Below, in pieces: positions 1-64,000 of a DNA stretch of 64,000 nt (its first letter is position 1; each line of letters opens with the position of its first letter). The stretch is from contig NC_083420.1 of the NCBI RefSeq assembly GCF_020745735.1, forward strand, positions 73,254,237 to 73,318,236, read 5' to 3'. Under the pieces are notes generated by a model. The model was not told the origin of the DNA and made no database searches. It saw only the letters and a list, made by a program, of their open reading frames with translations. The position numbers and the translations under genes were made by a program. Origin of the DNA: Hemiscyllium ocellatum. Lineage: Eukaryota.

Positions 1-2985
1 TTGCCGTCACCATAAATGGAAAAAAGGTTCTCCCTGCCCACCCTATCTAACCCTCTGATAATCTTATATGTCTCTATTAAGTCACCCCTCAACCTTCTTC
101 TCTCTAACGAAAACAGCCTCAAGACCCTCAGTCTTTCCTTGTAAGACTTTCTCTCCATACCTGGCAACATCCTAGTAAATCTCCTCTGCACCCTTTCCAA
201 AAATTCCACATCCTTCTTATAATGCAGTGACCAGAGCTAAAACATTATATGCCTTCTTAACAACCCCGTCAACCTGGGTTTCAACTTTTAGGGATCTGTG
301 TACATGTACACTGAAATCTCTCTGCTCATCTACACTACCAACAATCTTACCATTAGCCCAGTACTTTGCATCCCGCTTACTCCGAACAAAGTGAATCACC
401 TCACACTTGTCCGAATTAAACTCCATTTCTCACCATCAGCCCAGGTCTGCAGCTCATCTATGTCCTTCTGTCACCTACAACATCCTTCCTCACTATCCAC
501 AAATTCTCCGACCTCAGCGTCGTCTGCAAATTGACTAACCTAACCTTCTCCACACTCATTCAGGTCGTTAATAAAAATGACGAACAGCAGTGGACCCAAC
601 AACGATCCTTCCGGTACACCATTAGTAGCTGGACTCCAGGATGAGCATTTCTCATCAACCACCATCCTCTGTCTTCTTTCAGCAAGCCAATTACTGATCC
701 AAACTGCTATATCTCCCACAATCCCATTCCTCCACATTTTGTACAATAGCCTACTGTGGGGAACCTTACCGAATGCCTTGGTGAAATCTGTATAAACTAC
801 ATCAACCGGTTTACTCTCATCTACTTGTTTGGTCATCTTCTCAAAGAACTCAATAAGTTTTGTAAGGCACGACATACCCTTCACAAAACCGTGCTGAATA
901 ACCCTAATCAAATTATTCTTTTCGAGATGATTATAAATCATACCTCTTATTATCTTTTCCAACACTTCAACATCAACTGAAGTACGGCTCACTCGTCTAC
1001 AATTACCAGGGTTGTCTCTACTGCCCTTCTTGCACAGGGGAACCACATTTGCTATCCTCCAGTCTTCTGGCACTATTCCTTTCGACAACGATGATTTAAA
1101 GATCATTGTCCAAGCCTCAGCAATCTCCTCCCTGGTTTCCCAGAGAATCCTAGGATAACTTCATCCGGCCCTGGGGACTTATCTATTTTCACACTGCGTA
1201 GGATTTCTAATACCTTTACCTTGTGAACCTCAATCTCACCTGGTTTAGTAGCCTGAATCTCAGTATTCTCCTCAACAACTTTGTCGTTTTCTCGAATGAA
1301 TACTGTCGAAAAGTATTCATTTCGTGCTTCCGCTATCTCCTCTGACTCTACACACAAGTTCCCACTAATATCCTTGATTGGTCTAACTCTTACTCTCGCC
1401 ATTCTTTTATTCCTTAAATAATAATAGAAAGCCTTAGGGTTTACCCTGATCCTGTCGGCCAACAACTTCGTAGGTCTCCTCCTGGCTCCTCTGAGCTCTC
1501 TCTTTAGGTCTTTCCTGGCTGCCTTGTAACCGTCAAGCGCCCTAACTGAGCCTTCAAATCTCATTGTAACATAAGCCTTCATCTTCCTCTTAACCAGAGA
1601 TTCCACTTCTTTCGTAAACCATGGCTCCCGTGCTCGACAGCTTCCTCCCTGCCTGACAGGCACATGCTTATCTAGGATGCACAGGAGTTTTTCCTTGAAT
1701 AAGCTCCACATTTCTAATGTACCCATCCCCTGCAGTTTCCTGCCCCATCTTATGCTTGCCAAATCTTGCCTAATCGCATTGTAATTGCTTTTCCCCCAGC
1801 TGTAATTCTTGCCCAGTGGTATACACCTATTCCTTTCTATTACTAAAGTAAACTTAACAGAATTATGATCGCTATCACCAAAGCGCTCACCTACCTCCAC
1901 GTCTAACACCTGGCCGTGCTCATTACCCAATACCAAATCTTCGCCCCATATTGGCTTGTCTACATACCGTGTCAGGAAGACCTCCTGCACTCACTGGACA
2001 AAAAAACTGACCAATCTATCATACTCGTACTATCGTGTTCCCAGTCAATATTTGGAAAGTTGAAGTTCCTCATGACAATTACCCTGTCTCTCACTCCTAT
2101 CGAGAATCATCTTCGTTGTCCTATCCATTACATCTGTGGAAATATTCGGAGGCCTATTGTAAACTCCCAACAGGGTGACCTCTCCTTTCCTGTTTCTAAA
2201 CTCAGCCCATACTACCTCAGTCCCCAAACATCCTTTCTGCATCGCAATACTGTCCTTGGCCAACAATGCCACACCTCCCCCTCTTTTACCATCTTCTCTG
2301 TTCTTTCTGAAACATCCAAATCGTGGAACCTGCAACACCCATTCCTGTCTCTGCTCTATTCATGTCTCCGAAATGGCGACAACATCGAAGTCCCAGGTAT
2401 GAACCATGCTGTAACTTCACCAACCTTATTCTGGATGCTCCAGGTGTTGAAGTAGACACATTTCAAACCAACTTCTTGCTTGGAGGTGCCATCTTGCATC
2501 CCTGAAACTTGATTTCGGACCTCCCTACTCTCAACCTTTTCTATACTCGATCTAAAATTTTGGTTCCCATCTCCCCAATAGCTGAAGCGAATTCCTCATC
2601 TCCCCCCCCCCAACCCCCGCCCCCCGAGGATCGTGGTACTCCTCTGGTTCAGATGAAGACCATACGGGTTGTAGAGGTCCCACCTACCCATGAAAGAGCT
2701 CCAATTATCCAAGAATTAAAAAATCCTCCCGCTTGCACCATCCATGTAGCCACGTGTCCAATTCCTCTCTCTCCCTATTCCTCGCCTCACTAGCACGTGG
2801 CACGGCCAACAAACCAGAGACAACAACTCTGTTCGTCCTTGCTCTAAACTTCCATCTCAGGTCGCTGACTTTCTGCCTTAAATCCCCATCTCTCTTCCTA
2901 CCTATGTCGTTGGTGTCTATGTGGACAATGACTTGGGGCTGCTTCCCCTCTCCTTAAGGATCCCAAAAACACGATCAGAGACATC
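1..2985 (-). mobile_element. Degenerate CR1 LINE (ORF2 endonuclease + RT, 3' part of ORF1)
   Basis: Minus-strand ORF pieces: 2045-2338 (GGGVALLAKD..WAEFRNRKG, APE endonuclease), 1103-1990 (linker), 540-1106 ([19 protein letters not shown]; [18 protein letters not shown]), 217-426 (MEFNSDKCEVIHF). Frameshifted; runs off the window start. Confidence 0.92.
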
Positions 2986-2989
2986 AGTT

Positions 2990-5900
2990 TGGCGAGGCCC
3001 AGGAGCAGACCAACGGGGAGATGCTCCAAGGTCAGGAGCGTGGGACTGAAGTTCAGCCAAAAGCAGAGGAGAATGTTCTTCAGGAAACTAAAAAAGGAGT
3101 GCAAACGCCCAGTGCCCATATATATACAGTTCTCAGTCTCCAGCCAGGTTGGGAGAACGTGAATTACCACAGTCCGTGTTTGCAAAGGACTGATGTTTGC
3201 AGCACCCTCCTCCATAAATTCCCACGGAAACGAGGGAGGACTTCCGCGTAAAGAGCCCTCTACTGCGGATCACCCTCTCCTGGTCGTAAATGGGCACGTT
3301 AAGTTATGTCCGGGTAGTGTATGAGCGGAAACAGATGGATGGTCTGCAGCAGCAGTCTGTGCAGGGCCCGCCGTGATGTGTCTCTGAAGGGAACAAAACT
3401 AAAGTTCTGGAGGCAGCTCGGATTGTGGAGCACAACCCCCGCGGGAAGTACGAGATCTTGGGGCCAACGTGAAATTCCATTCGGCCAGGGGAAGAGCAGA
3501 TAGGATCCGCCGCAATCCTGAGCATTCTCCAACTGCTGCACTATGTTTGGTCAAAGCACGGCCATTTATGCCACTGCACTGCTTGCTATACTGTGCGGCA
3601 GTGACCAGCCCAGACGCCTGCCCCTCTCAATAGGGTGACTCAGGACCTGCGCAGTCACCCAGTGCATCTTTCGTCTCAGAGGAAGTGAACCAACATTCTC
3701 TGGATGTCAGCAACAAAATAACCAGGAATGTACAATGGGACCAGGCTGTACCACAGCATGGCGGACACGAGCTTATTTATGACCCTCAGTCGACTCCTCC
3801 AAGACAGCACTCTGAGCAGTCCTGTGCAACAGCTTAGATGAGCCAAGAATTTCGCCTTCAGCTCCTGCCAGTTCACCGGTCAGGATGCGTCAGCTGGACT
3901 TATGTAGAGCCCCAAGTCGAGGAGATGGGTGGTACTCAGCTGAACCCCTGTAACTCCTCGGCCAGACAGACCACCTGTCACGAACAGACGAGTAAAATGG
4001 AATATTTGGCACAGTTGATCCTGGTGATAGACGCCGCTGAGTGCACCGAATGAAATTCATGCATCCTCCCCAGGTCAGCCGGGTTGGTGAAAGTGAGGCG
4101 CACGTCGTCGGTGTAAACCAAGAAGACCAACCTCATGCTTGCACCACGCAGAGCTAGCCCCGAGCATCCCTTCCATAAAACGCCCGGGAAAAACTACAGC
4201 GAATGCAGTTGACCGGACAGGGGGCTGCCTTAACATAATCCTGTCAGGAAGCAAAAGCAGACACTTTAACTTTAACCTAACATTCAGGTGCGGTGTACAA
4301 AAGTCGATCCGGTGACGAACTGCATCCAGAAACTGAATGCCCGAGTGTTCTGGTCAGATACTCGTGATTGACCCTGTCAAACCCCTTCTCCTGTTCGAGA
4401 GACAGGAAGGCGTTCGGCAGACTAGCCCGTCAACAGAGATGAATTAAGTCAGGTGCCAGATGTAAATTTTCGTGTATCACCTGGCCTGGGATCGTGTACG
4501 ACTGGTCTGGGTGAATCATGTGGGCCAGCACCGTAGCCAGTTGAGAAGCCAACACAATGGCAAAAATGTTGCAATCCCTGCCAATGAGGGAGATGGGAAA
4601 TCAGTTATTTAAAGAGCAAAGGTCCCCCTTCTTCAGCAGCAGGACGAGGGCAACCCTCCATCAATAAAGGGCAGCTCTCCTGTAGTTAGACCTCCACAAG
4701 GACCTGTGGGTAGTTGCTCCGCAGGACGTCCCAGGACGCCCTGAAGAACTCTACAGATAGCAATCCAGCCCCGTTGACTTGGTCCTCTGGTCAAGGACAG
4801 CAGTCAACTCCTCTATGTTTACGGGATCGTTGAGACTTCCAGAGTCATTTGTGTTCAGTGGCGGCAGATCCTCCCACAGAACATAACGAGCATCCTCACT
4901 GGGCAGATCCGCACAGAACGCCACCGTGAAATAGGATGAACTTGGGCCCTGACGCGCTCCAGATCCAAAACGATGGGCCCGTCATTGGTTAGCTGCACAA
5001 GGAGCTGCTGGCGAGTGCTGCTACTTTTTTTCCCCAGCAATTAGAAGAATTGCCACTGTCCAAGTCCTGGAGGAGCTGAATCTGCAACCTCAAGTATCAC
5101 CCTGGTATGCAACGAGCTGTAGGTCTCAGAGCGCAACTTTCTTTACTTCGTCGACCCCTGCATGGCCGTGCACACGTCAGGTTGAATCAGGCGTGACTCC
5201 AGATCCAACAGTTCCTTCTCCAACTGCTCGATCCTGGATTTCCAACTCTTTGTCGACGCACTCGCTTCTCCTGACAGAAAACGCAGACATGAGCCGTGCT
5301 TTCATCCCACCACAGCCGCAGGGAGGGGAAGCTTCCCCACGTTCTTCTCCAGCTGGCCCAGAAGCGAGGAAAAGTATCCCAGAACCGCATCCCACAACAG
5401 CTAGTTAAAGCTGAAGTATGCAGACACGATCCGCGTGCCAATTCGAAGGAGTTCTGCCCACACCAGCTGATTGCCTGTGCACCGTACATACAGCATGGAT
5501 GCCTCCAGAAAGCAGGATGCATACGCCCATGATACATCCCGGTTGACGATCCTGGACACTCTGACTTCAGAACTCATGAAGGTAAAGAGCTGGAGCCAGG
5601 ATGGATAATTCTGCCAGAAATCTACCAGGTCGAAGCACTTAAATAACCTCCCCAAACTTCTTCCCAGGAGCCTGTCCCTGTTCTCGAGGATGCAGGTGAA
5701 ATCTCCACTGACGACAAAGCACTGACCTTCGTTGATGTCAGCCCGATGAGCGGACACTTCTCCACAGATGTGTATCTGCCTCGGTCCGACTATGGCAGCT
5801 CCGAAGCCAGGCCTCACAAAGATGGAGGCAATGGAGTCAGGATGGAGATTCCACAAGAGCTCCAACAGGTCGAAGGAATTGACCAAGTCGAGCAATCTCC

Positions 5901-6200
5901 TCCCCGATGCCCAACTAGTCCGCACTGTTCCTTGTCTTCAAGGATGCAGTTGAAATCTCCCGCCACCAGGAGTTACGAAGGAAGTTTCTGAAATGCTTTC
6001 CTTCTTTAACATCCAGTGCAGATGCTTGACAACAGCCTGGGTCGCCCAGCACACTTGCTAAATGGAGGTCCAGCAATCCAGTGCCAGTTGGGTTCTATCC
6101 CAGCGACTGTAAGATTCCTCAACTAATTCTGGGAGGTCCTTGACGGGGATGAGGGAGATCCTGTTGGGGGTCACCTGTGACACAAAAACCCAGGACACAA
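2990..6200 (-). mobile_element. Degenerate L1-clade Tx1-like non-LTR element (ORF2 remnant)
   Basis: Minus strand encodes endonuclease motifs (GDFNC/GDFTC..FDLVDFW), an RT region with a LSRTGEGV/DQEKAFDRV-like stretch near 4360-4410, and VINKLVSAMLWY (3676-3876). Many stops and frameshifts. Confidence 0.75.
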
Positions 6201-6204
6201 AATC

Positions 6205-6310
6205 TTCAGGAATCCTGAAGAAGGACTTATGCCCGAAACGTCTATTCTCCTGCGTCTTGGATGCTGCCTGACGTGTTGCACTTTTCCAGCAACACATTTT
6301 TTAGCTCAAA
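6205..6310 (+). mobile_element. Penelope-like element terminal repeat fragment with hammerhead-like core
   Basis: CTGAAGA-AGGACTTATGCCC-GAAACGTC at 6215-6242, followed by ttctcctgc..ggatgctgcctgac..cttttccagcaacaca. Same sequence family as the terminus of the RT/GIY-YIG element at 22345-24075. Confidence 0.75.
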
Positions 6311-6314
6311 TCCT

Positions 6315-8930
6315 AATCAACGTACTCCTTTCTGGAAGATTTTGAATTATATCTCTTATGAACTTTTCCAGCACTTTACTCACAAACAAAGTAAGGCTCA
6401 CTGGTCTATATTTACCAGGGTTGTCTCTACTTCCCTTCTTGAACAAGGGGACATGTGCTGTCCTCTAGTCTTCTGTCAGACTTCCTTTATTGAACGACCA
6501 CAAAAAGATAATTTCAATAGGCTCAGCAATCTCCTCCCTGACTTCTCAGAGAATCTTCGGATCCGTTTGGTCCAGAGGACTTATGCATTTTTGCACTTTC
6601 CAGAATTGGTCACACCTCCTCCTAATGCACCTCAGTCCCATGTCGTCAGCTTGCCTATATCTCAGTATTCTGCTCAACAACAGAGTTTTTTTCGAGTATG
6701 AATAACGACGAAAAATGTTCATTCCACGCTTTCACTATCCCTTCTGAATCCACACACAACTTCCCGAGATTATCCTTGAATGGCCCTAACCTTAGTGTAG
6801 TCATTTTTTTATTCGGGATAAAGAAAGTCTGACGGTTTTACTTGATCTTATCCGTCAACGACGTCTAATGTCCCTTCCTGGTTCTTCTTAGCTCTCTCCT
6901 TCGTTCCTTCCTGAAAAACTTGTAAGACTCAAGCTCGCTAACCGAGGTCTCACATCTCTTCCAAACATATGGCTTCTTCTTCTGCTTGACATGAGATTCA
7001 ACTTCCTTAGCAAACCACGTTTCCCGCGCTCGATCACTGACAGGCACGCACTTACCAAGGGCTGGCTGTAGCTGTGCCTTGAATAAGCTCCACGTTTCAA
7101 TTGTGCTCATCCCCTGCAGTTTCCTTCCCCATCGTATGCATTCTAAATCTTGCCTAATCGCATCGTAATTGCCTTTCCGCCAGCTATATTTCTTGCCATA
7201 TGCTATATACCTGTTCCTTTCCATCAATAAAGGAAATATAACCGAATTGTGTTCACAGTCACCAAAGAGTTCACCAACCTCTAAATCTAACACATGGCCG
7301 ATTTCATTACCCAGTACCAAATCTAATGTGGCCTCACCCCTTGTTGGCCTGAATACATACTGTGTAAGGCAACCCTCCTGCACACATTGGACAAAGATTG
7401 ACCCATCGAAACTGCTTGCAATGTATTATTCCCAGTAAATATTTGAAAAGTTAAAGACCCCATAAGAACCACCCTGTCACTCCCACTCCTATGGAGAATC
7501 ACCTTTGCTACTCTATCCTTTACATCACTGAAACTATTCAGAGGCCGAAAGAAAATATCAAACAAGGTGACTCCTCCTTTCCTGCTTCTAAGATCAGCCC
7601 ATACTACCTTAGTAGACGAGTCCTTAAATGTCTTTTCTGCAACCGTAATACTGTCCTTGACGAAAAATGCCACACCCCTCTTTTACAATATTCTTTGTTC
7701 TTCCAGAAACATCTAAAATCTGGAGCCTGCTCCACCCATGTCTCTGAAATGGAACTACATCGAAATCTCAGTTACCAACGCATGCTGCATGTTCATCCTC
7801 TTATTCCTGATTCTCCTGGCACTGCAGTAGATACACTTCAACAACGTCTTGTTTGCCAGTGCGCTCATGCGAACCTTGAAACCTTATTTCTGACCTTGCT
7901 ACTCTCAACCTCCTGCATACACGAACCAAAACTTAGGTTCCTATCCCCCTGCTGAATTAGCAAATTGTGCACACACTCAACAGGATATTGCTATCCCTTG
8001 GGCACAGCTGAAATCTATCCTATTGGTAGACGTCCCTCCTACACCAGATTGAGTGCCAATAATACAGGTATAAGAGTTCTTCCCTCCTGCACTAACCTTG
8101 TAGCCACGTATTCAGCTCCTTACTTTTTCTTGTCTTGCGTTTTTAGCACGTGGCACGGGCATCAAGCCAGAGATAACGGTTCTCTTTGTACTAGTTCAAG
8201 TCTTCCCCCCTAGCTCCCTGGATTTCTGCCTTTAATCCCCATTTCACTTTTTCTGTATTTCGTTATTACCTATATGGACCACAACTTGAGTTTGTTCCAC
8301 CCCCCGCCCCACCCCCCACCCACGCCACAAGGATCCCGAAAACACAACAAGAGACGTCACGAACCGTGGCTCCAGGGAGGCAACGCATCAACTGTGAGTA
8401 TCTGTCGTTTCCACAGAATCTCCTACCGATTCCCCTGTTATGCAGTCCCCAATAACAAATGCGCTGCTCTGCTTCCCCCTTCCCTACTGAGCAACAGGGA
8501 CATGCTTTGTGCCAGAGACCAGCATCCATGGCTTACCCTTGCAATTCGTTCCCCTCCCAATTGTATCGAAAATGGTAATCTTGTTGTTTCGGGTAGCGGC
8601 TGCAGGTGATCATTGTAGTGCCTGTCGATTCCCTTGCCGTCCCCTGATGGTGGCCCATCTACATTCTTCTTCTGCTTGAGGTATGACTACCGCCATGTAA
8701 CTCCTCTCAATAGCCCCGTCCGTCTCCTGAATGATTCAAAGTTCATCCAGCTCCAGCTCCAATTCCCTAACGCTGTCTTCGAGGAGTTGATGTTGGCTTC
8801 AGTTAACAAGGACACTTTTGGTGACTCTTACCTCCCACATTCTGCAGGAGAAACTTTCAACCGTCCTAACCCCCACTTCCTCTTTCATAAATTCCCGAAC
8901 TCTGAAACAGTCCAAAAACAGATATTAACC
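6315..8930 (-). mobile_element. Degenerate CR1 LINE (ORF1, endonuclease, start of RT; 3' part missing)
   Basis: ORFs 7323-7673 (MAFFVKD..VWADLRSRKG..VVLMG) and 6865-7383 (QEGCLTQYVFRPTRGEATLDLVLGNE) match the CR1 ORF2 at 56033-58885. ORF1 esterase-like remnant at 8266-8529. Confidence 0.85.
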
Positions 8931-9069
8931 TAATAACCTTGACAACTGGATGCATAGAGCATTATTTTAGTTAGCAGATGTGGACGGGTAGGAGACACGA
9001 TCCGTATTGTTTCAGGTAAAGCCTAAATACAAAGCATCACTTACCCAATAGTACCGTGTCACTGGGCAC

Positions 9070-11760
9070 ACCGTGCACTCGCCCTATAAATGGGTACGTT
9101 TTTCTACTTTATATTTACCTTCTCATTGCATGAAGAGCGCTTCTGTAGTCAAATTGAGACAAGACAGTTCTTATTACGAAGGTTTTGGCTGTTTCTTTAA
9201 CTTGCCTTCCCTTTTTGGATTGCTGTTTCTGCTAGGCCATTGGAAGATAGGTGGTATGGAGCTGTCCTTATAGACTTATTATTATTTATTTGTTTCATGG
9301 GATTTGGGAGGCGCTGGATGGCTAGGGCTTCTTGCCTGACCCTAGTTGATATTGAGAAGGGGGTGGGAAACTGAATTTTTGAACTGCTGCAGTCCACCTG
9401 CTATTGCCATTAGGGAGGAAATTCCAGAATTGGAACCCAGCTACAATGAAAGAACGGTGATTTATTTACAAATCAGGAGAGGGAGTGGCTTGGTCTGGAA
9501 CTTGAATGTGGTGTTATTCACATACATCTGGTGCATTTGCCCTTCTAGGTGGAAATAGTCGTGCGTTTGGTAGTGGTGATGTCTCAGGATATTTGGTAAA
9601 TTCCTGCACTTCTTCTTGCTGCTACTGAATATTGTTGATGAAGGAATTGGATGCTCGTGGATGCAGTGCCAATCAAGCACGCTGCTTGGACCTGGATGTG
9701 TCAAGCTTCCTGACAGTTGTCGAGGCTGGATCTATCGTGCAGGTGGAAATTATTATACCACATTTGTGCCTTACGCCTTGTAGATCGTAGACAGGCTTTG
9801 GGGAGCCGGGAGATGAGTTACTTGCTGCAGTGTTCCTACTCTCTGGCCTACCCTGGTAATTATTGCATTCCTGTAGGGAGTCCAGTTTAGTTTCGGATCA
9901 GTGATTCATTTCAGGATGCTGATAGTGGACGATTAATTGATAGTAACACTGTTAATTGTCAAGGGGCGATATTGAGATATATCTTACTGGCGAAGTTCTT
10001 AGCTTGGCATTTGTGGGACGTAAAAGTAACTTGCCAACTGTAGCCAAGCGTGAGTATTTTCCAGACCTTGTTGATATTGAACGCGGACTACTTCAGTATC
10101 TGTAGAGTCGCAAGTAGTGCTGAACATTGTGCAATCATTGATAAACATCCCCACCTCTGATTTGGACACTTCCCTGAGACACGCCTGCAGAGATGTCTTG
10201 AAGCAGAGGTGACTGACCTCCAAGAATCATGAACATCTTCCGATGTGTCTGGTATGACTGTAACCATCAGAGACTTTGCCACCGATACCAATTGATTCCT
10301 ATTTTCCGGGGGATATTTGATGTCAAATTCTATCGAATGCAGCCTTGATGCTAACAGTTATCACTCTCATCTCATGTCTGGAATTCAGCTCTTTTGTCCA
10401 TGTTTGAATCAAGCCTGTAATGAGGTCTGGAGCTGAGTGACATTGACAGACCCAAACTGGGCATCAGTGAGCAGGTTAGTACTGAGCAGGTGCAGCATAA
10501 CACTGTTGATGACAACTACCATTACTTGATTGATGACGATTACCATTTACCTTTTGGAAATGCTAAAATTCTCTGCTGGTAACCGATGGACCGTTACCTG
10601 TGACCAATCTTTCCAGGAACCTGTGCATTGCAAAAAGTGTTGTGATTGTGTTTGACAACTCCAAGTGTTTGACAACTCTAACCACGACCAGCCAATTTGG
10701 GTGTCTGCACTGACTACGAACATTAAAGCTATGAAAAGACATGCATGGTTTATGTTTAACTGAGTTCATGGTTTATCTGACCATTCCCTGAACGTGGGAG
10801 GACTGCTAGTGATAGTTTTTGTCGTGTTGGAAGTTTGCATATTTTCCCATTAATGCCGCGATTTCTGCATCTAATCCAGGCCATCGGACACAATGTCTCA
10901 CCAACATCACCTTTTTGGAAAGCCTTGTATGATACAGACTGTTTCCAGCCAGGATCTAGCGGTTATCTTTACACAGGACAATTGCTCATGGTTCCTTAAT
11001 ATTATGCCGTCCTCGACAGGGATCTGGTCTCTCTGGAGCTAAAAGGTTTTCTATTCTGTTTGTGACAGTTCTTTGGTTTCCCCATCACAGCCAGATGTTT
11101 CAGTATTTTTCCTGGACCAAATCTTTCTGCGCCCAAAGTCTAAAATTGTTAGTTGTGACTGGAAGCATGTCCAGAAAAAGAAAATCTATAATCAATATGA
11201 CTTCTTCCAGCGATTGTAACACTGGCAGTTTATCTAACAGTAAGAGGGAGTACTTGGCCTCCCAAATGGTGTTCCAACTTGCAACTTGACACATGTCTCA
11301 TCAGAGACCATTGTTGAATTTAGCCCAAGTTATGGGTGGTACTGCCTTGTCTTCTTTAAGTAGACTGAACAGTGCTTTGAGACCAATTTATTGCTACAAA
11401 TTAATCCATGAACATATTGGTGGAATTTCTTTTCTTCAAATATAACCAGTAAACCTTACTTCCCTAAGTGGGCTTATGTACACTTTGCATTAGCCAAGAT
11501 CTGAGATGTGTACCCTTTAGGTGTTCTTCTCCATTCGGCCACCAGTGAACTAAAACTAACTTGATATCTAATAGGGAGGTATTGCATGTAAAGACCACAT
11601 CTCGTTTGTGATCATAGTATACCAACACCTTAGAGGAAGCTAACTGTCTCTTCATTTGACTAAAAATTATACCAACAGATTATTTGTGAACTTTTTGTAA
11701 TAGTTCAATAACCCAAGGAAACTCCTCAGTTCACGTACAGACGCATGTTATTGACCAGGC
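9070..11760 (-). mobile_element. Ty3/Gypsy LTR retrotransposon pol remnant (RT-RNaseH-integrase), split by a LINE at 9272-10532
   Basis: ELRSFLGLLNYY-like sequence near 11700; LASSKVLVYYD (11464-11655); TLFAMHRFLERLVTGNGPSVTSREF (10563-10769). The integrase resumes as IRTAPYHLSSNGLAE at 9271 and below. Confidence 0.8.
9272..10532 (-). mobile_element. 5'-truncated old CR1/L2-type LINE RT fragment
   Basis: ORF 9999-10223 (SEVGMFINDCTMFSTTCDSTDTEVV, degenerate FADD region); 3' end with an (AAT)n-rich tail at about 9275-9292. Same family as 48640-49870. Confidence 0.7.
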
Positions 11761-11837
11761 CAGACGTCTTCAAAATATTTTAATATGGTAGCTGAGATCG
11801 TATTTTTTTTCTTATTTAAAAGAATGGGTGACCCAGT

Positions 11838-12312
11838 TGTGATATACCTGATAAAACCATTCTGCGATTTATTTAAACACTATTGTCAAAACACAAAGAA
11901 AAGAAAGCAGAATTTAGAATAACTTTGTTATTGGAAAGCTTATCCAAATACTCGGTACAGTAACTTAACTACATAACTGCTCTAATGCATTAACATCCCC
12001 CAAAACACCCCTTAACAAAAGGTAAACTCAGACGCAGATTCTTACAGGTCCCAGGGAACAACACCCAGGGAAGGTTGGTTAGGAATTATTTAATTAGGCT
12101 TGCAACCCTTCTTGACTCCAACATCTCGTGACTGCGACATTTAAAAACGAAAAAGCCTGAATTGGGAAAACTGACCACTGCCCTTCCATTGTCGAGCTGT
12201 TGTAAAAATAACCGAAAGCCCTCCTTTGATTGTTGACTCAGGCAGTCTTTTGTAGCCATTTTGGCAATTCCGTGTTTAAAACCCAGAACAAAATAACCTC
12301 TTTAATGTGACA
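11838..12312 (-). mobile_element. Probable LTR of a Gypsy (Gmr1-like) element
   Basis: TG...CA termini (tgtgat at 11838, tgtgaca ending 12312) abutting Gypsy RT remnants. Composition resembles the LTR at about 60700-61339. Confidence 0.55.
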
Positions 12313-12319
12313 GCATCAT

Positions 12320-13140
12320 CCTACACGTGAAGGGGGACAGCTTTGATCACTCTCACTTATCTTCCAATATCATTCGCGTCGGTAGCCACCTTGAATGGTG
12401 TTGCGTATTTAGGTGTGGCCAGCACTGGGGCAGTGGTTAACGTGGATTTCAGGCTGTCAAGTGGTTTCTTAGAGTCCTCTACTGAAATTTTGTGGACGTT
12501 TTGAATCTGCCAGTGGAACAACATACTGAAAATTTAGTCGATACTTCCAGGAAAAAAAAATCAATCGCAGGAATCGTAGCACTACCCTCTTTTTCGACGA
12601 AATAGGAACTTCCCCAAAAACCATTGCTTTCCCCAAAAACATTTGTCCATATTCAGTGATGTGACCCAGGAAAGTGCTTTGCACTTTTGCCAACTCTTAG
12701 TCCAGTTCATAACCAATCCCGCCTCCTAAAATCAATTAAATAATTCCACATGATCCTTCAAATGTTTGTCCCACGTGCGATTAAAAATCACCAGTTTGTC
12801 GATGCACACCACTCAATTGAGTATTTCAAAACAAATTTATTGTTTAGTCTTTGGAATGTGGCTGACAGACTTTTCATACCTAATGGCATGACTTTAAAAT
12901 GATGCAGTGACTGAGAGAAAGTGAGGACGGGAGGTGCTGGAAGCTGAGAGTCAGAAAGTGTTTTGCTGGAAAAGCACAGCAGGCCATGCCACATCCTTGG
13001 AGCAGGAAAGTCAACGAATAATTAGGAGAATTGTACAGAATGGACCAGTAATTAACAATAGGAAAATTGGACTTCAGATATGTCATAAAATACACTAAAA
13101 TGTTGGACCTCCAGAAGCTGCCGAGGGATGCTTTCATCTG
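12320..13140 (-). mobile_element. Gypsy (Gmr1-like) RT remnant, interrupted by a Penelope terminal fragment at about 12910-13030
   Basis: FKVMPLGMKSLSATFQRL (12788-12994) and AKVQSTFLGHI (12469-12693); same motifs as 61380-62400. Confidence 0.7.
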
Positions 13141-13977
13141 AATGTTTTATTGGCTTTTTAGATTCAGGTAAGTTAAGTTCTTACTGTTATAAAAGAGCAG
13201 GCTCTAGGAGATGAGTGGCTAACTCTCGTTCTTTGATCATACATCTAAACCTGAGATATTAAACACGCATTTTAATTTATTATATGCACACGTGCGAACA
13301 TTTCTGTCTGTGATTCCCAGGATTTGGTCATATGCGGTTGACACTGTCCCTTGGAGTTCTGCCTTTGTTTCAGAGGCCTGGAAATGATTCTTTTCTCAAG
13401 GATATTATGTAAATGTGCAAATTTCTGCTTGTCTTTCTGATGTTGAACAGGAAGCTGTGCTCCCTATCAACGCTCAGCCCGATGCAATGCATTGGGAAAC
13501 CAGGCTACTTTAGTGATACCATAACCTCCATAATCTCGGACATTGATAGCAAAAAATGGACTGGAAACGCAACTTGCCCAGAAAGCAAAACTCGGGAACA
13601 GAAAGATATTTGGCCCAAAGCTCGAAATAACGAGACACTGAAACCCCAAATGTCCATTTACACAGTTTCTCCAGATGAATTATGGTGCGATTTTACATTA
13701 TTTAGCTCTAATCTGTGATCAGAACTAACGATTCTTTCTGGAACCTATGTTGTTTTGGGGGGGGGGGGGGAATGTCTGCTGAATGGCAACTGCAAAAATC
13801 TCTTGGAATAATGTCAAGTAGAATCAAGTGAAGCTGCAGTATCTCTTCAGTTTGGCTTCTTTTATCATTGCAAAAGTGATTTGATTGATCAGGTATCGGT
13901 TATTATTGGATTAGATGAAATCTTGAAAATGATTCTTGTCTTCCATTTCCCTTTATTTTACATTGACTCTCACCTGT

Positions 13978-14117
13978 TAGAACATAGAACATAGAAAAAT
14001 ACAACGCAGTACAAGCCCTTCGGCCCTCGATGTTGCACCGACCGAAGCCTACCTAACCTACACTAGCCCAATAACCTCCATATGCTTGTCCAAATGCCCA
14101 CTTAAATGACCATAAAA
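13978..14117 (-). mobile_element. About 140-bp 3' stub of the young CR1 family
   Basis: Reverse complement matches the last about 140 nt of 52661-59022 (ggtcatttaag..gggctagtgtaggttaggtagg..gccgaaggg..(TTCTATG)n). Confidence 0.9.
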
Positions 14118-17099
14118 TGTTATTTTTCGTCTCACTACATAAGAAAGAGCCAATGGATGCGGGATCTCCGTTGTGTGTCACGAGCTTCTGCTACTGTGAA
14201 ACTTCATGCTGATGTGTGTCTCTTAAAAGATCTGAACAAATGATCACATACTGGTATAGGAACTGAGCAGGTCTCAAAATAATATGGCTAACTCTTTAAT
14301 TGTTTCATGCAATGAGGTCTGGGTTTTCAAACTGCTGTAATCACAAGGACGTATTGGATGTCACATTCAAGATTCAGAATAATACTTAAAATTTCTGCTG
14401 GAGCAGAAGTTCTTCAAGTGATACTACTTTTCCCAGTTTTGTTACCTTAAATAGTTGTGTCTCGAGTGTATATGCATGTGTTTTATTTCAATTTATTTCT
14501 GTTTCTCAGTGGCTTCCAATTCTTGCTGTATCGGGTCAAAGGAAAAGGAATTATTTTCTCTACACAAGGAGGTTGTTGCTGATTTTCTTCTGAGACAAGT
14601 GCAAAACTGTGCAAGTTAATTGTATAGCCTGATACTTTTTCAAAAATAAAATCACCCCTGAAACCTGATACACCAAAGAAATTTGAGTATTGAGGGAAAA
14701 AAAATTAAGCCTTTACCTATCAATACACTCTCAAAATTCCTGACGTGAAGGGAGAAATCATTCAAACTGTATGCACAACGAGTGCTAATCGGTACAGACA
14801 TAGAGAATGGACCAGAACTACCAAATGCTGTGGCTTGTTTTGATTGAACAAAATCGATTATTTCCATTCTCTGATTCATTTCACAGGGCAATGCCTTGAA
14901 TAATCATTCAACCTGCCAATTTAAAACTTAACAAAGATTAGCTGTCAACTGTTCATCATGATCTAAGTAGTCACGTTTCCATTGGTAACATCTCTACCAA
15001 TCATAGTGCACTTTCAAAACCATCAGAGCTATTTTCTTGTGCAATGGCAAATTTGTTCCCATTTATGTCGATATTCTTGTGGTTATCCTGATGAACGTAA
15101 GATAAAAATCTTGAAAAAGATGTGCTATTTTACAGCAACACACAAGTTCTGCATTTGTATGTGGCAACCTTTTGCTAATGGAGTATTTGACATACAGCTG
15201 ATATGATTAAACTAAAAACTAGGTTGCAGACTTGAAATGGTTTAGCAAATTGACAAGTCCATTCTGTTCTTGCAAATTGTCTTTGAATATTGTATCAGTC
15301 TGGCTTTTGAAAGATAATGCTGACATACTGATCAGTTCTATTAACTGCGATTTAATAAAGTGCTAAAAGTGTGGAAAATATAATCTTTCCATTCACAAAA
15401 TTGTGATATTTTGCGAAATCAGGAGATATGCACAGTGCAAATAAAAATCCTCGTCAACGCTGCCTGGACAAGACTGTTAAACTTAAATTTCTCTCCATAG
15501 AGGAAGTACTGAGATCACAACTGGTGCACTGTCAGCTAATGTATTGAATTTAAACTGATACGCATCTTTAAACTTTCATGGCTCTGATCCAACGCTCTTT
15601 TTGTACCTTGAATATTTGCATAAACTTCTTTAGTTTCTTTTATTCATGTTTATATTCGACCCCCCTTAATTGGCTGTATTCTATTGATAAACGTTCTCAG
15701 ATGTTCTCTGGCATTAATTCTGTCACTTTGAGAGATTGCTCCACAGCATGTTTCACATTCCGGGTCATCAATCCGAACTCTTCTGATACATGCCAACAAC
15801 TTTCTCCTGATTGGCATTCGATACATCCTTTGCAGTTAAAACATCTTTAAAAAATGAGTATTTAACTTTCAATTTGGCAGATTAAATTGATGCTAATTAT
15901 ATTTGTCTGCCAAACCGCTAGCAAAACTGAAGCAGTAACCAGCTTCAAACTGTTTGCACATCTGACACAAAACGTTACTGTTTCTCATTGCCTTTCAAAT
16001 GCTCTGATCCATTTCAAATAGTGGACCACACATTACCATGCAAAGAATTTATTTTTTTTAATAGATGGAAGTGTTTTTTCCCCTGTGCTATGGCCATTTT
16101 TTATTGAACTCAGCCCAAATCACAGTTCTAAATTTTAGAGTCAGGTAAAGAGTGCTTCTGTTTAACGTTATCATTATTGACTATTTTGCCACACTGTCAT
16201 GTTATTGAATATTTAATCCAGGTTCGCACTAATAGGACTGGGTTCTATAAGCGCTGGAGGGAAAGGCTGCAACGTGATTTCATCGATGATAAGGTGTAAT
16301 TTGGCATGGGCAGGCAGGAGCTACAGTGCCTCTGATATTTTTGCCTCCATGGTATTTTATTGACCTCACAAATAGGAAACTATGCTCACTCATGCGGCCA
16401 ATGTAGAGATTTTTCTCACGATTGCTGGCATTTCATCAGCAGTACATGGGTCCTCCATTGTGTGGAAGATCACCTCCTGCATCCAAGAGACACGCCTGTC
16501 GACTCAGGATGTCCCTCATAAAACAACCACGATATCGCTCGCAACAGGGTATCCCATCTGTATGCTGGAACAGTATCCTACCCACGGATGCGATCATTAC
16601 TGGAACTGGAAAAGAAAATAAGTGACTGGAAGAGGCCGTGTGGGCTGGAGAGCATATAATGTTGTGAGGGCCAGCTTGGTAGTTCCTACTGAAGCCATTA
16701 ATGAGACACCTAAGACGCATGGGCAATGGGTTACTCCTACTCCTCGTAAGAGTCTTGTGATCAATGCTGTTTCAGTGTTATCAAGCAAATATTGAAGGGT
16801 GGCCATATACTAAAATCATTTACATTCAGTGTTGTACACTTGAGACATTTTGTTGGTGTAAAATAATCTTTATAATTCCTCCAGATATAATTAATACTCT
16901 ATTTGTTTCATGCAGTGGTGATTTTCTGAATAGGATTACAGAGGACATACAGAACAGAAACAGACTGTTTGGCACAGTCAGTCCATGTCAGTGCTTATGT
17001 TCCACTCAATCTGTTTCATTTCGTCACTCATCTAAATTTAGCATTATAATTCCCTATTCCTATCTCTTTCATATGCTTGCATGGTTTCCTTAAAAAAAA

Positions 17100-17830
17100 T
17101 CTAAAGTGTTCACTTTACCGATTCCGTGTTGTCACATATTCCCTGTTCTCATCATTCTGCTGAATTATCTTTTTCATTTCTTGGGCAGCAGTCTTTTATT
17201 AACAGTTTCTAGTTGTGCTCCACCCATAGAGGAAATGTTTGCTCTCTACCTGCTCTTATCAAAATCTTTCATAATTTTAGACCCGTCAGCCTTCTTTTAT
17301 TTTCAAGAGAGAAGTGAACAGCATGACAAAGCAGATATACACAGCCATAAGTTTATGTATCTTTCTTGTAAATTGTCTCATCACCCTCTCTAATGCTTCT
17401 GTATCCATTCCATAACATGGTAACTGCAAGTGGAGGCAAAACCTTTAATTATAGTCAACTAGATTTTTATATGGACTCAGCAGGGCATCCCTATTTTAAA
17501 ATCTATCCTTTCAGAGATAAAGCTTCAAGCTTTCTTTGCGTTTTGGCCTTCATAACCAGTGGTCGATGTCCTTAGTAACTGAGTTAATTGTTTGAAATAC
17601 GTTTGTTCGTCTCTCCCACTTGGATGTGCATCTTCAAATAAGTGGTCTGCACTTTATTCTTGCCAACATGTATCCCCTTACATTTATCTGTGTCGAACTT
17701 CATTTGCCAATTATTTGACCATTCAATAAATGTATTCAGGACTTGTAACTTCTTCCAGTCCTCGGATTTGTCTTCACGCATTCCTCTTACAATTTTATGT
17801 CATTTAATTGCTAAGTGTTTTCTTTTGCAA
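17100..17830 (-). mobile_element. Old CR1 RT 3' fragment
   Basis: ORF 17584-17781 contains WSNNWQMKFDTDKCKGIHVGKN (CR1 RT C-terminal motif). Confidence 0.65.
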
Positions 17831-18189
17831 TAATTGGGAACATTATTTAATTTGCAGTTTAATCCACGTCGTAAAGATAACAACGAAGTGTGAAATGACG
17901 GATAAATGAAACTTATTGAATTACAGGACTATTTCATAGGTTGTATTAACTTTCAGGTAAAAACAGAAAATTAATGTGTACAGGAATCGTATGGTGAGAT
18001 TATTCTTTGTTCATTTCTTTTTTTGTTGTTGTTACAGCTTATTCCCCATGTCTTTCTGTGCTACTGGTCTCTAATTGGAAAAGGCACCCATCCTCGACTT
18101 TAAAACAACCGACTTTAAAATAAAAACATAGCACTTATATGATTGCAACAAGATTTATGAAGCCATCCCTGTCTGTTAATGCATCTTCA

Positions 18190-18620
18190 TATCCAAATGG
18201 AAATTATAGGGTGAGGTTAAATCGACTGTGGCTGAATTGCCTGGATTCATCAGAGACTAAGGGATGACCCGATAAAAGTTTAGAAAGTCATGAGGAGCAT
18301 GGATAGCATAAATAAACAAGGTCTTTGACCTGGGTTGGGGAAGTTCCGAACAGACGGGCATAGGTTCAGGGTAAGAGGGGAAACATTTGAGGGGGATTTA
18401 AGGGGTTACTTTTTCAAACAGAGCTTTGTCCTTGTTTGGAATGAGCTGCCAGAGAAAGTGGTGGAGGCTGGTGCAATCACAACATTTTAAATGGGTATAT
18501 GAATATAAAGGATTTAGAGGGATATGAGTTAAATGCCGGTAGATGAGACCAGATTTGTTTAGGATATATTTTGGCATGGATGAGTTGGACTGTTGGGTCT
18601 ATTTCTGTGTTGTGCATCTC
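18190..18620 (+). mobile_element. CR1 3' end fragment
   Basis: Decayed CR1 ORF2 C-terminus (gggcataggttcagggtaagagggg..tggaatgagctgccagagaaagtggtggaggctgg) and 3'UTR ending tgcatctctatt. Confidence 0.7.
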
Positions 18621-19074
18621 TATTATTGTATTCCTTTGTTCTTATTGCACTTTTAGACTCTTTGGATAATCTTTAACATCGTTAAGGCTATGGCACATCC
18701 CTTTATGCTCTCCTGATTTCCCTCTTAAGTATGTCCCTACGCCTCACATTCTTCAAGAGATTCACTTGATCTCAGTTGGCTATACGTAATATATGATCCC
18801 TTCTTATTCTTAAAGAGAGCTTCAATATCGCTCTTATCCATTCTTTAGTACACTTTCCAGGCTCACTTTCAATTTAACAGTAGCATAATGCCTCTGACGT
18901 CTCGTTATTTTGAAAGACTCCCACTTGTCGGCCGTCCCTGTACCTGCAAGTGAGTCGACTCCAATCAACTGCTGAAAGTTTTTGTCTCAAGCCACCAAAT
19001 TTTGCCGTAATCCAATTAAAACTTTAAAATATTTACAAAGCCTACCTTTTGCATAACTGTTTTGGAACAATTTG

Positions 19075-19460
19075 TATTATTGTCACTGGCCACAAAGTGC
19101 TTCCCTACTAAAACCCCAGGAAATTCCCCACGTGATATTACAAGAGAAGGTGCAGTTTTGCTCTTTCTGTCGTATTTACATCTACATCTTAATGAAGAAA
19201 ATGTTGTTGTGGTTTTGTTCGCCGAGCTGGGAGTTTTTCTTGCAAACCTTTTGTCCCCTGTCTAGGTGACATCTTCAGTGCTTGGGAGCCTCCTGTGAAG
19301 TGCTTCTGTGCTGATTCCTCCGGCATTTATACTGGTTTGAATATGCCGCTTCCGGTTGTCAGTAGCTGTCCACTGCAATGGCCGGTATATAGAGTCTATG
19401 TCGATGTGTCTGTTGATCGAATTCGTGGATGAGTGACGTCCCGTCACAAGTTACCCGTTG
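19075..19460 (-). mobile_element. Penelope-like element terminal fragment (GIY-YIG C-terminus + degenerate hammerhead core)
   Basis: ORF 19262-19447 contains HSSTNSINRHIDIDSIYRPLQ. The minus strand then reads CTGAAGA-tgtcacctagacaggggac-AAAAG (about 19245-19280). Confidence 0.6.
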
Positions 19461-19499
19461 TTCCTCGTTTCACTAGCACATGACAGATGCACAAAGCAG

Positions 19500-20030
19500 A
19501 TATAGCCACTCTGTTTCGTTCTAATTCTAAGCATCCAACTTAGCTCCCTGAATTTCTGTCTTGGATCCCCACCATTCTTCCTTGCTATGCCGTTCGTGCC
19601 TATGTGAGCATCGACTTTAGGCTGCCCATTCTCCCAATCAAGGATCCCGAAAACACAATCAGAAATATCGCAACAAACTGATCGTGAATCTCTCCTTTTC
19701 GCTCAAAGCCGCCTATGTGTCCCCCTAACTATAGGGTCACCAGTGACTAAAGCGCTGCTTCACTTTCCCATTTCACTCTGAGGAGCAGGGACAGATTCTG
19801 CGCCAAGACCTGTGCTCTGTTGCTTACCCCTCGTACGTCAGCCCCCAACAGGATCCAAAACAGGATATTAGTTGTTGAGGGAAAGTACCACAGGAGATCA
19901 CTGCACACCCTATCGGGTCCCTTTTCATTCCCTGACGGTAACACATCTGCATTCTTCACGGAGCTGTCGAGAAACTACCTCGCTGTAACCAATCTCAATA
20001 ACTCTGTCTGCCTTCCGAATGGAAGAACAA
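19500..20030 (-). mobile_element. CR1 ORF1 (esterase) fragment
   Basis: Similar in sequence to the CR1 ORF1 regions at 33600-34000 and 55500-55800 (ctatagttagggggacac..; gtgttttcgggatcc..; gatgctcacataggcacgaacggcatag). Confidence 0.6.
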
Positions 20031-20094
20031 CGGCTTAGAGATTTCACAAAATGTATTGTGCTGCATGAATCTTGAAAGATTTTATTGTTCTCAC

Positions 20095-20187
20095 CTTCAC
20101 AAGAGTGACGACCGCACTGTAGAAAATACTGAGGAAGTAAAGAGTGATGAATGTGAAAGCAGTTATCCAGATGTTACCGTTATCATC
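20095..20187 (-). pseudogene. IGHM: IgM heavy-chain transmembrane exon TM1 (pseudogene cluster)
   Basis: Minus strand reads DDNGNIWITAFTFITLYFLSIFYSAVVTLVK followed by an intact GTGAG donor (20094-20090), matching the IgM TM/CART pattern. An in-frame TAA at 20188-20190 leaves the true 5' boundary uncertain. Confidence 0.88.
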
Positions 20188-20679
20188 TTAAATGCACATG
20201 TTCTTTCTTTAATATCCATGTCAGAACATTTTGAATTATTTCGCCTTTAAATCTACTATTCAAGAATATTATGGTGGTCTATCATTTCATGAACACTTAT
20301 TGGGAACGATAATTTTAATTATGTTATTATATTTTAGATATGGGCTGCGACAGCAAATTAGTTGAAAATTGGGGCCAGAACTGGTAAGAGTTCAAATGCG
20401 ATTGCCATATTCATTTATTGGTGACTAAATGCTTGGCAAACCATGAATATAAATTACAGCCACGGTAAGATAATTGCTTCTTATTTTTTGTTTGTAGGAT
20501 GTGCATTAGTTAGGAAAAATGTTTTTGTGCATGTGTCCCTGAATTTAATTTTGCAAATGCTTGGTTTGTATGTTTTTCTTTTCACGTTAGTGCTTGTGAG
20601 TATGAGTGCCTCTTCCTTTGCATTTGCCTGTATTGGAGTTAGTGCATAAGCATACGAAACGCTTGGCACAGTAACTCTG

Positions 20680-20970
20680 TTGTTTGCATGCTGCCTCAGT
20701 GCTGGGTAGGTAGATTCGATTGCTGACTCGGGCGACTGTTTGTGTGGAGTTTGCAGTTCGCCACGCCTCAGTGTGGGGTTTCCCCCGGGTGTTCTGGCTT
20801 ATTCTGACAGTCCAAAGATTTACAGGTAAGGTGAATTGGCCATACTAAATTGTGCATAGTGTTAGGTGCATTAGGTAGAAGTAAATGTCAGGAAATGAGT
20901 CTGCGTGAATTACTTTTCAGAGGATCGGTGTGAACCTTTTCAGCTAAATGGCCTGTTTCCATACTGTAGG
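20680..20970 (+). mobile_element. HE1-like (V-SINE type) elasmobranch SINE
   Basis: gctgcctcag..gcgactgtttgtgtggagtttgca..cagtccaaagat..caggtaaggtgaattggccatactaaattg..tggcctgtttccatactgtagg. Family assigned from recall of the shark HE1 consensus. Confidence 0.75.
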
Positions 20971-21289
20971 TAATCCAGTCAAGCATATTCAAGTTATTTT
21001 AGTGTTTTTGTGCTTATTCACGAGTTTGTATACGTACATTTTATTCATTTCACAATGTGTTAATATGCCACTTCATTTGTGCATACGTTTATCTTTTAAT
21101 GTGTTTGTGAATGTGTTAATTTTTCGTTTGAACCATCGAAAATAAGTGTTATGTCTCTATTTCAGATCCAACCAATAGTAGGTTGTTTTCATGGTTGTTC
21201 TCCATTAATGTTACTATGCAACTTCATGTTTTAATGGAGGTTTATATTTACATGATGGTGTCTGTTCGTGTGTTGATTTCATAAAATCG

Positions 21290-21490
21290 TAGAATCGCTA
21301 CAGTGTGGAAACATACCATTCGGTCAGACAATCCACAACTACCCGTCGAAGAGTAACCCACTCAGATCCGTTCCACCTACCCTACATTTACCCCTGAATG
21401 ATGCACCCAACCAACAAATCTCTGAACACGATGGACAATTTGGCATGGCCAATTCACCTGACCTGCACATCTTTGGATTGCGGGAAGAAA
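21290..21490 (-). mobile_element. HE1-like SINE fragment
   Basis: Reverse complement of the same motifs (tacagtgtggaaaca..; caatttggcatggccaattcacctgacctgcacatctttgga). Confidence 0.7.
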
Positions 21491-21866
21491 CGTCTCTTAA
21501 GTTTAATGTTCCCAAGTGATGAAACGCGGCAGCTTAAAATTAACATGAACTTTGTAAGAAAGGGCCATCGGGGCCTCAGGAACACTAAGTTCTCAAATTG
21601 TTACCTTCATCTGCCATAAAATGGACATTATCAGATTCCAACTCAGAGGGATTTAATATGAATACATTACTTTGCCGAATCCTGCACAGAGTGAGCTTCA
21701 CTATATCTCTCAACCACAGTGTGTCTGAAAAGGAAAAAATAACTGCACAAGACTCTAACCATTGACCGAATAATGAGCCATTTTAAATGGGCAAATGAAA
21801 TGCAAGTAAAAGTAGGAAACACAATTAAACGTTTGTACATAAATCACAACTGGAGGAAAAAAAATA

Positions 21867-21872
21867 TTTATT
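21867..21872 (-). terminator. Putative polyadenylation signal of secretory IgM mRNA
   Basis: AATAAA on the minus strand about 33 nt downstream of the ancestral secretory-tail stop position. Confidence 0.55.
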
Positions 21873-21904
21873 ACTGTGCTGCATATTGAATGCAACTTTG
21901 TCAT

Positions 21905-22295
21905 TTTTTGACATGAATTTACTGTGTCCACCTGTGCAGTTGGAATGCTCACAAAACTCGATTTACTACTGGATTTATCAACTGTTCTGTTGATGGTCTT
22001 CAATGCAATCGCTTCATGTCTCACAACAGAGGAATATGAAGCACCGCTGGCCCATTTGTCTGCTGCAAAGGATAACAGGCTGTGCATGAAAAGAAGATAT
22101 TGTCATTCTCCACCATCACATTAATGTTCTTGTAGTTACTAGGATTCACCAGCTTGTCAATGTTTGTCCACTTGACCAAGATCTCTCGGGGGGATAAGCC
22201 TCTTACTAAACAGGTGAGGGAGAGAAATCTTCGAATGGAGATTTCTTCTATCGGTGGCTGGAGAACAGACACAAGTGGGTTCAGTGAATGTATTG
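21905..22295 (-). pseudogene. IGHM: IgM CH4 exon with secretory tailpiece (frameshifted)
   Basis: Acceptor ttttccag at 22296. Reads [47 protein letters not shown], frameshift near 22090, then [59 protein letters not shown]. Second Cys lost; stop replaced by AAA. Confidence 0.95.
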
Positions 22296-22344
22296 CTGGA
22301 AAATCTTTGAAACAAATATAAATCAACTATGAAAATCCAGAGGA

Positions 22345-24075
22345 GAAATGAGAAGTGCAGATGCGGGAGATCAGAGCTGAAAATGTGTCGCTGGAAAAGC
22401 GCAGCAGGTCAGCCAGCATCCAAGGAGCAGGAGAATCGACGTTTTGGGCCTCAGCCGTTCTTCAGGAATGAGGAAAGTGTGTCCAGCAGGCTAAGATAAA
22501 AGGTAGGGATGAAGGACTTGGGCGAGGAGCGTTGGAAATGTGATAGGTGGAAGGAGGTCAAGGTGAGGGTGATAGGCCGGAGTGGGGGCGAGGGCCGAGA
22601 GGGCAGGGAGAAGTTTAAAGGTTCGGAAGGCGGTGATGAGTTCGAGGGATTTGACTGAGACAAGGTGAGGGGAGGGGAAATGAGGAAACTGGAGAAATCT
22701 GAGTTCATCCCTTGCGGTTGGAGGGTTCCTAGGCGGAAGATGAGGCGCTCTTCCTCCAGCTGTCATGTTGCTATGGTCTGGCGATGGAGGAGTCATAGGA
22801 ACTGCATGTCCTTGGTGGTTGGGTTGGTAGGTCTGTGTGTCCCAGAGTTGTTCTCTGAACCGCTCCGCAAGTCTGTGGCCCGTCTCCCCAATATAGAGGA
22901 GGCCACATTGGGTGCAGCGGATGTAGTAAATGATGTGTGTGGAGGTGCAGGTGAATTTGAGGTAGAAATGGAAGGATCTCTTGGGGCCTTGGAGGGAAGT
23001 AAGAGGGGGGAGTTTTGAGCGCAAGTTTTTGCATTTCTTGTGGTTGCAGGGAAAGGTCCAGGGAGTGGTGGTTGGGTTGGTGGGGGGTATGGACCTGACG
23101 AGGGATATGCAGAGGGAATAGTCTTTTCGGAATGCTGATAGGGGAGGGGAGGGAAATATATCCCTGGTGGTGGAGTCCGTTTGGAGGTGGCAGAAATGAC
23201 GAGGGATGATATGATGTATATGGAGGTTTGTGGGGTGGTAGCTGAGGACCAGTGGGGTTCTGTCCTGGTGGCGTTTGGAACGGGCGGGGCTCACGGGTGG
23301 AGGATCAGGAAGTGGAGGAGATGCGTTGGAGGGCATCGTCGATCACGTCTGGGGGGAAATTGCGGTCTTTGCAGAAGGAGGCCATCGCGGTTGTATGTTA
23401 TTGGAAGTGGTCCTCCTGGGAGCAGACGCGGCGGAGCCGAAGGAATTGGGAATATGGGATGGCGTTTTTACAGGGGGCAGGGTGGGAGCAGGTGTAGTCT
23501 AGGTAGCTGTGGGAGTCGGTCGGTTTATATTAAATGTCCGTGTTGATTCGGTCGCCCGAGATAGAAATGGAAAGATCGAGGAAGGGGAGGGAGGTGTCTG
23601 AGATGGTCCAGGTAAATTTGAGGTGGGGGTGGAAGGTGTGGTAAAGTGGATGAACTGTTCAACCTCCTTTTGGGAGCACTAGGCAGCGCTGATAGTCATC
23701 GATGTAGCGGAGGAAAAGGTGCGAGATGATGCCAATGTAGCTGTGGAAGATGGACTGTTCCACATATCCTACAAAGGGACAGGCATAGCTGGGGCCCATG
23801 CGGGTTCCCATGGCTACTACATTGCTTTGGAGGAATTGGGAGGATTGGAAGGAGGTGTTGTTCAGGGTGAGGGCCAGTTCAGTCAGTCGAAGGAGGGTGT
23901 TGGTGGAAGGGTACTGATTGGTGCGGTGGGAAAGGAAGAAGCAGAGGGCTTTGAGTCGTTCGTGATGGGGGATGGAAGTGTACAGGGACTGGATGTCCAT
24001 GGTGAAGATAAGGCGTTGGGGACCGGGGAAGCGAAAATCATGGAGGAGGTGGAGGGCATGGGTGGTATCCCGAAC
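22345..24075 (-). mobile_element. 5'-truncated Penelope-like element (RT + GIY-YIG + terminal repeat) in the IgM CH3-CH4 intron
   Basis: ORF 23659-24090 (TMDIQSLYTSIP..GTRMGPSYAC..FLRYIDD) and ORF 22491-23336 (IYYIRCTQCGLLYIGETGHRLAERF). Terminal repeat at 22345-22470 with CTGAAGA..AAAACGTC. Confidence 0.93.
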
Positions 24076-24466
24076 ATCCAGAGTCAACATTTAAGTTCCA
24101 CTAAATATTTAAGTATAATATTTCAACTTGGGATTTGTTCACTTTCGTTTTCTACAGGAGCAGAATGATATGCATTCTATTCATTAAAAGAAATAAAGCA
24201 TTTAAATTGAAGTTCGCCTCGATGTTTCCAGAATATAACTCGGACATCCTGGCCATTTGTCTTTGGTCACGTTTATGTCACAAACCAGACATCTTCCCAC
24301 CTTATGTGGCTTACTCTGTATAGACTATTCTTTGGTCTGCCTTCTTTTACTTAGCTCTCTTGCCATCAGATTCATCATTGATGCAACGGTATTTTTTTTG
24401 TTACCATTTATGTAACTGAATCTAAATTACACATGGGATACTTTGTGCTTTCATCTCAACGCTCAC

Positions 24467-24760
24467 ATTTCTCCTTGTGGATAGAGTCTCTCTGAGGAGT
24501 CGGTAAAAACTGATAGTTCACCAGACATTCAAACCTATCGTCACTCAGCCCGGCTTCAGTAGAAATGCCTAATTTGCTAATCACGCTGTCGGTTTTCTCT
24601 CCAGGCTGGACAGCAATCTCTAATTTCAGAGGTTTCTTTTCTTGTGTCCAGGTGACCTTGATGCTAACGTAAGTTAATATCACCGTCGCCTTCAGTAAGA
24701 CCTGTTCTACTGGTGGTGGTACGATTTTAACTGTATAATCATGGCACTCGGTAACTACTA
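24467..24760 (-). pseudogene. IGHM: IgM CH3 exon (open frame but degenerate)
   Basis: Acceptor tgtttag at 24761, donor GTGAG at 24466. Reads [88 protein letters not shown]. First Cys changed to Tyr, with a short internal deletion relative to shark IgM CH3 as recalled. Confidence 0.93.
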
Positions 24761-25139
24761 CTAAACAGAAATCAAAGTAAATGAATTAAGTGCCTCCTCA
24801 GAATCAAAACAATCGGTTTTCAGGCTTTTTCCTCACGAAGTGAAGAAACCACCTTGGAAATGTTCACTTTCAATTATTGTAATGATAATTGCTGTTGTTT
24901 ATATACTTTGAATTGTGAAAACATTCGTGATTACCTATAATATAAACCTGCGTAGTTATTCATAAGTGAAATCTTTGGAAAAAGTAAAATCATCACAGGT
25001 ACCATGATGCAATCCATGGGGTTTTCTTTCCTTCAGAGCTCTTCTCTCATTTAAGACAATCTATTGATACTTGTGACTAGAGAAGCCGTAACTAATGATT
25101 TCATTTATATGTTCAGGATCCTTACATACAAATGCTGCT

Positions 25140-25280
25140 GCTCACTCTGAGTTGAAATGTGTGGCGCTAGAAAAGCGCTAGAAAAATACAGCATTCGATG
25201 AGCAGGAAAGTCAATGTTTGGAGCATAAACACTTTATTGGAATCTCTGATCTCCAGCATCTGCAGTTCATCACTTTCACG
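25140..25280 (-). mobile_element. Penelope-like terminal repeat fragment
   Basis: gaaatgtgtggcgctagaaaagc..gcattcgatgagcaggaaagtcaatgttt matches the 22345-22470 terminus. Confidence 0.6.
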
Positions 25281-26722
25281 TGGTCAGGCCAAGTGCCAAA
25301 TCACATCCAGAATTTGAGGTAAACTGTAATCAATCGTAACTACTCTCTTTGACTTCGTGATTTTCAGAGGTTATAAGGTGTTACAGGAAGGGGGAACAGC
25401 CATGGAAATTCTGTTCACACTGTTGAGCATAATCGAAAATGAATTACATTGCTGATGTGAGATCGTTCTCTAATGCGTTTCATTGTCCCTCAAGTGCCAA
25501 ATCCGGAGTATCCTGACAACTATACAGCGACTACAGCATTGGATATAGTGGAGGATAACCATCGTATCAAGGCTTTCCCTTCATTCAGTTAGGTCATGAC
25601 TGTTCTCCATTTTCACTTTAGTTAAAATCTGCATTTTTAAAAAAAAATCTTCGTAGAATAGTACAAACTTGAAGGAAATTTGTGATCGTGTTATTCATAC
25701 TTCCTCTAAGCATTATGAGAATATCTCCAACCTTAAACAAGGCTGAAACAGCCTGGCTAGAATTCCTTATTGATTCATCAGGATTGAAGCATTCACACCA
25801 GAATGTATTCGCCTGAACTGTTACTCATTAAATTAGCATCTCAAAGAGGATGAATTCTATACTCCTTATCCCTGTCAATCACATGTGATACACAATTGTT
25901 TTGTGGTCTGATCCCATATGAATAAATTTGAAGAGCTCAGTACTAGATAAAAGGTATGTCGTACAATATGCAAGGTGAACAAATCATTCCTGAGCAGCGA
26001 ATGAGTATTGAACACGCACTAATTATTTTCAAAAAAGTGTCCCTGCATATTTTTACAGTCATTTTGAGACCGTAAGATCAGAAGATAATGCAGCAGAATG
26101 AGTCTATTCGGCCAATTATGTCGGATTTATCGTGATTGCTATGGTTCTCTAGCTTATTTCCCTGCCTTCACCAGTTACTCAGTAAAATCTGTCTTAATAT
26201 CCACAATGATTTGGAGTCCTCAGGCCACTGCAGCAATGATTTCCACAGATTCATTACCATCTCAGTTCGAAAGGCTGCCTCTGAGGCTGTGCCCTTCGGT
26301 ACTAGGTTTGCTTATTGGTTAAAACATGTACTCCAAGTTTACTTTATCACGGTCTATCAGTATTTTCTAAGTTTCAACGTGATACATCATATCCCCACTC
26401 CATTTTGATGCAGTTACTAGAAATGGATTCGGATGTCTGACTGATTCTCGCAGTATCGTCAGCCAACTGGCTATTTTACAAAAGACAGTTAATCCAGCTC
26501 ACTGACTAATTGTCTTCAACATGGAGGCAAGCAAGCTTTTCTAATCTGTTAAAAGTTAATATATGGGCAATGCCAATATAACACTCAAATGTAAATAAGA
26601 GACAAATGACATGTTGGTAAATTAGGAGCTGCACTGTGCTGTTTACAAAACAAAAAAAATGTGATTTTGATTCACATCCGAGTTCAAAATAATTTGTAAT
26701 TCTATCAGTACATTTCTCTTTT

Positions 26723-27039
26723 CCTGGGGTGTGGCGATGTATTGACGTTGAGTATTCTCTGTATGAGTGACCTGACAAGTATAGACTGCGCTGTGAAACC
26801 ATTCACCAAAAGAGACTATCAGCCCACTCGTCACCGCGAAGTTTCCATTTTCTAAACAAATACAGGAGACGGGAAGAAGACAGAATCCAAGGTTCGGCCA
26901 TTTTTCAACGAACCAACAGAGATTGACTTCGGATGGAAGTCAATGTTTGAACCGATGACACTTGCAAGTTTGGTGTTTGCGATTTCTTCTTTGACATTCA
27001 CAGTTAGAACAAGGTTTGGGTGGCCAATATCTAATGTAC
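26723..27039 (-). pseudogene. IGHM: IgM CH2 exon (stop + frameshift)
   Basis: HPNLVLTVNVKEEIANTKLASVIGSNIDFHPKSISVGSLKNG..SPVFV*, then a shifted frame NGNFAVTSGLIVSFGEWFHSAVYTCQVTH. First Cys and the core Trp are lost, and no canonical GT donor remains. Confidence 0.92.
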
Positions 27040-27139
27040 CTTCAGTCAACACATCGTATAAATTATCTGACGAATCGATCACAAAAACAACCAGTTCTTA
27101 AATATCAAGTTTGTCGTGTTTAATCGATACTACAGTCGA

Positions 27140-28930
27140 CATTAAAAGAATCATAATTATGCAGATCGATAGAGAAGCTGAGATCCATCCGGAAAGACTA
27201 GCAGAATCATGTGAGCAAATCTCATCATAGCGATGTGTTTCCAAAATTAGAAGTCACGACAAGGAAGTCAGGCAGGTATAGAAATTATAGGCTGGTTAAA
27301 TTAGAAGGGAGAGAGAAATTTGAATTTCATTTTAATGAAAGAGTCTGTTGAGCAACGCAGATTATTTGATGGCATAAATAAGGAAATGGTGCAATTGATA
27401 CGACGGGCACATGTTGAGGAGGGTCAGGAGTGGCTGTTCATCAGTCCTTGATAGAGTACTTTCAGGCTGGACAGAGAACGTTGTAGCAGGGTTGGGGGTG
27501 GTGGGGAAGTGGGGTGGGGATTGGAATGAGGGAGGAAGGTAGAGAAAGTCGGTACCATTCCAATTCTGACAGATTATTTTCGGCTGCAATTACAAGTGAA
27601 ATCATGAATACCTCCATGAATGAAGGCAAATAGACACTTCTTCAAAACTAAAATAAAGCAAACACAATTATTGGGAGAGCACTATAAACTTCACTACACG
27701 TCCAAAAGCTCGGAAGTTGTAGATACATGGGCAAACACCAGAGAAATATAAATCAAACAGAGGGGTGAAGAGCTTACACATTCATCGTTTCAGAAATTTA
27801 AAGGGAGCAGAATCCTGAAAATGACTGCAGGAAAATATTTTAATGAAGTACGTGTTTATTAGAGAGAATTTTAATACACGCCATGCTCAAGAGCGGTGAA
27901 CCTGAACTTAAGTTGAGGCAATAAAGCCGGTGAAGTGGCTTAAACATCAATGGTGGAGCACTTTGCAGAAAACGATCATGAATCTGTTGGATTTAAGCTA
28001 GTTCCAGAAAGTTATAGGAAAGGGCCTGAACAACTCTGAAATGATGGATGGAAAGTTTCAGTAAAATCAAGTAATGATGTACCAGAATTGACTGGAGTCT
28101 GACATTCATTGGCAAATGTGAATCAGAGCAGTGGTATAGAAATCGGCAAAGAACAGGGATGACATTTTTGATGAAGCCACAGGTGGTACTAAGGCATCAA
28201 CGTTCAGGGAGGTTGAGAAAAAAGACAAACATGGAAGACCGGATGGTAAATACTGAAGTCTCAAAACAATAGAAACTCTCATGGAGTACAGAAGGTGCAA
28301 GAGGGAATCGCAAAGAAGCGAAATTCGGAGAGCAAAAAGTACCATGGAAATGTAATAGCAGTCAAAATAATGGAAATTATTAAAGCCCGTTGGTAGTTCA
28401 TATATCTTAAAAGAATAATGCAGGAAAAAGCAATGCCCATGAGAATCTGCAGTGTTATTATTGGCGTGGAGCCAGAGGATTAGGTTCTGCACAAAATCAG
28501 TGCATTGTGTCAGTATCCACAACCGAGAGAGGCCATGCCTGTATAGAAATCATGGAAAAATATGTGGACACTTTCAGAAATTAAGACAGATGACGTGAGC
28601 TTCTGTGTTATCTTGCTGCATTAAGAGTGGTTTCATTTCCAGGGCAGATAAAATGCATCCAGGATATGGAGTGATGCAAAGAATGAAATAGTTGAGTCGC
28701 TGGCAATAATTTAGAATTCCTGTCTGGCCACAATTGATGTGCCAAATGAGTGTAGAGCAGCCAACACGGTAGCGCTATGCAGGACGGAGGAAGAAATTAA
28801 TAGTTAAACCACCGGCGTGTAAAACTAGGCTCACATCGTAGGGAAAGAATTGGCCCTATTGAGGAGGTGGATTAGTCTTGATTTAGAAGATTAATTAAAA
28901 ATTATCAGCGTGGTTTATTGAGGGGAAGTC
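27140..28930 (+). mobile_element. Highly decayed CR1 ORF2 fragment
   Basis: Residual endonuclease/linker sequence similarity to other CR1 copies (e.g. ..gagaattttaat..; gagaatctg..gtggagccagagg..; ccagggcagataaaatgcatccagg). No intact ORF. Confidence 0.5.
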
Positions 28931-29064
28931 ATGCATAAACAATTCGGTTGTAAGTTTCGAAGAGGTAAGTCGATGTCCAGGCGATAGCAAACATCAAAGC
29001 CGATAGGATCCGATTTAATTTGAAAAAATAATGAATACAGAACTGGCTGACTGGCAATTGGAAG

Positions 29065-32000
29065 AGCATAACAGAGCATAGAAAAGTACAACACAGAACT
29101 GATCCTTCGCCCCGCGATGTTATACTGGCGATTATTCCTAATCTAAAATAAAATAACATAACCTAGGCACCCGTCAATTTACAGCTGTCCATGTGCACGT
29201 CCAGCGTCGCTTAAGTGTCCAGAATGACTCTGCTTTAACCACTACCGCTCCCAACGCATTCCATGCATTCACGACTCTCAGTGGAATGAACCTACCTCTG
29301 ACATCACCTCGACAGCTTCCTCCACAAACTTTAAAACTATGATGCTTCATGCAAGTTAATCCAGTCATGGGGAAAAGTCTCTGGTTTTACACTCAATCCA
29401 AGCCTCTCATGACCTTGCATACCTCGATAAGTTCACCTCTCATCCTCTTTCATTCTAGAGAGAAATTTCCAAGCTGAGTCTAACTCTCCTTGTAACACAA
29501 ACCTTCTGTAAATTATCGGTTTCTTTCCTTTAATAAGGCGACCTAAACTGGACATAATACTCTAAATGTGGTCTCATCAGGGTCTTGTAGAACTGCAGCA
29601 AAACCTCGCAGCCCTTAAACTCGATCCGCCTGTTAACGAAATCTAAAACACCATACACTTCTTTAACAACCCTATCCATTTGGGTGGCAACTTTGAGGGA
29701 TCTCTGCACTTGAACACCAAGAAACAGATGTTCCTCTACACTGCCAAGAATCCTATCTTGAATGCTACAATCAGCATTCAAGTCCGACCTTCCAAAATGC
29801 ATCACTTCTCATTTGTCAAAATTGAGCTCCATCTGCCATTTCTCGGTCGAGCTCTGCATCCTGTGTATGTCACGCTGCAGCCTGCAAAAGACCTTGGTAC
29901 AATCAACGGTACCTCCAACGTTGTGTAATCGGCAAATTTACTAACCCACGCCTCAACATCCTCACTAAAGTTATAAAAATAATCAACAAAGTGCAGAGGC
30001 TTAAGAAGAGAGCCCTACGTGACACCATTCACCATTGACCTCTGGGCAGAATACTTTCCAGCTACAACTACCCTTTACCTTCTTTAAGCTAACCAAGTCT
30101 GAATCCAGAAAGCTAAATCTTCCTGTATCACATACCTCCTGACCTTGTGAATGAGCTGACCATAGGAAACCTTATCAGGTTGCTTTCTGAAGTCCATATG
30201 CACAACATCCACCTTCGTCGACCTGGCTCGTCACCTCTTCAAAGAACTCAATAAAATTTGTGAGACATGATTGCCCCTCACCTCGCCATGCTGACTGCCT
30301 TTCATTATGCTGAGCTTTTCCAAGTAGTCAAAAATGCTATGACTCAGAATTATTTCCAAAATCTTGGTGACAACAGACGTAAGTCGGACTGGCCTATAAT
30401 TGCTAGGGATTTCCCTATTACTCTTTTAAAAATGAACAACATTCACCTCCCTTCAATCCTCCAGTACGATTCCTGTGTGAGTGAAGAAGCAACCATCTTC
30501 GCCAGCTTCTTAGCAACCTCCTTTCTCACTTCCTGGAGCCACCTAGGATGAATCTGGACTGGCCCTCGGACTTACCAATCGTATTATTAGCCAAAAATTT
30601 CCAGCACATCAGATTCATCAATCTTGATCTGCTCAGGCTTAATTCCCAGCTCCTCAAAGTTCTGATTCACAACAACGTCCCTTACCTTCGTGAAACCGAA
30701 CCAAATAATGCATTTGGGGATTCCCCTATCTGCTGAGACTCCACGCACAAGTTCCCTACGCTATCCCTGATCTACCCTACCTTCTTCGTTATCATTCTCT
30801 TATTCCTCAGGTATGAATAAAATGCGTTTGCGTTCTCTCTAATGGTTAACGCCAAGCCCTTTTTCTGCTGCCTCCTGGCTCTCCTCAGTCGATTTGGGGG
30901 ATTATTTCTGGCAAGCCTGTAATCTTATCACACTGTGCTACACCCTTGCTTCCACCACCTAACATAAGCTGCCTTCTTCCTTTTGATATGAAGCTCATCT
31001 GTTGTCGTCATCCAAGGCTCCTTAATCTTAACCCTTCTTGTCTGTCTCGAGGAACAGATTTGTGTATCACTCACAACAACTGCACCTTAACCAGCGCCTC
31101 AACTTGCCTGTTGCGCCCTTTCTGTGGAGCAATTGCTCCCAATCTGTACTTCCCAAATCCTGTTCGATAACGACATAATTTCCTTGTCGACGATTAAAAA
31201 TCTTCCTATGGTTATTGCTCTCTTCCCTCTCCATTGCTATTGTAAAAGTGAGGCAGCTATGGTCACTATCATCAAATTGTTCTCTCACCTCGTGATCTGA
31301 CACCTGTCCAGGCTCATTACCGAGCACCAAATACAAAATGGCTTCTCCCGTCGTCGTCTTGTCCACATACTGAATAAGAAGGCCAGTGAGTCTGACTTCA
31401 GTGGTGGGCAAAGTCTTAGAGAGAATGGTAAGGGATAAGATTTATGAACATCTGGGTAGGAATAACGTGATCAGGGATAGCCAGCATGGTTTTGTGAAGG
31501 GCAGGTCGTGCCTCACAAACCTTATTGAGTTCTTTGAGAAGGTGACCAAGGAAGTGGATGAGGGTAAAGCAGTAGATGTTGTGTATATGGATTTTAGTAA
31601 GGCGTTCGATAAGGTTCCCCATGGTAGGCTAATGCTAAAACTTCGGAGGTATGGCATTGAGGATACATTAGAGGTTTGGATTAGGAATTGGCTGGCTGGA
31701 AGGAGACAGAGGGTAGTAGTTGATGGATTATGTTCATCTTGGAGTGCAGTTACTAGCGGTGTACCACAAGGATCTGTTTTGGGACCATTGCTTTTTGTTA
31801 TCTTTATAAATGATCTAGAGGAAGGACTTGAAAGCTGGGTAAGCAAGTTTGCGGATGACACAAAAGTCGGTGGAGTTGTGGATAGTGAGGAAGGAAGTGG
31901 TAGGTTACAGCGGGATATAGATAAGTTGCAGAGCTGGGCGGAAATGTGGCAAATGGAATTCAATGTAGCTAAGTGCGAAGTCGTTCACTTTGGTAGGAAT

Positions 32001-34560
32001 AACAAGATGATGGATTACTGGGCTAATGGTAGGCTACTTGGTAGTGTGGATGAGCAGAGGGATCTTGGTGTCTATGTACACAGATTTCTGAAAGTTGCCA
32101 CCCAGGTAAATAGTGCTGTGAGGAAGGCATATGGTGTACTGGGCTTTACTGGCAGAGGAATTGAGTTCCGGAGTCCTGAGGTCATGTTGCAGTTGTATAA
32201 GACTCTGGTGCGGCCTCATCTGGAGTATTGTGTGCAGTTTTGGTCGCCATACTATAGGAAGGATGTGGAAGCTTTAGAACGAGTGCAGAGGAGGTTTACC
32301 AGGATGTTGCCTGGAATGGTAGGAAAATCTTATGAGGAAAGGCTGAGGCACTTGGGGCTGTTCTCATTGGAGAAGAGAAGGTTTAGGGGAGATCTGATAG
32401 AAGTGTATAAGATGATTAGGGGTTTAGATAGGGTAGATACTAAGAACCTTTTACCGCTAATGGAGTCAGGTGTTACTAGGGGACATAGCTTTAAATTAAG
32501 GGGTGGTGGGTATAGGACAGATGTTAGGGGTAGATTCTTCACACAGCGGGTTGTGAGTTCATGGAATGCCCTGCCCGTATCAGTGGTGAACTCTCCTTCT
32601 TTATGGTCATTTAAGCGGGCATTGGATAGGCATTTGGAAGTTATTGGGCTAGTATAGGTTAGGTAGGATTCGGTCGGCGCAACATCGAGGGCCGAAGGGC
32701 CTGTACTGCGCTGTATCCTTCTATGTTCTATGTTCTATGTTCTAAGACCCTCCTGAACACACCTGACAAAATCGGCTCCATCCAAACCATCTGCACTAAA
32801 TAGGTTCCAGTCAATATTGGAAAAGTTGACTTCATCCATAACAATAACCCTGCTACATTTGCATTTTTCCAAAATCCGGTGGCCTATGAGTTCTTCAATC
32901 TCCCTATTGCTATTAGAGAGTCTTCAGAATACCCCAGTGTGGTGGCTGATACATTACTGTTCCTAACTTCAACCCATACTGACTCAGCAGACGAACCCTC
33001 CTCAAGAACCTTCATTTGTGTAGCTGTAACACACTCTGTAATTAGCAATGCCACCCCCCCCCCCACCCCGTTTTTCCACCCTTCCTGGTCTTTGAAAGTT
33101 CTTACCCTGGAAGATGTCACAAATATTCCTGCCCCTGTGAAACCCCCGTGTACGTTATGACTACAACATAATAATTCCAAGCACTGATCCATGCTGTAAG
33201 TTCATCAATCTTATTTCTGACACTCCCTGAGTTAAAGCAGACACACTTTAATAGATCGCTTTGATTCATCACATGAAAAAAACTTATCCAATAGATTCAC
33301 CCCATCCTGTCACTGCCTTAGCTACAACTACCCCCTCACAGTTTGGTTCCCAACCCGCTGTGAAACGACATTTAACCCTCCCAAACCACACGAATGAGTC
33401 TCCCAGCCGGGACATTTGTGGCCCTCCAGTTCAGGTGCAACTCATCCTTCATATACAGGTCCCACCTTACCCGAAGGCATCCCAATGGTCTAAATATCTG
33501 AAGCCCTCCTTCCTGAACAAGCCTCGCTGCCACGTGTTAAGTTACACTCGCTGACTGTTTCTCACCTCACTATCTCGCGGCATCGGTAGCAAACTGGAGA
33601 TCACTAATCTACTCGTCCTCGCTTAAGCTTCCAACCGAGCTCTCCGTCGTCACTTTTCAGATCCTCGTTCAATTTCCTGGCTACATCATTGGTGCGCATA
33701 TGTACTACGATTTCTGGCTGCTCCCCCTCCCCATAAAGAATCCTGTAAAGCCAATCAGCGAAATCCCGGACACGGGGAAGTAACCTACCTTCCTGGAGTC
33801 CCATTCCTGACCATAAAATCTCCTGTTAATCCATCAACTACTGTGTCCTCTACGACTAGCGCTTTTCTATTCTCGCCCCGTTCCTTCTGAGCCACAGTGC
33901 CAGTCTCAGTTCTAGAGTCCCGACAGCTATGGCTTTCCATTCATCGGCCGTCCCCACCATCAGTATATGAAACGGCACACTTATTGGGGAAGGGAACGGC
34001 CACAGGGAATCCCTACTCGGTACGACGGATCCCCATTCTCCCTCTGACTGTAACCCAGCTGTCCATATGCTGTGTCTAACAAATGACCACCTCCCTGTAC
34101 ATCCTTTAAATTTTCCCCACAGCCTCTCGAATGATCTGCAGTTCAATCACCTCCAGCTCCAGTTCCTTAACTCGGCTTTCGAGGGGCTGGCATTGGATGC
34201 ATTTCCTGCACATGTGGTCGTGTCTTTCACCTGCACATTCTATAGGATGAACATGTAACTGTCCTAACAGCCATACCCCGGTAATCTGAGAGCCCACACT
34301 GGACTAAAAAAAAAGACGAAATGAAGGAAAAAATGAGAAAACATTAAAACTTACCGAGTTTACAGCATCTTTGTAAGTTTACCGCTGGTGGGTGGGAGGG
34401 AGGCCTTCTAGTGTATGGCCTCAGGTATAGATCCCAACCACTTAAAAACTTCTTAAGCGCCCTCGCTTCTCTCCGCCCTTTCTCCTCACTGGTCTGCTCA
34501 AAATAGAGGTCTGTCTCCTGATGTAATTCCTTTTTAAGTGGTAAATATTGGCCTACCAGG
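29065..34560 (-). mobile_element. Old near full-length CR1 (5'UTR, ORF1, ORF2, tail), interrupted by a young CR1 at 31380-32742
   Basis: ORF1 pieces 34106-34297 (HMCRKCIQCQPLESRVKELELE) and 33604-33804 (QPEIVVHMRTND); endonuclease 32884-33192 and 31067-31411; RT end 29530-29805 and 29174-29368; tail near 29065. Confidence 0.9.
31380..32742 (+). mobile_element. Young 5'-truncated CR1 with intact RT C-terminal frame and TAAGA target-site duplication
   Basis: Uninterrupted 423-aa ORF 31386-32657 (QHGFVKGRSCLTNL, FADDTK); (TTCTATG)n tail; TAAGA at 31375-31379 and 32743-32747. Nearly identical to 57659-59022. Confidence 0.96.
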
Positions 34561-34980
34561 CAGTCCTCGCTTCTCACCGCCCTCTATCCTCGTGTCTCTG
34601 TTCAAGATGGAGAGTTTGTAATGATAGTAGAATGTTTCTGTGACTGGAAATATATGACTAGTACTGTTCCAAATGTATCAGTGTTAATTTTCTTTCTGTT
34701 TCTCTTATATATACATGATTTAGATTAGAATATAGGGCGATTGACCATAAACTCACAGATGAAGTGCAAATTGTAGTGTTTGTAAGCAGTGCGCAAGATG
34801 GCTTTCGAATGCAGGAGGAGAAAGAAGGGTTGGGTCGTTGTGCTGAGAAGTGGCAAATGGAAATCATTCTGAATAAGTGTAAGGGGATACTCCTGCGCAG
34901 AAGAAACTATCAAAATTATGAATAGTAAAACCCTGAAATTGAATGAGGATCTTTGGTGTGCATGCATTTCGAACCCTTGT

Positions 34981-37900
34981 ACATAGAACATAGAACATAG
35001 AACAGTACAGCACAGAACAGGCACTTCAGCCAACGATGTTGTGCCGACAACTGTTCCTCATGTATGCACCCTCAAATATCTATGACCATGTGTATGTCCA
35101 GTAGTCTCTTAAATGTCCCCAATGACCTTGCTTTCACATCTGCTGCTGGTAACGCATTCCATGCTGTCACAAATCTCTGTGAAAAGAACCCGCCTCTGAC
35201 ATCCCCACTATACCTTCCTACAAACAGCTTAAAACTATGACCCCTTGTGTTCGTCATTTCTGCCCTGGGAAATAGTCTGTGGCTATCGATAATGCCTCTC
35301 ATTATCTTGTATACCTCAATTAGGTCCCGCCTCTTCCTCCTTTTCTCCAATGAAAAAACACCGAGCTCAGGCAACCTCTCTTCGTAAGATCGGCCCTCCA
35401 GTCCAGGCAGCATCCTGGCAAACCTCCTCTGAACCCTCTCCAAAGCGTCCACATCTTTCCTATATTAGGGCGACCAGAAATGGATGCAGTCTTCCAAGTG
35501 CGGTCTAACCAAAGTATTATAGATCTGCAACAAGATCTCACGACTCTTAAACTCAATCCCCCTGTTAATGAAAGCCAAAACACCATATGCTTTCTTAACA
35601 ACCCTGTCTACTTGGGTGGCCATTTTAAGGGATCCATGTACCTGCACACCAATATCCCTCTCTTCCTCCACACTGCCAAGAATCCTATCCTTAATCCTGT
35701 ACTCAGCTTTCAAATTCAAACTTCCAACATTCATAACCTCGCATTTATCCAGGTTGAACTCCATCTGCCACCACTCAGCCCATCTCTGCATCATGCCAAT
35801 AAACCGCTGCAGCTTACAACATCCCTCTATACTGTCAACGACAGCTCCAACCTTTGTGTCGCCTGAAAACTTGCTGACCCATCCTTCAATTCCCTCAAAT
35901 CCAAGTCATTAATAAAAATTACAAACAGTCGAGGCCCAAGGACACAGCCCTGTGGAACACCACTCACCACAGTCTTCCAGGCAGAATATTTTACTTCTAC
36001 TTCTACTCGCTGTCTTCTGTTGGCCAGCCAATTCTGTATCCAGACAGCTAAGTTCCCCTGTATTTCATTCTTCCTGGCCTTCTGAATGAGTCTACCATGG
36101 GGGAACCTTATTAAATGCATTGCTGAAGTCCATATACACCACATCCACAGCCCGACCCTCATCAACCTTTCCAGTTACATCGTCAAAGAAATCGATAAGG
36201 TTTGTGAGGCATGACCTGTCCCTCACAAAGCCATGTTGAGTGCATTTAATCAAGCCATCCTATTCCAGGTGGCCATACATCATATCCCTCAGAATCCTTT
36301 TGAACACCTGCAGACGACAGACGTGAGACCTACTGACCTGTAATTGCCGGGGATTTCTCTATTTCCTTTCTTGAAGGGAGGAATTACATTTGCCTCTCTC
36401 CTGTCCTCAGGTATGACTCCAGTGGAGAACGAGGATGCAAAGATCTTCACAAGTGGCGAAGCAATTGAATTTCTCCTTTCCCAAAGGAGCCGAAGATAAA
36501 TCTGGTCCGGGCCTGGCGACTTGTCAATCTTAATGTTTGTCAAAAATTTCAACACATCAGCTTCTTCTATCTCGATACATTCCAACATGCACACCTGCTC
36601 TTCAAAGGTTTCATTCAGTCCAAAGTTCGTTTCTTTCGTAAAGACAGAAGCAAAAAACTCATTTAGGGCTTCCCCTACCCCCTCAGACTCCACACACAAA
36701 TTCCCTATGCTATCCCTGATCGGCCCTACTCTTTCTTTGAGCATTCTCTTATTCCTCACATAAGTGTAAGATGCCTTTGTGTTCTCCCTCATCCATTCTG
36801 CCAAGCCTTTCCCGTGCCCCCTCCTGGCTCTCCTCAGATCATTTTTGAGCTCCTTCTTCGCATGCCTGTCATCTTCTAGAGCTGAGCTTGGCCTAAGCTT
36901 CCTCCTCCTTATGTAAGCTACCGTTTTCCTTTTGACGAGAAGCTCCACTGCTCTCTTCATCCAAGGTTTCTTTATCTTACCACTTCCTGCCTGTCTCAGA
37001 GGGACATATTTATTCATCACTTGCAACAACTGTTCCTTTAACAGTCTCCACATATCTATAGTACCTTTACCATGGAACGATTGCTCCCAATCCATGCTTG
37101 CTAACTCATGTCTAATCGCATCATAGTTTCCTCTTTCCCAGTTAAATATCCTCCCATATTGCCTAATCCTCTCCTTCTCCATAGCTATGTAGAATGTGAG
37201 GCAGTTGTGGTCACTAACACTAAAATGCTCTCCCACCACATGATCTGATACCTGCCCCGGCTCGTTTCCGAGCATCAAGTCTAGAATGGCCTCTCCCCTT
37301 GTCGACCTGTCAACGTACTGATTTAGGAAACCCTCGCAAACACACCTTACAAAAACAGCGCCATTCAAATCTTCTTCTCGAAGGACGTTCCGATCAAAAT
37401 GGGGAAAGTTAAAGTCACCCATTACAACAACCCTTTCATGTCCACACTTTTCCAAAATTTGCCGACCTATGCTTTCTTCCATCTCCCTGCTGCTATTGGG
37501 GGGCCTGTAGTAAAGCCCTAACGATGTGACTACTCCCTTGCTGTTCCTAATTTCCACCGATACGGACTCGGTAGGTAGACCTTCCTAGACAATGGAAGCT
37601 TCAGTAGCTGTGATTCCCTCTCGAATTAGTAGTGTTATTCCCCATCCTCTTTCCCCACCCTCCATATTCTTTTTAAATGCACTAAACCCTGGAACATCCA
37701 GCAACCATTCCTGCCCCTGAGAAACCCATGTCTTTGTTCTGGCCACAACTTCAGAGCATCAGATACTGACCATTGCTCTAAGTTCATCACTTTTATTTCT
37801 GATACTCCTTGCGTTAAAGCAACCACACTTTAACTGACCCCTTGGTTCTTTCCCAGGAAAATCCTTCCCACAAAGCTGGTCTACCTCTTCCTATTGCCTC

Positions 37901-38450
37901 ATCTGCATCAACTCTCACCTCCAGTATACAGCTCAGTTTCTCTCCCCCTCCCCCCGACATACTAGTTTAAACACGCTCAAACTACTCAAGCAAACCTTCC
38001 ACCCAGGATATCGGTCCCCTTCCAGTTCAGATGTAACCCGTCCTTCTTGTGCAGGTCTCCCTTTCCCCAGGAGCCATCGCAATTATCTACATACCTGAAA
38101 CCCTCCCTCCTACACCAGCTGCGCAGCCACGTGTTAAGCTGCAGCCACTCCCTGTTCCTCGCCTCCATATCTCGTGGCACCGGTAGTAAACTACAGAACA
38201 CTACTCTGTTTAACCTGCTTTACAGCTTCCATCCTAACTCCCTGAAATCACTTCTTATATCCACGATCAGTTTCCTGCCTATATCATTATTGCTAATATG
38301 CAATACGATTTCTGGCTGTTTGCCATCCCCTTTTAGTTTCTTATACACCCGATCTGAGTCATCCCGGACCCTGGCACCAGGGACGAAACCCACCTTCTGG
38401 GAATCCCGATCCTGACCACAAAATCTCCTGTCGATTCCCCTAACTATCTC
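34981..38450 (-). mobile_element. CR1 LINE (end of ORF1, frameshifted ORF2, (TTCTATG)n tail)
   Basis: ORFs 37986-38201 (KDGLHLNWKG), 36289-37557 (endonuclease/linker, 422 aa), 35827-36165, 35465-35794 and 35072-35452 (RT); catagaa repeats at 34982-35003. Confidence 0.93.
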
Positions 38451-38454
38451 TGTG

Positions 38455-39110
38455 CTGTGGCAGGGGGACAAAGAGGCCAAGAGGCAGTGCAGGATATTTG
38501 CTTTTATGAGTCGAGACAATGCATTTAAGAGTAGGGAGAAGGTAACAGAACTTAATGAAATGCTGCTTCTTACATACCGAAGCACTGTGTGCAGCGTAGG
38601 ACTGCATGTTATCGAAGGAATATGATAATACTGAGTGCAGCATCGATGAGATTTGCCAGGAATTTTCTTGTGCTAGGCGTTTTTACTTTTGAAATGAGAT
38701 TAGAAGACTGGGGTTCCCCTTGAAGCAGATGAGAATGAGGGAAAGAATGATTGAGATGTCTCGAATTATGGTAGGCATAGACACGGCGAACAGGATGAAT
38801 CCCTCCTCCCTGATGGAAGGATTAATGCCTCAGAGGCATATGGTTAAGGTAAATGCAGAGAATGTCAAGGGAAAGCAAAATATCACAGAGGGTGTGAATC
38901 GGGGGCACTGGCCCTGTAAGTCATGTTCAGACTGGGCCCCTCATAATATGTAAGAAGTATTTAGATGCATACTTGCAATGGCAAGCCACACAAGGCAATG
39001 AATCAAGTATGGACATATTGGACTGGAATAGTTAGGTGGCTGTAATTGGTAGGTGTGTATTGGATGGGGCAAAGGGCCTTTGCATGCTCTGTACACCTCT
39101 ATGATTCTGT
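38455..39110 (+). mobile_element. Decayed CR1 3' fragment
   Basis: RT C-terminal remnants (ggatatttgcttttatgagtcgag..; gcagcgtaggactgc..; cctcagaggcatatggttaagg) and a 3'UTR ending ctctatgattct. Confidence 0.65.
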
Positions 39111-39185
39111 GGAAAGTTTTGTAAATAATAACTTACGCAAATTATTCGCAGATGTTCTATTTATCTGAATTGCTCTAATACTTAC

Positions 39186-39484
39186 GTGGCATTCCAGTGC
39201 TCTTCTGGGAGCCGATATGTTGATCCTCACAGGAGTTTCTTCTGCAATCCGCCTCGAACTCAGTCAGAGATAATTGGCTGGCCACTGGGTGAGTTTGTTT
39301 CTTATTTCTCACTGATGGATAAGCCTTCATTCCAGTCGTAATTAGCTCCGCATCTTTCTTCCTGGTCATCTTGGTGGTGTCAGGGGAATAGTCCATCGCC
39401 AAACAACAAAGGATCGCAAAACCGTCGGTGTTGTGCTCTCACCTGAGGACACTGGACCATAAATAATGGGGAAATACGCCATTT
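39186..39484 (-). pseudogene. IGHM: IgM CH1 exon (frameshifted)
   Basis: FPIIYGPVSSGE, -1 shift near 39440, then HNTDGFAILCCLAMDYSPDTTKMTRKKDAELITTGMKAYPSVRNKK..SQLSLTE; intact GTAAG donor at 39185. Closely follows shark IgM CH1 (LAMDYSP..W..ITTG.K.YPSV.NKK); core Trp and second Cys are lost. Confidence 0.93.
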
Positions 39485-39829
39485 CTTGGACTGAATGATC
39501 AACTGAACAAGTTTGTTTCTGTTAATTAGGCCTTTTCAGTAACTGAAATATATGCTCAGCTGTAAATATATGCCAGAATTTTCCCATGAAAACTTAGAGC
39601 ATAACTGGAGTTTATTTGCGTTTCCTGTCAGTTGTTGATCATTAACTATTGATTACGTCTTCAGAATCATTCTTTCTACATTGACCATTATGACATAATT
39701 TAGGATTAAGAATACCCTGATCCAACCACCAGTAACTGTGTTATAATCTCATGAATTGATACTTTACTTGGATTGTAATTGAAGGGAGAAGACGTTTCAA
39801 GAAATGAATACGAAGGAAAGTGGATGCTG

Positions 39830-39945
39830 GAAATCAGAAACAAGAACACAAGTTGCTGGCAAAACAAAACAGTTAGCAGCATCTGTGGAGAGAAATCAGA
39901 GTGAACGTCCAGTGACCCTTTCTCTCTCGGAAGAATGTCACTGAA
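39830..39945 (-). mobile_element. Penelope-like terminal repeat fragment
   Basis: gatgctggaaatcagaaacaagaacacaagttgctgg..agcagcatctgtggagagaaatcagagt..cagtgaccctt. Confidence 0.6.
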
Positions 39946-40444
39946 GCAGCAGCTCAGCAGAAGCTGAGGATGTCTGTTACAGCTGACTTCATGCCAATTA
40001 TCTGAAAGTTGAAACTTCTAATTGACAATTTTCTGATTTGTGGAGGCCCCTGAAAAATGGAAGATCAGAAAGGTTCAGGGACTTTGGAGTGTTACAGCTA
40101 ACTGAGCTGACCATTCACGTAAATATGATATGAGAAATTAACGAGTACACTTTAACTTTAATAACTATCAATCTGACACGCAGTTCAGCAACAAACTCTC
40201 ATCTCTCAGACTAAAATCCACACTCTTTGTCTAGATCTAAATTGCTACTCGCATTGACGACTCCTACTCTCCTGCACACACATTCACGCTTAAACAAACC
40301 AACCCCATTGCAATATAGTAACATACATGTTCCTGGTGGATATGTAATCTCGATTCATTTCGCTCATTTCCATTCCTGCCTACCTGCACCGATTGTATGG
40401 TGAATCTAGCCCTAACTGGACCTGGAGAAAGTGAGCACTGCAGG

Positions 40445-40535
40445 AACCCTGAAGAAATGCTCATGCACGAAACGCCAATCCCCCTTCTCCTTGGATGCTA
40501 CCTGATCTGCTGCGCTTTTCCAACAACATATTTTC
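40445..40535 (+). mobile_element. Penelope-like terminal repeat fragment with hammerhead-like core
   Basis: CTGAAGA-aatgctcatgcac-GAAAC at about 40449-40473, followed by ..ggatgctacctgatctgctgcgcttttccaacaaca. Confidence 0.65.
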
Positions 40536-40884
40536 AGCCCTAATTGGACCTGGCACTAAAATTTTTAAAACCTCTGACTGTACCCACATTCCCCAAACAT
40601 GAAATTAGCCCTTGATCACTGACGTCTCATCTTACCCAATTCAACCTGTGCACATTGGGTCCTAATTATCTTCTTATCTGTCCCTTACCGGCAGCCACTT
40701 CGCCAGACTCGAAGCTTTGCCTTTCGAAGTCATATCCTCTCAACTAATCAGCTTCGAACCATGCAGACTTCCTGCATGTCGGCTCAAACTATCCCTCACC
40801 TGCCAAGCACAAGCCAATCACATTATTTCCTTGTGACCATTATCATTTGCGTAGATTCCGCCCTGCCAGAAGACAGATAAAGGA

Positions 40885-42050
40885 TTCCGGGTAATCCAAG
40901 ATGGAGGACAGGAAAAAATTCTGGCTGTAACAGCTGCTCATTTTTTGAGATATTTAAGGAGCTGGAAGTGATTTCCTCGATTTCCAGGAGCAACAATTAC
41001 TGTCTTATATGTTTTGCATTATTTTGGAACTTTGGGGGAAAGAAGTCAAACCAACAGCAGTTTTAAAAGGGAGAAGAACAGACAAAGAAAGACATGGTGA
41101 AGTTATTGCAGGAGAGAGTGAGAGATAACCTGCATAGTTACTGCCTTTGCTATTTAAATTCATGTATTACTGACATCGAAGTGCATCTGGGAAAATTATC
41201 AAACAGTGAAATTCACAACTGATCTTGGAGGAACTGTTGGGCGAAGTTCACAACACGGAATCAATAAGTTAATCGTTGCTTTAAGTGAGGCCTACAGAGA
41301 ATCTGCCGTAGAAAGTAGAGTGGGTTTTTCTTGATTATATGTTTTTGGAGATTTGCTTCTTGATTAAACTTAAAATATACAGCATAACTATTAATCTAAC
41401 GGGGTGCAGTGTTTGTAGAGAAATAAGACAGTGTTTTTTTTCTGCGTCTTTAGGTTGTGAAGGAGTAGGAATGGCCTTTAATGGAGTGATACGTACTTCC
41501 TGTCAGATGTGGGAGTTTAAGGAGATTTTAAGGCTTACTGCGGATTATATCTGCCATAAGTGCTGTTGGATGCGAATCTTATTAGATCGAATGGATCGTT
41601 TGGAGAGACAGTTAGAAGTAATGAGTAATTTGCAACAGCAACAGTATGTGATGGAGGGTAGTTATACGAAAGTGGGAAAGTCTCAGATACAGTCACATAG
41701 ATGGGTTATCTCCAGGAAAGGTACGAGAGGTAGGCATCTAGTGCAGAGTCTTTTGTGGATATGTGCATTTCAAACAGGTATGCTGTTTTGGAAAATATAG
41801 GGGGTGATGGATTCTCAGGGGAATGTTGCACGAACAACCAAGTTTCTTGTACTGGGACTGGCTCCAATGCAATGAGGGATACGTTGGCTTCCAAGAGATC
41901 AATTGTGTTCGGGGATTCTGTAGTCCGAGGTACAGATAGACGTTTCTATGGCCAGCAGAGAAAAAGCAGAATGGTGTATTGCTTCTCTGGTGCCAGGATC
42001 AAGAATGTCTCAGAGAGGGTGCAGAATTTCCTCACGGGGGACAATGCCCA
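40885..42050 (+). mobile_element. CR1 5' half (5'UTR + ORF1), 3'-truncated, in the JH-CH1 intron
   Basis: ATG at 41471; SCQMWEF..YICHKCCW..DRMDRLERQLE (zinc finger/coiled coil), then NRYAVLE..SIVFGDSVVRGTDRRF (SGNH esterase). Stops abruptly at about 42050. Confidence 0.88.
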
Positions 42051-42269
42051 TCTGATTGAAAAAAAGAGATTCACCAAACGACTGAACCCATCATCATCAC
42101 GTTAGTTATATACTGAGAGTTATTTTGAGTCTACAATTAATTTTAACAAGAAAACAGTCAGAATCAATCGAAGCTCAGCACAGAATCTCGGTTTCACTTA
42201 ATTCCTGAATTATTCGCATGAACAGAATTTTTTTCTTAAAAAGTTAATAAGAAAGTTCAAGGTTCTTAC

Positions 42270-42316
42270 CTGCATCACCATCACCACAGCCGCGTGGCCG
42301 CGGTTAGCAAGATAGT
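42270..42316 (-). pseudogene. IGHJ: Degenerate JH segment
   Basis: Minus strand ACTATCTTGCTAACCGCGGCCACGCGGCTGTGGTGATGGTGATGCAG|GTAAG aligns to a DYWGQGTMVTVT-type JH. W is changed to R, and the donor falls in phase 0 (1-nt loss). Confidence 0.82.
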
Positions 42317-42379
42317 CACAGTTACATGATCTGGACTGGGTCACGCCATATCTGGCTCTGCACAAGACAAACAAAAATC
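42317..42379 (+). other. JH recombination signal with abnormal 47-bp spacer
   Basis: Heptamer CACAGTT 42317-42323 abuts JH; nonamer ACAAAAATC at 42371-42379. Confidence 0.65.
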
Positions 42380-42669
42380 TGCCGTTATTTTAAATATTTG
42401 GAACCACAGCCAAAATGATGTAACCATAAATCTTCATCTCATTATACTTATGCAACTGGATGCTAATCACTTTTGATAAGTAAAACTTCTCAGAGTAACA
42501 TAAAATCTGATTATCAAAATTCACATCTGGTGCATCAATAATTATCACCACTTCTACAAATTAGACAGTGATGTTTGCATAACATCCCACAGAACTTTAT
42601 ATTGTCCTGCAAGGTTAGATGGCATGTTGAAATAAACACTAACTAGTTTCAAACAATGAGAGATTAATG

Positions 42670-42697
42670 AGTTTTTGTGCTGACCAGGAATACAGTG
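42670..42697 (-). other. 12-bp-spacer recombination signal (D2-type 3' RSS) directly after the VH(D) coding end
   Basis: Minus strand CACTGTA-TTCCTGGTCAGC(12)-ACAAAAACT. Confidence 0.88.
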
Positions 42698-42991
42698 ACA
42701 CCCCCTTCTACACAGTAATCCATACGGTATCTTCCATCTTCAGGCTCTTCATGCCCAAAAAAAGATATTGTTTGATATATCTTTGGACACAGTAAATCGA
42801 TCCTTAATCATCAAGGCATATATTTTACCGGATGAACTATACTTGGAAACTAGGCATTACAGCCCCTGTTCGGGAACCTGTTGGACCCAGTGCATATACA
42901 AACTGTCAAGATTGAACCTGCTGATTTTACATATCTGTTTCACAGAGACATCGCGATGGCCACTCTTTGCTTTTGGCATAGTCAAAATAAA
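42698..42991 (-). pseudogene. IGHV: VH segment with fused D-like junction (germline-joined VD), disrupted
   Basis: LTMPKAKSG..VSVKQICKISRFNLDSLYMHWVQQVPEQGL*CLVS..YALMIKDRFTVSKDISNNIF(fs)MKSLKMEDT(fs)MDYC-VEGG. Cys23, Trp41 and Cys104 are present; one stop and two -1 frameshifts. Confidence 0.93.
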
Positions 42992-43060
42992 CTTTAAAAA
43001 GAAAACAAAAAAAAAACACCCATGAGCATTTACCCTGATGAAATGACATCTGAGACTTCC

Positions 43061-43117
43061 GGGGGTAGACTAAGGTTGAGACAATAAAGAAAAACTTGAG
43101 CAAAAAGAAAATCCCAT
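43061..43117 (-). pseudogene. Possible degenerate VH leader exon
   Basis: ATG at 43117-43115, a pyrimidine-rich hydrophobic stretch, and a donor-like GGAAGT at 43060-43055 about 70 nt above the V exon. Contains a stop and is a weak match. Confidence 0.3.
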
Positions 43118-43385
43118 GATCAGCAACAAAATGTAAGAAATTGTCCATGTAAATTTTCTGACAACTTGTGTGAAATGGTTTTGTTAAGATCTTTCTACAC
43201 CAACCCGATTCAGGAGTGTTAAATTGCGGTCTATTGACCAAGATGTATATGATTTGGAAAAGCCAGTGTTGGACTGAGGTACGGATAGTTAACGATCACA
43301 CAACACCAGGTTATTTTCGCGCCACTACACATTTCTTAGAGAATCTCAGCACCCACGGACCAGTCGAACCGGGAAATTAAATATA

Positions 43386-46300
43386 CAATAGACAATAGGT
43401 GCAGGAGTAGGCCATTCTGCCCTTCGATCCTGCACCATCATTCAATCGGATCATAGCTGATCATCCTTAATCAGTATCCTGTTCCTGCATTATCTCCATA
43501 GCCCTTGATTTCACTATCCTTGAGAACCCCATCCAACTCTTTCTTAAATGAATCCAGAGACTGGGCCTCCACTGCCCTCTGGGGCAGAGCATTCCACATA
43601 GCCACCACTCTCTGGGTGAAGACGTTTCTCCTCATCTCTGTCCTAAATGGTCTACCCCGTATTTTTAAGCTGTGTCCTCTGGTTCAGCAATCACCCATCA
43701 GCGGAAACATGTTTCCTGCCCCCAGAGTGTCCAAACCTTTAATAATCTTATATGTCTCAATCAGATCCCCTTTCAGTCTTTTAAACTCAAGGGTATACAA
43801 GCCCAGTCGCTCCAGTCTTTCAGCGTATGGTAGTCCCGCCATTCCAGGAATTGACCACATGAACCTACGCTGCACTCCCTCAATAGCCAGAATGTCTTTC
43901 CTCAAACTTGGAGACCAGAACTGCACACAATTCTCCAGGTGTGGTCTCACCAGGGTCCTGTACAGCTGCAGAAGAACCTTTTTGCTTCTGTACTCAATCC
44001 CTCTTCTAATGAAGGCTAGGATGCTATTAGCCTACGTCACTACCTGCTGTACCTGCATGATTACCTTCATTTACTGGTGTACAAGAACACCCAGAACTCT
44101 TTGTATTGCCCCTTTACCTAAATTGATTCCATTTAGGTAGTAATCTTCCTTCCTGTTCGTGCCCCCAAAGTGGATAACCATGCATTTATCCACATTAAAC
44201 TGCATCTGCCATGCATTTGACCACTTACCTAACCTGTCCAGGTCACCCTTTCATCTCCTAACATCCTCCTCACATTTCACCCTGCCACCCAGCTTAGTAT
44301 CATCAGCAAATTTGCTAATGCTATTACTAATACCATCGTCTATATCATTGATATATATTGTAAAAAGCTGGGATCCCAGCATTGTTCCCTGCGGTATCAC
44401 ATGGCCACTGCCTGCCATTCCGAAATGGAGCCGTTTATCACTACTCTTTGTTTCCTGTCAGCCAACCAACTTTTAATCCACGTTTAATTCTTTGCCCCAA
44501 ATTAGGCCGTGCGCCCTAATTTTGTTCACTAACCGCCTATGTTGGACTTTATCAAAAGCTTTCTGAAGTGAAGATACATTATATTTACTGGATCTCCCTC
44601 GTCCATCTTCAGAGTTGCGTCCTCAACTCTGAAGATTTGTCAAGCATGATTTCCCCTTCATAAATCCATGCTGATTCTGATCTATCATGTTTCTGCTATC
44701 CAGATGTGTCGTAATTTCATCCTTTAAAATAGACTCCAGGATCTTTCCCACTACTGAGATCAAACCAAATGGTCTATAATTTCCTCTTTTTTTTCTCTCC
44801 CACCTTTCTTAAAAGGTTGTACAATACTAGCCACCCTCCAATCCGCAAGAACTGATGCTGAATCTATCGAACTCTGGAAAAGAATAACCAATGTATCCAC
44901 GATTTCTCAAGCCACCTCCTTCTGTACCCTGGGGTGTAGACCATCAGGCCCGGGGACTTACCAACCGTCAGATCTAACAAAGACTCTCCAAAACAAATTC
45001 CTGGTAAATATAAATTCCATAAAGTTCAAGTCCTTCTGTCACTGTTACCTCAGGGGGATTGCTTGCGTCTTCCACAGTGAACATGAATCTGAAGTACCAA
45101 TTCAATTATTCCACCATTTCTTTGTTCCCTGTAATATATTCCCCTGTTTCTGCCTTCAAGCATCCAATTTTAGTCTTAACCATTTTTTTTTGCCCTTCAC
45201 ATACCTAAAAAGAAGCTTTTGCTATCCTCCTTTATATTTTTGGCCAGTTTACCTTCGCACCTCATTTTTTTCTCTGCGTATTTCCTTCTTAGTAAGCCTC
45301 TGTTGTTCTTTAAAAGCTTCCCAGTCATCCGTTTTCTCATTTACCTTTGCTATGTTATACTTTTTCTCTTTGGACTTTATATGTTTCTTAACTTCCCTCG
45401 TCAGCTACGGCCACTCATGCCTCCTCCTAGGATCTTTCTTCCTTTTTTTGAATGAACTGATGCTTCATCTTCTGCATAATGTGCAGAAATATCTGCCATT
45501 GTTCCTACACGGTCATCCCTGCTAAGGTATTGCACCATTGAACTTTGGTCAGGTCCACCCTCATAACTCCATTGTTCCACTTATTCAACAGATATATTAT
45601 CAGTTCCGATTGTACCCTCTCCCTCTCAAATTGCAAATTGAAGCTTATTGTATTATGGTCACTACTTCTCAATGGCTCCTTCACTTCGAGGTCCCTGATA
45701 ATTCTGGTTCGTTGCACAATACCAGATCCAGAATTGCCTTTTCCCTTGTAGGCTTCAGCACCAGCTGTCCTTAGAACGCATCTCGGAGGCACAAAGTCTC
45801 TTTCTTGAGGTCCAATACCATCCTGATTCTCTCAGTCTACCTGCAAGTTGAAATTCCCCCATAACAACTGTAGCAACATCTTTGCGACAGGCCAATTTCA
45901 GCTCCTGATTCAACTTACATCCAACATTCAGACTATTGTTTGGGGCCCGTAGATAACTCCCAAGAGGATATTTTTACCCCTTAGAATTTCCCAGCTCTAT
46001 CCATACTGACTCTACATCCCCGATTCTAGGTCTCCCCCCGCAAGGGACTGAATATCATCCCTGACCAACATGGCCACCCCACCCCCTCTGCCCGTCAGTC
46101 TGTCCTTGCGATTGTACGTGTCGCCTTGAATGTTCATTTCCCAGGCCATATCCACTTTAAGCCATGTCTCAATTATCCCCCAAAATATCGCATCTGCCAA
46201 TTTCTAAAAGAGCCTCAAGCTCATCCATCTTATTTCTAATGCTTCGTGCATTCATATATAGTATTTTTAATTAATTCCTGGCCTCAGCCTTCCCATCAAC

Positions 46301-47140
46301 TACTATTTCACTCAACCTTGCAGCATGATCCCTTTTTGAGTTGTCTGCTTTATTGATACAGTTGTCTTTCTTGACTTCCTTTGTTCCAACTTTCCCTTCA
46401 ATTTCCTTCTTAAACATCCAGTTTGTTCTCCCACCCCACCCCCAGCCCCACCCCCGCTACTTAGCTTAAACATAGCTGTGTTGCAGTAGCAAACCTGCCT
46501 GCCATAATGCTGGTCCCTAACCTATTAAGGTGCAATCCGTCTCTCTTGTAGAATTTATGCTGACCACAAAACATACCCCAGTGATCCAATAATTTAAATC
46601 ATTGCTTCCTGCACTAGTTTCCCAGCCACACTTTCAAGTCCACTCTTCCTGTTTCTGGCGTCACCACCCCGAAGAACTGGATTCAAACTGGAGATAACCA
46701 TCCTGGACGTCCTGATTTTCAGCCTTCTTCCTAGTTCTCCGAAGTCCCGTTGTAATATGTTCCTCCTCTTCTTCCCGACATCATTTGTGCTGACATGTAC
46801 CAGCACCTCTGGCTCTTCACCTTCGTTGTTAAGAATTTCCTGCATTCTCTCTGTCATGTCTTTAAACCTAGCACCTGAAAGGCAACACACCTTCATTAAG
46901 TCCCGCCTGCTGCCACAAAAAACCCGGTCAGGTTCTCTCACTATGGAGTCCCCTATTACCAGGGCTCTGCGCGATGTCCAAGCCTTCCGCTCTGCCTACA
47001 CGCCAACTTTTGAATGACAGACATGGCCGCCTCGCGGACTGGCAATGTCATCTGTCTGTACTCTTTCCAAAAGATTCAACTTGTTCCTGACAGGTACTTC
47101 CCCCGGGGTCTCTTCCACCCATCTCCTCTCTGCCTTCCTT
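43386..47140 (-). mobile_element. CR1 LINE (partial ORF1, frameshifted ORF2, ATTGTCT-type tail)
   Basis: 46594-46941 (EPEVLVHVSTND), 46012-46200 (GIIETWL..GGGVAMLVRD), 45505-45792 (SSDHNTI), 43684-43950 (RPHLENCVQFWSP); caatagacaatag tail at 43386. Confidence 0.92.
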
Positions 47141-47365
47141 ATAGTTCCAGGAGTCGACAAACTACACCATGTTCTCCGCAGCCTGCAACACTTATCAATG
47201 AGAATGATCATTTTGCCAAGACCTTCCCCACACCTCCACTTCTCGCCTTTGAACAGCCACGAAACCTCAGACAGATCATTGTTTGTAGCAAACTGCCGGG
47301 CTTTCAGGACGATACCTTACAACCTGGTCACAGTAAACGCTGCAAGACATTCATATCCGATATCA
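47141..47365 (+). mobile_element. Penelope-like ORF fragment (region preceding GIY-YIG)
   Basis: LHHVLRSLQH..INENDHFAKTFPTPPLLAFEQPRNLRQIIVCSKL..HSKRCKT. Confidence 0.7.
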
Positions 47366-47469
47366 CGTTTGACTATAATCAAATGGGAGGACAAGCACTT
47401 TTTTTCCAAGCTGAACTTACTCAGAAGATAATGCCAGGTATATTTAACAGAAAGAGTGGAGACAATTTC

Positions 47470-48350
47470 AGTTTTTGGAACACCAAATGGACTATGCCAG
47501 TTTTATGTCATGCTATTTGAAATGGAGAATTTGCCAGCCACATTTGAAAGGCTAACCTACAATAACATTTCTGGATTCTCCAGTTGTGTGGTATGCATCG
47601 ACGACCTTGTGATTTTTAGTCACACATGAAAGGAACTTTGCAGCACTTACTGGAATTGGTCAGTCAACTTTTGGAGGCAAGCTGGTAATAAACCTGGCTA
47701 AGTGTGAATTTGCCATAGCCCAAGTCATGTTTTCGGCCAAGTGATCTGGCATGGACAGATGATCCTGACCATAGCATCGCTGACGACAGTAGTAGTCTGA
47801 GTCCGCCAAGTGAAAATGCTTATCAGACGTTTGTAGCAAATTTTAGCAATGGTTGCTCAACTGACTGACTTATTGAAATAGCGTAGGAAATTTCAGTGGA
47901 CAGTGAAATGTCAGAAGGCATTTGACATCCTGAAATCTGTGTTAATCACTGTCACAGTGTAAGCTATGCCGAATTGCGTAATTCTACTCAAAGTGGCGAT
48001 TGGTGCGAGTGATGTGGGTGTGAATGCTGTATCCTCACAAGATGACGATGAGAAAATAGAAAGGACCATCTGGTATTTCTCCAGGGAATGGAATATTCAT
48101 CAGCAATATTCTACCATTGAGAAGGGCACCTTGGGCTTTGTGGGATAACGTTTCAAAAATGTTACTGCCAGTTATGCATCATGGACAATTGTATGTATTG
48201 ATCATAACTGATGAAAGGTTTTGGATAAATTTAAGGAAAACATTCCAGACTGGTTACATGTAGCTTCTTACTGCGACCATTTAATTTGAAGATTGTACAT
48301 GTGGCAGGAGAAGAAAATATAATTGCCAATGTGTTGTTACAACTTGGATG
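47470..48350 (+). mobile_element. Gypsy (Gmr1-like) RT/RNase H remnant
   Basis: TPNGLCQFYVM..PATFERL; CIDDLVIFS; LKVAIGASDVGVNAV..YFSREWN..YSTIEK (47966-48148). Confidence 0.75.
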
Positions 48351-48639
48351 ATGAAAGATGGAGGGACTTCGAGTCTGGTGGAAATGGACTGAAATAGAAC
48401 GCAATAGTAAATGCTTGCATGGTTAGAATCGTTGTAATGTATATGTAGTTTCGTTTAATGATTGAGTAAGACTAAGGGTTTTAAAATGAAGTTATCTTCG
48501 TATATTAATGCTGTTTCAATACAATTGTAACATTGGTACCTCACAATTAACGTGGAAAATGGCTCAAGGAAGTCCTGTACATACAAAAAGTAAGACTGGT
48601 CCAATCCGGCCAATTACTAATGCATCAGTCTATTCTTCA

Positions 48640-49870
48640 TCATCAGTAAAATTTTGGCAAATGTCTTCCACAGTGTTATAAAGCAGTCCTTGCTCATCAA
48701 TAAGCTGTTCAGTGTGGGTGCCCCCAGGGCGACTCAGCTCCTGACCTCACCACAAACATTATCCAAACATGGACAAAACAAATGAATCCTGCAGTTGACG
48801 TGAGTGTGACAGTCCTTGATATCGAGGCTGCATTTGACTGAATAAGGCATCAAGGACCCCTAAGAAAACTTGAATCAATGTATATTGTGGGCAAAGTCTA
48901 TGGTGGTTCAAGTCATACTTGACACACAGGAAGATGATATTGTTGTTGGAGGTTAGTTATCTCAGTTCTAGGACATCTCTGCATTCCTTAGTGTAGTGTT
49001 GTCGGCCCAAGTATTTTCAGAACCTTCTGCTCCATCACAAGGTCACGATATTCGGCGATGATTGCACAACCGACCGCGCCAGTCACTACTCCGCAGATAC
49101 TGCTGCCGTCCATGTTGAACTGACACAAGATTTTAACAATATCCCGGCTTGGGCTGACAATTGACAAGTGACATTGACACCATTGGAATGCCAGGCTATT
49201 TCAATAATGATTAACAGGTAACCCAGCCATTGTCCCTTGGCATTTAATGATATTTCCATCACTGAATCTCCAATATCAACACCCTAGGGGTTATCCTTGA
49301 TGAAAGGCTCAACTGGACTCAACGTAACACAGTCGCCACTAGAACAGGTCAGGAGCTAGCAATACTGCGGTGAGTAACTCACCGCTTGACACCACAAAGC
49401 CTGTGCACTATCTACAAAGCCCAAGACAGGAGGGTTATGGAATTCTACCCACTTTCCTGAATGGATGGAGCTCCATCAACACTCAAGAAGTTTGAGAAAT
49501 TTCAGGACAAAGTACCCCGCTTGATTGGCATGGCATCCACAAGAATCTAGTCCCCTCACAATACACGCTCAGTGCATACTGCTGCTACTATCTGCATGAT
49601 GTCTTGATGAAATTCACCGAAGTTCTTCAGTCGCACCTTCCAAACGCATAACTACTTTCATCTAGAAGGACAAGAGTAGCATATATATGGGAAGGCCAAC
49701 ACTTTTAATTAACACCGAAGTCACTCAACGTCCTAATTTGGAAATGTATTTGGAAATGGCCGTCCCTTCACTGCCCATGTGTCAAAGTCCTGGAATTCCC
49801 TCCCTCATGGCATTGTGGGTCAACCCACAATAGGTGGACGACATCATTTGAAGAAGCCAGCCCGTAGTCT
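48640..49870 (+). mobile_element. Old CR1/L2-type LINE RT 3' fragment
   Basis: ..tccttgatatcgaggctgcatttgac..; ..atattcggcgatgattgcaca.. (FADDCT-like). Reverse-complement homolog of 9272-10532. Confidence 0.7.
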
Positions 49871-51927
49871 AGAACGCATTTAGGTTTGTCTTAAAAGTAG
49901 TTTACCAATGCATCAGGAGTGGAGGGTTCTCTAGTTCAAGTACTTCTAGTTTTGTTTTACCAATAGCAATCCCAAGATATTTTGAACATCAGAAAGTTGC
50001 AAGCCTCAATAATGATTTCTATCTGACTTTGACTGAAGTTTTTTTCTGGATGATTTTCCGTCCTGCCTGGAAGAATATGTGTTTGAATTTTGCTGAAGGG
50101 TGTTTATGGTACATTACAACATGGGAACAGTTAATTAGTTAAGTTACCATATCAAGTATTCGGTTAAATTTTTGAAGAATTATTCCAAATTCCACTTTCC
50201 ATTATTATTGTTTCACCTGTAGTGTTCTAATAAATTCAGTTTCGCTTAATGCCGAGTGGTTTAATGGTTTGCATCACACCAATAACATAAGTCACATCTG
50301 TTTTTAAAATAAGAGAAAGTTAGGGTCTAGATCACCTTCTTAATTGCTTTTCTAGAGAATCTGCCCTGCTCCATAACACACAACCAAAACAGAAACTGCA
50401 GCCTTCGGGACTCGATATTGAGTTCAATCATTTTCGAGTCTCAACACCGTCTCCCATTGACTTTACCCTATGCCCCACACACCAGGCCTTGTCATCACAT
50501 GGACTGCTACCAAAACAGGCCTTCGTTATCGCATAACTATTTCTACAAGCAGCTTTTGTTTCTCTCAGGCTGACCTTTACCCATTGATTGGTCTATCCAA
50601 GTGTTCCCATTCTCTCTCTGGGCTCCTTCTCCACCTATCAGTTCGAGGAATTTCAAAGTTAGGTCATTGAGTGACTTGGAGGGGAATTCAAATGTGGTGG
50701 CCTTGCCATATATTGGCTAAGCCCTTCCCCACCCCCCAACTTCAGCATACATATCAACCTTTTCTGAGCTGCAATCAGTTCTGATATCTGGTCACTGGAT
50801 CAGAAATGTTGACAGAGCAGATCTGTCAACACATGGAGAGAAAGCAGCATACTCCTAATAATTTCAGGGTTTTTTTCTGATTTCAAGAATTAACAGTTAC
50901 TTTCTTTGTGGTTTAGATGTACAGTCATCCTAGACCAGGATACAGGAGGAGAGCATGTTGTTGTCGTTTCTCTCGGAATGACAGGGATGGAGGTTTGAAA
51001 GTACTTTGACAGGGCTTGAGAAAGAGAGGATTTTCAGACAGCAAACTGCAAACAGAATAATTAGTTTCGTTTTTTTCTCTCCAGCAGCTTATTTTTACAC
51101 ACTGTGTATAATTTCCTTCCTCAAATTCCATTTTTCTAGGTGTTGTACAGAATATCAAATCAGTGTTCATTGGAATGACTGATTGGGGAAGCAACTTCTG
51201 GATTAAAAGAAAACCTGACAGAGACTGTAACAGGAAATAACAGGCTGTCCATCAGTTATTGAAAATCAGTTAGTGACCATGGTCTACATCACTCCGATTC
51301 ACCCTGTGATTCCCGACTTCACAAATGAATTTAAATCTCAGCATGACTTTTACCCCCACACCATTATTTCGGAGAATTGGATGGCACGACTGGTACCCAA
51401 TGATATCAGTGCATTTAATAAAGTGAGGGATATTCACCTGACAAAGTGAACAGTTGTGGCTATCACCTAATATGGAGATGTTGGCTTAGCAGGAGAAACA
51501 ACAATGGGGCAGTGGTTTGTTGTTATGGACACGGAAAACACTGAGAGGGTAAATGGGCAATAAGAACTGGAGAGTTTGAGATGAATATAAGAAGGAAAGT
51601 GGAGGCACTTCAGACTCAGTGGGCGAGCAGAAGGGAAAGAAACACAGAGGCAGCTGATTGATTGATCAGTCACAGTGACAAGAAGTGCACAAGTTGAAAC
51701 ATGAGGTATGCGGGCGACAGGAGAACGAGAGCCCGTCACAAGCAAAAAACTTGTGCTTGATGTGTAAAGAAGGAATTAAAATTATACTTAAAATAGAGTT
51801 GACTGAATGGCATTTTACTTCGAATATTACCTGCAAAAACTGGACAGCTATGTTTAATATCAGGAAAGACAGATCCCAGTGAGCATGTTCAGTTCTTTCA
51901 CACGATGGACAGTAAAATCCAGTGCAG

Positions 51928-52560
51928 TTACTTGTGAACTCTCTAGTGTGTCCGCAGCTAGTTTTACTGAGTAAATCATTTCTCACGCTCCTGGCTGCGG
52001 ATCGATCTCTCCTTATAGTGAGTTCGCTCATTTGTAGTGAGCGTTGTTATGATTTATGCACTCAGTACTGCAGTAAGAGCACCTGAGTGATCGCTACTCT
52101 GTGAGAGCACGTTGATGTCATACCAGTTCACTAATAATGCTTATAGAATTTCCCACAGAGCAGGCACTCAACGGTCTCCTCACATGTGAACTTGCTGGTG
52201 ACTTGGTCGGTAGGATTACTGAATATATCACTTCTCGTTCAAAGAATACGTGAATGGCTGCTCTCCAGTGTGGTATCATTGGTGACCCTGCAGGTTGCGT
52301 AATGGAATGAATCCTGTACAACCCTCAGAGCACGTAAATTATGTCTCCTTACAGATTACTTACTGGTATAGCAGCTGGCTGAATGATTGAGTGAATCCCT
52401 TTCCAAAGAGAGAACAAGTAAACGGCCTGTCATGGAATAACTGCACTGATATCAGGTTTACAATATATTCTCATTCCGCAGTCATCACATTTCAAAGTTT
52501 CTCCACGACACTTCTTATCTGACCTACTAGCTGATCTACACACAGAACACTTGTCTACTT
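51928..52560 (-). pseudogene. C2H2 zinc-finger array pseudogene (about 7-8 degenerate fingers)
   Basis: Stitched minus-strand frames: ETLKCDDCG..DRPFTCSLFGKGFTQSFSQLLYQ*V..FTCSEG..NLQGHQ*YHTGEQPFT..HQRALTE*RSLRCSYCST..K*FTQ..LRTH*RVHK*. Multiple stops and frameshifts. Confidence 0.85.
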
Positions 52561-52660
52561 TCTACCTTAGTTTGACAGTCTTATGCTCTGTCATGTATAT
52601 GCTTCTAATGGCCTAGCAGTAATAATTCTGGACTGTTAATCCAGAGACTCTGGTCATATT

Positions 52661-54970
52661 CCTCAGTTTCTCGGAGGATCACGTGACGGCTGTTTGTCCG
52701 GTTCGAAGTCCAGGGTGAGTTCCAGTTCTTAGTTTTTCTTATTTTGTTTTAAAAACTAAAAATTTAAGTTGTAAGTTCCAGTACTTAACTTTTTTTTAAA
52801 CTTTTTTAAACTAAAATTTAAGAAGTTTTTTTTAAAAAAACGCCGGGTAGACCCGGAGGCTTGTGTTGCTAGGTTACCTGGGTAGGATTTTTTCTCTATT
52901 TAAACGCGCAGGCGAGCTGTAGGCCTCAGTTTCTCGGAGGATCACGTGACGGCTGTTTGTCCGGTTCGAAGTCCAGGGTGAGTTCCAGTTCTTAGTTTTT
53001 CTTATTTTGTTTTAAAAACTAAAAATTTAAGTTGTAAGTTCCAGTACTTAACTTTTTTTTAAACTTTTTTAAACTAAAATTTAAGAAGTTTTTTTTAAAA
53101 AAACGCCGGGTAGACCCGGAGGCTTGTGTTGCTAGGTTACCTGGGTAGGATTTTTTCTCTATTTAAACGCGCAGGCGAGCTGTAGGCCTCAGTTTCTCGG
53201 AGGATCACGTGACGGCTGTTTGTCCGGTTCGAAGTCCAGGGTGAGTTCCAGTTCTTAGTTTTTCTTATTTTGTTTTAAAAACTAAAAATTTAAGTTGTAA
53301 GTTCCAGTACTTAACTTTTTTTTAAACTAAAATTTAAGAAGTTTTTTTTAAAAAAACGCCGGGTAGACCCGGAGGCTTGTGTTGCTAGGTTACCTGGGTA
53401 GGATTTTTTCTCTATTTAAACGCGCAGGCGAGCTGTAGGCCTCAGTTTCTCGGAGGATCACGTGACGGCTGTTTGTCCGGTTCGAAGTCCAGGGTGAGTT
53501 CCAGTTCTTAGTTTTTCTTATTTTGTTTTAAAAACTAAAAATTTAAGTTGTAAGTTCCAGTACTTAACTTTTTTTTAAACTTTTTTAAACTAAAATTTAA
53601 GAAGTTTTTTTTAAAAAAACGCCGGGTAGACCCGGAGGCTTGTGTTGCTAGGTTACCTGGGTAGGATTTTTTCTCTATTTAAACGCGCAGGCGAGCTGTA
53701 GGCCTCAGTTTCTCGGAGGATCACGTGACGGCTGTTTGTCCGGTTCGAAGTCCAGGGTGAGTTCCAGTTCTTAGTTTTTCTTATTTTGTTTTAAAAACTA
53801 AAAATTTAAGTTGTAAGTTCCAGTACTTAACTTTTTTTTAAACTAAAATTTAAGAAGTTTTTTTTAAAAAAACGCCGGGTAGACCCGGAGGCTTGTGTTG
53901 CTAGGTTACCTGGGTAGGATTTTTTCTCTATTTAAACGCGCAGGCGAGCTGTAGGCCTCAGTTTCTCGGAGGATCACGTGACGGCTGTTTGTCCGGTTCG
54001 AAGTCCAGGGTGAGTTCCAGTTCTTAGTTTTTCTTATTTTGTTTTAAAAACTAAAAATTTAAGTTGTAAGTTCCAGTACTTAACTTTTTTTTAAACTAAA
54101 ATTTAAGAAGTTTTTTTTAAAAAAACGCCGGGTAGACCCGGAGGCTTGTGTTGCTAGGTTACCTGGGTAGGATTTTTTCTCTATTTAAACGCGCAGGCGA
54201 GCTGTAGGCCTCAGTTTCTCGGAGGATCACGTGACGGCTGTTTGTCCGGTTCGAAGTCCAGGGTGAGTTCCAGTTCTTAGTTTTTCTTATTTTGTTTTAA
54301 AAACTAAAAATTTAAGTTGTAAGTTCCAGTACTTAACTTTTTTTTAAACTTTTTTAAACTAAAATTTAAGAAGTTTTTTTTAAAAAAACGCCGGGTAGAC
54401 CCGGAGGCTTGTGTTGCTAGGTTACCTGGGTAGGATTTTTTCTCTATTTAAACGCGCAGGCGAGCTGTAGGCCTCAGTTTCTCGGAGGATCACGTGACGG
54501 CTGTTTGTCCGGTTCGAAGTCCAGGGTGAGTTCCAGTTCTTAGTTTTTCTTATTTTGTTTTAAAAACTAAAAATTTAAGTTGTAAGTTCCAGTACTTAAC
54601 TTTTTTTTAAACTAAAATTTAAGAAGTTTTTTTTAAAAAAACGCCGGGTAGACCCGGAGGCTTGTGTTGCTAGGTTACCTGGGTAGGATTTTTTCTCTAT
54701 TTAAACGCGCAGGCGAGCTGTAGGCCTCAGTTTCTCGGAGGATCACGTGACGGCTGTTTGTCCGGTTCGAAGTCCAGGGTGAGTTCCAGTTCTTAGTTTT
54801 TCTTATTTTGTTTTAAAAACTAAAAATTTAAGTTGTAAGTTCCAGTACTTAACTTTTTTTTAAACTAAAATTTAAGAAGTTTTTTTTAAAAAAACGCCGG
54901 GTAGACCCGGAGGCTTGTGTTGCTAGGTTACCTGGGTAGGATTTTTTCTCTATTTAAACGCGCAGGCGAG
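52661..54970 (+). repeat. Tandem array of nine 253/263-bp monomers (last one partial)
   Basis: Units start at 52661, 52924, 53187, 53440, 53703, 53956, 54209, 54472 and 54725. By eye they differ only by a 10-bp TTTTTTAAAC indel. Each unit has CACGTG, GTGAGT, TATTTAAA and CGCGCAGGCG. Confidence 0.98.
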
Positions 54971-55125
54971 TAACCCGAGGCACTTCGGCAGAAGAGCCTC
55001 CCACCCGCCCTCCTCCTCTAACCTAAATAATAAGACCCGTTGCGGCAAGCAGGTAAGTGCTGCATTTTGCTTGTTTGGTTTCTTTACATTTAGTTTTTTT
55101 TAAAGAAAGCTAGCTTTTTAGAGGG

Positions 55126-56051
55126 ATGGCAGTGCAGGCAGTGCAATGTTCCTCTTGCAACATGTATGAGGTGAGGGAAGCCATTAGCGTCCCTGCTGAG
55201 TACACTTGCAAGAAGTGCACCCATCTCCAGCTCCTCCAAGCCCGTGTTAGGGAATTGGAGCTGGATTTGGATGAACTGCGGATCATTCGGGAGGCAGAGA
55301 GGGTCATAGATCAGAGCTTTAGGGAAGTAGTTACTCCGAAAGTTCAAGATAGATGGGTGACAGTGAGGGGGAGTGGGAGGAGGAAGCCAGTGCAGGGACC
55401 CCCTGCGGTCATTCCCCTCAAGAACAAGTATACCGTTTTGGATACTTGTGGGGGGGATGACTTACCAGGGGCAAGCAACGAGGTTCAGGCCACTGGCACG
55501 GAGCCTGGCCCCGTTGCTCAGAAGGGAAGGGTGGAGAAAGGTAGAGCGATAGTTCTTGGGGACTCGATAGTGAGGGGTACAGACAGATGGTTTTGTGGGG
55601 GCGACAGTGACTCACGTTTGGTATGTTGCCTCCCAGGTGCAAGGGTACGTGATGTCGCTGATCATGTTTTCCGGGTCCTTAAGGGGGAGGCGGAGCAGCC
55701 CAGATCGTGGTCCACGTTGGCACCAACGATATCGGTAGGAAGAGGGGTGAGTATGTCAGACAGGCTTTCAGGGAGCTAGGTTGGAAGCTTAGAGTTAGAA
55801 CAAACAGAGTTGTAGTCTCTGGTTTGTTACACGTGCCACGTGATAGAGAGTCGAGGAATAGGGAGAGAGAGCAGTTAAATGCGTGGCTACAGGGATGGTG
55901 CAGGAGGGAGGGATTCCGGTTTCTGGACAACTGGGGTTCTTTCTGGGGAAAGTGGGACCTCTATAAAAAGGATGGTCTACACCTGAACCTGAGGGGCACC
56001 AGTATCCTTGGGGGGAGGTTTGCTAGTGCTCTTTGGGAGGGTTTAAACTAA
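55126..56051 (+). CDS. CR1 ORF1 (zinc finger/leucine zipper + SGNH esterase), one frameshift near 55700
   Basis: CSSCNMY..CKKC..LELDLDEL; VLGDSIVRG; frame change to VVHVGTNDIG..DGLHLN, ending TAA at 56049-56051. Confidence 0.88.
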
Positions 56052-58885
56052 CTCCGCCGGGGCATTGGAACCTGGACTGTAGCTTTAGGGTACAGGACCT
56101 TGAGTGTAGGGAGGTTATGAATAATGCAGCGATCTCGAAGGAGGGTGCCTGTAAACAGAAGGGTGGATTGAAGTGTGTATACTTCAATGCCAGAAGTATA
56201 AGAAATAAGGTAGGTGAACTTGCAGCGTGGGTTGGTACCTGGGACTTCGATGTTGTGGCCATTACAGAGACGTGGGTAGAACAGGGACAAGAATGGCTGT
56301 TGCAGGTTCCAGGGTTTAAATGTTTTAGTAAGATCAGACATGGGGGTAAAAAAGGGGGAGGTGTGGCATTACTTGTCAAAGATAGTATTACAGCAGTGGA
56401 ATGGACGATGGAAGAGGACTTGCCATCTGAGGTAGTTTGGGCTGAGGTTAGAAATAGGAAAGGTGAGGTCACCCTGTTAGGTGTTTTCTACAGGCCTCCT
56501 AATAGTCCTAGAGAAGTAGAGGATAATATTGCGAGGATGATTCAGGAAAAGAGTGAAGGTAGCAGGATGGTTGTTATGGGGGACTTTAACATCCCAGATA
56601 TTGACTGGGAGAGCTATAGCTCGAGTTCATTAGATGGGTCGGTGTTTATCCAATGTGTGCAGGAGGGTTTCCTGACACAATATGTAGACAGGCCAACAAG
56701 AGGTGAGGCTATACTGGATTTGGTTCTAGGTAATGAACCAGGCCAGGTGTTAGACTTGGAGGTAGGTGAGCACTTCGGGGACAGTGACCACAACTCGGTG
56801 ACTTTTACTTTAGTGATGGAGAGGGATAAGTGTGCGCCGCAGGGGAAGAGTTATAGCTGGGGGCAGGGAAATTATGATGCAGTGAGGCATGACTTAGGAT
56901 GTGTGGATTGGAAAAACAGGCTTCAAGCGAAGAACACTAATGAGATGTGGGGATTGTTCAAGGAGCAGCTACTACGTGTCCTCGATAAGTATGTACCAGT
57001 CAGGCATGGTGTAAAGGGCCTTGTGAGGCAGCCGTGGTTTAGTAAGGAATTGGAATCCCTTGTGAAAGGGAAGAAGGCGGCATATGTAAAGATGAGGCGT
57101 GAAGGTTCAGTTGGGGCGATAGAGAGTTATAAGGTAGCCAGGAAGGATCGAAAGAGAGAGCTAAGAGAAGCGAGAAGGGGACATGAAAAGTCTTTAGCTG
57201 GTAGGATTAGGGAAAACCCAAAGGCTCTCTATAGGTATGTCAGGAATAAAAGGATGACTAGGATAGGTATCGGTCCAGTCAAGGATAGTAGTGGGAAGTT
57301 GTGTGTGGAGGCGGAGGAGATTGGAGAGACACTAAATCAATACTTTTCATCAGTATTCACTCAGGAACAGGACACTGTTGCTGATGTGAATATGGAGTCA
57401 CAAATGATTAGAATGGATGGCCTGGAAATATGCAGGGAAGAGGTTCTGGGAATATTGGAAAGGATGAAAACAGATAAGTCTCCTGGGCCTGATGGCATTT
57501 ACCCTAGGATCCTATGGGAAGCTAGGGAGGAGATAGCAGAGCCATTGGCCTGGATTTTTATGCCGTCATTGTCAACGGGAATAGTACCAGAAGACTGGAG
57601 GATAGCGAATGTTGTCCCCTTGTTCAAGAAAGGGAGTAGGGATAGCCCTAGTAACTATAGGCCAGTGAGTCTGACTTCAGTGGTGGGCAAAGTCTTAGAG
57701 AGAATGGTAAGGGATAAGATTTATGAACATCTGGATAGGAATAACGTGATCAAGGATAGCCAGCATGGTTTTGTGAAGGGCAGGTCGTGCCTCACAAACC
57801 TTATTGAGTTCTTTGAGAAGGTGACTAAGGAAGTGGACGAGGGTAAAGCAGTAGATGTTGTGTATATGGATTTTAGTAAGGCGTTCGATAAGGTTCCCCA
57901 TGGTAGGCTAATGCTAAAACTACGGAGGTATGGCATTGAGGATACATTAGAGGTTTGGATTAGGAATTGGCTGGCTGGAAGGAGACAGAGGGTAGTAGTT
58001 GATGGACTATGTTCATCTTGGAGTGCAGTTACTAGCGGTGTACCACAAGGATCTGTTTTGGGACCATTGCTTTTTGTTATCTTTATAAATGATCTAGAGG
58101 AAGGGCTTGAAAGCTGGGTAAGCAAGTTTGCGGATGACACAAAAGTCGGTGGAGTTGTGGATAGTGAGGAAGGAAGTGGTAGGTTACAGCGGGATATAGA
58201 TAAGTTGCAGAGCTGGGCAGAAATGTGGCAAATGGAATTCAATGTAGCTAAGTGTGAAGTCGTTCACTTTGGTAGGAGTAACAAGAAGATGGATTACTGG
58301 GCTAATGGTAGGCTACTTGGTAGTGTGGATGAGCAAAGGGATCTTGGTGTCCATGTACACAGATCTCTGAAAGTTGCCACCCAGGTAAATAGTGCTGTGA
58401 GGAAGGCATATGGTGTACTGGGCTTGATTGGTAGAGGAATTGAGTTCCGGAGTCCTGAGGTCATGTTGCAACTGTATAAGACTCTGGTCCGGCCTCATCT
58501 GGAGTATTGTGTGCAGTTTTGGTCGCCATACTATAGGAAGGATGTGGAGGCATTGGAACGAGTGCAGAGGAGGTTTACCAGGATGTTGCCTGCAATGGTA
58601 GGAAAATCTTATGAGGAAAGGCTGAGGCACTTGGGGCTGTTCTCATTGGAGAAGAGAAGGTTTAGGGGAGATTTGATAGAGGTGTATAAGATGATTCGGG
58701 GTTTAGATAGGGTCGACACTGAGAACCTTTTACCGCTAATGGAGTCAGATGTTACTTGGGGACACAGCTTTAAATTAAGGGGTGGTAGGTATAGGACAGA
58801 TGTTAGGGGTAGATTCTTTACACAGCGGGTTGTGAGTTCATGGAATGCCCTGCCAGTAGCAGTGGTGAACTCTCCTTCTTTATGA
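56033..58885 (+). CDS. CR1 ORF2 (APE endonuclease + reverse transcriptase), 950 aa, premature stop near C-terminus
   Basis: YFNARS, ITETW, GDFN, SDHN, KSPGPDG, QHGF, FADDTK. TGA at 58883-58885 where the sister copy has TGG. Confidence 0.95.
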   Translation: MGGFKLTPPGHWNLDCSFRVQDLECREVMNNAAISKEGACKQKGGLKCVYFNARSIRNKVGELAAWVGTWDFDVVAITETWVEQGQEWLLQVPGFKCFSKIRHGGKKGGGVALLVKDSITAVEWTMEEDLPSEVVWAEVRNRKGEVTLLGVFYRPPNSPREVEDNIARMIQEKSEGSRMVVMGDFNIPDIDWESYSSSSLDGSVFIQCVQEGFLTQYVDRPTRGEAILDLVLGNEPGQVLDLEVGEHFGDSDHNSVTFTLVMERDKCAPQGKSYSWGQGNYDAVRHDLGCVDWKNRLQAKNTNEMWGLFKEQLLRVLDKYVPVRHGVKGLVRQPWFSKELESLVKGKKAAYVKMRREGSVGAIESYKVARKDRKRELREARRGHEKSLAGRIRENPKALYRYVRNKRMTRIGIGPVKDSSGKLCVEAEEIGETLNQYFSSVFTQEQDTVADVNMESQMIRMDGLEICREEVLGILERMKTDKSPGPDGIYPRILWEAREEIAEPLAWIFMPSLSTGIVPEDWRIANVVPLFKKGSRDSPSNYRPVSLTSVVGKVLERMVRDKIYEHLDRNNVIKDSQHGFVKGRSCLTNLIEFFEKVTKEVDEGKAVDVVYMDFSKAFDKVPHGRLMLKLRRYGIEDTLEVWIRNWLAGRRQRVVVDGLCSSWSAVTSGVPQGSVLGPLLFVIFINDLEEGLESWVSKFADDTKVGGVVDSEEGSGRLQRDIDKLQSWAEMWQMEFNVAKCEVVHFGRSNKKMDYWANGRLLGSVDEQRDLGVHVHRSLKVATQVNSAVRKAYGVLGLIGRGIEFRSPEVMLQLYKTLVRPHLEYCVQFWSPYYRKDVEALERVQRRFTRMLPAMVGKSYEERLRHLGLFSLEKRRFRGDLIEVYKMIRGLDRVDTENLLPLMESDVTWGHSFKLRGGRYRTDVRGRFFTQRVVSSWNALPVAVVNSPSL

Positions 58886-59839
58886 TCATTTAAGCGGGCA
58901 TTGGATAGGCATTTGGAAGTTATTGGGCTAGTGTAGGTTAGGTAGGATTCGGTCGGCGCAACATCGAGGGCCGAAGGGCCTGTACTGCGCTGTATCTTTC
59001 TATGTTCTATGTTCTATGTTCTATATTCTGGTGACATGGTTTATAATATACGAATGGCATGTGGTTGAGTTTGAATCCAATAAAAATTTGGAATTAAGAG
59101 CCTAATGTTAACTTCTGCTGTTCGTCACAAAGATCCACCTAATCCACTAACGCCTTTAAGGAAGGTAACTGCCATCCTTATCTGTTCTGGTCTACACCAG
59201 ACCCTAGAAACTCGCAATGTGTCAGAATCCTAACTGCCCATGTGGCAATCAGGGATTGGAAATGAATGTTGGCCCAAACAATGGTGCCCTCATTCTGTGG
59301 TTAATTTTATTTCTAAATAAATGTTCAACATCCATTTGGTGTCTCTGTCAAATCCTAACACAAAGTTACGCTTTGGTGAAATTCCACATGGCAAACAGAT
59401 TTCCACATTTTCCAAAGTTGCTCAGCCGTCGTTGAAGGTCATAGAGTGATTAGCCGTGAGAGAATGAAGGAAAGAGTGGAATTCAGCACTGCCTTCACCA
59501 ACATGATAATAACACATGGGCTATGATCTCAAGAGTCCCTTCTGGCTGTTAAGCTGGTACATGTTTTCTGAGTTGGCTCCTGTTCGAGTCAAACCTTTAC
59601 ATTTGGGGCTTGAGGTTGTCATATTTCTGAAACATCCCCTCCAGCACAAAGTGGAGAAACAACATTTCATCTTCAGCCTTCTGAACTTAATATTGTGTTC
59701 AACATGTGCTCAACACATTTAACTTGTGTACAACTTCTTCCGTTTATTTTAGCTTTTTATCATATCCTCCCATCGGTCATCCCACTGATTACCCTTTCCA
59801 GGCTGGCAGGTGACCCACCATTATTCTGAAATGTTCACA

Positions 59840-60095
59840 TTCCGATAACCTAAACTGAACTGTCAACATCTTTTCTCCACTGGAACCTTACATCCATGAT
59901 CTCTACTCTTGGCACCCCTAAACTGCAATATAATTGCTGCCCCCTCTACTGAAACTGGAACCGTGAGCACACTGAGACAACAAGGTTGGAGATGAGGAGA
60001 ATGCGTAAACGTCCCATAGACAGTCGCCCAAACCTGGAATTGAACATTTGTCGCTGGCGCTGAGACAGCAGTGCTAACTACTGAGCTCCCGTGTT
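59840..60095 (-). mobile_element. HE1-like SINE
   Basis: Reverse complement reads cacgggagctcagtagttagcactgctgtctcagcgccagcgac..ttcaattccaggtttgggcgactgtctatgggacgttt (tRNA-like head). Confidence 0.75.
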
Positions 60096-60374
60096 GCAGT
60101 CTGTCCTCATTCAGAACAAAGCATAGCAGCAAAAGACGGTGTCCTGTCATGTGTGAGTTGGTGGCGTCCAGTACGTCAGTGCAATAGCTAACGCTGCGTG
60201 AAGCATTTCAAAGAATCTTCAGGCACATGTGTGAGAGGACAATCTAGGAGCAGTCTCAATGTGTCGAGGTGTAGACCTGGACAACGTTTAACAGTCTTGG
60301 ACTAAGATCCTGAACATAGAAACATGACGACAAGAGTAGACCACGAAGTCCTTCGAGCCTGCCCTCTGTTATGG

Positions 60375-60616
60375 AGTTAAAATCACACAACACCAGGTTG
60401 GAGTCCAAAAGGTTAATTTGGAAGCACTAACTTTGGGAGACGGTAAAAATAAATATCAATGGAACACATGCTTAAAGGTTGAAGTTAAAAGGCAGAAAGA
60501 GAGAGAGAGAAAGAAAGAGTTTCAGGTGATCACCTGATGAAGGAGCAGAGCTCTGAAAGTTAGTGCTTCCAAATAAACCTGCTGGGCTATAACCTGGTGT
60601 TGCGTGATGTTTAACT
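60375..60616. mobile_element. Inverted pair of Penelope-like termini with hammerhead-like core
   Basis: Arms 60375-60439 and about 60551-60616 are reverse complements; CTGATGA-aggagcagagctct-GAAA at 60534-60558. Confidence 0.7.
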
Positions 60617-60699
60617 TTGTTATCCCCAACCAAAACCCAGCAACTCCAACGCTTTGTTGTGGACTAAGACAGACCACTCAAAACATTCGTAAGGAGGCA

Positions 60700-61339
60700 G
60701 GTCAGTCCATAACTTTGTAATTATTTTTCGGTAACTGTGCAGTGAAAATTACTCGGATAAAATTAGTTAGGTTGTCTGATAGATTTTAAAACTGACAGCA
60801 ATTTATTCACAAAATAACACAATGAAATACAAAGAACAGAACAAAGAACCCCGAAAGAACTCAACTATCCGACTAGATTTAATGACGCTGCTCTGAATAC
60901 ACACAACATTCTCAATAAACAAGCTCCTTTGAAAAAAAAATAGAATCAATGGAACACATGCTTGCAGGTTGAAATTGAAGGTCAGAAAGAGAGAGAGGGA
61001 GAGGGAGAGAGAGAGTGTGTGTGTGAGAGAGAGTTTCCACAGAGATTCCTGTTGGGCTTACAACCATCTTAAGACAGAACCAAACCTTGTCATCTCAGCT
61101 CGAGAGCTAACCATTCACCTTTCCTTCTGCAGGTCACTTCTAAAACATGAACACGTTGTCCTGAAATCTGATCTGTTTCCATAAAAATAAAAAGCCTATC
61201 AAAATCAGTTTCATCTCTGTACCAAAACAGACTGAATGGAGCCAGGCCTGGCTTACTACCTCTCTGAAAGAAATTCCGGACAGGCTATCCTTGAGCCATG
61301 GAACAGCTTTTATAAGCAAAATGGGCTAGCTTTGTGACA
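60700..61339 (-). mobile_element. 3' LTR of a Gmr1-like Gypsy element
   Basis: Minus strand begins TGTCACA at 61339 just after a purine-rich tract; AATAAA near 60800; internal (GA)n/(GT)n at 60987-61031. Distal end approximate. Confidence 0.55.
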
Positions 61340-61379
61340 CCACCCGCTTAAAATAAACCAACTATGCATACCAAATGTG

Positions 61380-63640
61380 CTCCATTCTTTCTCCTTCAAA
61401 AAAACAGTTAGTAGGCTAAACACATATATACACTATATTATCTGCCTCCTGACCTTTTTCAACAAGTGGGTGAGTGGAGGAACCACATTGCTAAAGTTTG
61501 GCACAAACATTCCATAAAATACCTCAACCCCTGAAATAGTAGCACTTTTTGTCGATGTTATGGGAAATTTCCCAATTACTTTTGCTTTTCCGACCCGTGA
61601 AGCCAATTGTCCATGTCCAATAACATGGCCCAGGATGGTGAATTGTGCTTTGACAAATTCACTCTTAGCTAGATATACCACCATGTCTGCCTTCTGAAGT
61701 CACACGAACAAGTGTGATAAATGCCATAAATGTTCCCTCCATGTGTGATTAATAATCACCAGGTCATCAATATTCTACACACAGTTGTGTAATCCTGAAA
61801 TGACCTTATTAGTCAGTCTGTGAAATGTAACTGAAGCATTTTATGCCAAATGTCATGACTTTGAAGTGATATAATCCATTCGGCTTTACTAAAGTTGAAA
61901 TTGCCTTTTCTCTCTCTCACAGTGGTACTTGCCAGTGGCCTCAGAGCAAGTCCAACTTCGAAATGTAAGTTGCTTGTCCTACTTTTTCGACACAGTTCTA
62001 CAACAGTGAAATTGGATATGCATCAGTCTTTGTAACGCGTTGATTTTGCAACAGTTGACACATGGCCATTGGGTACCATCTGGCATTGGCAACATGACTG
62101 TGGGTGAGCTCTTTCACGACAAATCACATCGAATATGCCATCTTGGAGCATGCACTCTGTCTCCTTCTGACATTGTGCCAACTTTAGAGAGGTATGCATG
62201 TAAGGATATTGCTTAATCGGAGCAGTATCTCCTATAGCTACATCATGCAAAATTAGGTTATTGCTTCTTAGTTTATTTCTGCATATCTCCCCATGTGATA
62301 GTAATAGCTCTTTCAGATCATTTCGATTTTCTTTTGGAAGGAAACTCAATAATGCATCCCAATTTTTGACAACTTCTAGATTGTCCAATTGATTTGAGCA
62401 ATGTCCAATTCAAACTCCACTGAATTTGGCTCTTCCTTCTGTGCTGTAATCATTAACATCTTCTCATCTTGTTTTTCTTTCCTATCACAATGCCTTTGGA
62501 GCATATTCACCTGGCACGCTCTGTGAGATTTCTTCCTGTCTGGAGTCTTTTTCAAGTAGTTCAACCTCACACGTTGTGTTCTCAATGGGATTTAACACGA
62601 ATCCCTTATCCCCAGTTGCAAATTTGCGAATCTGTGATTTCTGATCCACTTCATTTTTCACTGTATGCAGTGATACTTTTAAATGCTGTCTCGTCAACTC
62701 TCCAGCTCGATTTAATCGTTCCTAAAATTTGGCACATGCTCCAAATGCGTGGCCTCTGAATTCTGACTAATTATTTTCACCTTAATCAATTTTAAGGTCC
62801 CATTACTTCATGCCTAAAAAATAATTCAAATGGACTGAATTTGGTCGATTCGTTCCGTACAAGTCTGATCACAAAAAAGTACAAACGGAGCCCCCTTATC
62901 CCAATCATCTGGATAATCCTAACCATAAGCCCTCAACATAGACTTTAATATTTGATGTCATCTCTCTAAGACTCCCTGCAATTCCGGATCGTATGCATTG
63001 TATTTGAATTGCTTTATCCTCAAGTTATCCATAACCTCCTTGAAAAGGTTTGATGTGAAGTTTTATCCTTGATCTGAATGAATCTTTATTGGCAAACCGT
63101 ATCCAGTTAAAATACAAATTCAGTAGTTCTTCTACAACCCTTATAGCTGAGCTATTGCAGAATGGGATTACCTCTGGAATTTTAGTCGATGCATCCATTA
63201 TTGTTAATAAATACTTATTCTCACATTTTGCTTGAGGTAGGGGACTGACGTAATCAATCAAGACTCAAGTGATAGAGAAGGCATTAAAGGTGCAGGTTTT
63301 ATTACTGCCTGTGGTTTTCAGGTTAGCTGATATGTACGATTAATCTGGCAAAATTCAACTACATCCCTGTGTAGTCCAGGGCAGTAAAAATACATTTGCA
63401 TTTTAGACGGTGGTTTCCTCACTTCTAAATGATCTCGGTAACTCATGCAAAACTCGCAGCACCTCCTTTCTCTACATTACATACAAAACAATTGGATGAT
63501 TGTCTGCTCATTTCTCATCTGCTTGAATGTATTATGGTCTCCATTCCCTCGTTAAGACATCATTTATTAAGTAATGACACATCGGAACGCATTGACATTC
63601 TGTCTTTGTAAATGCCTTTCAATAACTATTTAAATTCATC
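61380..63640 (-). mobile_element. Gmr1-like Gypsy pol remnant (integrase upstream of RT)
   Basis: IDYVSPLP..KYLLTIMD..PEVIP (63025-63261, integrase core), then PIKQYPY..MLQDGI (62023-62388) and LAKSEF..ILGHVIG (61433-61684, RT). Confidence 0.82.
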
Positions 63641-63760
63641 TTTCTCCTGTAATTCAGTTAGCTTTGTAGAGCTAAACATATTGGCCTGTTTGCCTATTTC
63701 TTCCTTCTCTGTTCCACTTATCTGATCGAAACAAGTTTCGGATAAAATGTTAAGATAAAA

Positions 63761-63893
63761 TGCTGGAATATCTCAGCAGGCCTGGCAGCATCTGTAAGGA
63801 GAGAAAAGAGCTGACAAAGTGTTAATCAGACTCGAAACGTCAGCTCTTTTCTTTCCTTACTGATGCTGCCAGATCTGCTGAGAATTTCCAGCA
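63761..63893. repeat. 55-bp inverted repeat formed by two opposed Penelope-like termini
   Basis: 63761-63815 versus the reverse complement of 63839-63893: 49/55 identical by hand count; 23-nt loop ending GACTCGAAAC. Confidence 0.85.
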
Positions 63894-64000
63894 TTCTCTC
63901 TTTTGGTTTCAGATTCCAGCATCCGCAGTAATTTGCTTTATTCAGATAAAATATGTCAGCTTCCTTATCTCTGCCATTTGATCCATCCTGCTTCAAATTG

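Follow-up and report, generated by a model that had tools for sequence, protein, structure and literature searches.

Whether nine head-to-tail units at the 5' end of a LINE in the epaulette shark (Hemiscyllium ocellatum) are part of that element, and what they would do there, is the question raised by this locus. Throughout, the window is the whole 64-kb stretch of DNA that was analysed, which is free of N stretches, and all features are given on its forward (+) strand. Tandem Repeats Finder detects a single array at 52661–54970, with a period of 253, 9.0 copies, 97% matches and a score of 4260, and thus returns the same coordinates as the first-pass annotation. Together with a blastn search of unit 1 against the window, it resolves nine units that start at 52661, 52924, 53187, 53440, 53703, 53956, 54209, 54472 and 54725 and measure, in the same order, 263, 263, 253, 263, 253, 253, 263, 253 and 246 bp, the last one being a short form without its terminal 7 nt (CTGTAGG). 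Two forms of the unit can be distinguished: a 263-bp form, represented by four of the nine units (52661, 52924, 53440 and 54209), which are mutually 100% identical by blastn, and a 253-bp form, to which the other five belong (53187, 53703, 53956, 54472 and 54725). They follow one another in the order long, long, short, long, short, short, long, short, short. Nothing but a 10-bp indel separates the two forms, the shorter having one copy fewer of a direct repeat of 10 bp (CTTTTTTAAA), and not a single substitution is present among the nine units across 2310 bp.

When considered from the side of its borders, the array proves to be part of the element. At the 3' end, the last unit joins a unique leader directly at 54970/54971, in line with the earlier claim that it runs into the 5'UTR, and at the 5' end there is a clean break against unrelated flank. 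Since the 3' fusion is in phase, the 5' break is clean and nothing similar is found in the flanks (blastn of unit 1 detects the unit nowhere else in the 64-kb window), the 2.3-kb array can be assigned to the element with high confidence, and the possibility of a flanking satellite, already dismissed in the first-pass annotation, is rejected. The same annotation had the array start exactly at the left target-site duplication, which can be upheld only in part. A candidate duplication, ATATT (52656–52660, matching 59023–59027), does abut position 52661, but a duplication of 5–6 bp is not distinguishable from chance, as 14% of random 30-nt pairs from the window share a 6-mer or longer. An alternative, TCTGGT, offset by 6 nt, is found at 52649–52654 and 59027–59032, and two related copies discussed below, a sibling in the window and one from the zebra shark, show a duplication of 3–5 bp or none.

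Among open reading frames of at least 25 aa, none lies wholly inside the array, and the four listed ones reach no further than its borders or fall on the leader. ATG is absent from the entire leader of 2465 nt, which is not significant, as 29% of dinucleotide-preserving shuffles (unit plus tether) are also without ATG. Folding of the unit RNA reveals no excess structure (z = -0.25 vs shuffles), which leaves the small hairpin attributed earlier to each unit (CCGGGT-AG-ACCCGG) without folding support.

The insertion as a whole spans 52661–59029 (6.4 kb) and, as placed by its ORF domains and tail anatomy, is a full-length CR1-type LINE. Downstream of the array, a unique leader of 155 bp (the tether, 54971–55125) leads to ORF1 (55126–56051), which encodes an SGNH/GDSL esterase domain (PF13472, E = 5e-10, 40.5 bits with the cut-off at 32.9) and, as read from its translation, an N-terminal CxxC...CxxC motif. 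The frame of ORF1 is interrupted at one place only, 55698/55699, where a C run has lost a single base, as revealed by alignment with the intact 308-aa ORF1 of a Logan contig (L001), which is 92.5% identical to the window element and served as the ORF1 reference. ORF2 (56033–58885) lies in the -1 frame relative to ORF1, is open over 950 aa and comprises an apurinic-type endonuclease and a reverse transcriptase, with matches to PF03372 (E = 6e-20), PF00078 (E = 7e-35) and also PF14529. In the overlap between both frames, GGGTTTAAAC (56039–56048) forms two overlapping slippery heptamers, followed by the ORF1 stop at 56049–56051. The best named protein match of ORF2 is a partial Hemiscyllium ocellatum protein (P0019) with 97% identity, and its named homologues are labelled only 'reverse transcriptase domain-containing'. 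The 3'UTR (58886–59029) contains a GGCC-GAAG-GGCC hairpin and ends in a (TTCTATG)4.6 tail, located by Tandem Repeats Finder at 58998–59029. The same tail ends the zebra-shark copy and the sibling copy in the window, which is 5'-truncated, retains the last 1365 bp (31380–32744, its tail at 32719–32744) and is 97.1% identical.

CR1 elements characteristically have at their 3' end a hairpin along with a short ATTCTRTG-related microsatellite, and no poly(A), and the CR1-like group reportedly has an SGNH/GDSL esterase ORF1 with an N-terminal zinc-finger-like motif. The window element has each of these features, namely an ORF2 with endonuclease and reverse transcriptase, an esterase ORF1, and a hairpin with a TTCTATG tail lacking poly(A). 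Rfam yields nothing beyond a mir-378 hit within ORF1, which at 28 bits (threshold 80) does not rise above chance. Given that ORF2 is open, that ORF1 carries only a single 1-nt deletion and that the array shows no substitution over 2310 bp, the copy is young. As it is nearly intact, the epaulette shark, a species bred in the laboratory, may harbour a family that is active to this day, and an active family would allow experiments on CR1 transcription and its control.

What the units could do is suggested by the order of their motifs, all of which, including the E box, the TATA-like, the NRF1-like and the GTGAGT motifs of the first-pass annotation, are found once per unit: CACGTG at unit position 20, GTGAGT at 55, CCGGGTAGACCCGG at 183, TATTTAAA at 237 and GCGCAGGCG at 246. 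The head of unit 1 contains an initiator-like TCAGTT (52663–52668), which fits YYANWYY and places the predicted +1 at the A at 52665. TCAGTT is repeated at the head of every unit, for instance with its A at 52928 in unit 2. The E box CACGTG, embedded in GATCACGTGAC, follows, spanning roughly +16 to +21 relative to the predicted start (52680–52685 in unit 1), and then a donor-like AGG/GTGAGT (52715–52720; the slash marks the putative splice border), with a further GTAAG at unit position 111. Near the end of each unit lies the TATA-like TATTTAAA, at 52897–52904 in unit 1 and at 54951–54958 in the last copy. Read in this way, a unit would consist of an initiator, a GC- and CpG-rich leader of about 52 nt with the E box, the GTGAGT, an AT-rich spacer and an upstream-promoter segment of about 70 nt ending in TATTTAAA.

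The spacing between the TATA-like box and the initiator is a classical one and would link each unit with the next. At every junction, the first T of TATTTAAA falls at -31 relative to the A of the initiator (TCAGTT, unit positions 3 and 266), so that the box of unit 1, for example, lies 31 nt 5' of the unit 2 initiator A at 52928. Within the unique leader, a CA initiator-like site (54981–54982) keeps this 31-nt spacing to the last TATA-like box (54951). Furthermore, the first base of the insertion (52661) lies 4 nt 5' of the predicted +1, and the chance that a random 5' truncation would begin within 5 nt of that point is about 11/253 (~4%). Because all nine units are identical in sequence apart from the indel, their motif arrangement is in effect one observation.

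CpG content sets the units apart from the other parts of the element. Each unit has 11 CpGs, and the observed/expected ratio is 1.21 in the units, compared with 0.45 in ORF1, 0.38 in ORF2 and 0.37–0.43 in the flanks, in agreement with the earlier remark that the units keep their CpGs. With a GC content of only 38%, they do not constitute a formal CpG island. The lineage has so kept CpGs in the units and lost them in the body, a pattern that would match a lineage whose promoter stays unmethylated in the germ line; this is what such a lineage shows. Taken together, the 31-nt spacing between TATTTAAA and the initiator, the 4-nt start phase, the retention of CpGs and a parallel in the zebra shark give the units the apparent anatomy of promoter modules, as had been suspected, and argue with moderate confidence for units that act as tandem RNA polymerase II promoters in one recent full-length CR1 insertion. 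We infer their promoter identity, the position of starts at the junctions and the importance of unit number from these features.

One component of this arrangement is ambiguous. TATTTAAA sits within a T-rich tract that ends in CGCAG/G, and in two related leaders, L010 and the zebra-shark copy L002, a strong acceptor-like site occupies the corresponding place, so that TATTTAAA may be something other than a TATA box. The NRF1-like CGCGCAGGCG noted in the first-pass annotation is affected as well: the motif is present, but it can equally be read as an acceptor-like YAG/G (CAG/G) after a T-rich tract.

If TATTTAAA does act as a TATA box, the one in unit N would set off transcription where unit N+1 begins; since it stands 31 nt before the initiator of that unit, RNA polymerase II would start at unit boundaries. 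Transcripts starting at unit 2 or later would carry complete promoters to the next generation, by which means tandem units would let an element that is copied through RNA keep an upstream-type (TATA) promoter. Likewise, a 5' truncation within the array would still leave working units. Self-renewal of such a design, as had been suggested, is nevertheless not supported: a TATA-directed start would lose at least one unit per cycle and copy at most N-1 units, and arrays should therefore shrink unless they are re-expanded, by recombination or slippage, or unless the initiator and downstream E box of the first unit can fire alone. LTR retrotransposons, whose upstream promoter lies outside their own transcript and is restored in the copy (U3 regeneration), face the same problem of promoter restoration. 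They solve it by template switching between terminal repeats, whereas the solution of the CR1 units would be tandem redundancy, with the loss of at least one unit at each TATA-directed start.

The number of units could also have a more local origin. According to this alternative, a leader that usually has one or two units would have been enlarged to nine at this locus once the element had inserted, by unequal exchange between sister chromatids or by replication slippage. The number nine would then be without function, and the array would be a transposon part at the first stage of turning into a minisatellite. The absence of substitutions among the nine units is indeed the outcome that a recent amplification in place would have, the order of forms ends in a repeated long-short-short block such as the duplication of three units would give, and tandem arrays are known to arise from parts of transposons (PMC6947457, PMC9659126). 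However, the rest of the element is nearly unmutated too, so that the identity of the units needs no homogenisation; a single binary character, the indel, cannot reveal the order of duplications; and the start-site phase at the 5' end and the in-phase 3' end are equally expected if the array was retrotransposed whole. Growth after insertion is regarded as somewhat unlikely. It is compatible with the units being promoters and disputes only the inheritance of nine of them through RNA.

The same perfect identity could, in principle, be produced by mis-assembly or consensus polishing, which might equally have affected the unit number. Perfectly identical repeats are where assemblers err, and the frameshift in ORF1 falls in a homopolymer run, a typical site of sequencing errors. 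An array of 2.3 kb is nevertheless well within single long reads, the two length variants occur intermingled and have not been collapsed into one, and the borders are clean at both array ends, all of which makes an artefact of this kind extremely improbable.

Other CR1 copies provide one comparable case. A CR1 copy of the zebra shark (Stegostoma tigrinum, JAUUDQ010000272.1, locus L002), with 69% nucleotide identity in the body, has at its 5' end 1.8 copies of a 217-bp unit that are 97% alike. It contains a TATA box, TATAAATA, at 9755, a donor-like site in each unit, and a CpG observed/expected ratio of 0.79 in the units vs 0.44 in the body, and the element starts about 33–37 nt downstream of the equivalent TATA phase. 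The remainder of its leader and about 40 codons of ORF1 have been lost from this copy. Its unit cannot be aligned with that of the window, the two having only a short AT-rich match in common. As far as these two genomic sequences go, the tandem-unit design is one that recurs with unrelated sequence in two sharks. No 5' arrays are present in the other CR1 lineages examined (L003, L004, L005 and L007, together with two old copies from the window), none of the other CR1 copies within the window has tandem 5' units, and a metagenome scan with the ORF1 alignment recovered only four distant relatives, none of them with arrays. The Logan contig L001 begins about 8 nt after the start site predicted within the tether; this was considered and rejected as start-site evidence, because a break of the assembly graph at the repeat edge explains it equally well.

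Tandem promoter monomers are a textbook peculiarity of rodent L1. We know of no TATA and initiator pair at such a spacing, and of no splice-donor-like site, in L1 monomers. Arrays in the 5'UTR of mouse and rat L1 are built from monomers of the A, F, Tf and Gf types, about 200 bp long in mouse, and monomers are known from L1 elements of rodents and other mammals (PMC5381506). Rodent L1 and the shark CR1 have in common head-to-tail 5' units, a unique tether before ORF1 and the retention of CpGs; in the window these features take the form of nine units with a CpG ratio of 1.21 and a tether of 155 bp, with the ORF1 ATG at 55126. Moreover, as in L1, the unit types of related lineages (window vs zebra shark) are unrelated in sequence. 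In contrast, the shark element belongs to the CR1 clade: its ORF1 encodes an esterase, its tail is a microsatellite and not poly(A), and its units differ from L1 monomers in being AT-rich (38% GC), in the TATA-like box and initiator at classical spacing, and in the donor-like site. Since the clade is CR1, the rodent L1 array, to which the first-pass annotation had also pointed, is most likely to be read as the closest analogy and not as a sign of membership in the L1 monomer family.

Within the CR1 clade itself, the 5'UTR of chicken CR1-B has promoter activity, measured by reporter assay, and E boxes, which are a common feature of vertebrate CR1 5'UTRs (PMC2734521). The CR1 leaders of turtle and fugu (Maui) have a 32-bp direct repeat, according to the same source (PMC2734521, citing Kajikawa 1997, Poulter 1999). 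The window leader shares with chicken CR1-B, turtle CR1 and fugu Maui the clade and the E boxes, but those leaders are about 240 bp long with at most a short direct repeat, whereas the window has a 253/263-bp unit repeated nine times over 2.3 kb, and with it a TATA-to-initiator link across unit junctions that distinguishes it from the other three. The zebra-shark copy stands closer, as it is likewise a CR1 with tandem 5' units, a TATA box, donor-like sites and a CpG ratio that is raised in the units relative to the body; it differs in its unrelated unit sequence and in having fewer than two units. In the full-text literature, searched with incomplete coverage, no account of monomers arrayed in tandem was found, either for CR1 elements or for shark LINEs, which agrees with the first-pass annotation; smaller direct repeats and E boxes have been published for the CR1 leaders of turtle, fugu and chicken.

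If the promoter reading is correct, the presence of the same architecture in another LINE clade, in cartilaginous fish, would mean that 5'-unit redundancy has arisen convergently as a response to the loss of promoters and to 5' truncation, and the unrelated unit sequences of the two sharks point to convergence too. The classical spacing makes the TATA-initiator model easy to test, a start site being predicted at every junction. For genome annotation, such arrays would be better attached to the LINE model than masked as satellite.

The donor-like sites of the units lend themselves to a different interpretation, in which the units are leader modules and not promoters. Each would be a mini-exon plus mini-intron serving splicing, export or translation, with the layout of an acceptor-like CGCAG/G, an exon of about 66 nt, the donor AGG/GTGAGT and an AT-rich intron of 187/197 nt, and transcription would begin only at the 5' end of the element or upstream of it. 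This is favoured by donor-like GT[AG]AG pentamers, which in CR1 leaders from sharks and rays are enriched in sense orientation: among nine such leaders, whose loci are not independent, 20 occurrences are found in 1950 nt of sense strand (10.3 per kb) and a single one in antisense, compared with 3.7–4.8 per kb on the sense strand of CR1 ORFs and a window background of 1.95 per kb. In most of these nine leaders, as judged by eye, a consensus donor precedes by about 50–185 nt a YAG located between a few and about 20 nt before the ORF1 ATG, and the L010 leader shows a chain of such modules that can be aligned to the zebra-shark units. On the other hand, pure leader modules would leave unexplained why the insertion starts 27 nt after the TATA-like phase, and likewise the phase of the zebra-shark copy; they would leave a retrotransposed copy without a promoter; the pyrimidine tract at the acceptor-like site of the window unit is weak; and no spliced copy or transcript has been seen. 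Leader modules that are not promoters are very unlikely.

A combination of both functions, which is quite unlikely as well, would make each CR1 unit a full promoter followed by a leader exon and a 5' splice site, with a conserved acceptor a short way before the ORF1 ATG, so that two RNAs would originate from one array. The unspliced RNA would keep the promoter units and act as the template for retrotransposition, while the spliced RNA, endowed with a short leader whichever unit had fired, would serve translation, and a LINE would share out its tasks between RNAs in the manner of a retrovirus. The tether has sites of the corresponding type: a consensus donor, CAG/GTAAGT, at which an intron-like stretch starts (55053), and an acceptor-like AG at 55120–55121, 4 nt 5' of the ORF1 ATG (55126), both of which are kept in the Logan contig L001.

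When the 5' leaders of nine shark and ray CR1 elements are compared, most of them share an arrangement reminiscent of an intron, with a YAG trinucleotide a few to about 20 bases upstream of the ORF1 start codon and a consensus splice donor some 50–185 nt further upstream (distances estimated by eye). The set comprised the near-intact window element, L001 (the Logan contig about 92% identical to it), the further CR1 loci L003, L004, L009, L010 and L011, and two old window copies, whose ORF1 starts lie at 8876 (minus strand) and 41471 (plus strand). In the window element the donor-to-acceptor-like stretch spans 55053–55121, and the leader of L004 fits the pattern poorly. The nine leaders contain donor-like pentamers at about 2.5 times the frequency seen in the sense-strand ORFs, and the antisense strand of the leaders has almost none. 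Judged from sequence, these shark and ray leaders may harbour an intron that has been conserved, in a LINE whose template for copying is unspliced RNA.

The intron-like part of the tether, the unique 155-bp leader between the last tandem unit and ORF1 (54971–55125), aligns weakly with the central, AT-rich positions 117–187 of the unit, with a score of 37 against 22.8 ± 4 for shuffled sequences, a value reached in 2 of 1000 shuffles and possibly inflated by low-complexity sequence. Because of this alignment, there are hints that the tandem unit was derived from an older leader by duplication. The leader of L010 (positions 120–345; JGI metagenome 3300026616) consists of two diverged modules of about 110 bp, each with a strong acceptor-like and a donor-like site; it shares the stretch CCTCCTCTAACCTAA with the window tether, and its modules align with the units of the zebra shark copy L002 (Stegostoma tigrinum JAUUDQ010000272.1, 9560–10010 and 13760–13800). 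The latter begins with 1.8 copies of a 217-bp tandem unit and lacks the remaining leader and about 40 ORF1 codons. It sits within the part of an older CR1 that encodes the reverse transcriptase; a T9 filler accompanies the insertion, and about 30 bp of the target were lost.

Within the window element, ORF2 lies in the -1 frame with no ATG nearby, and GGGTTTAAAC, which forms two overlapping slippery heptamers, immediately precedes the ORF1 stop (56039–56051), making this junction a candidate for programmed -1 frameshifting. Apart from a 1-nt deletion within an ORF1 C run (55698–55699), where it has CCC and L001 has CCCC, the element shows no defect. The base may truly have been lost, or its absence may be a sequencing error in a homopolymer; if it is an error, the copy is intact.

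CR1 sequences also occur under bacterial names. A 4159-bp contig (L009; JADHER010000072.1) of assembly GCA_019909505.1, labelled Pseudomonas aeruginosa, carries a near-complete CR1 with ORF1, named “SGNH/GDSL hydrolase family protein”, ORF2 and little leader. Another CR1 ORF2 is labelled Carnobacterium maltaromaticum. The two cases resemble contamination of bacterial assemblies by DNA from fish or sharks.

The region itself has a high CR1 density, since the same 64 kb contain at least seven additional, older fragments (247–2986, 6373–8876, 33371–34219, 34981–38448, 41471–42042, 43583–44781 and 46482–47118), with identities of 63–72% at the nucleotide or 30–68% at the protein level.
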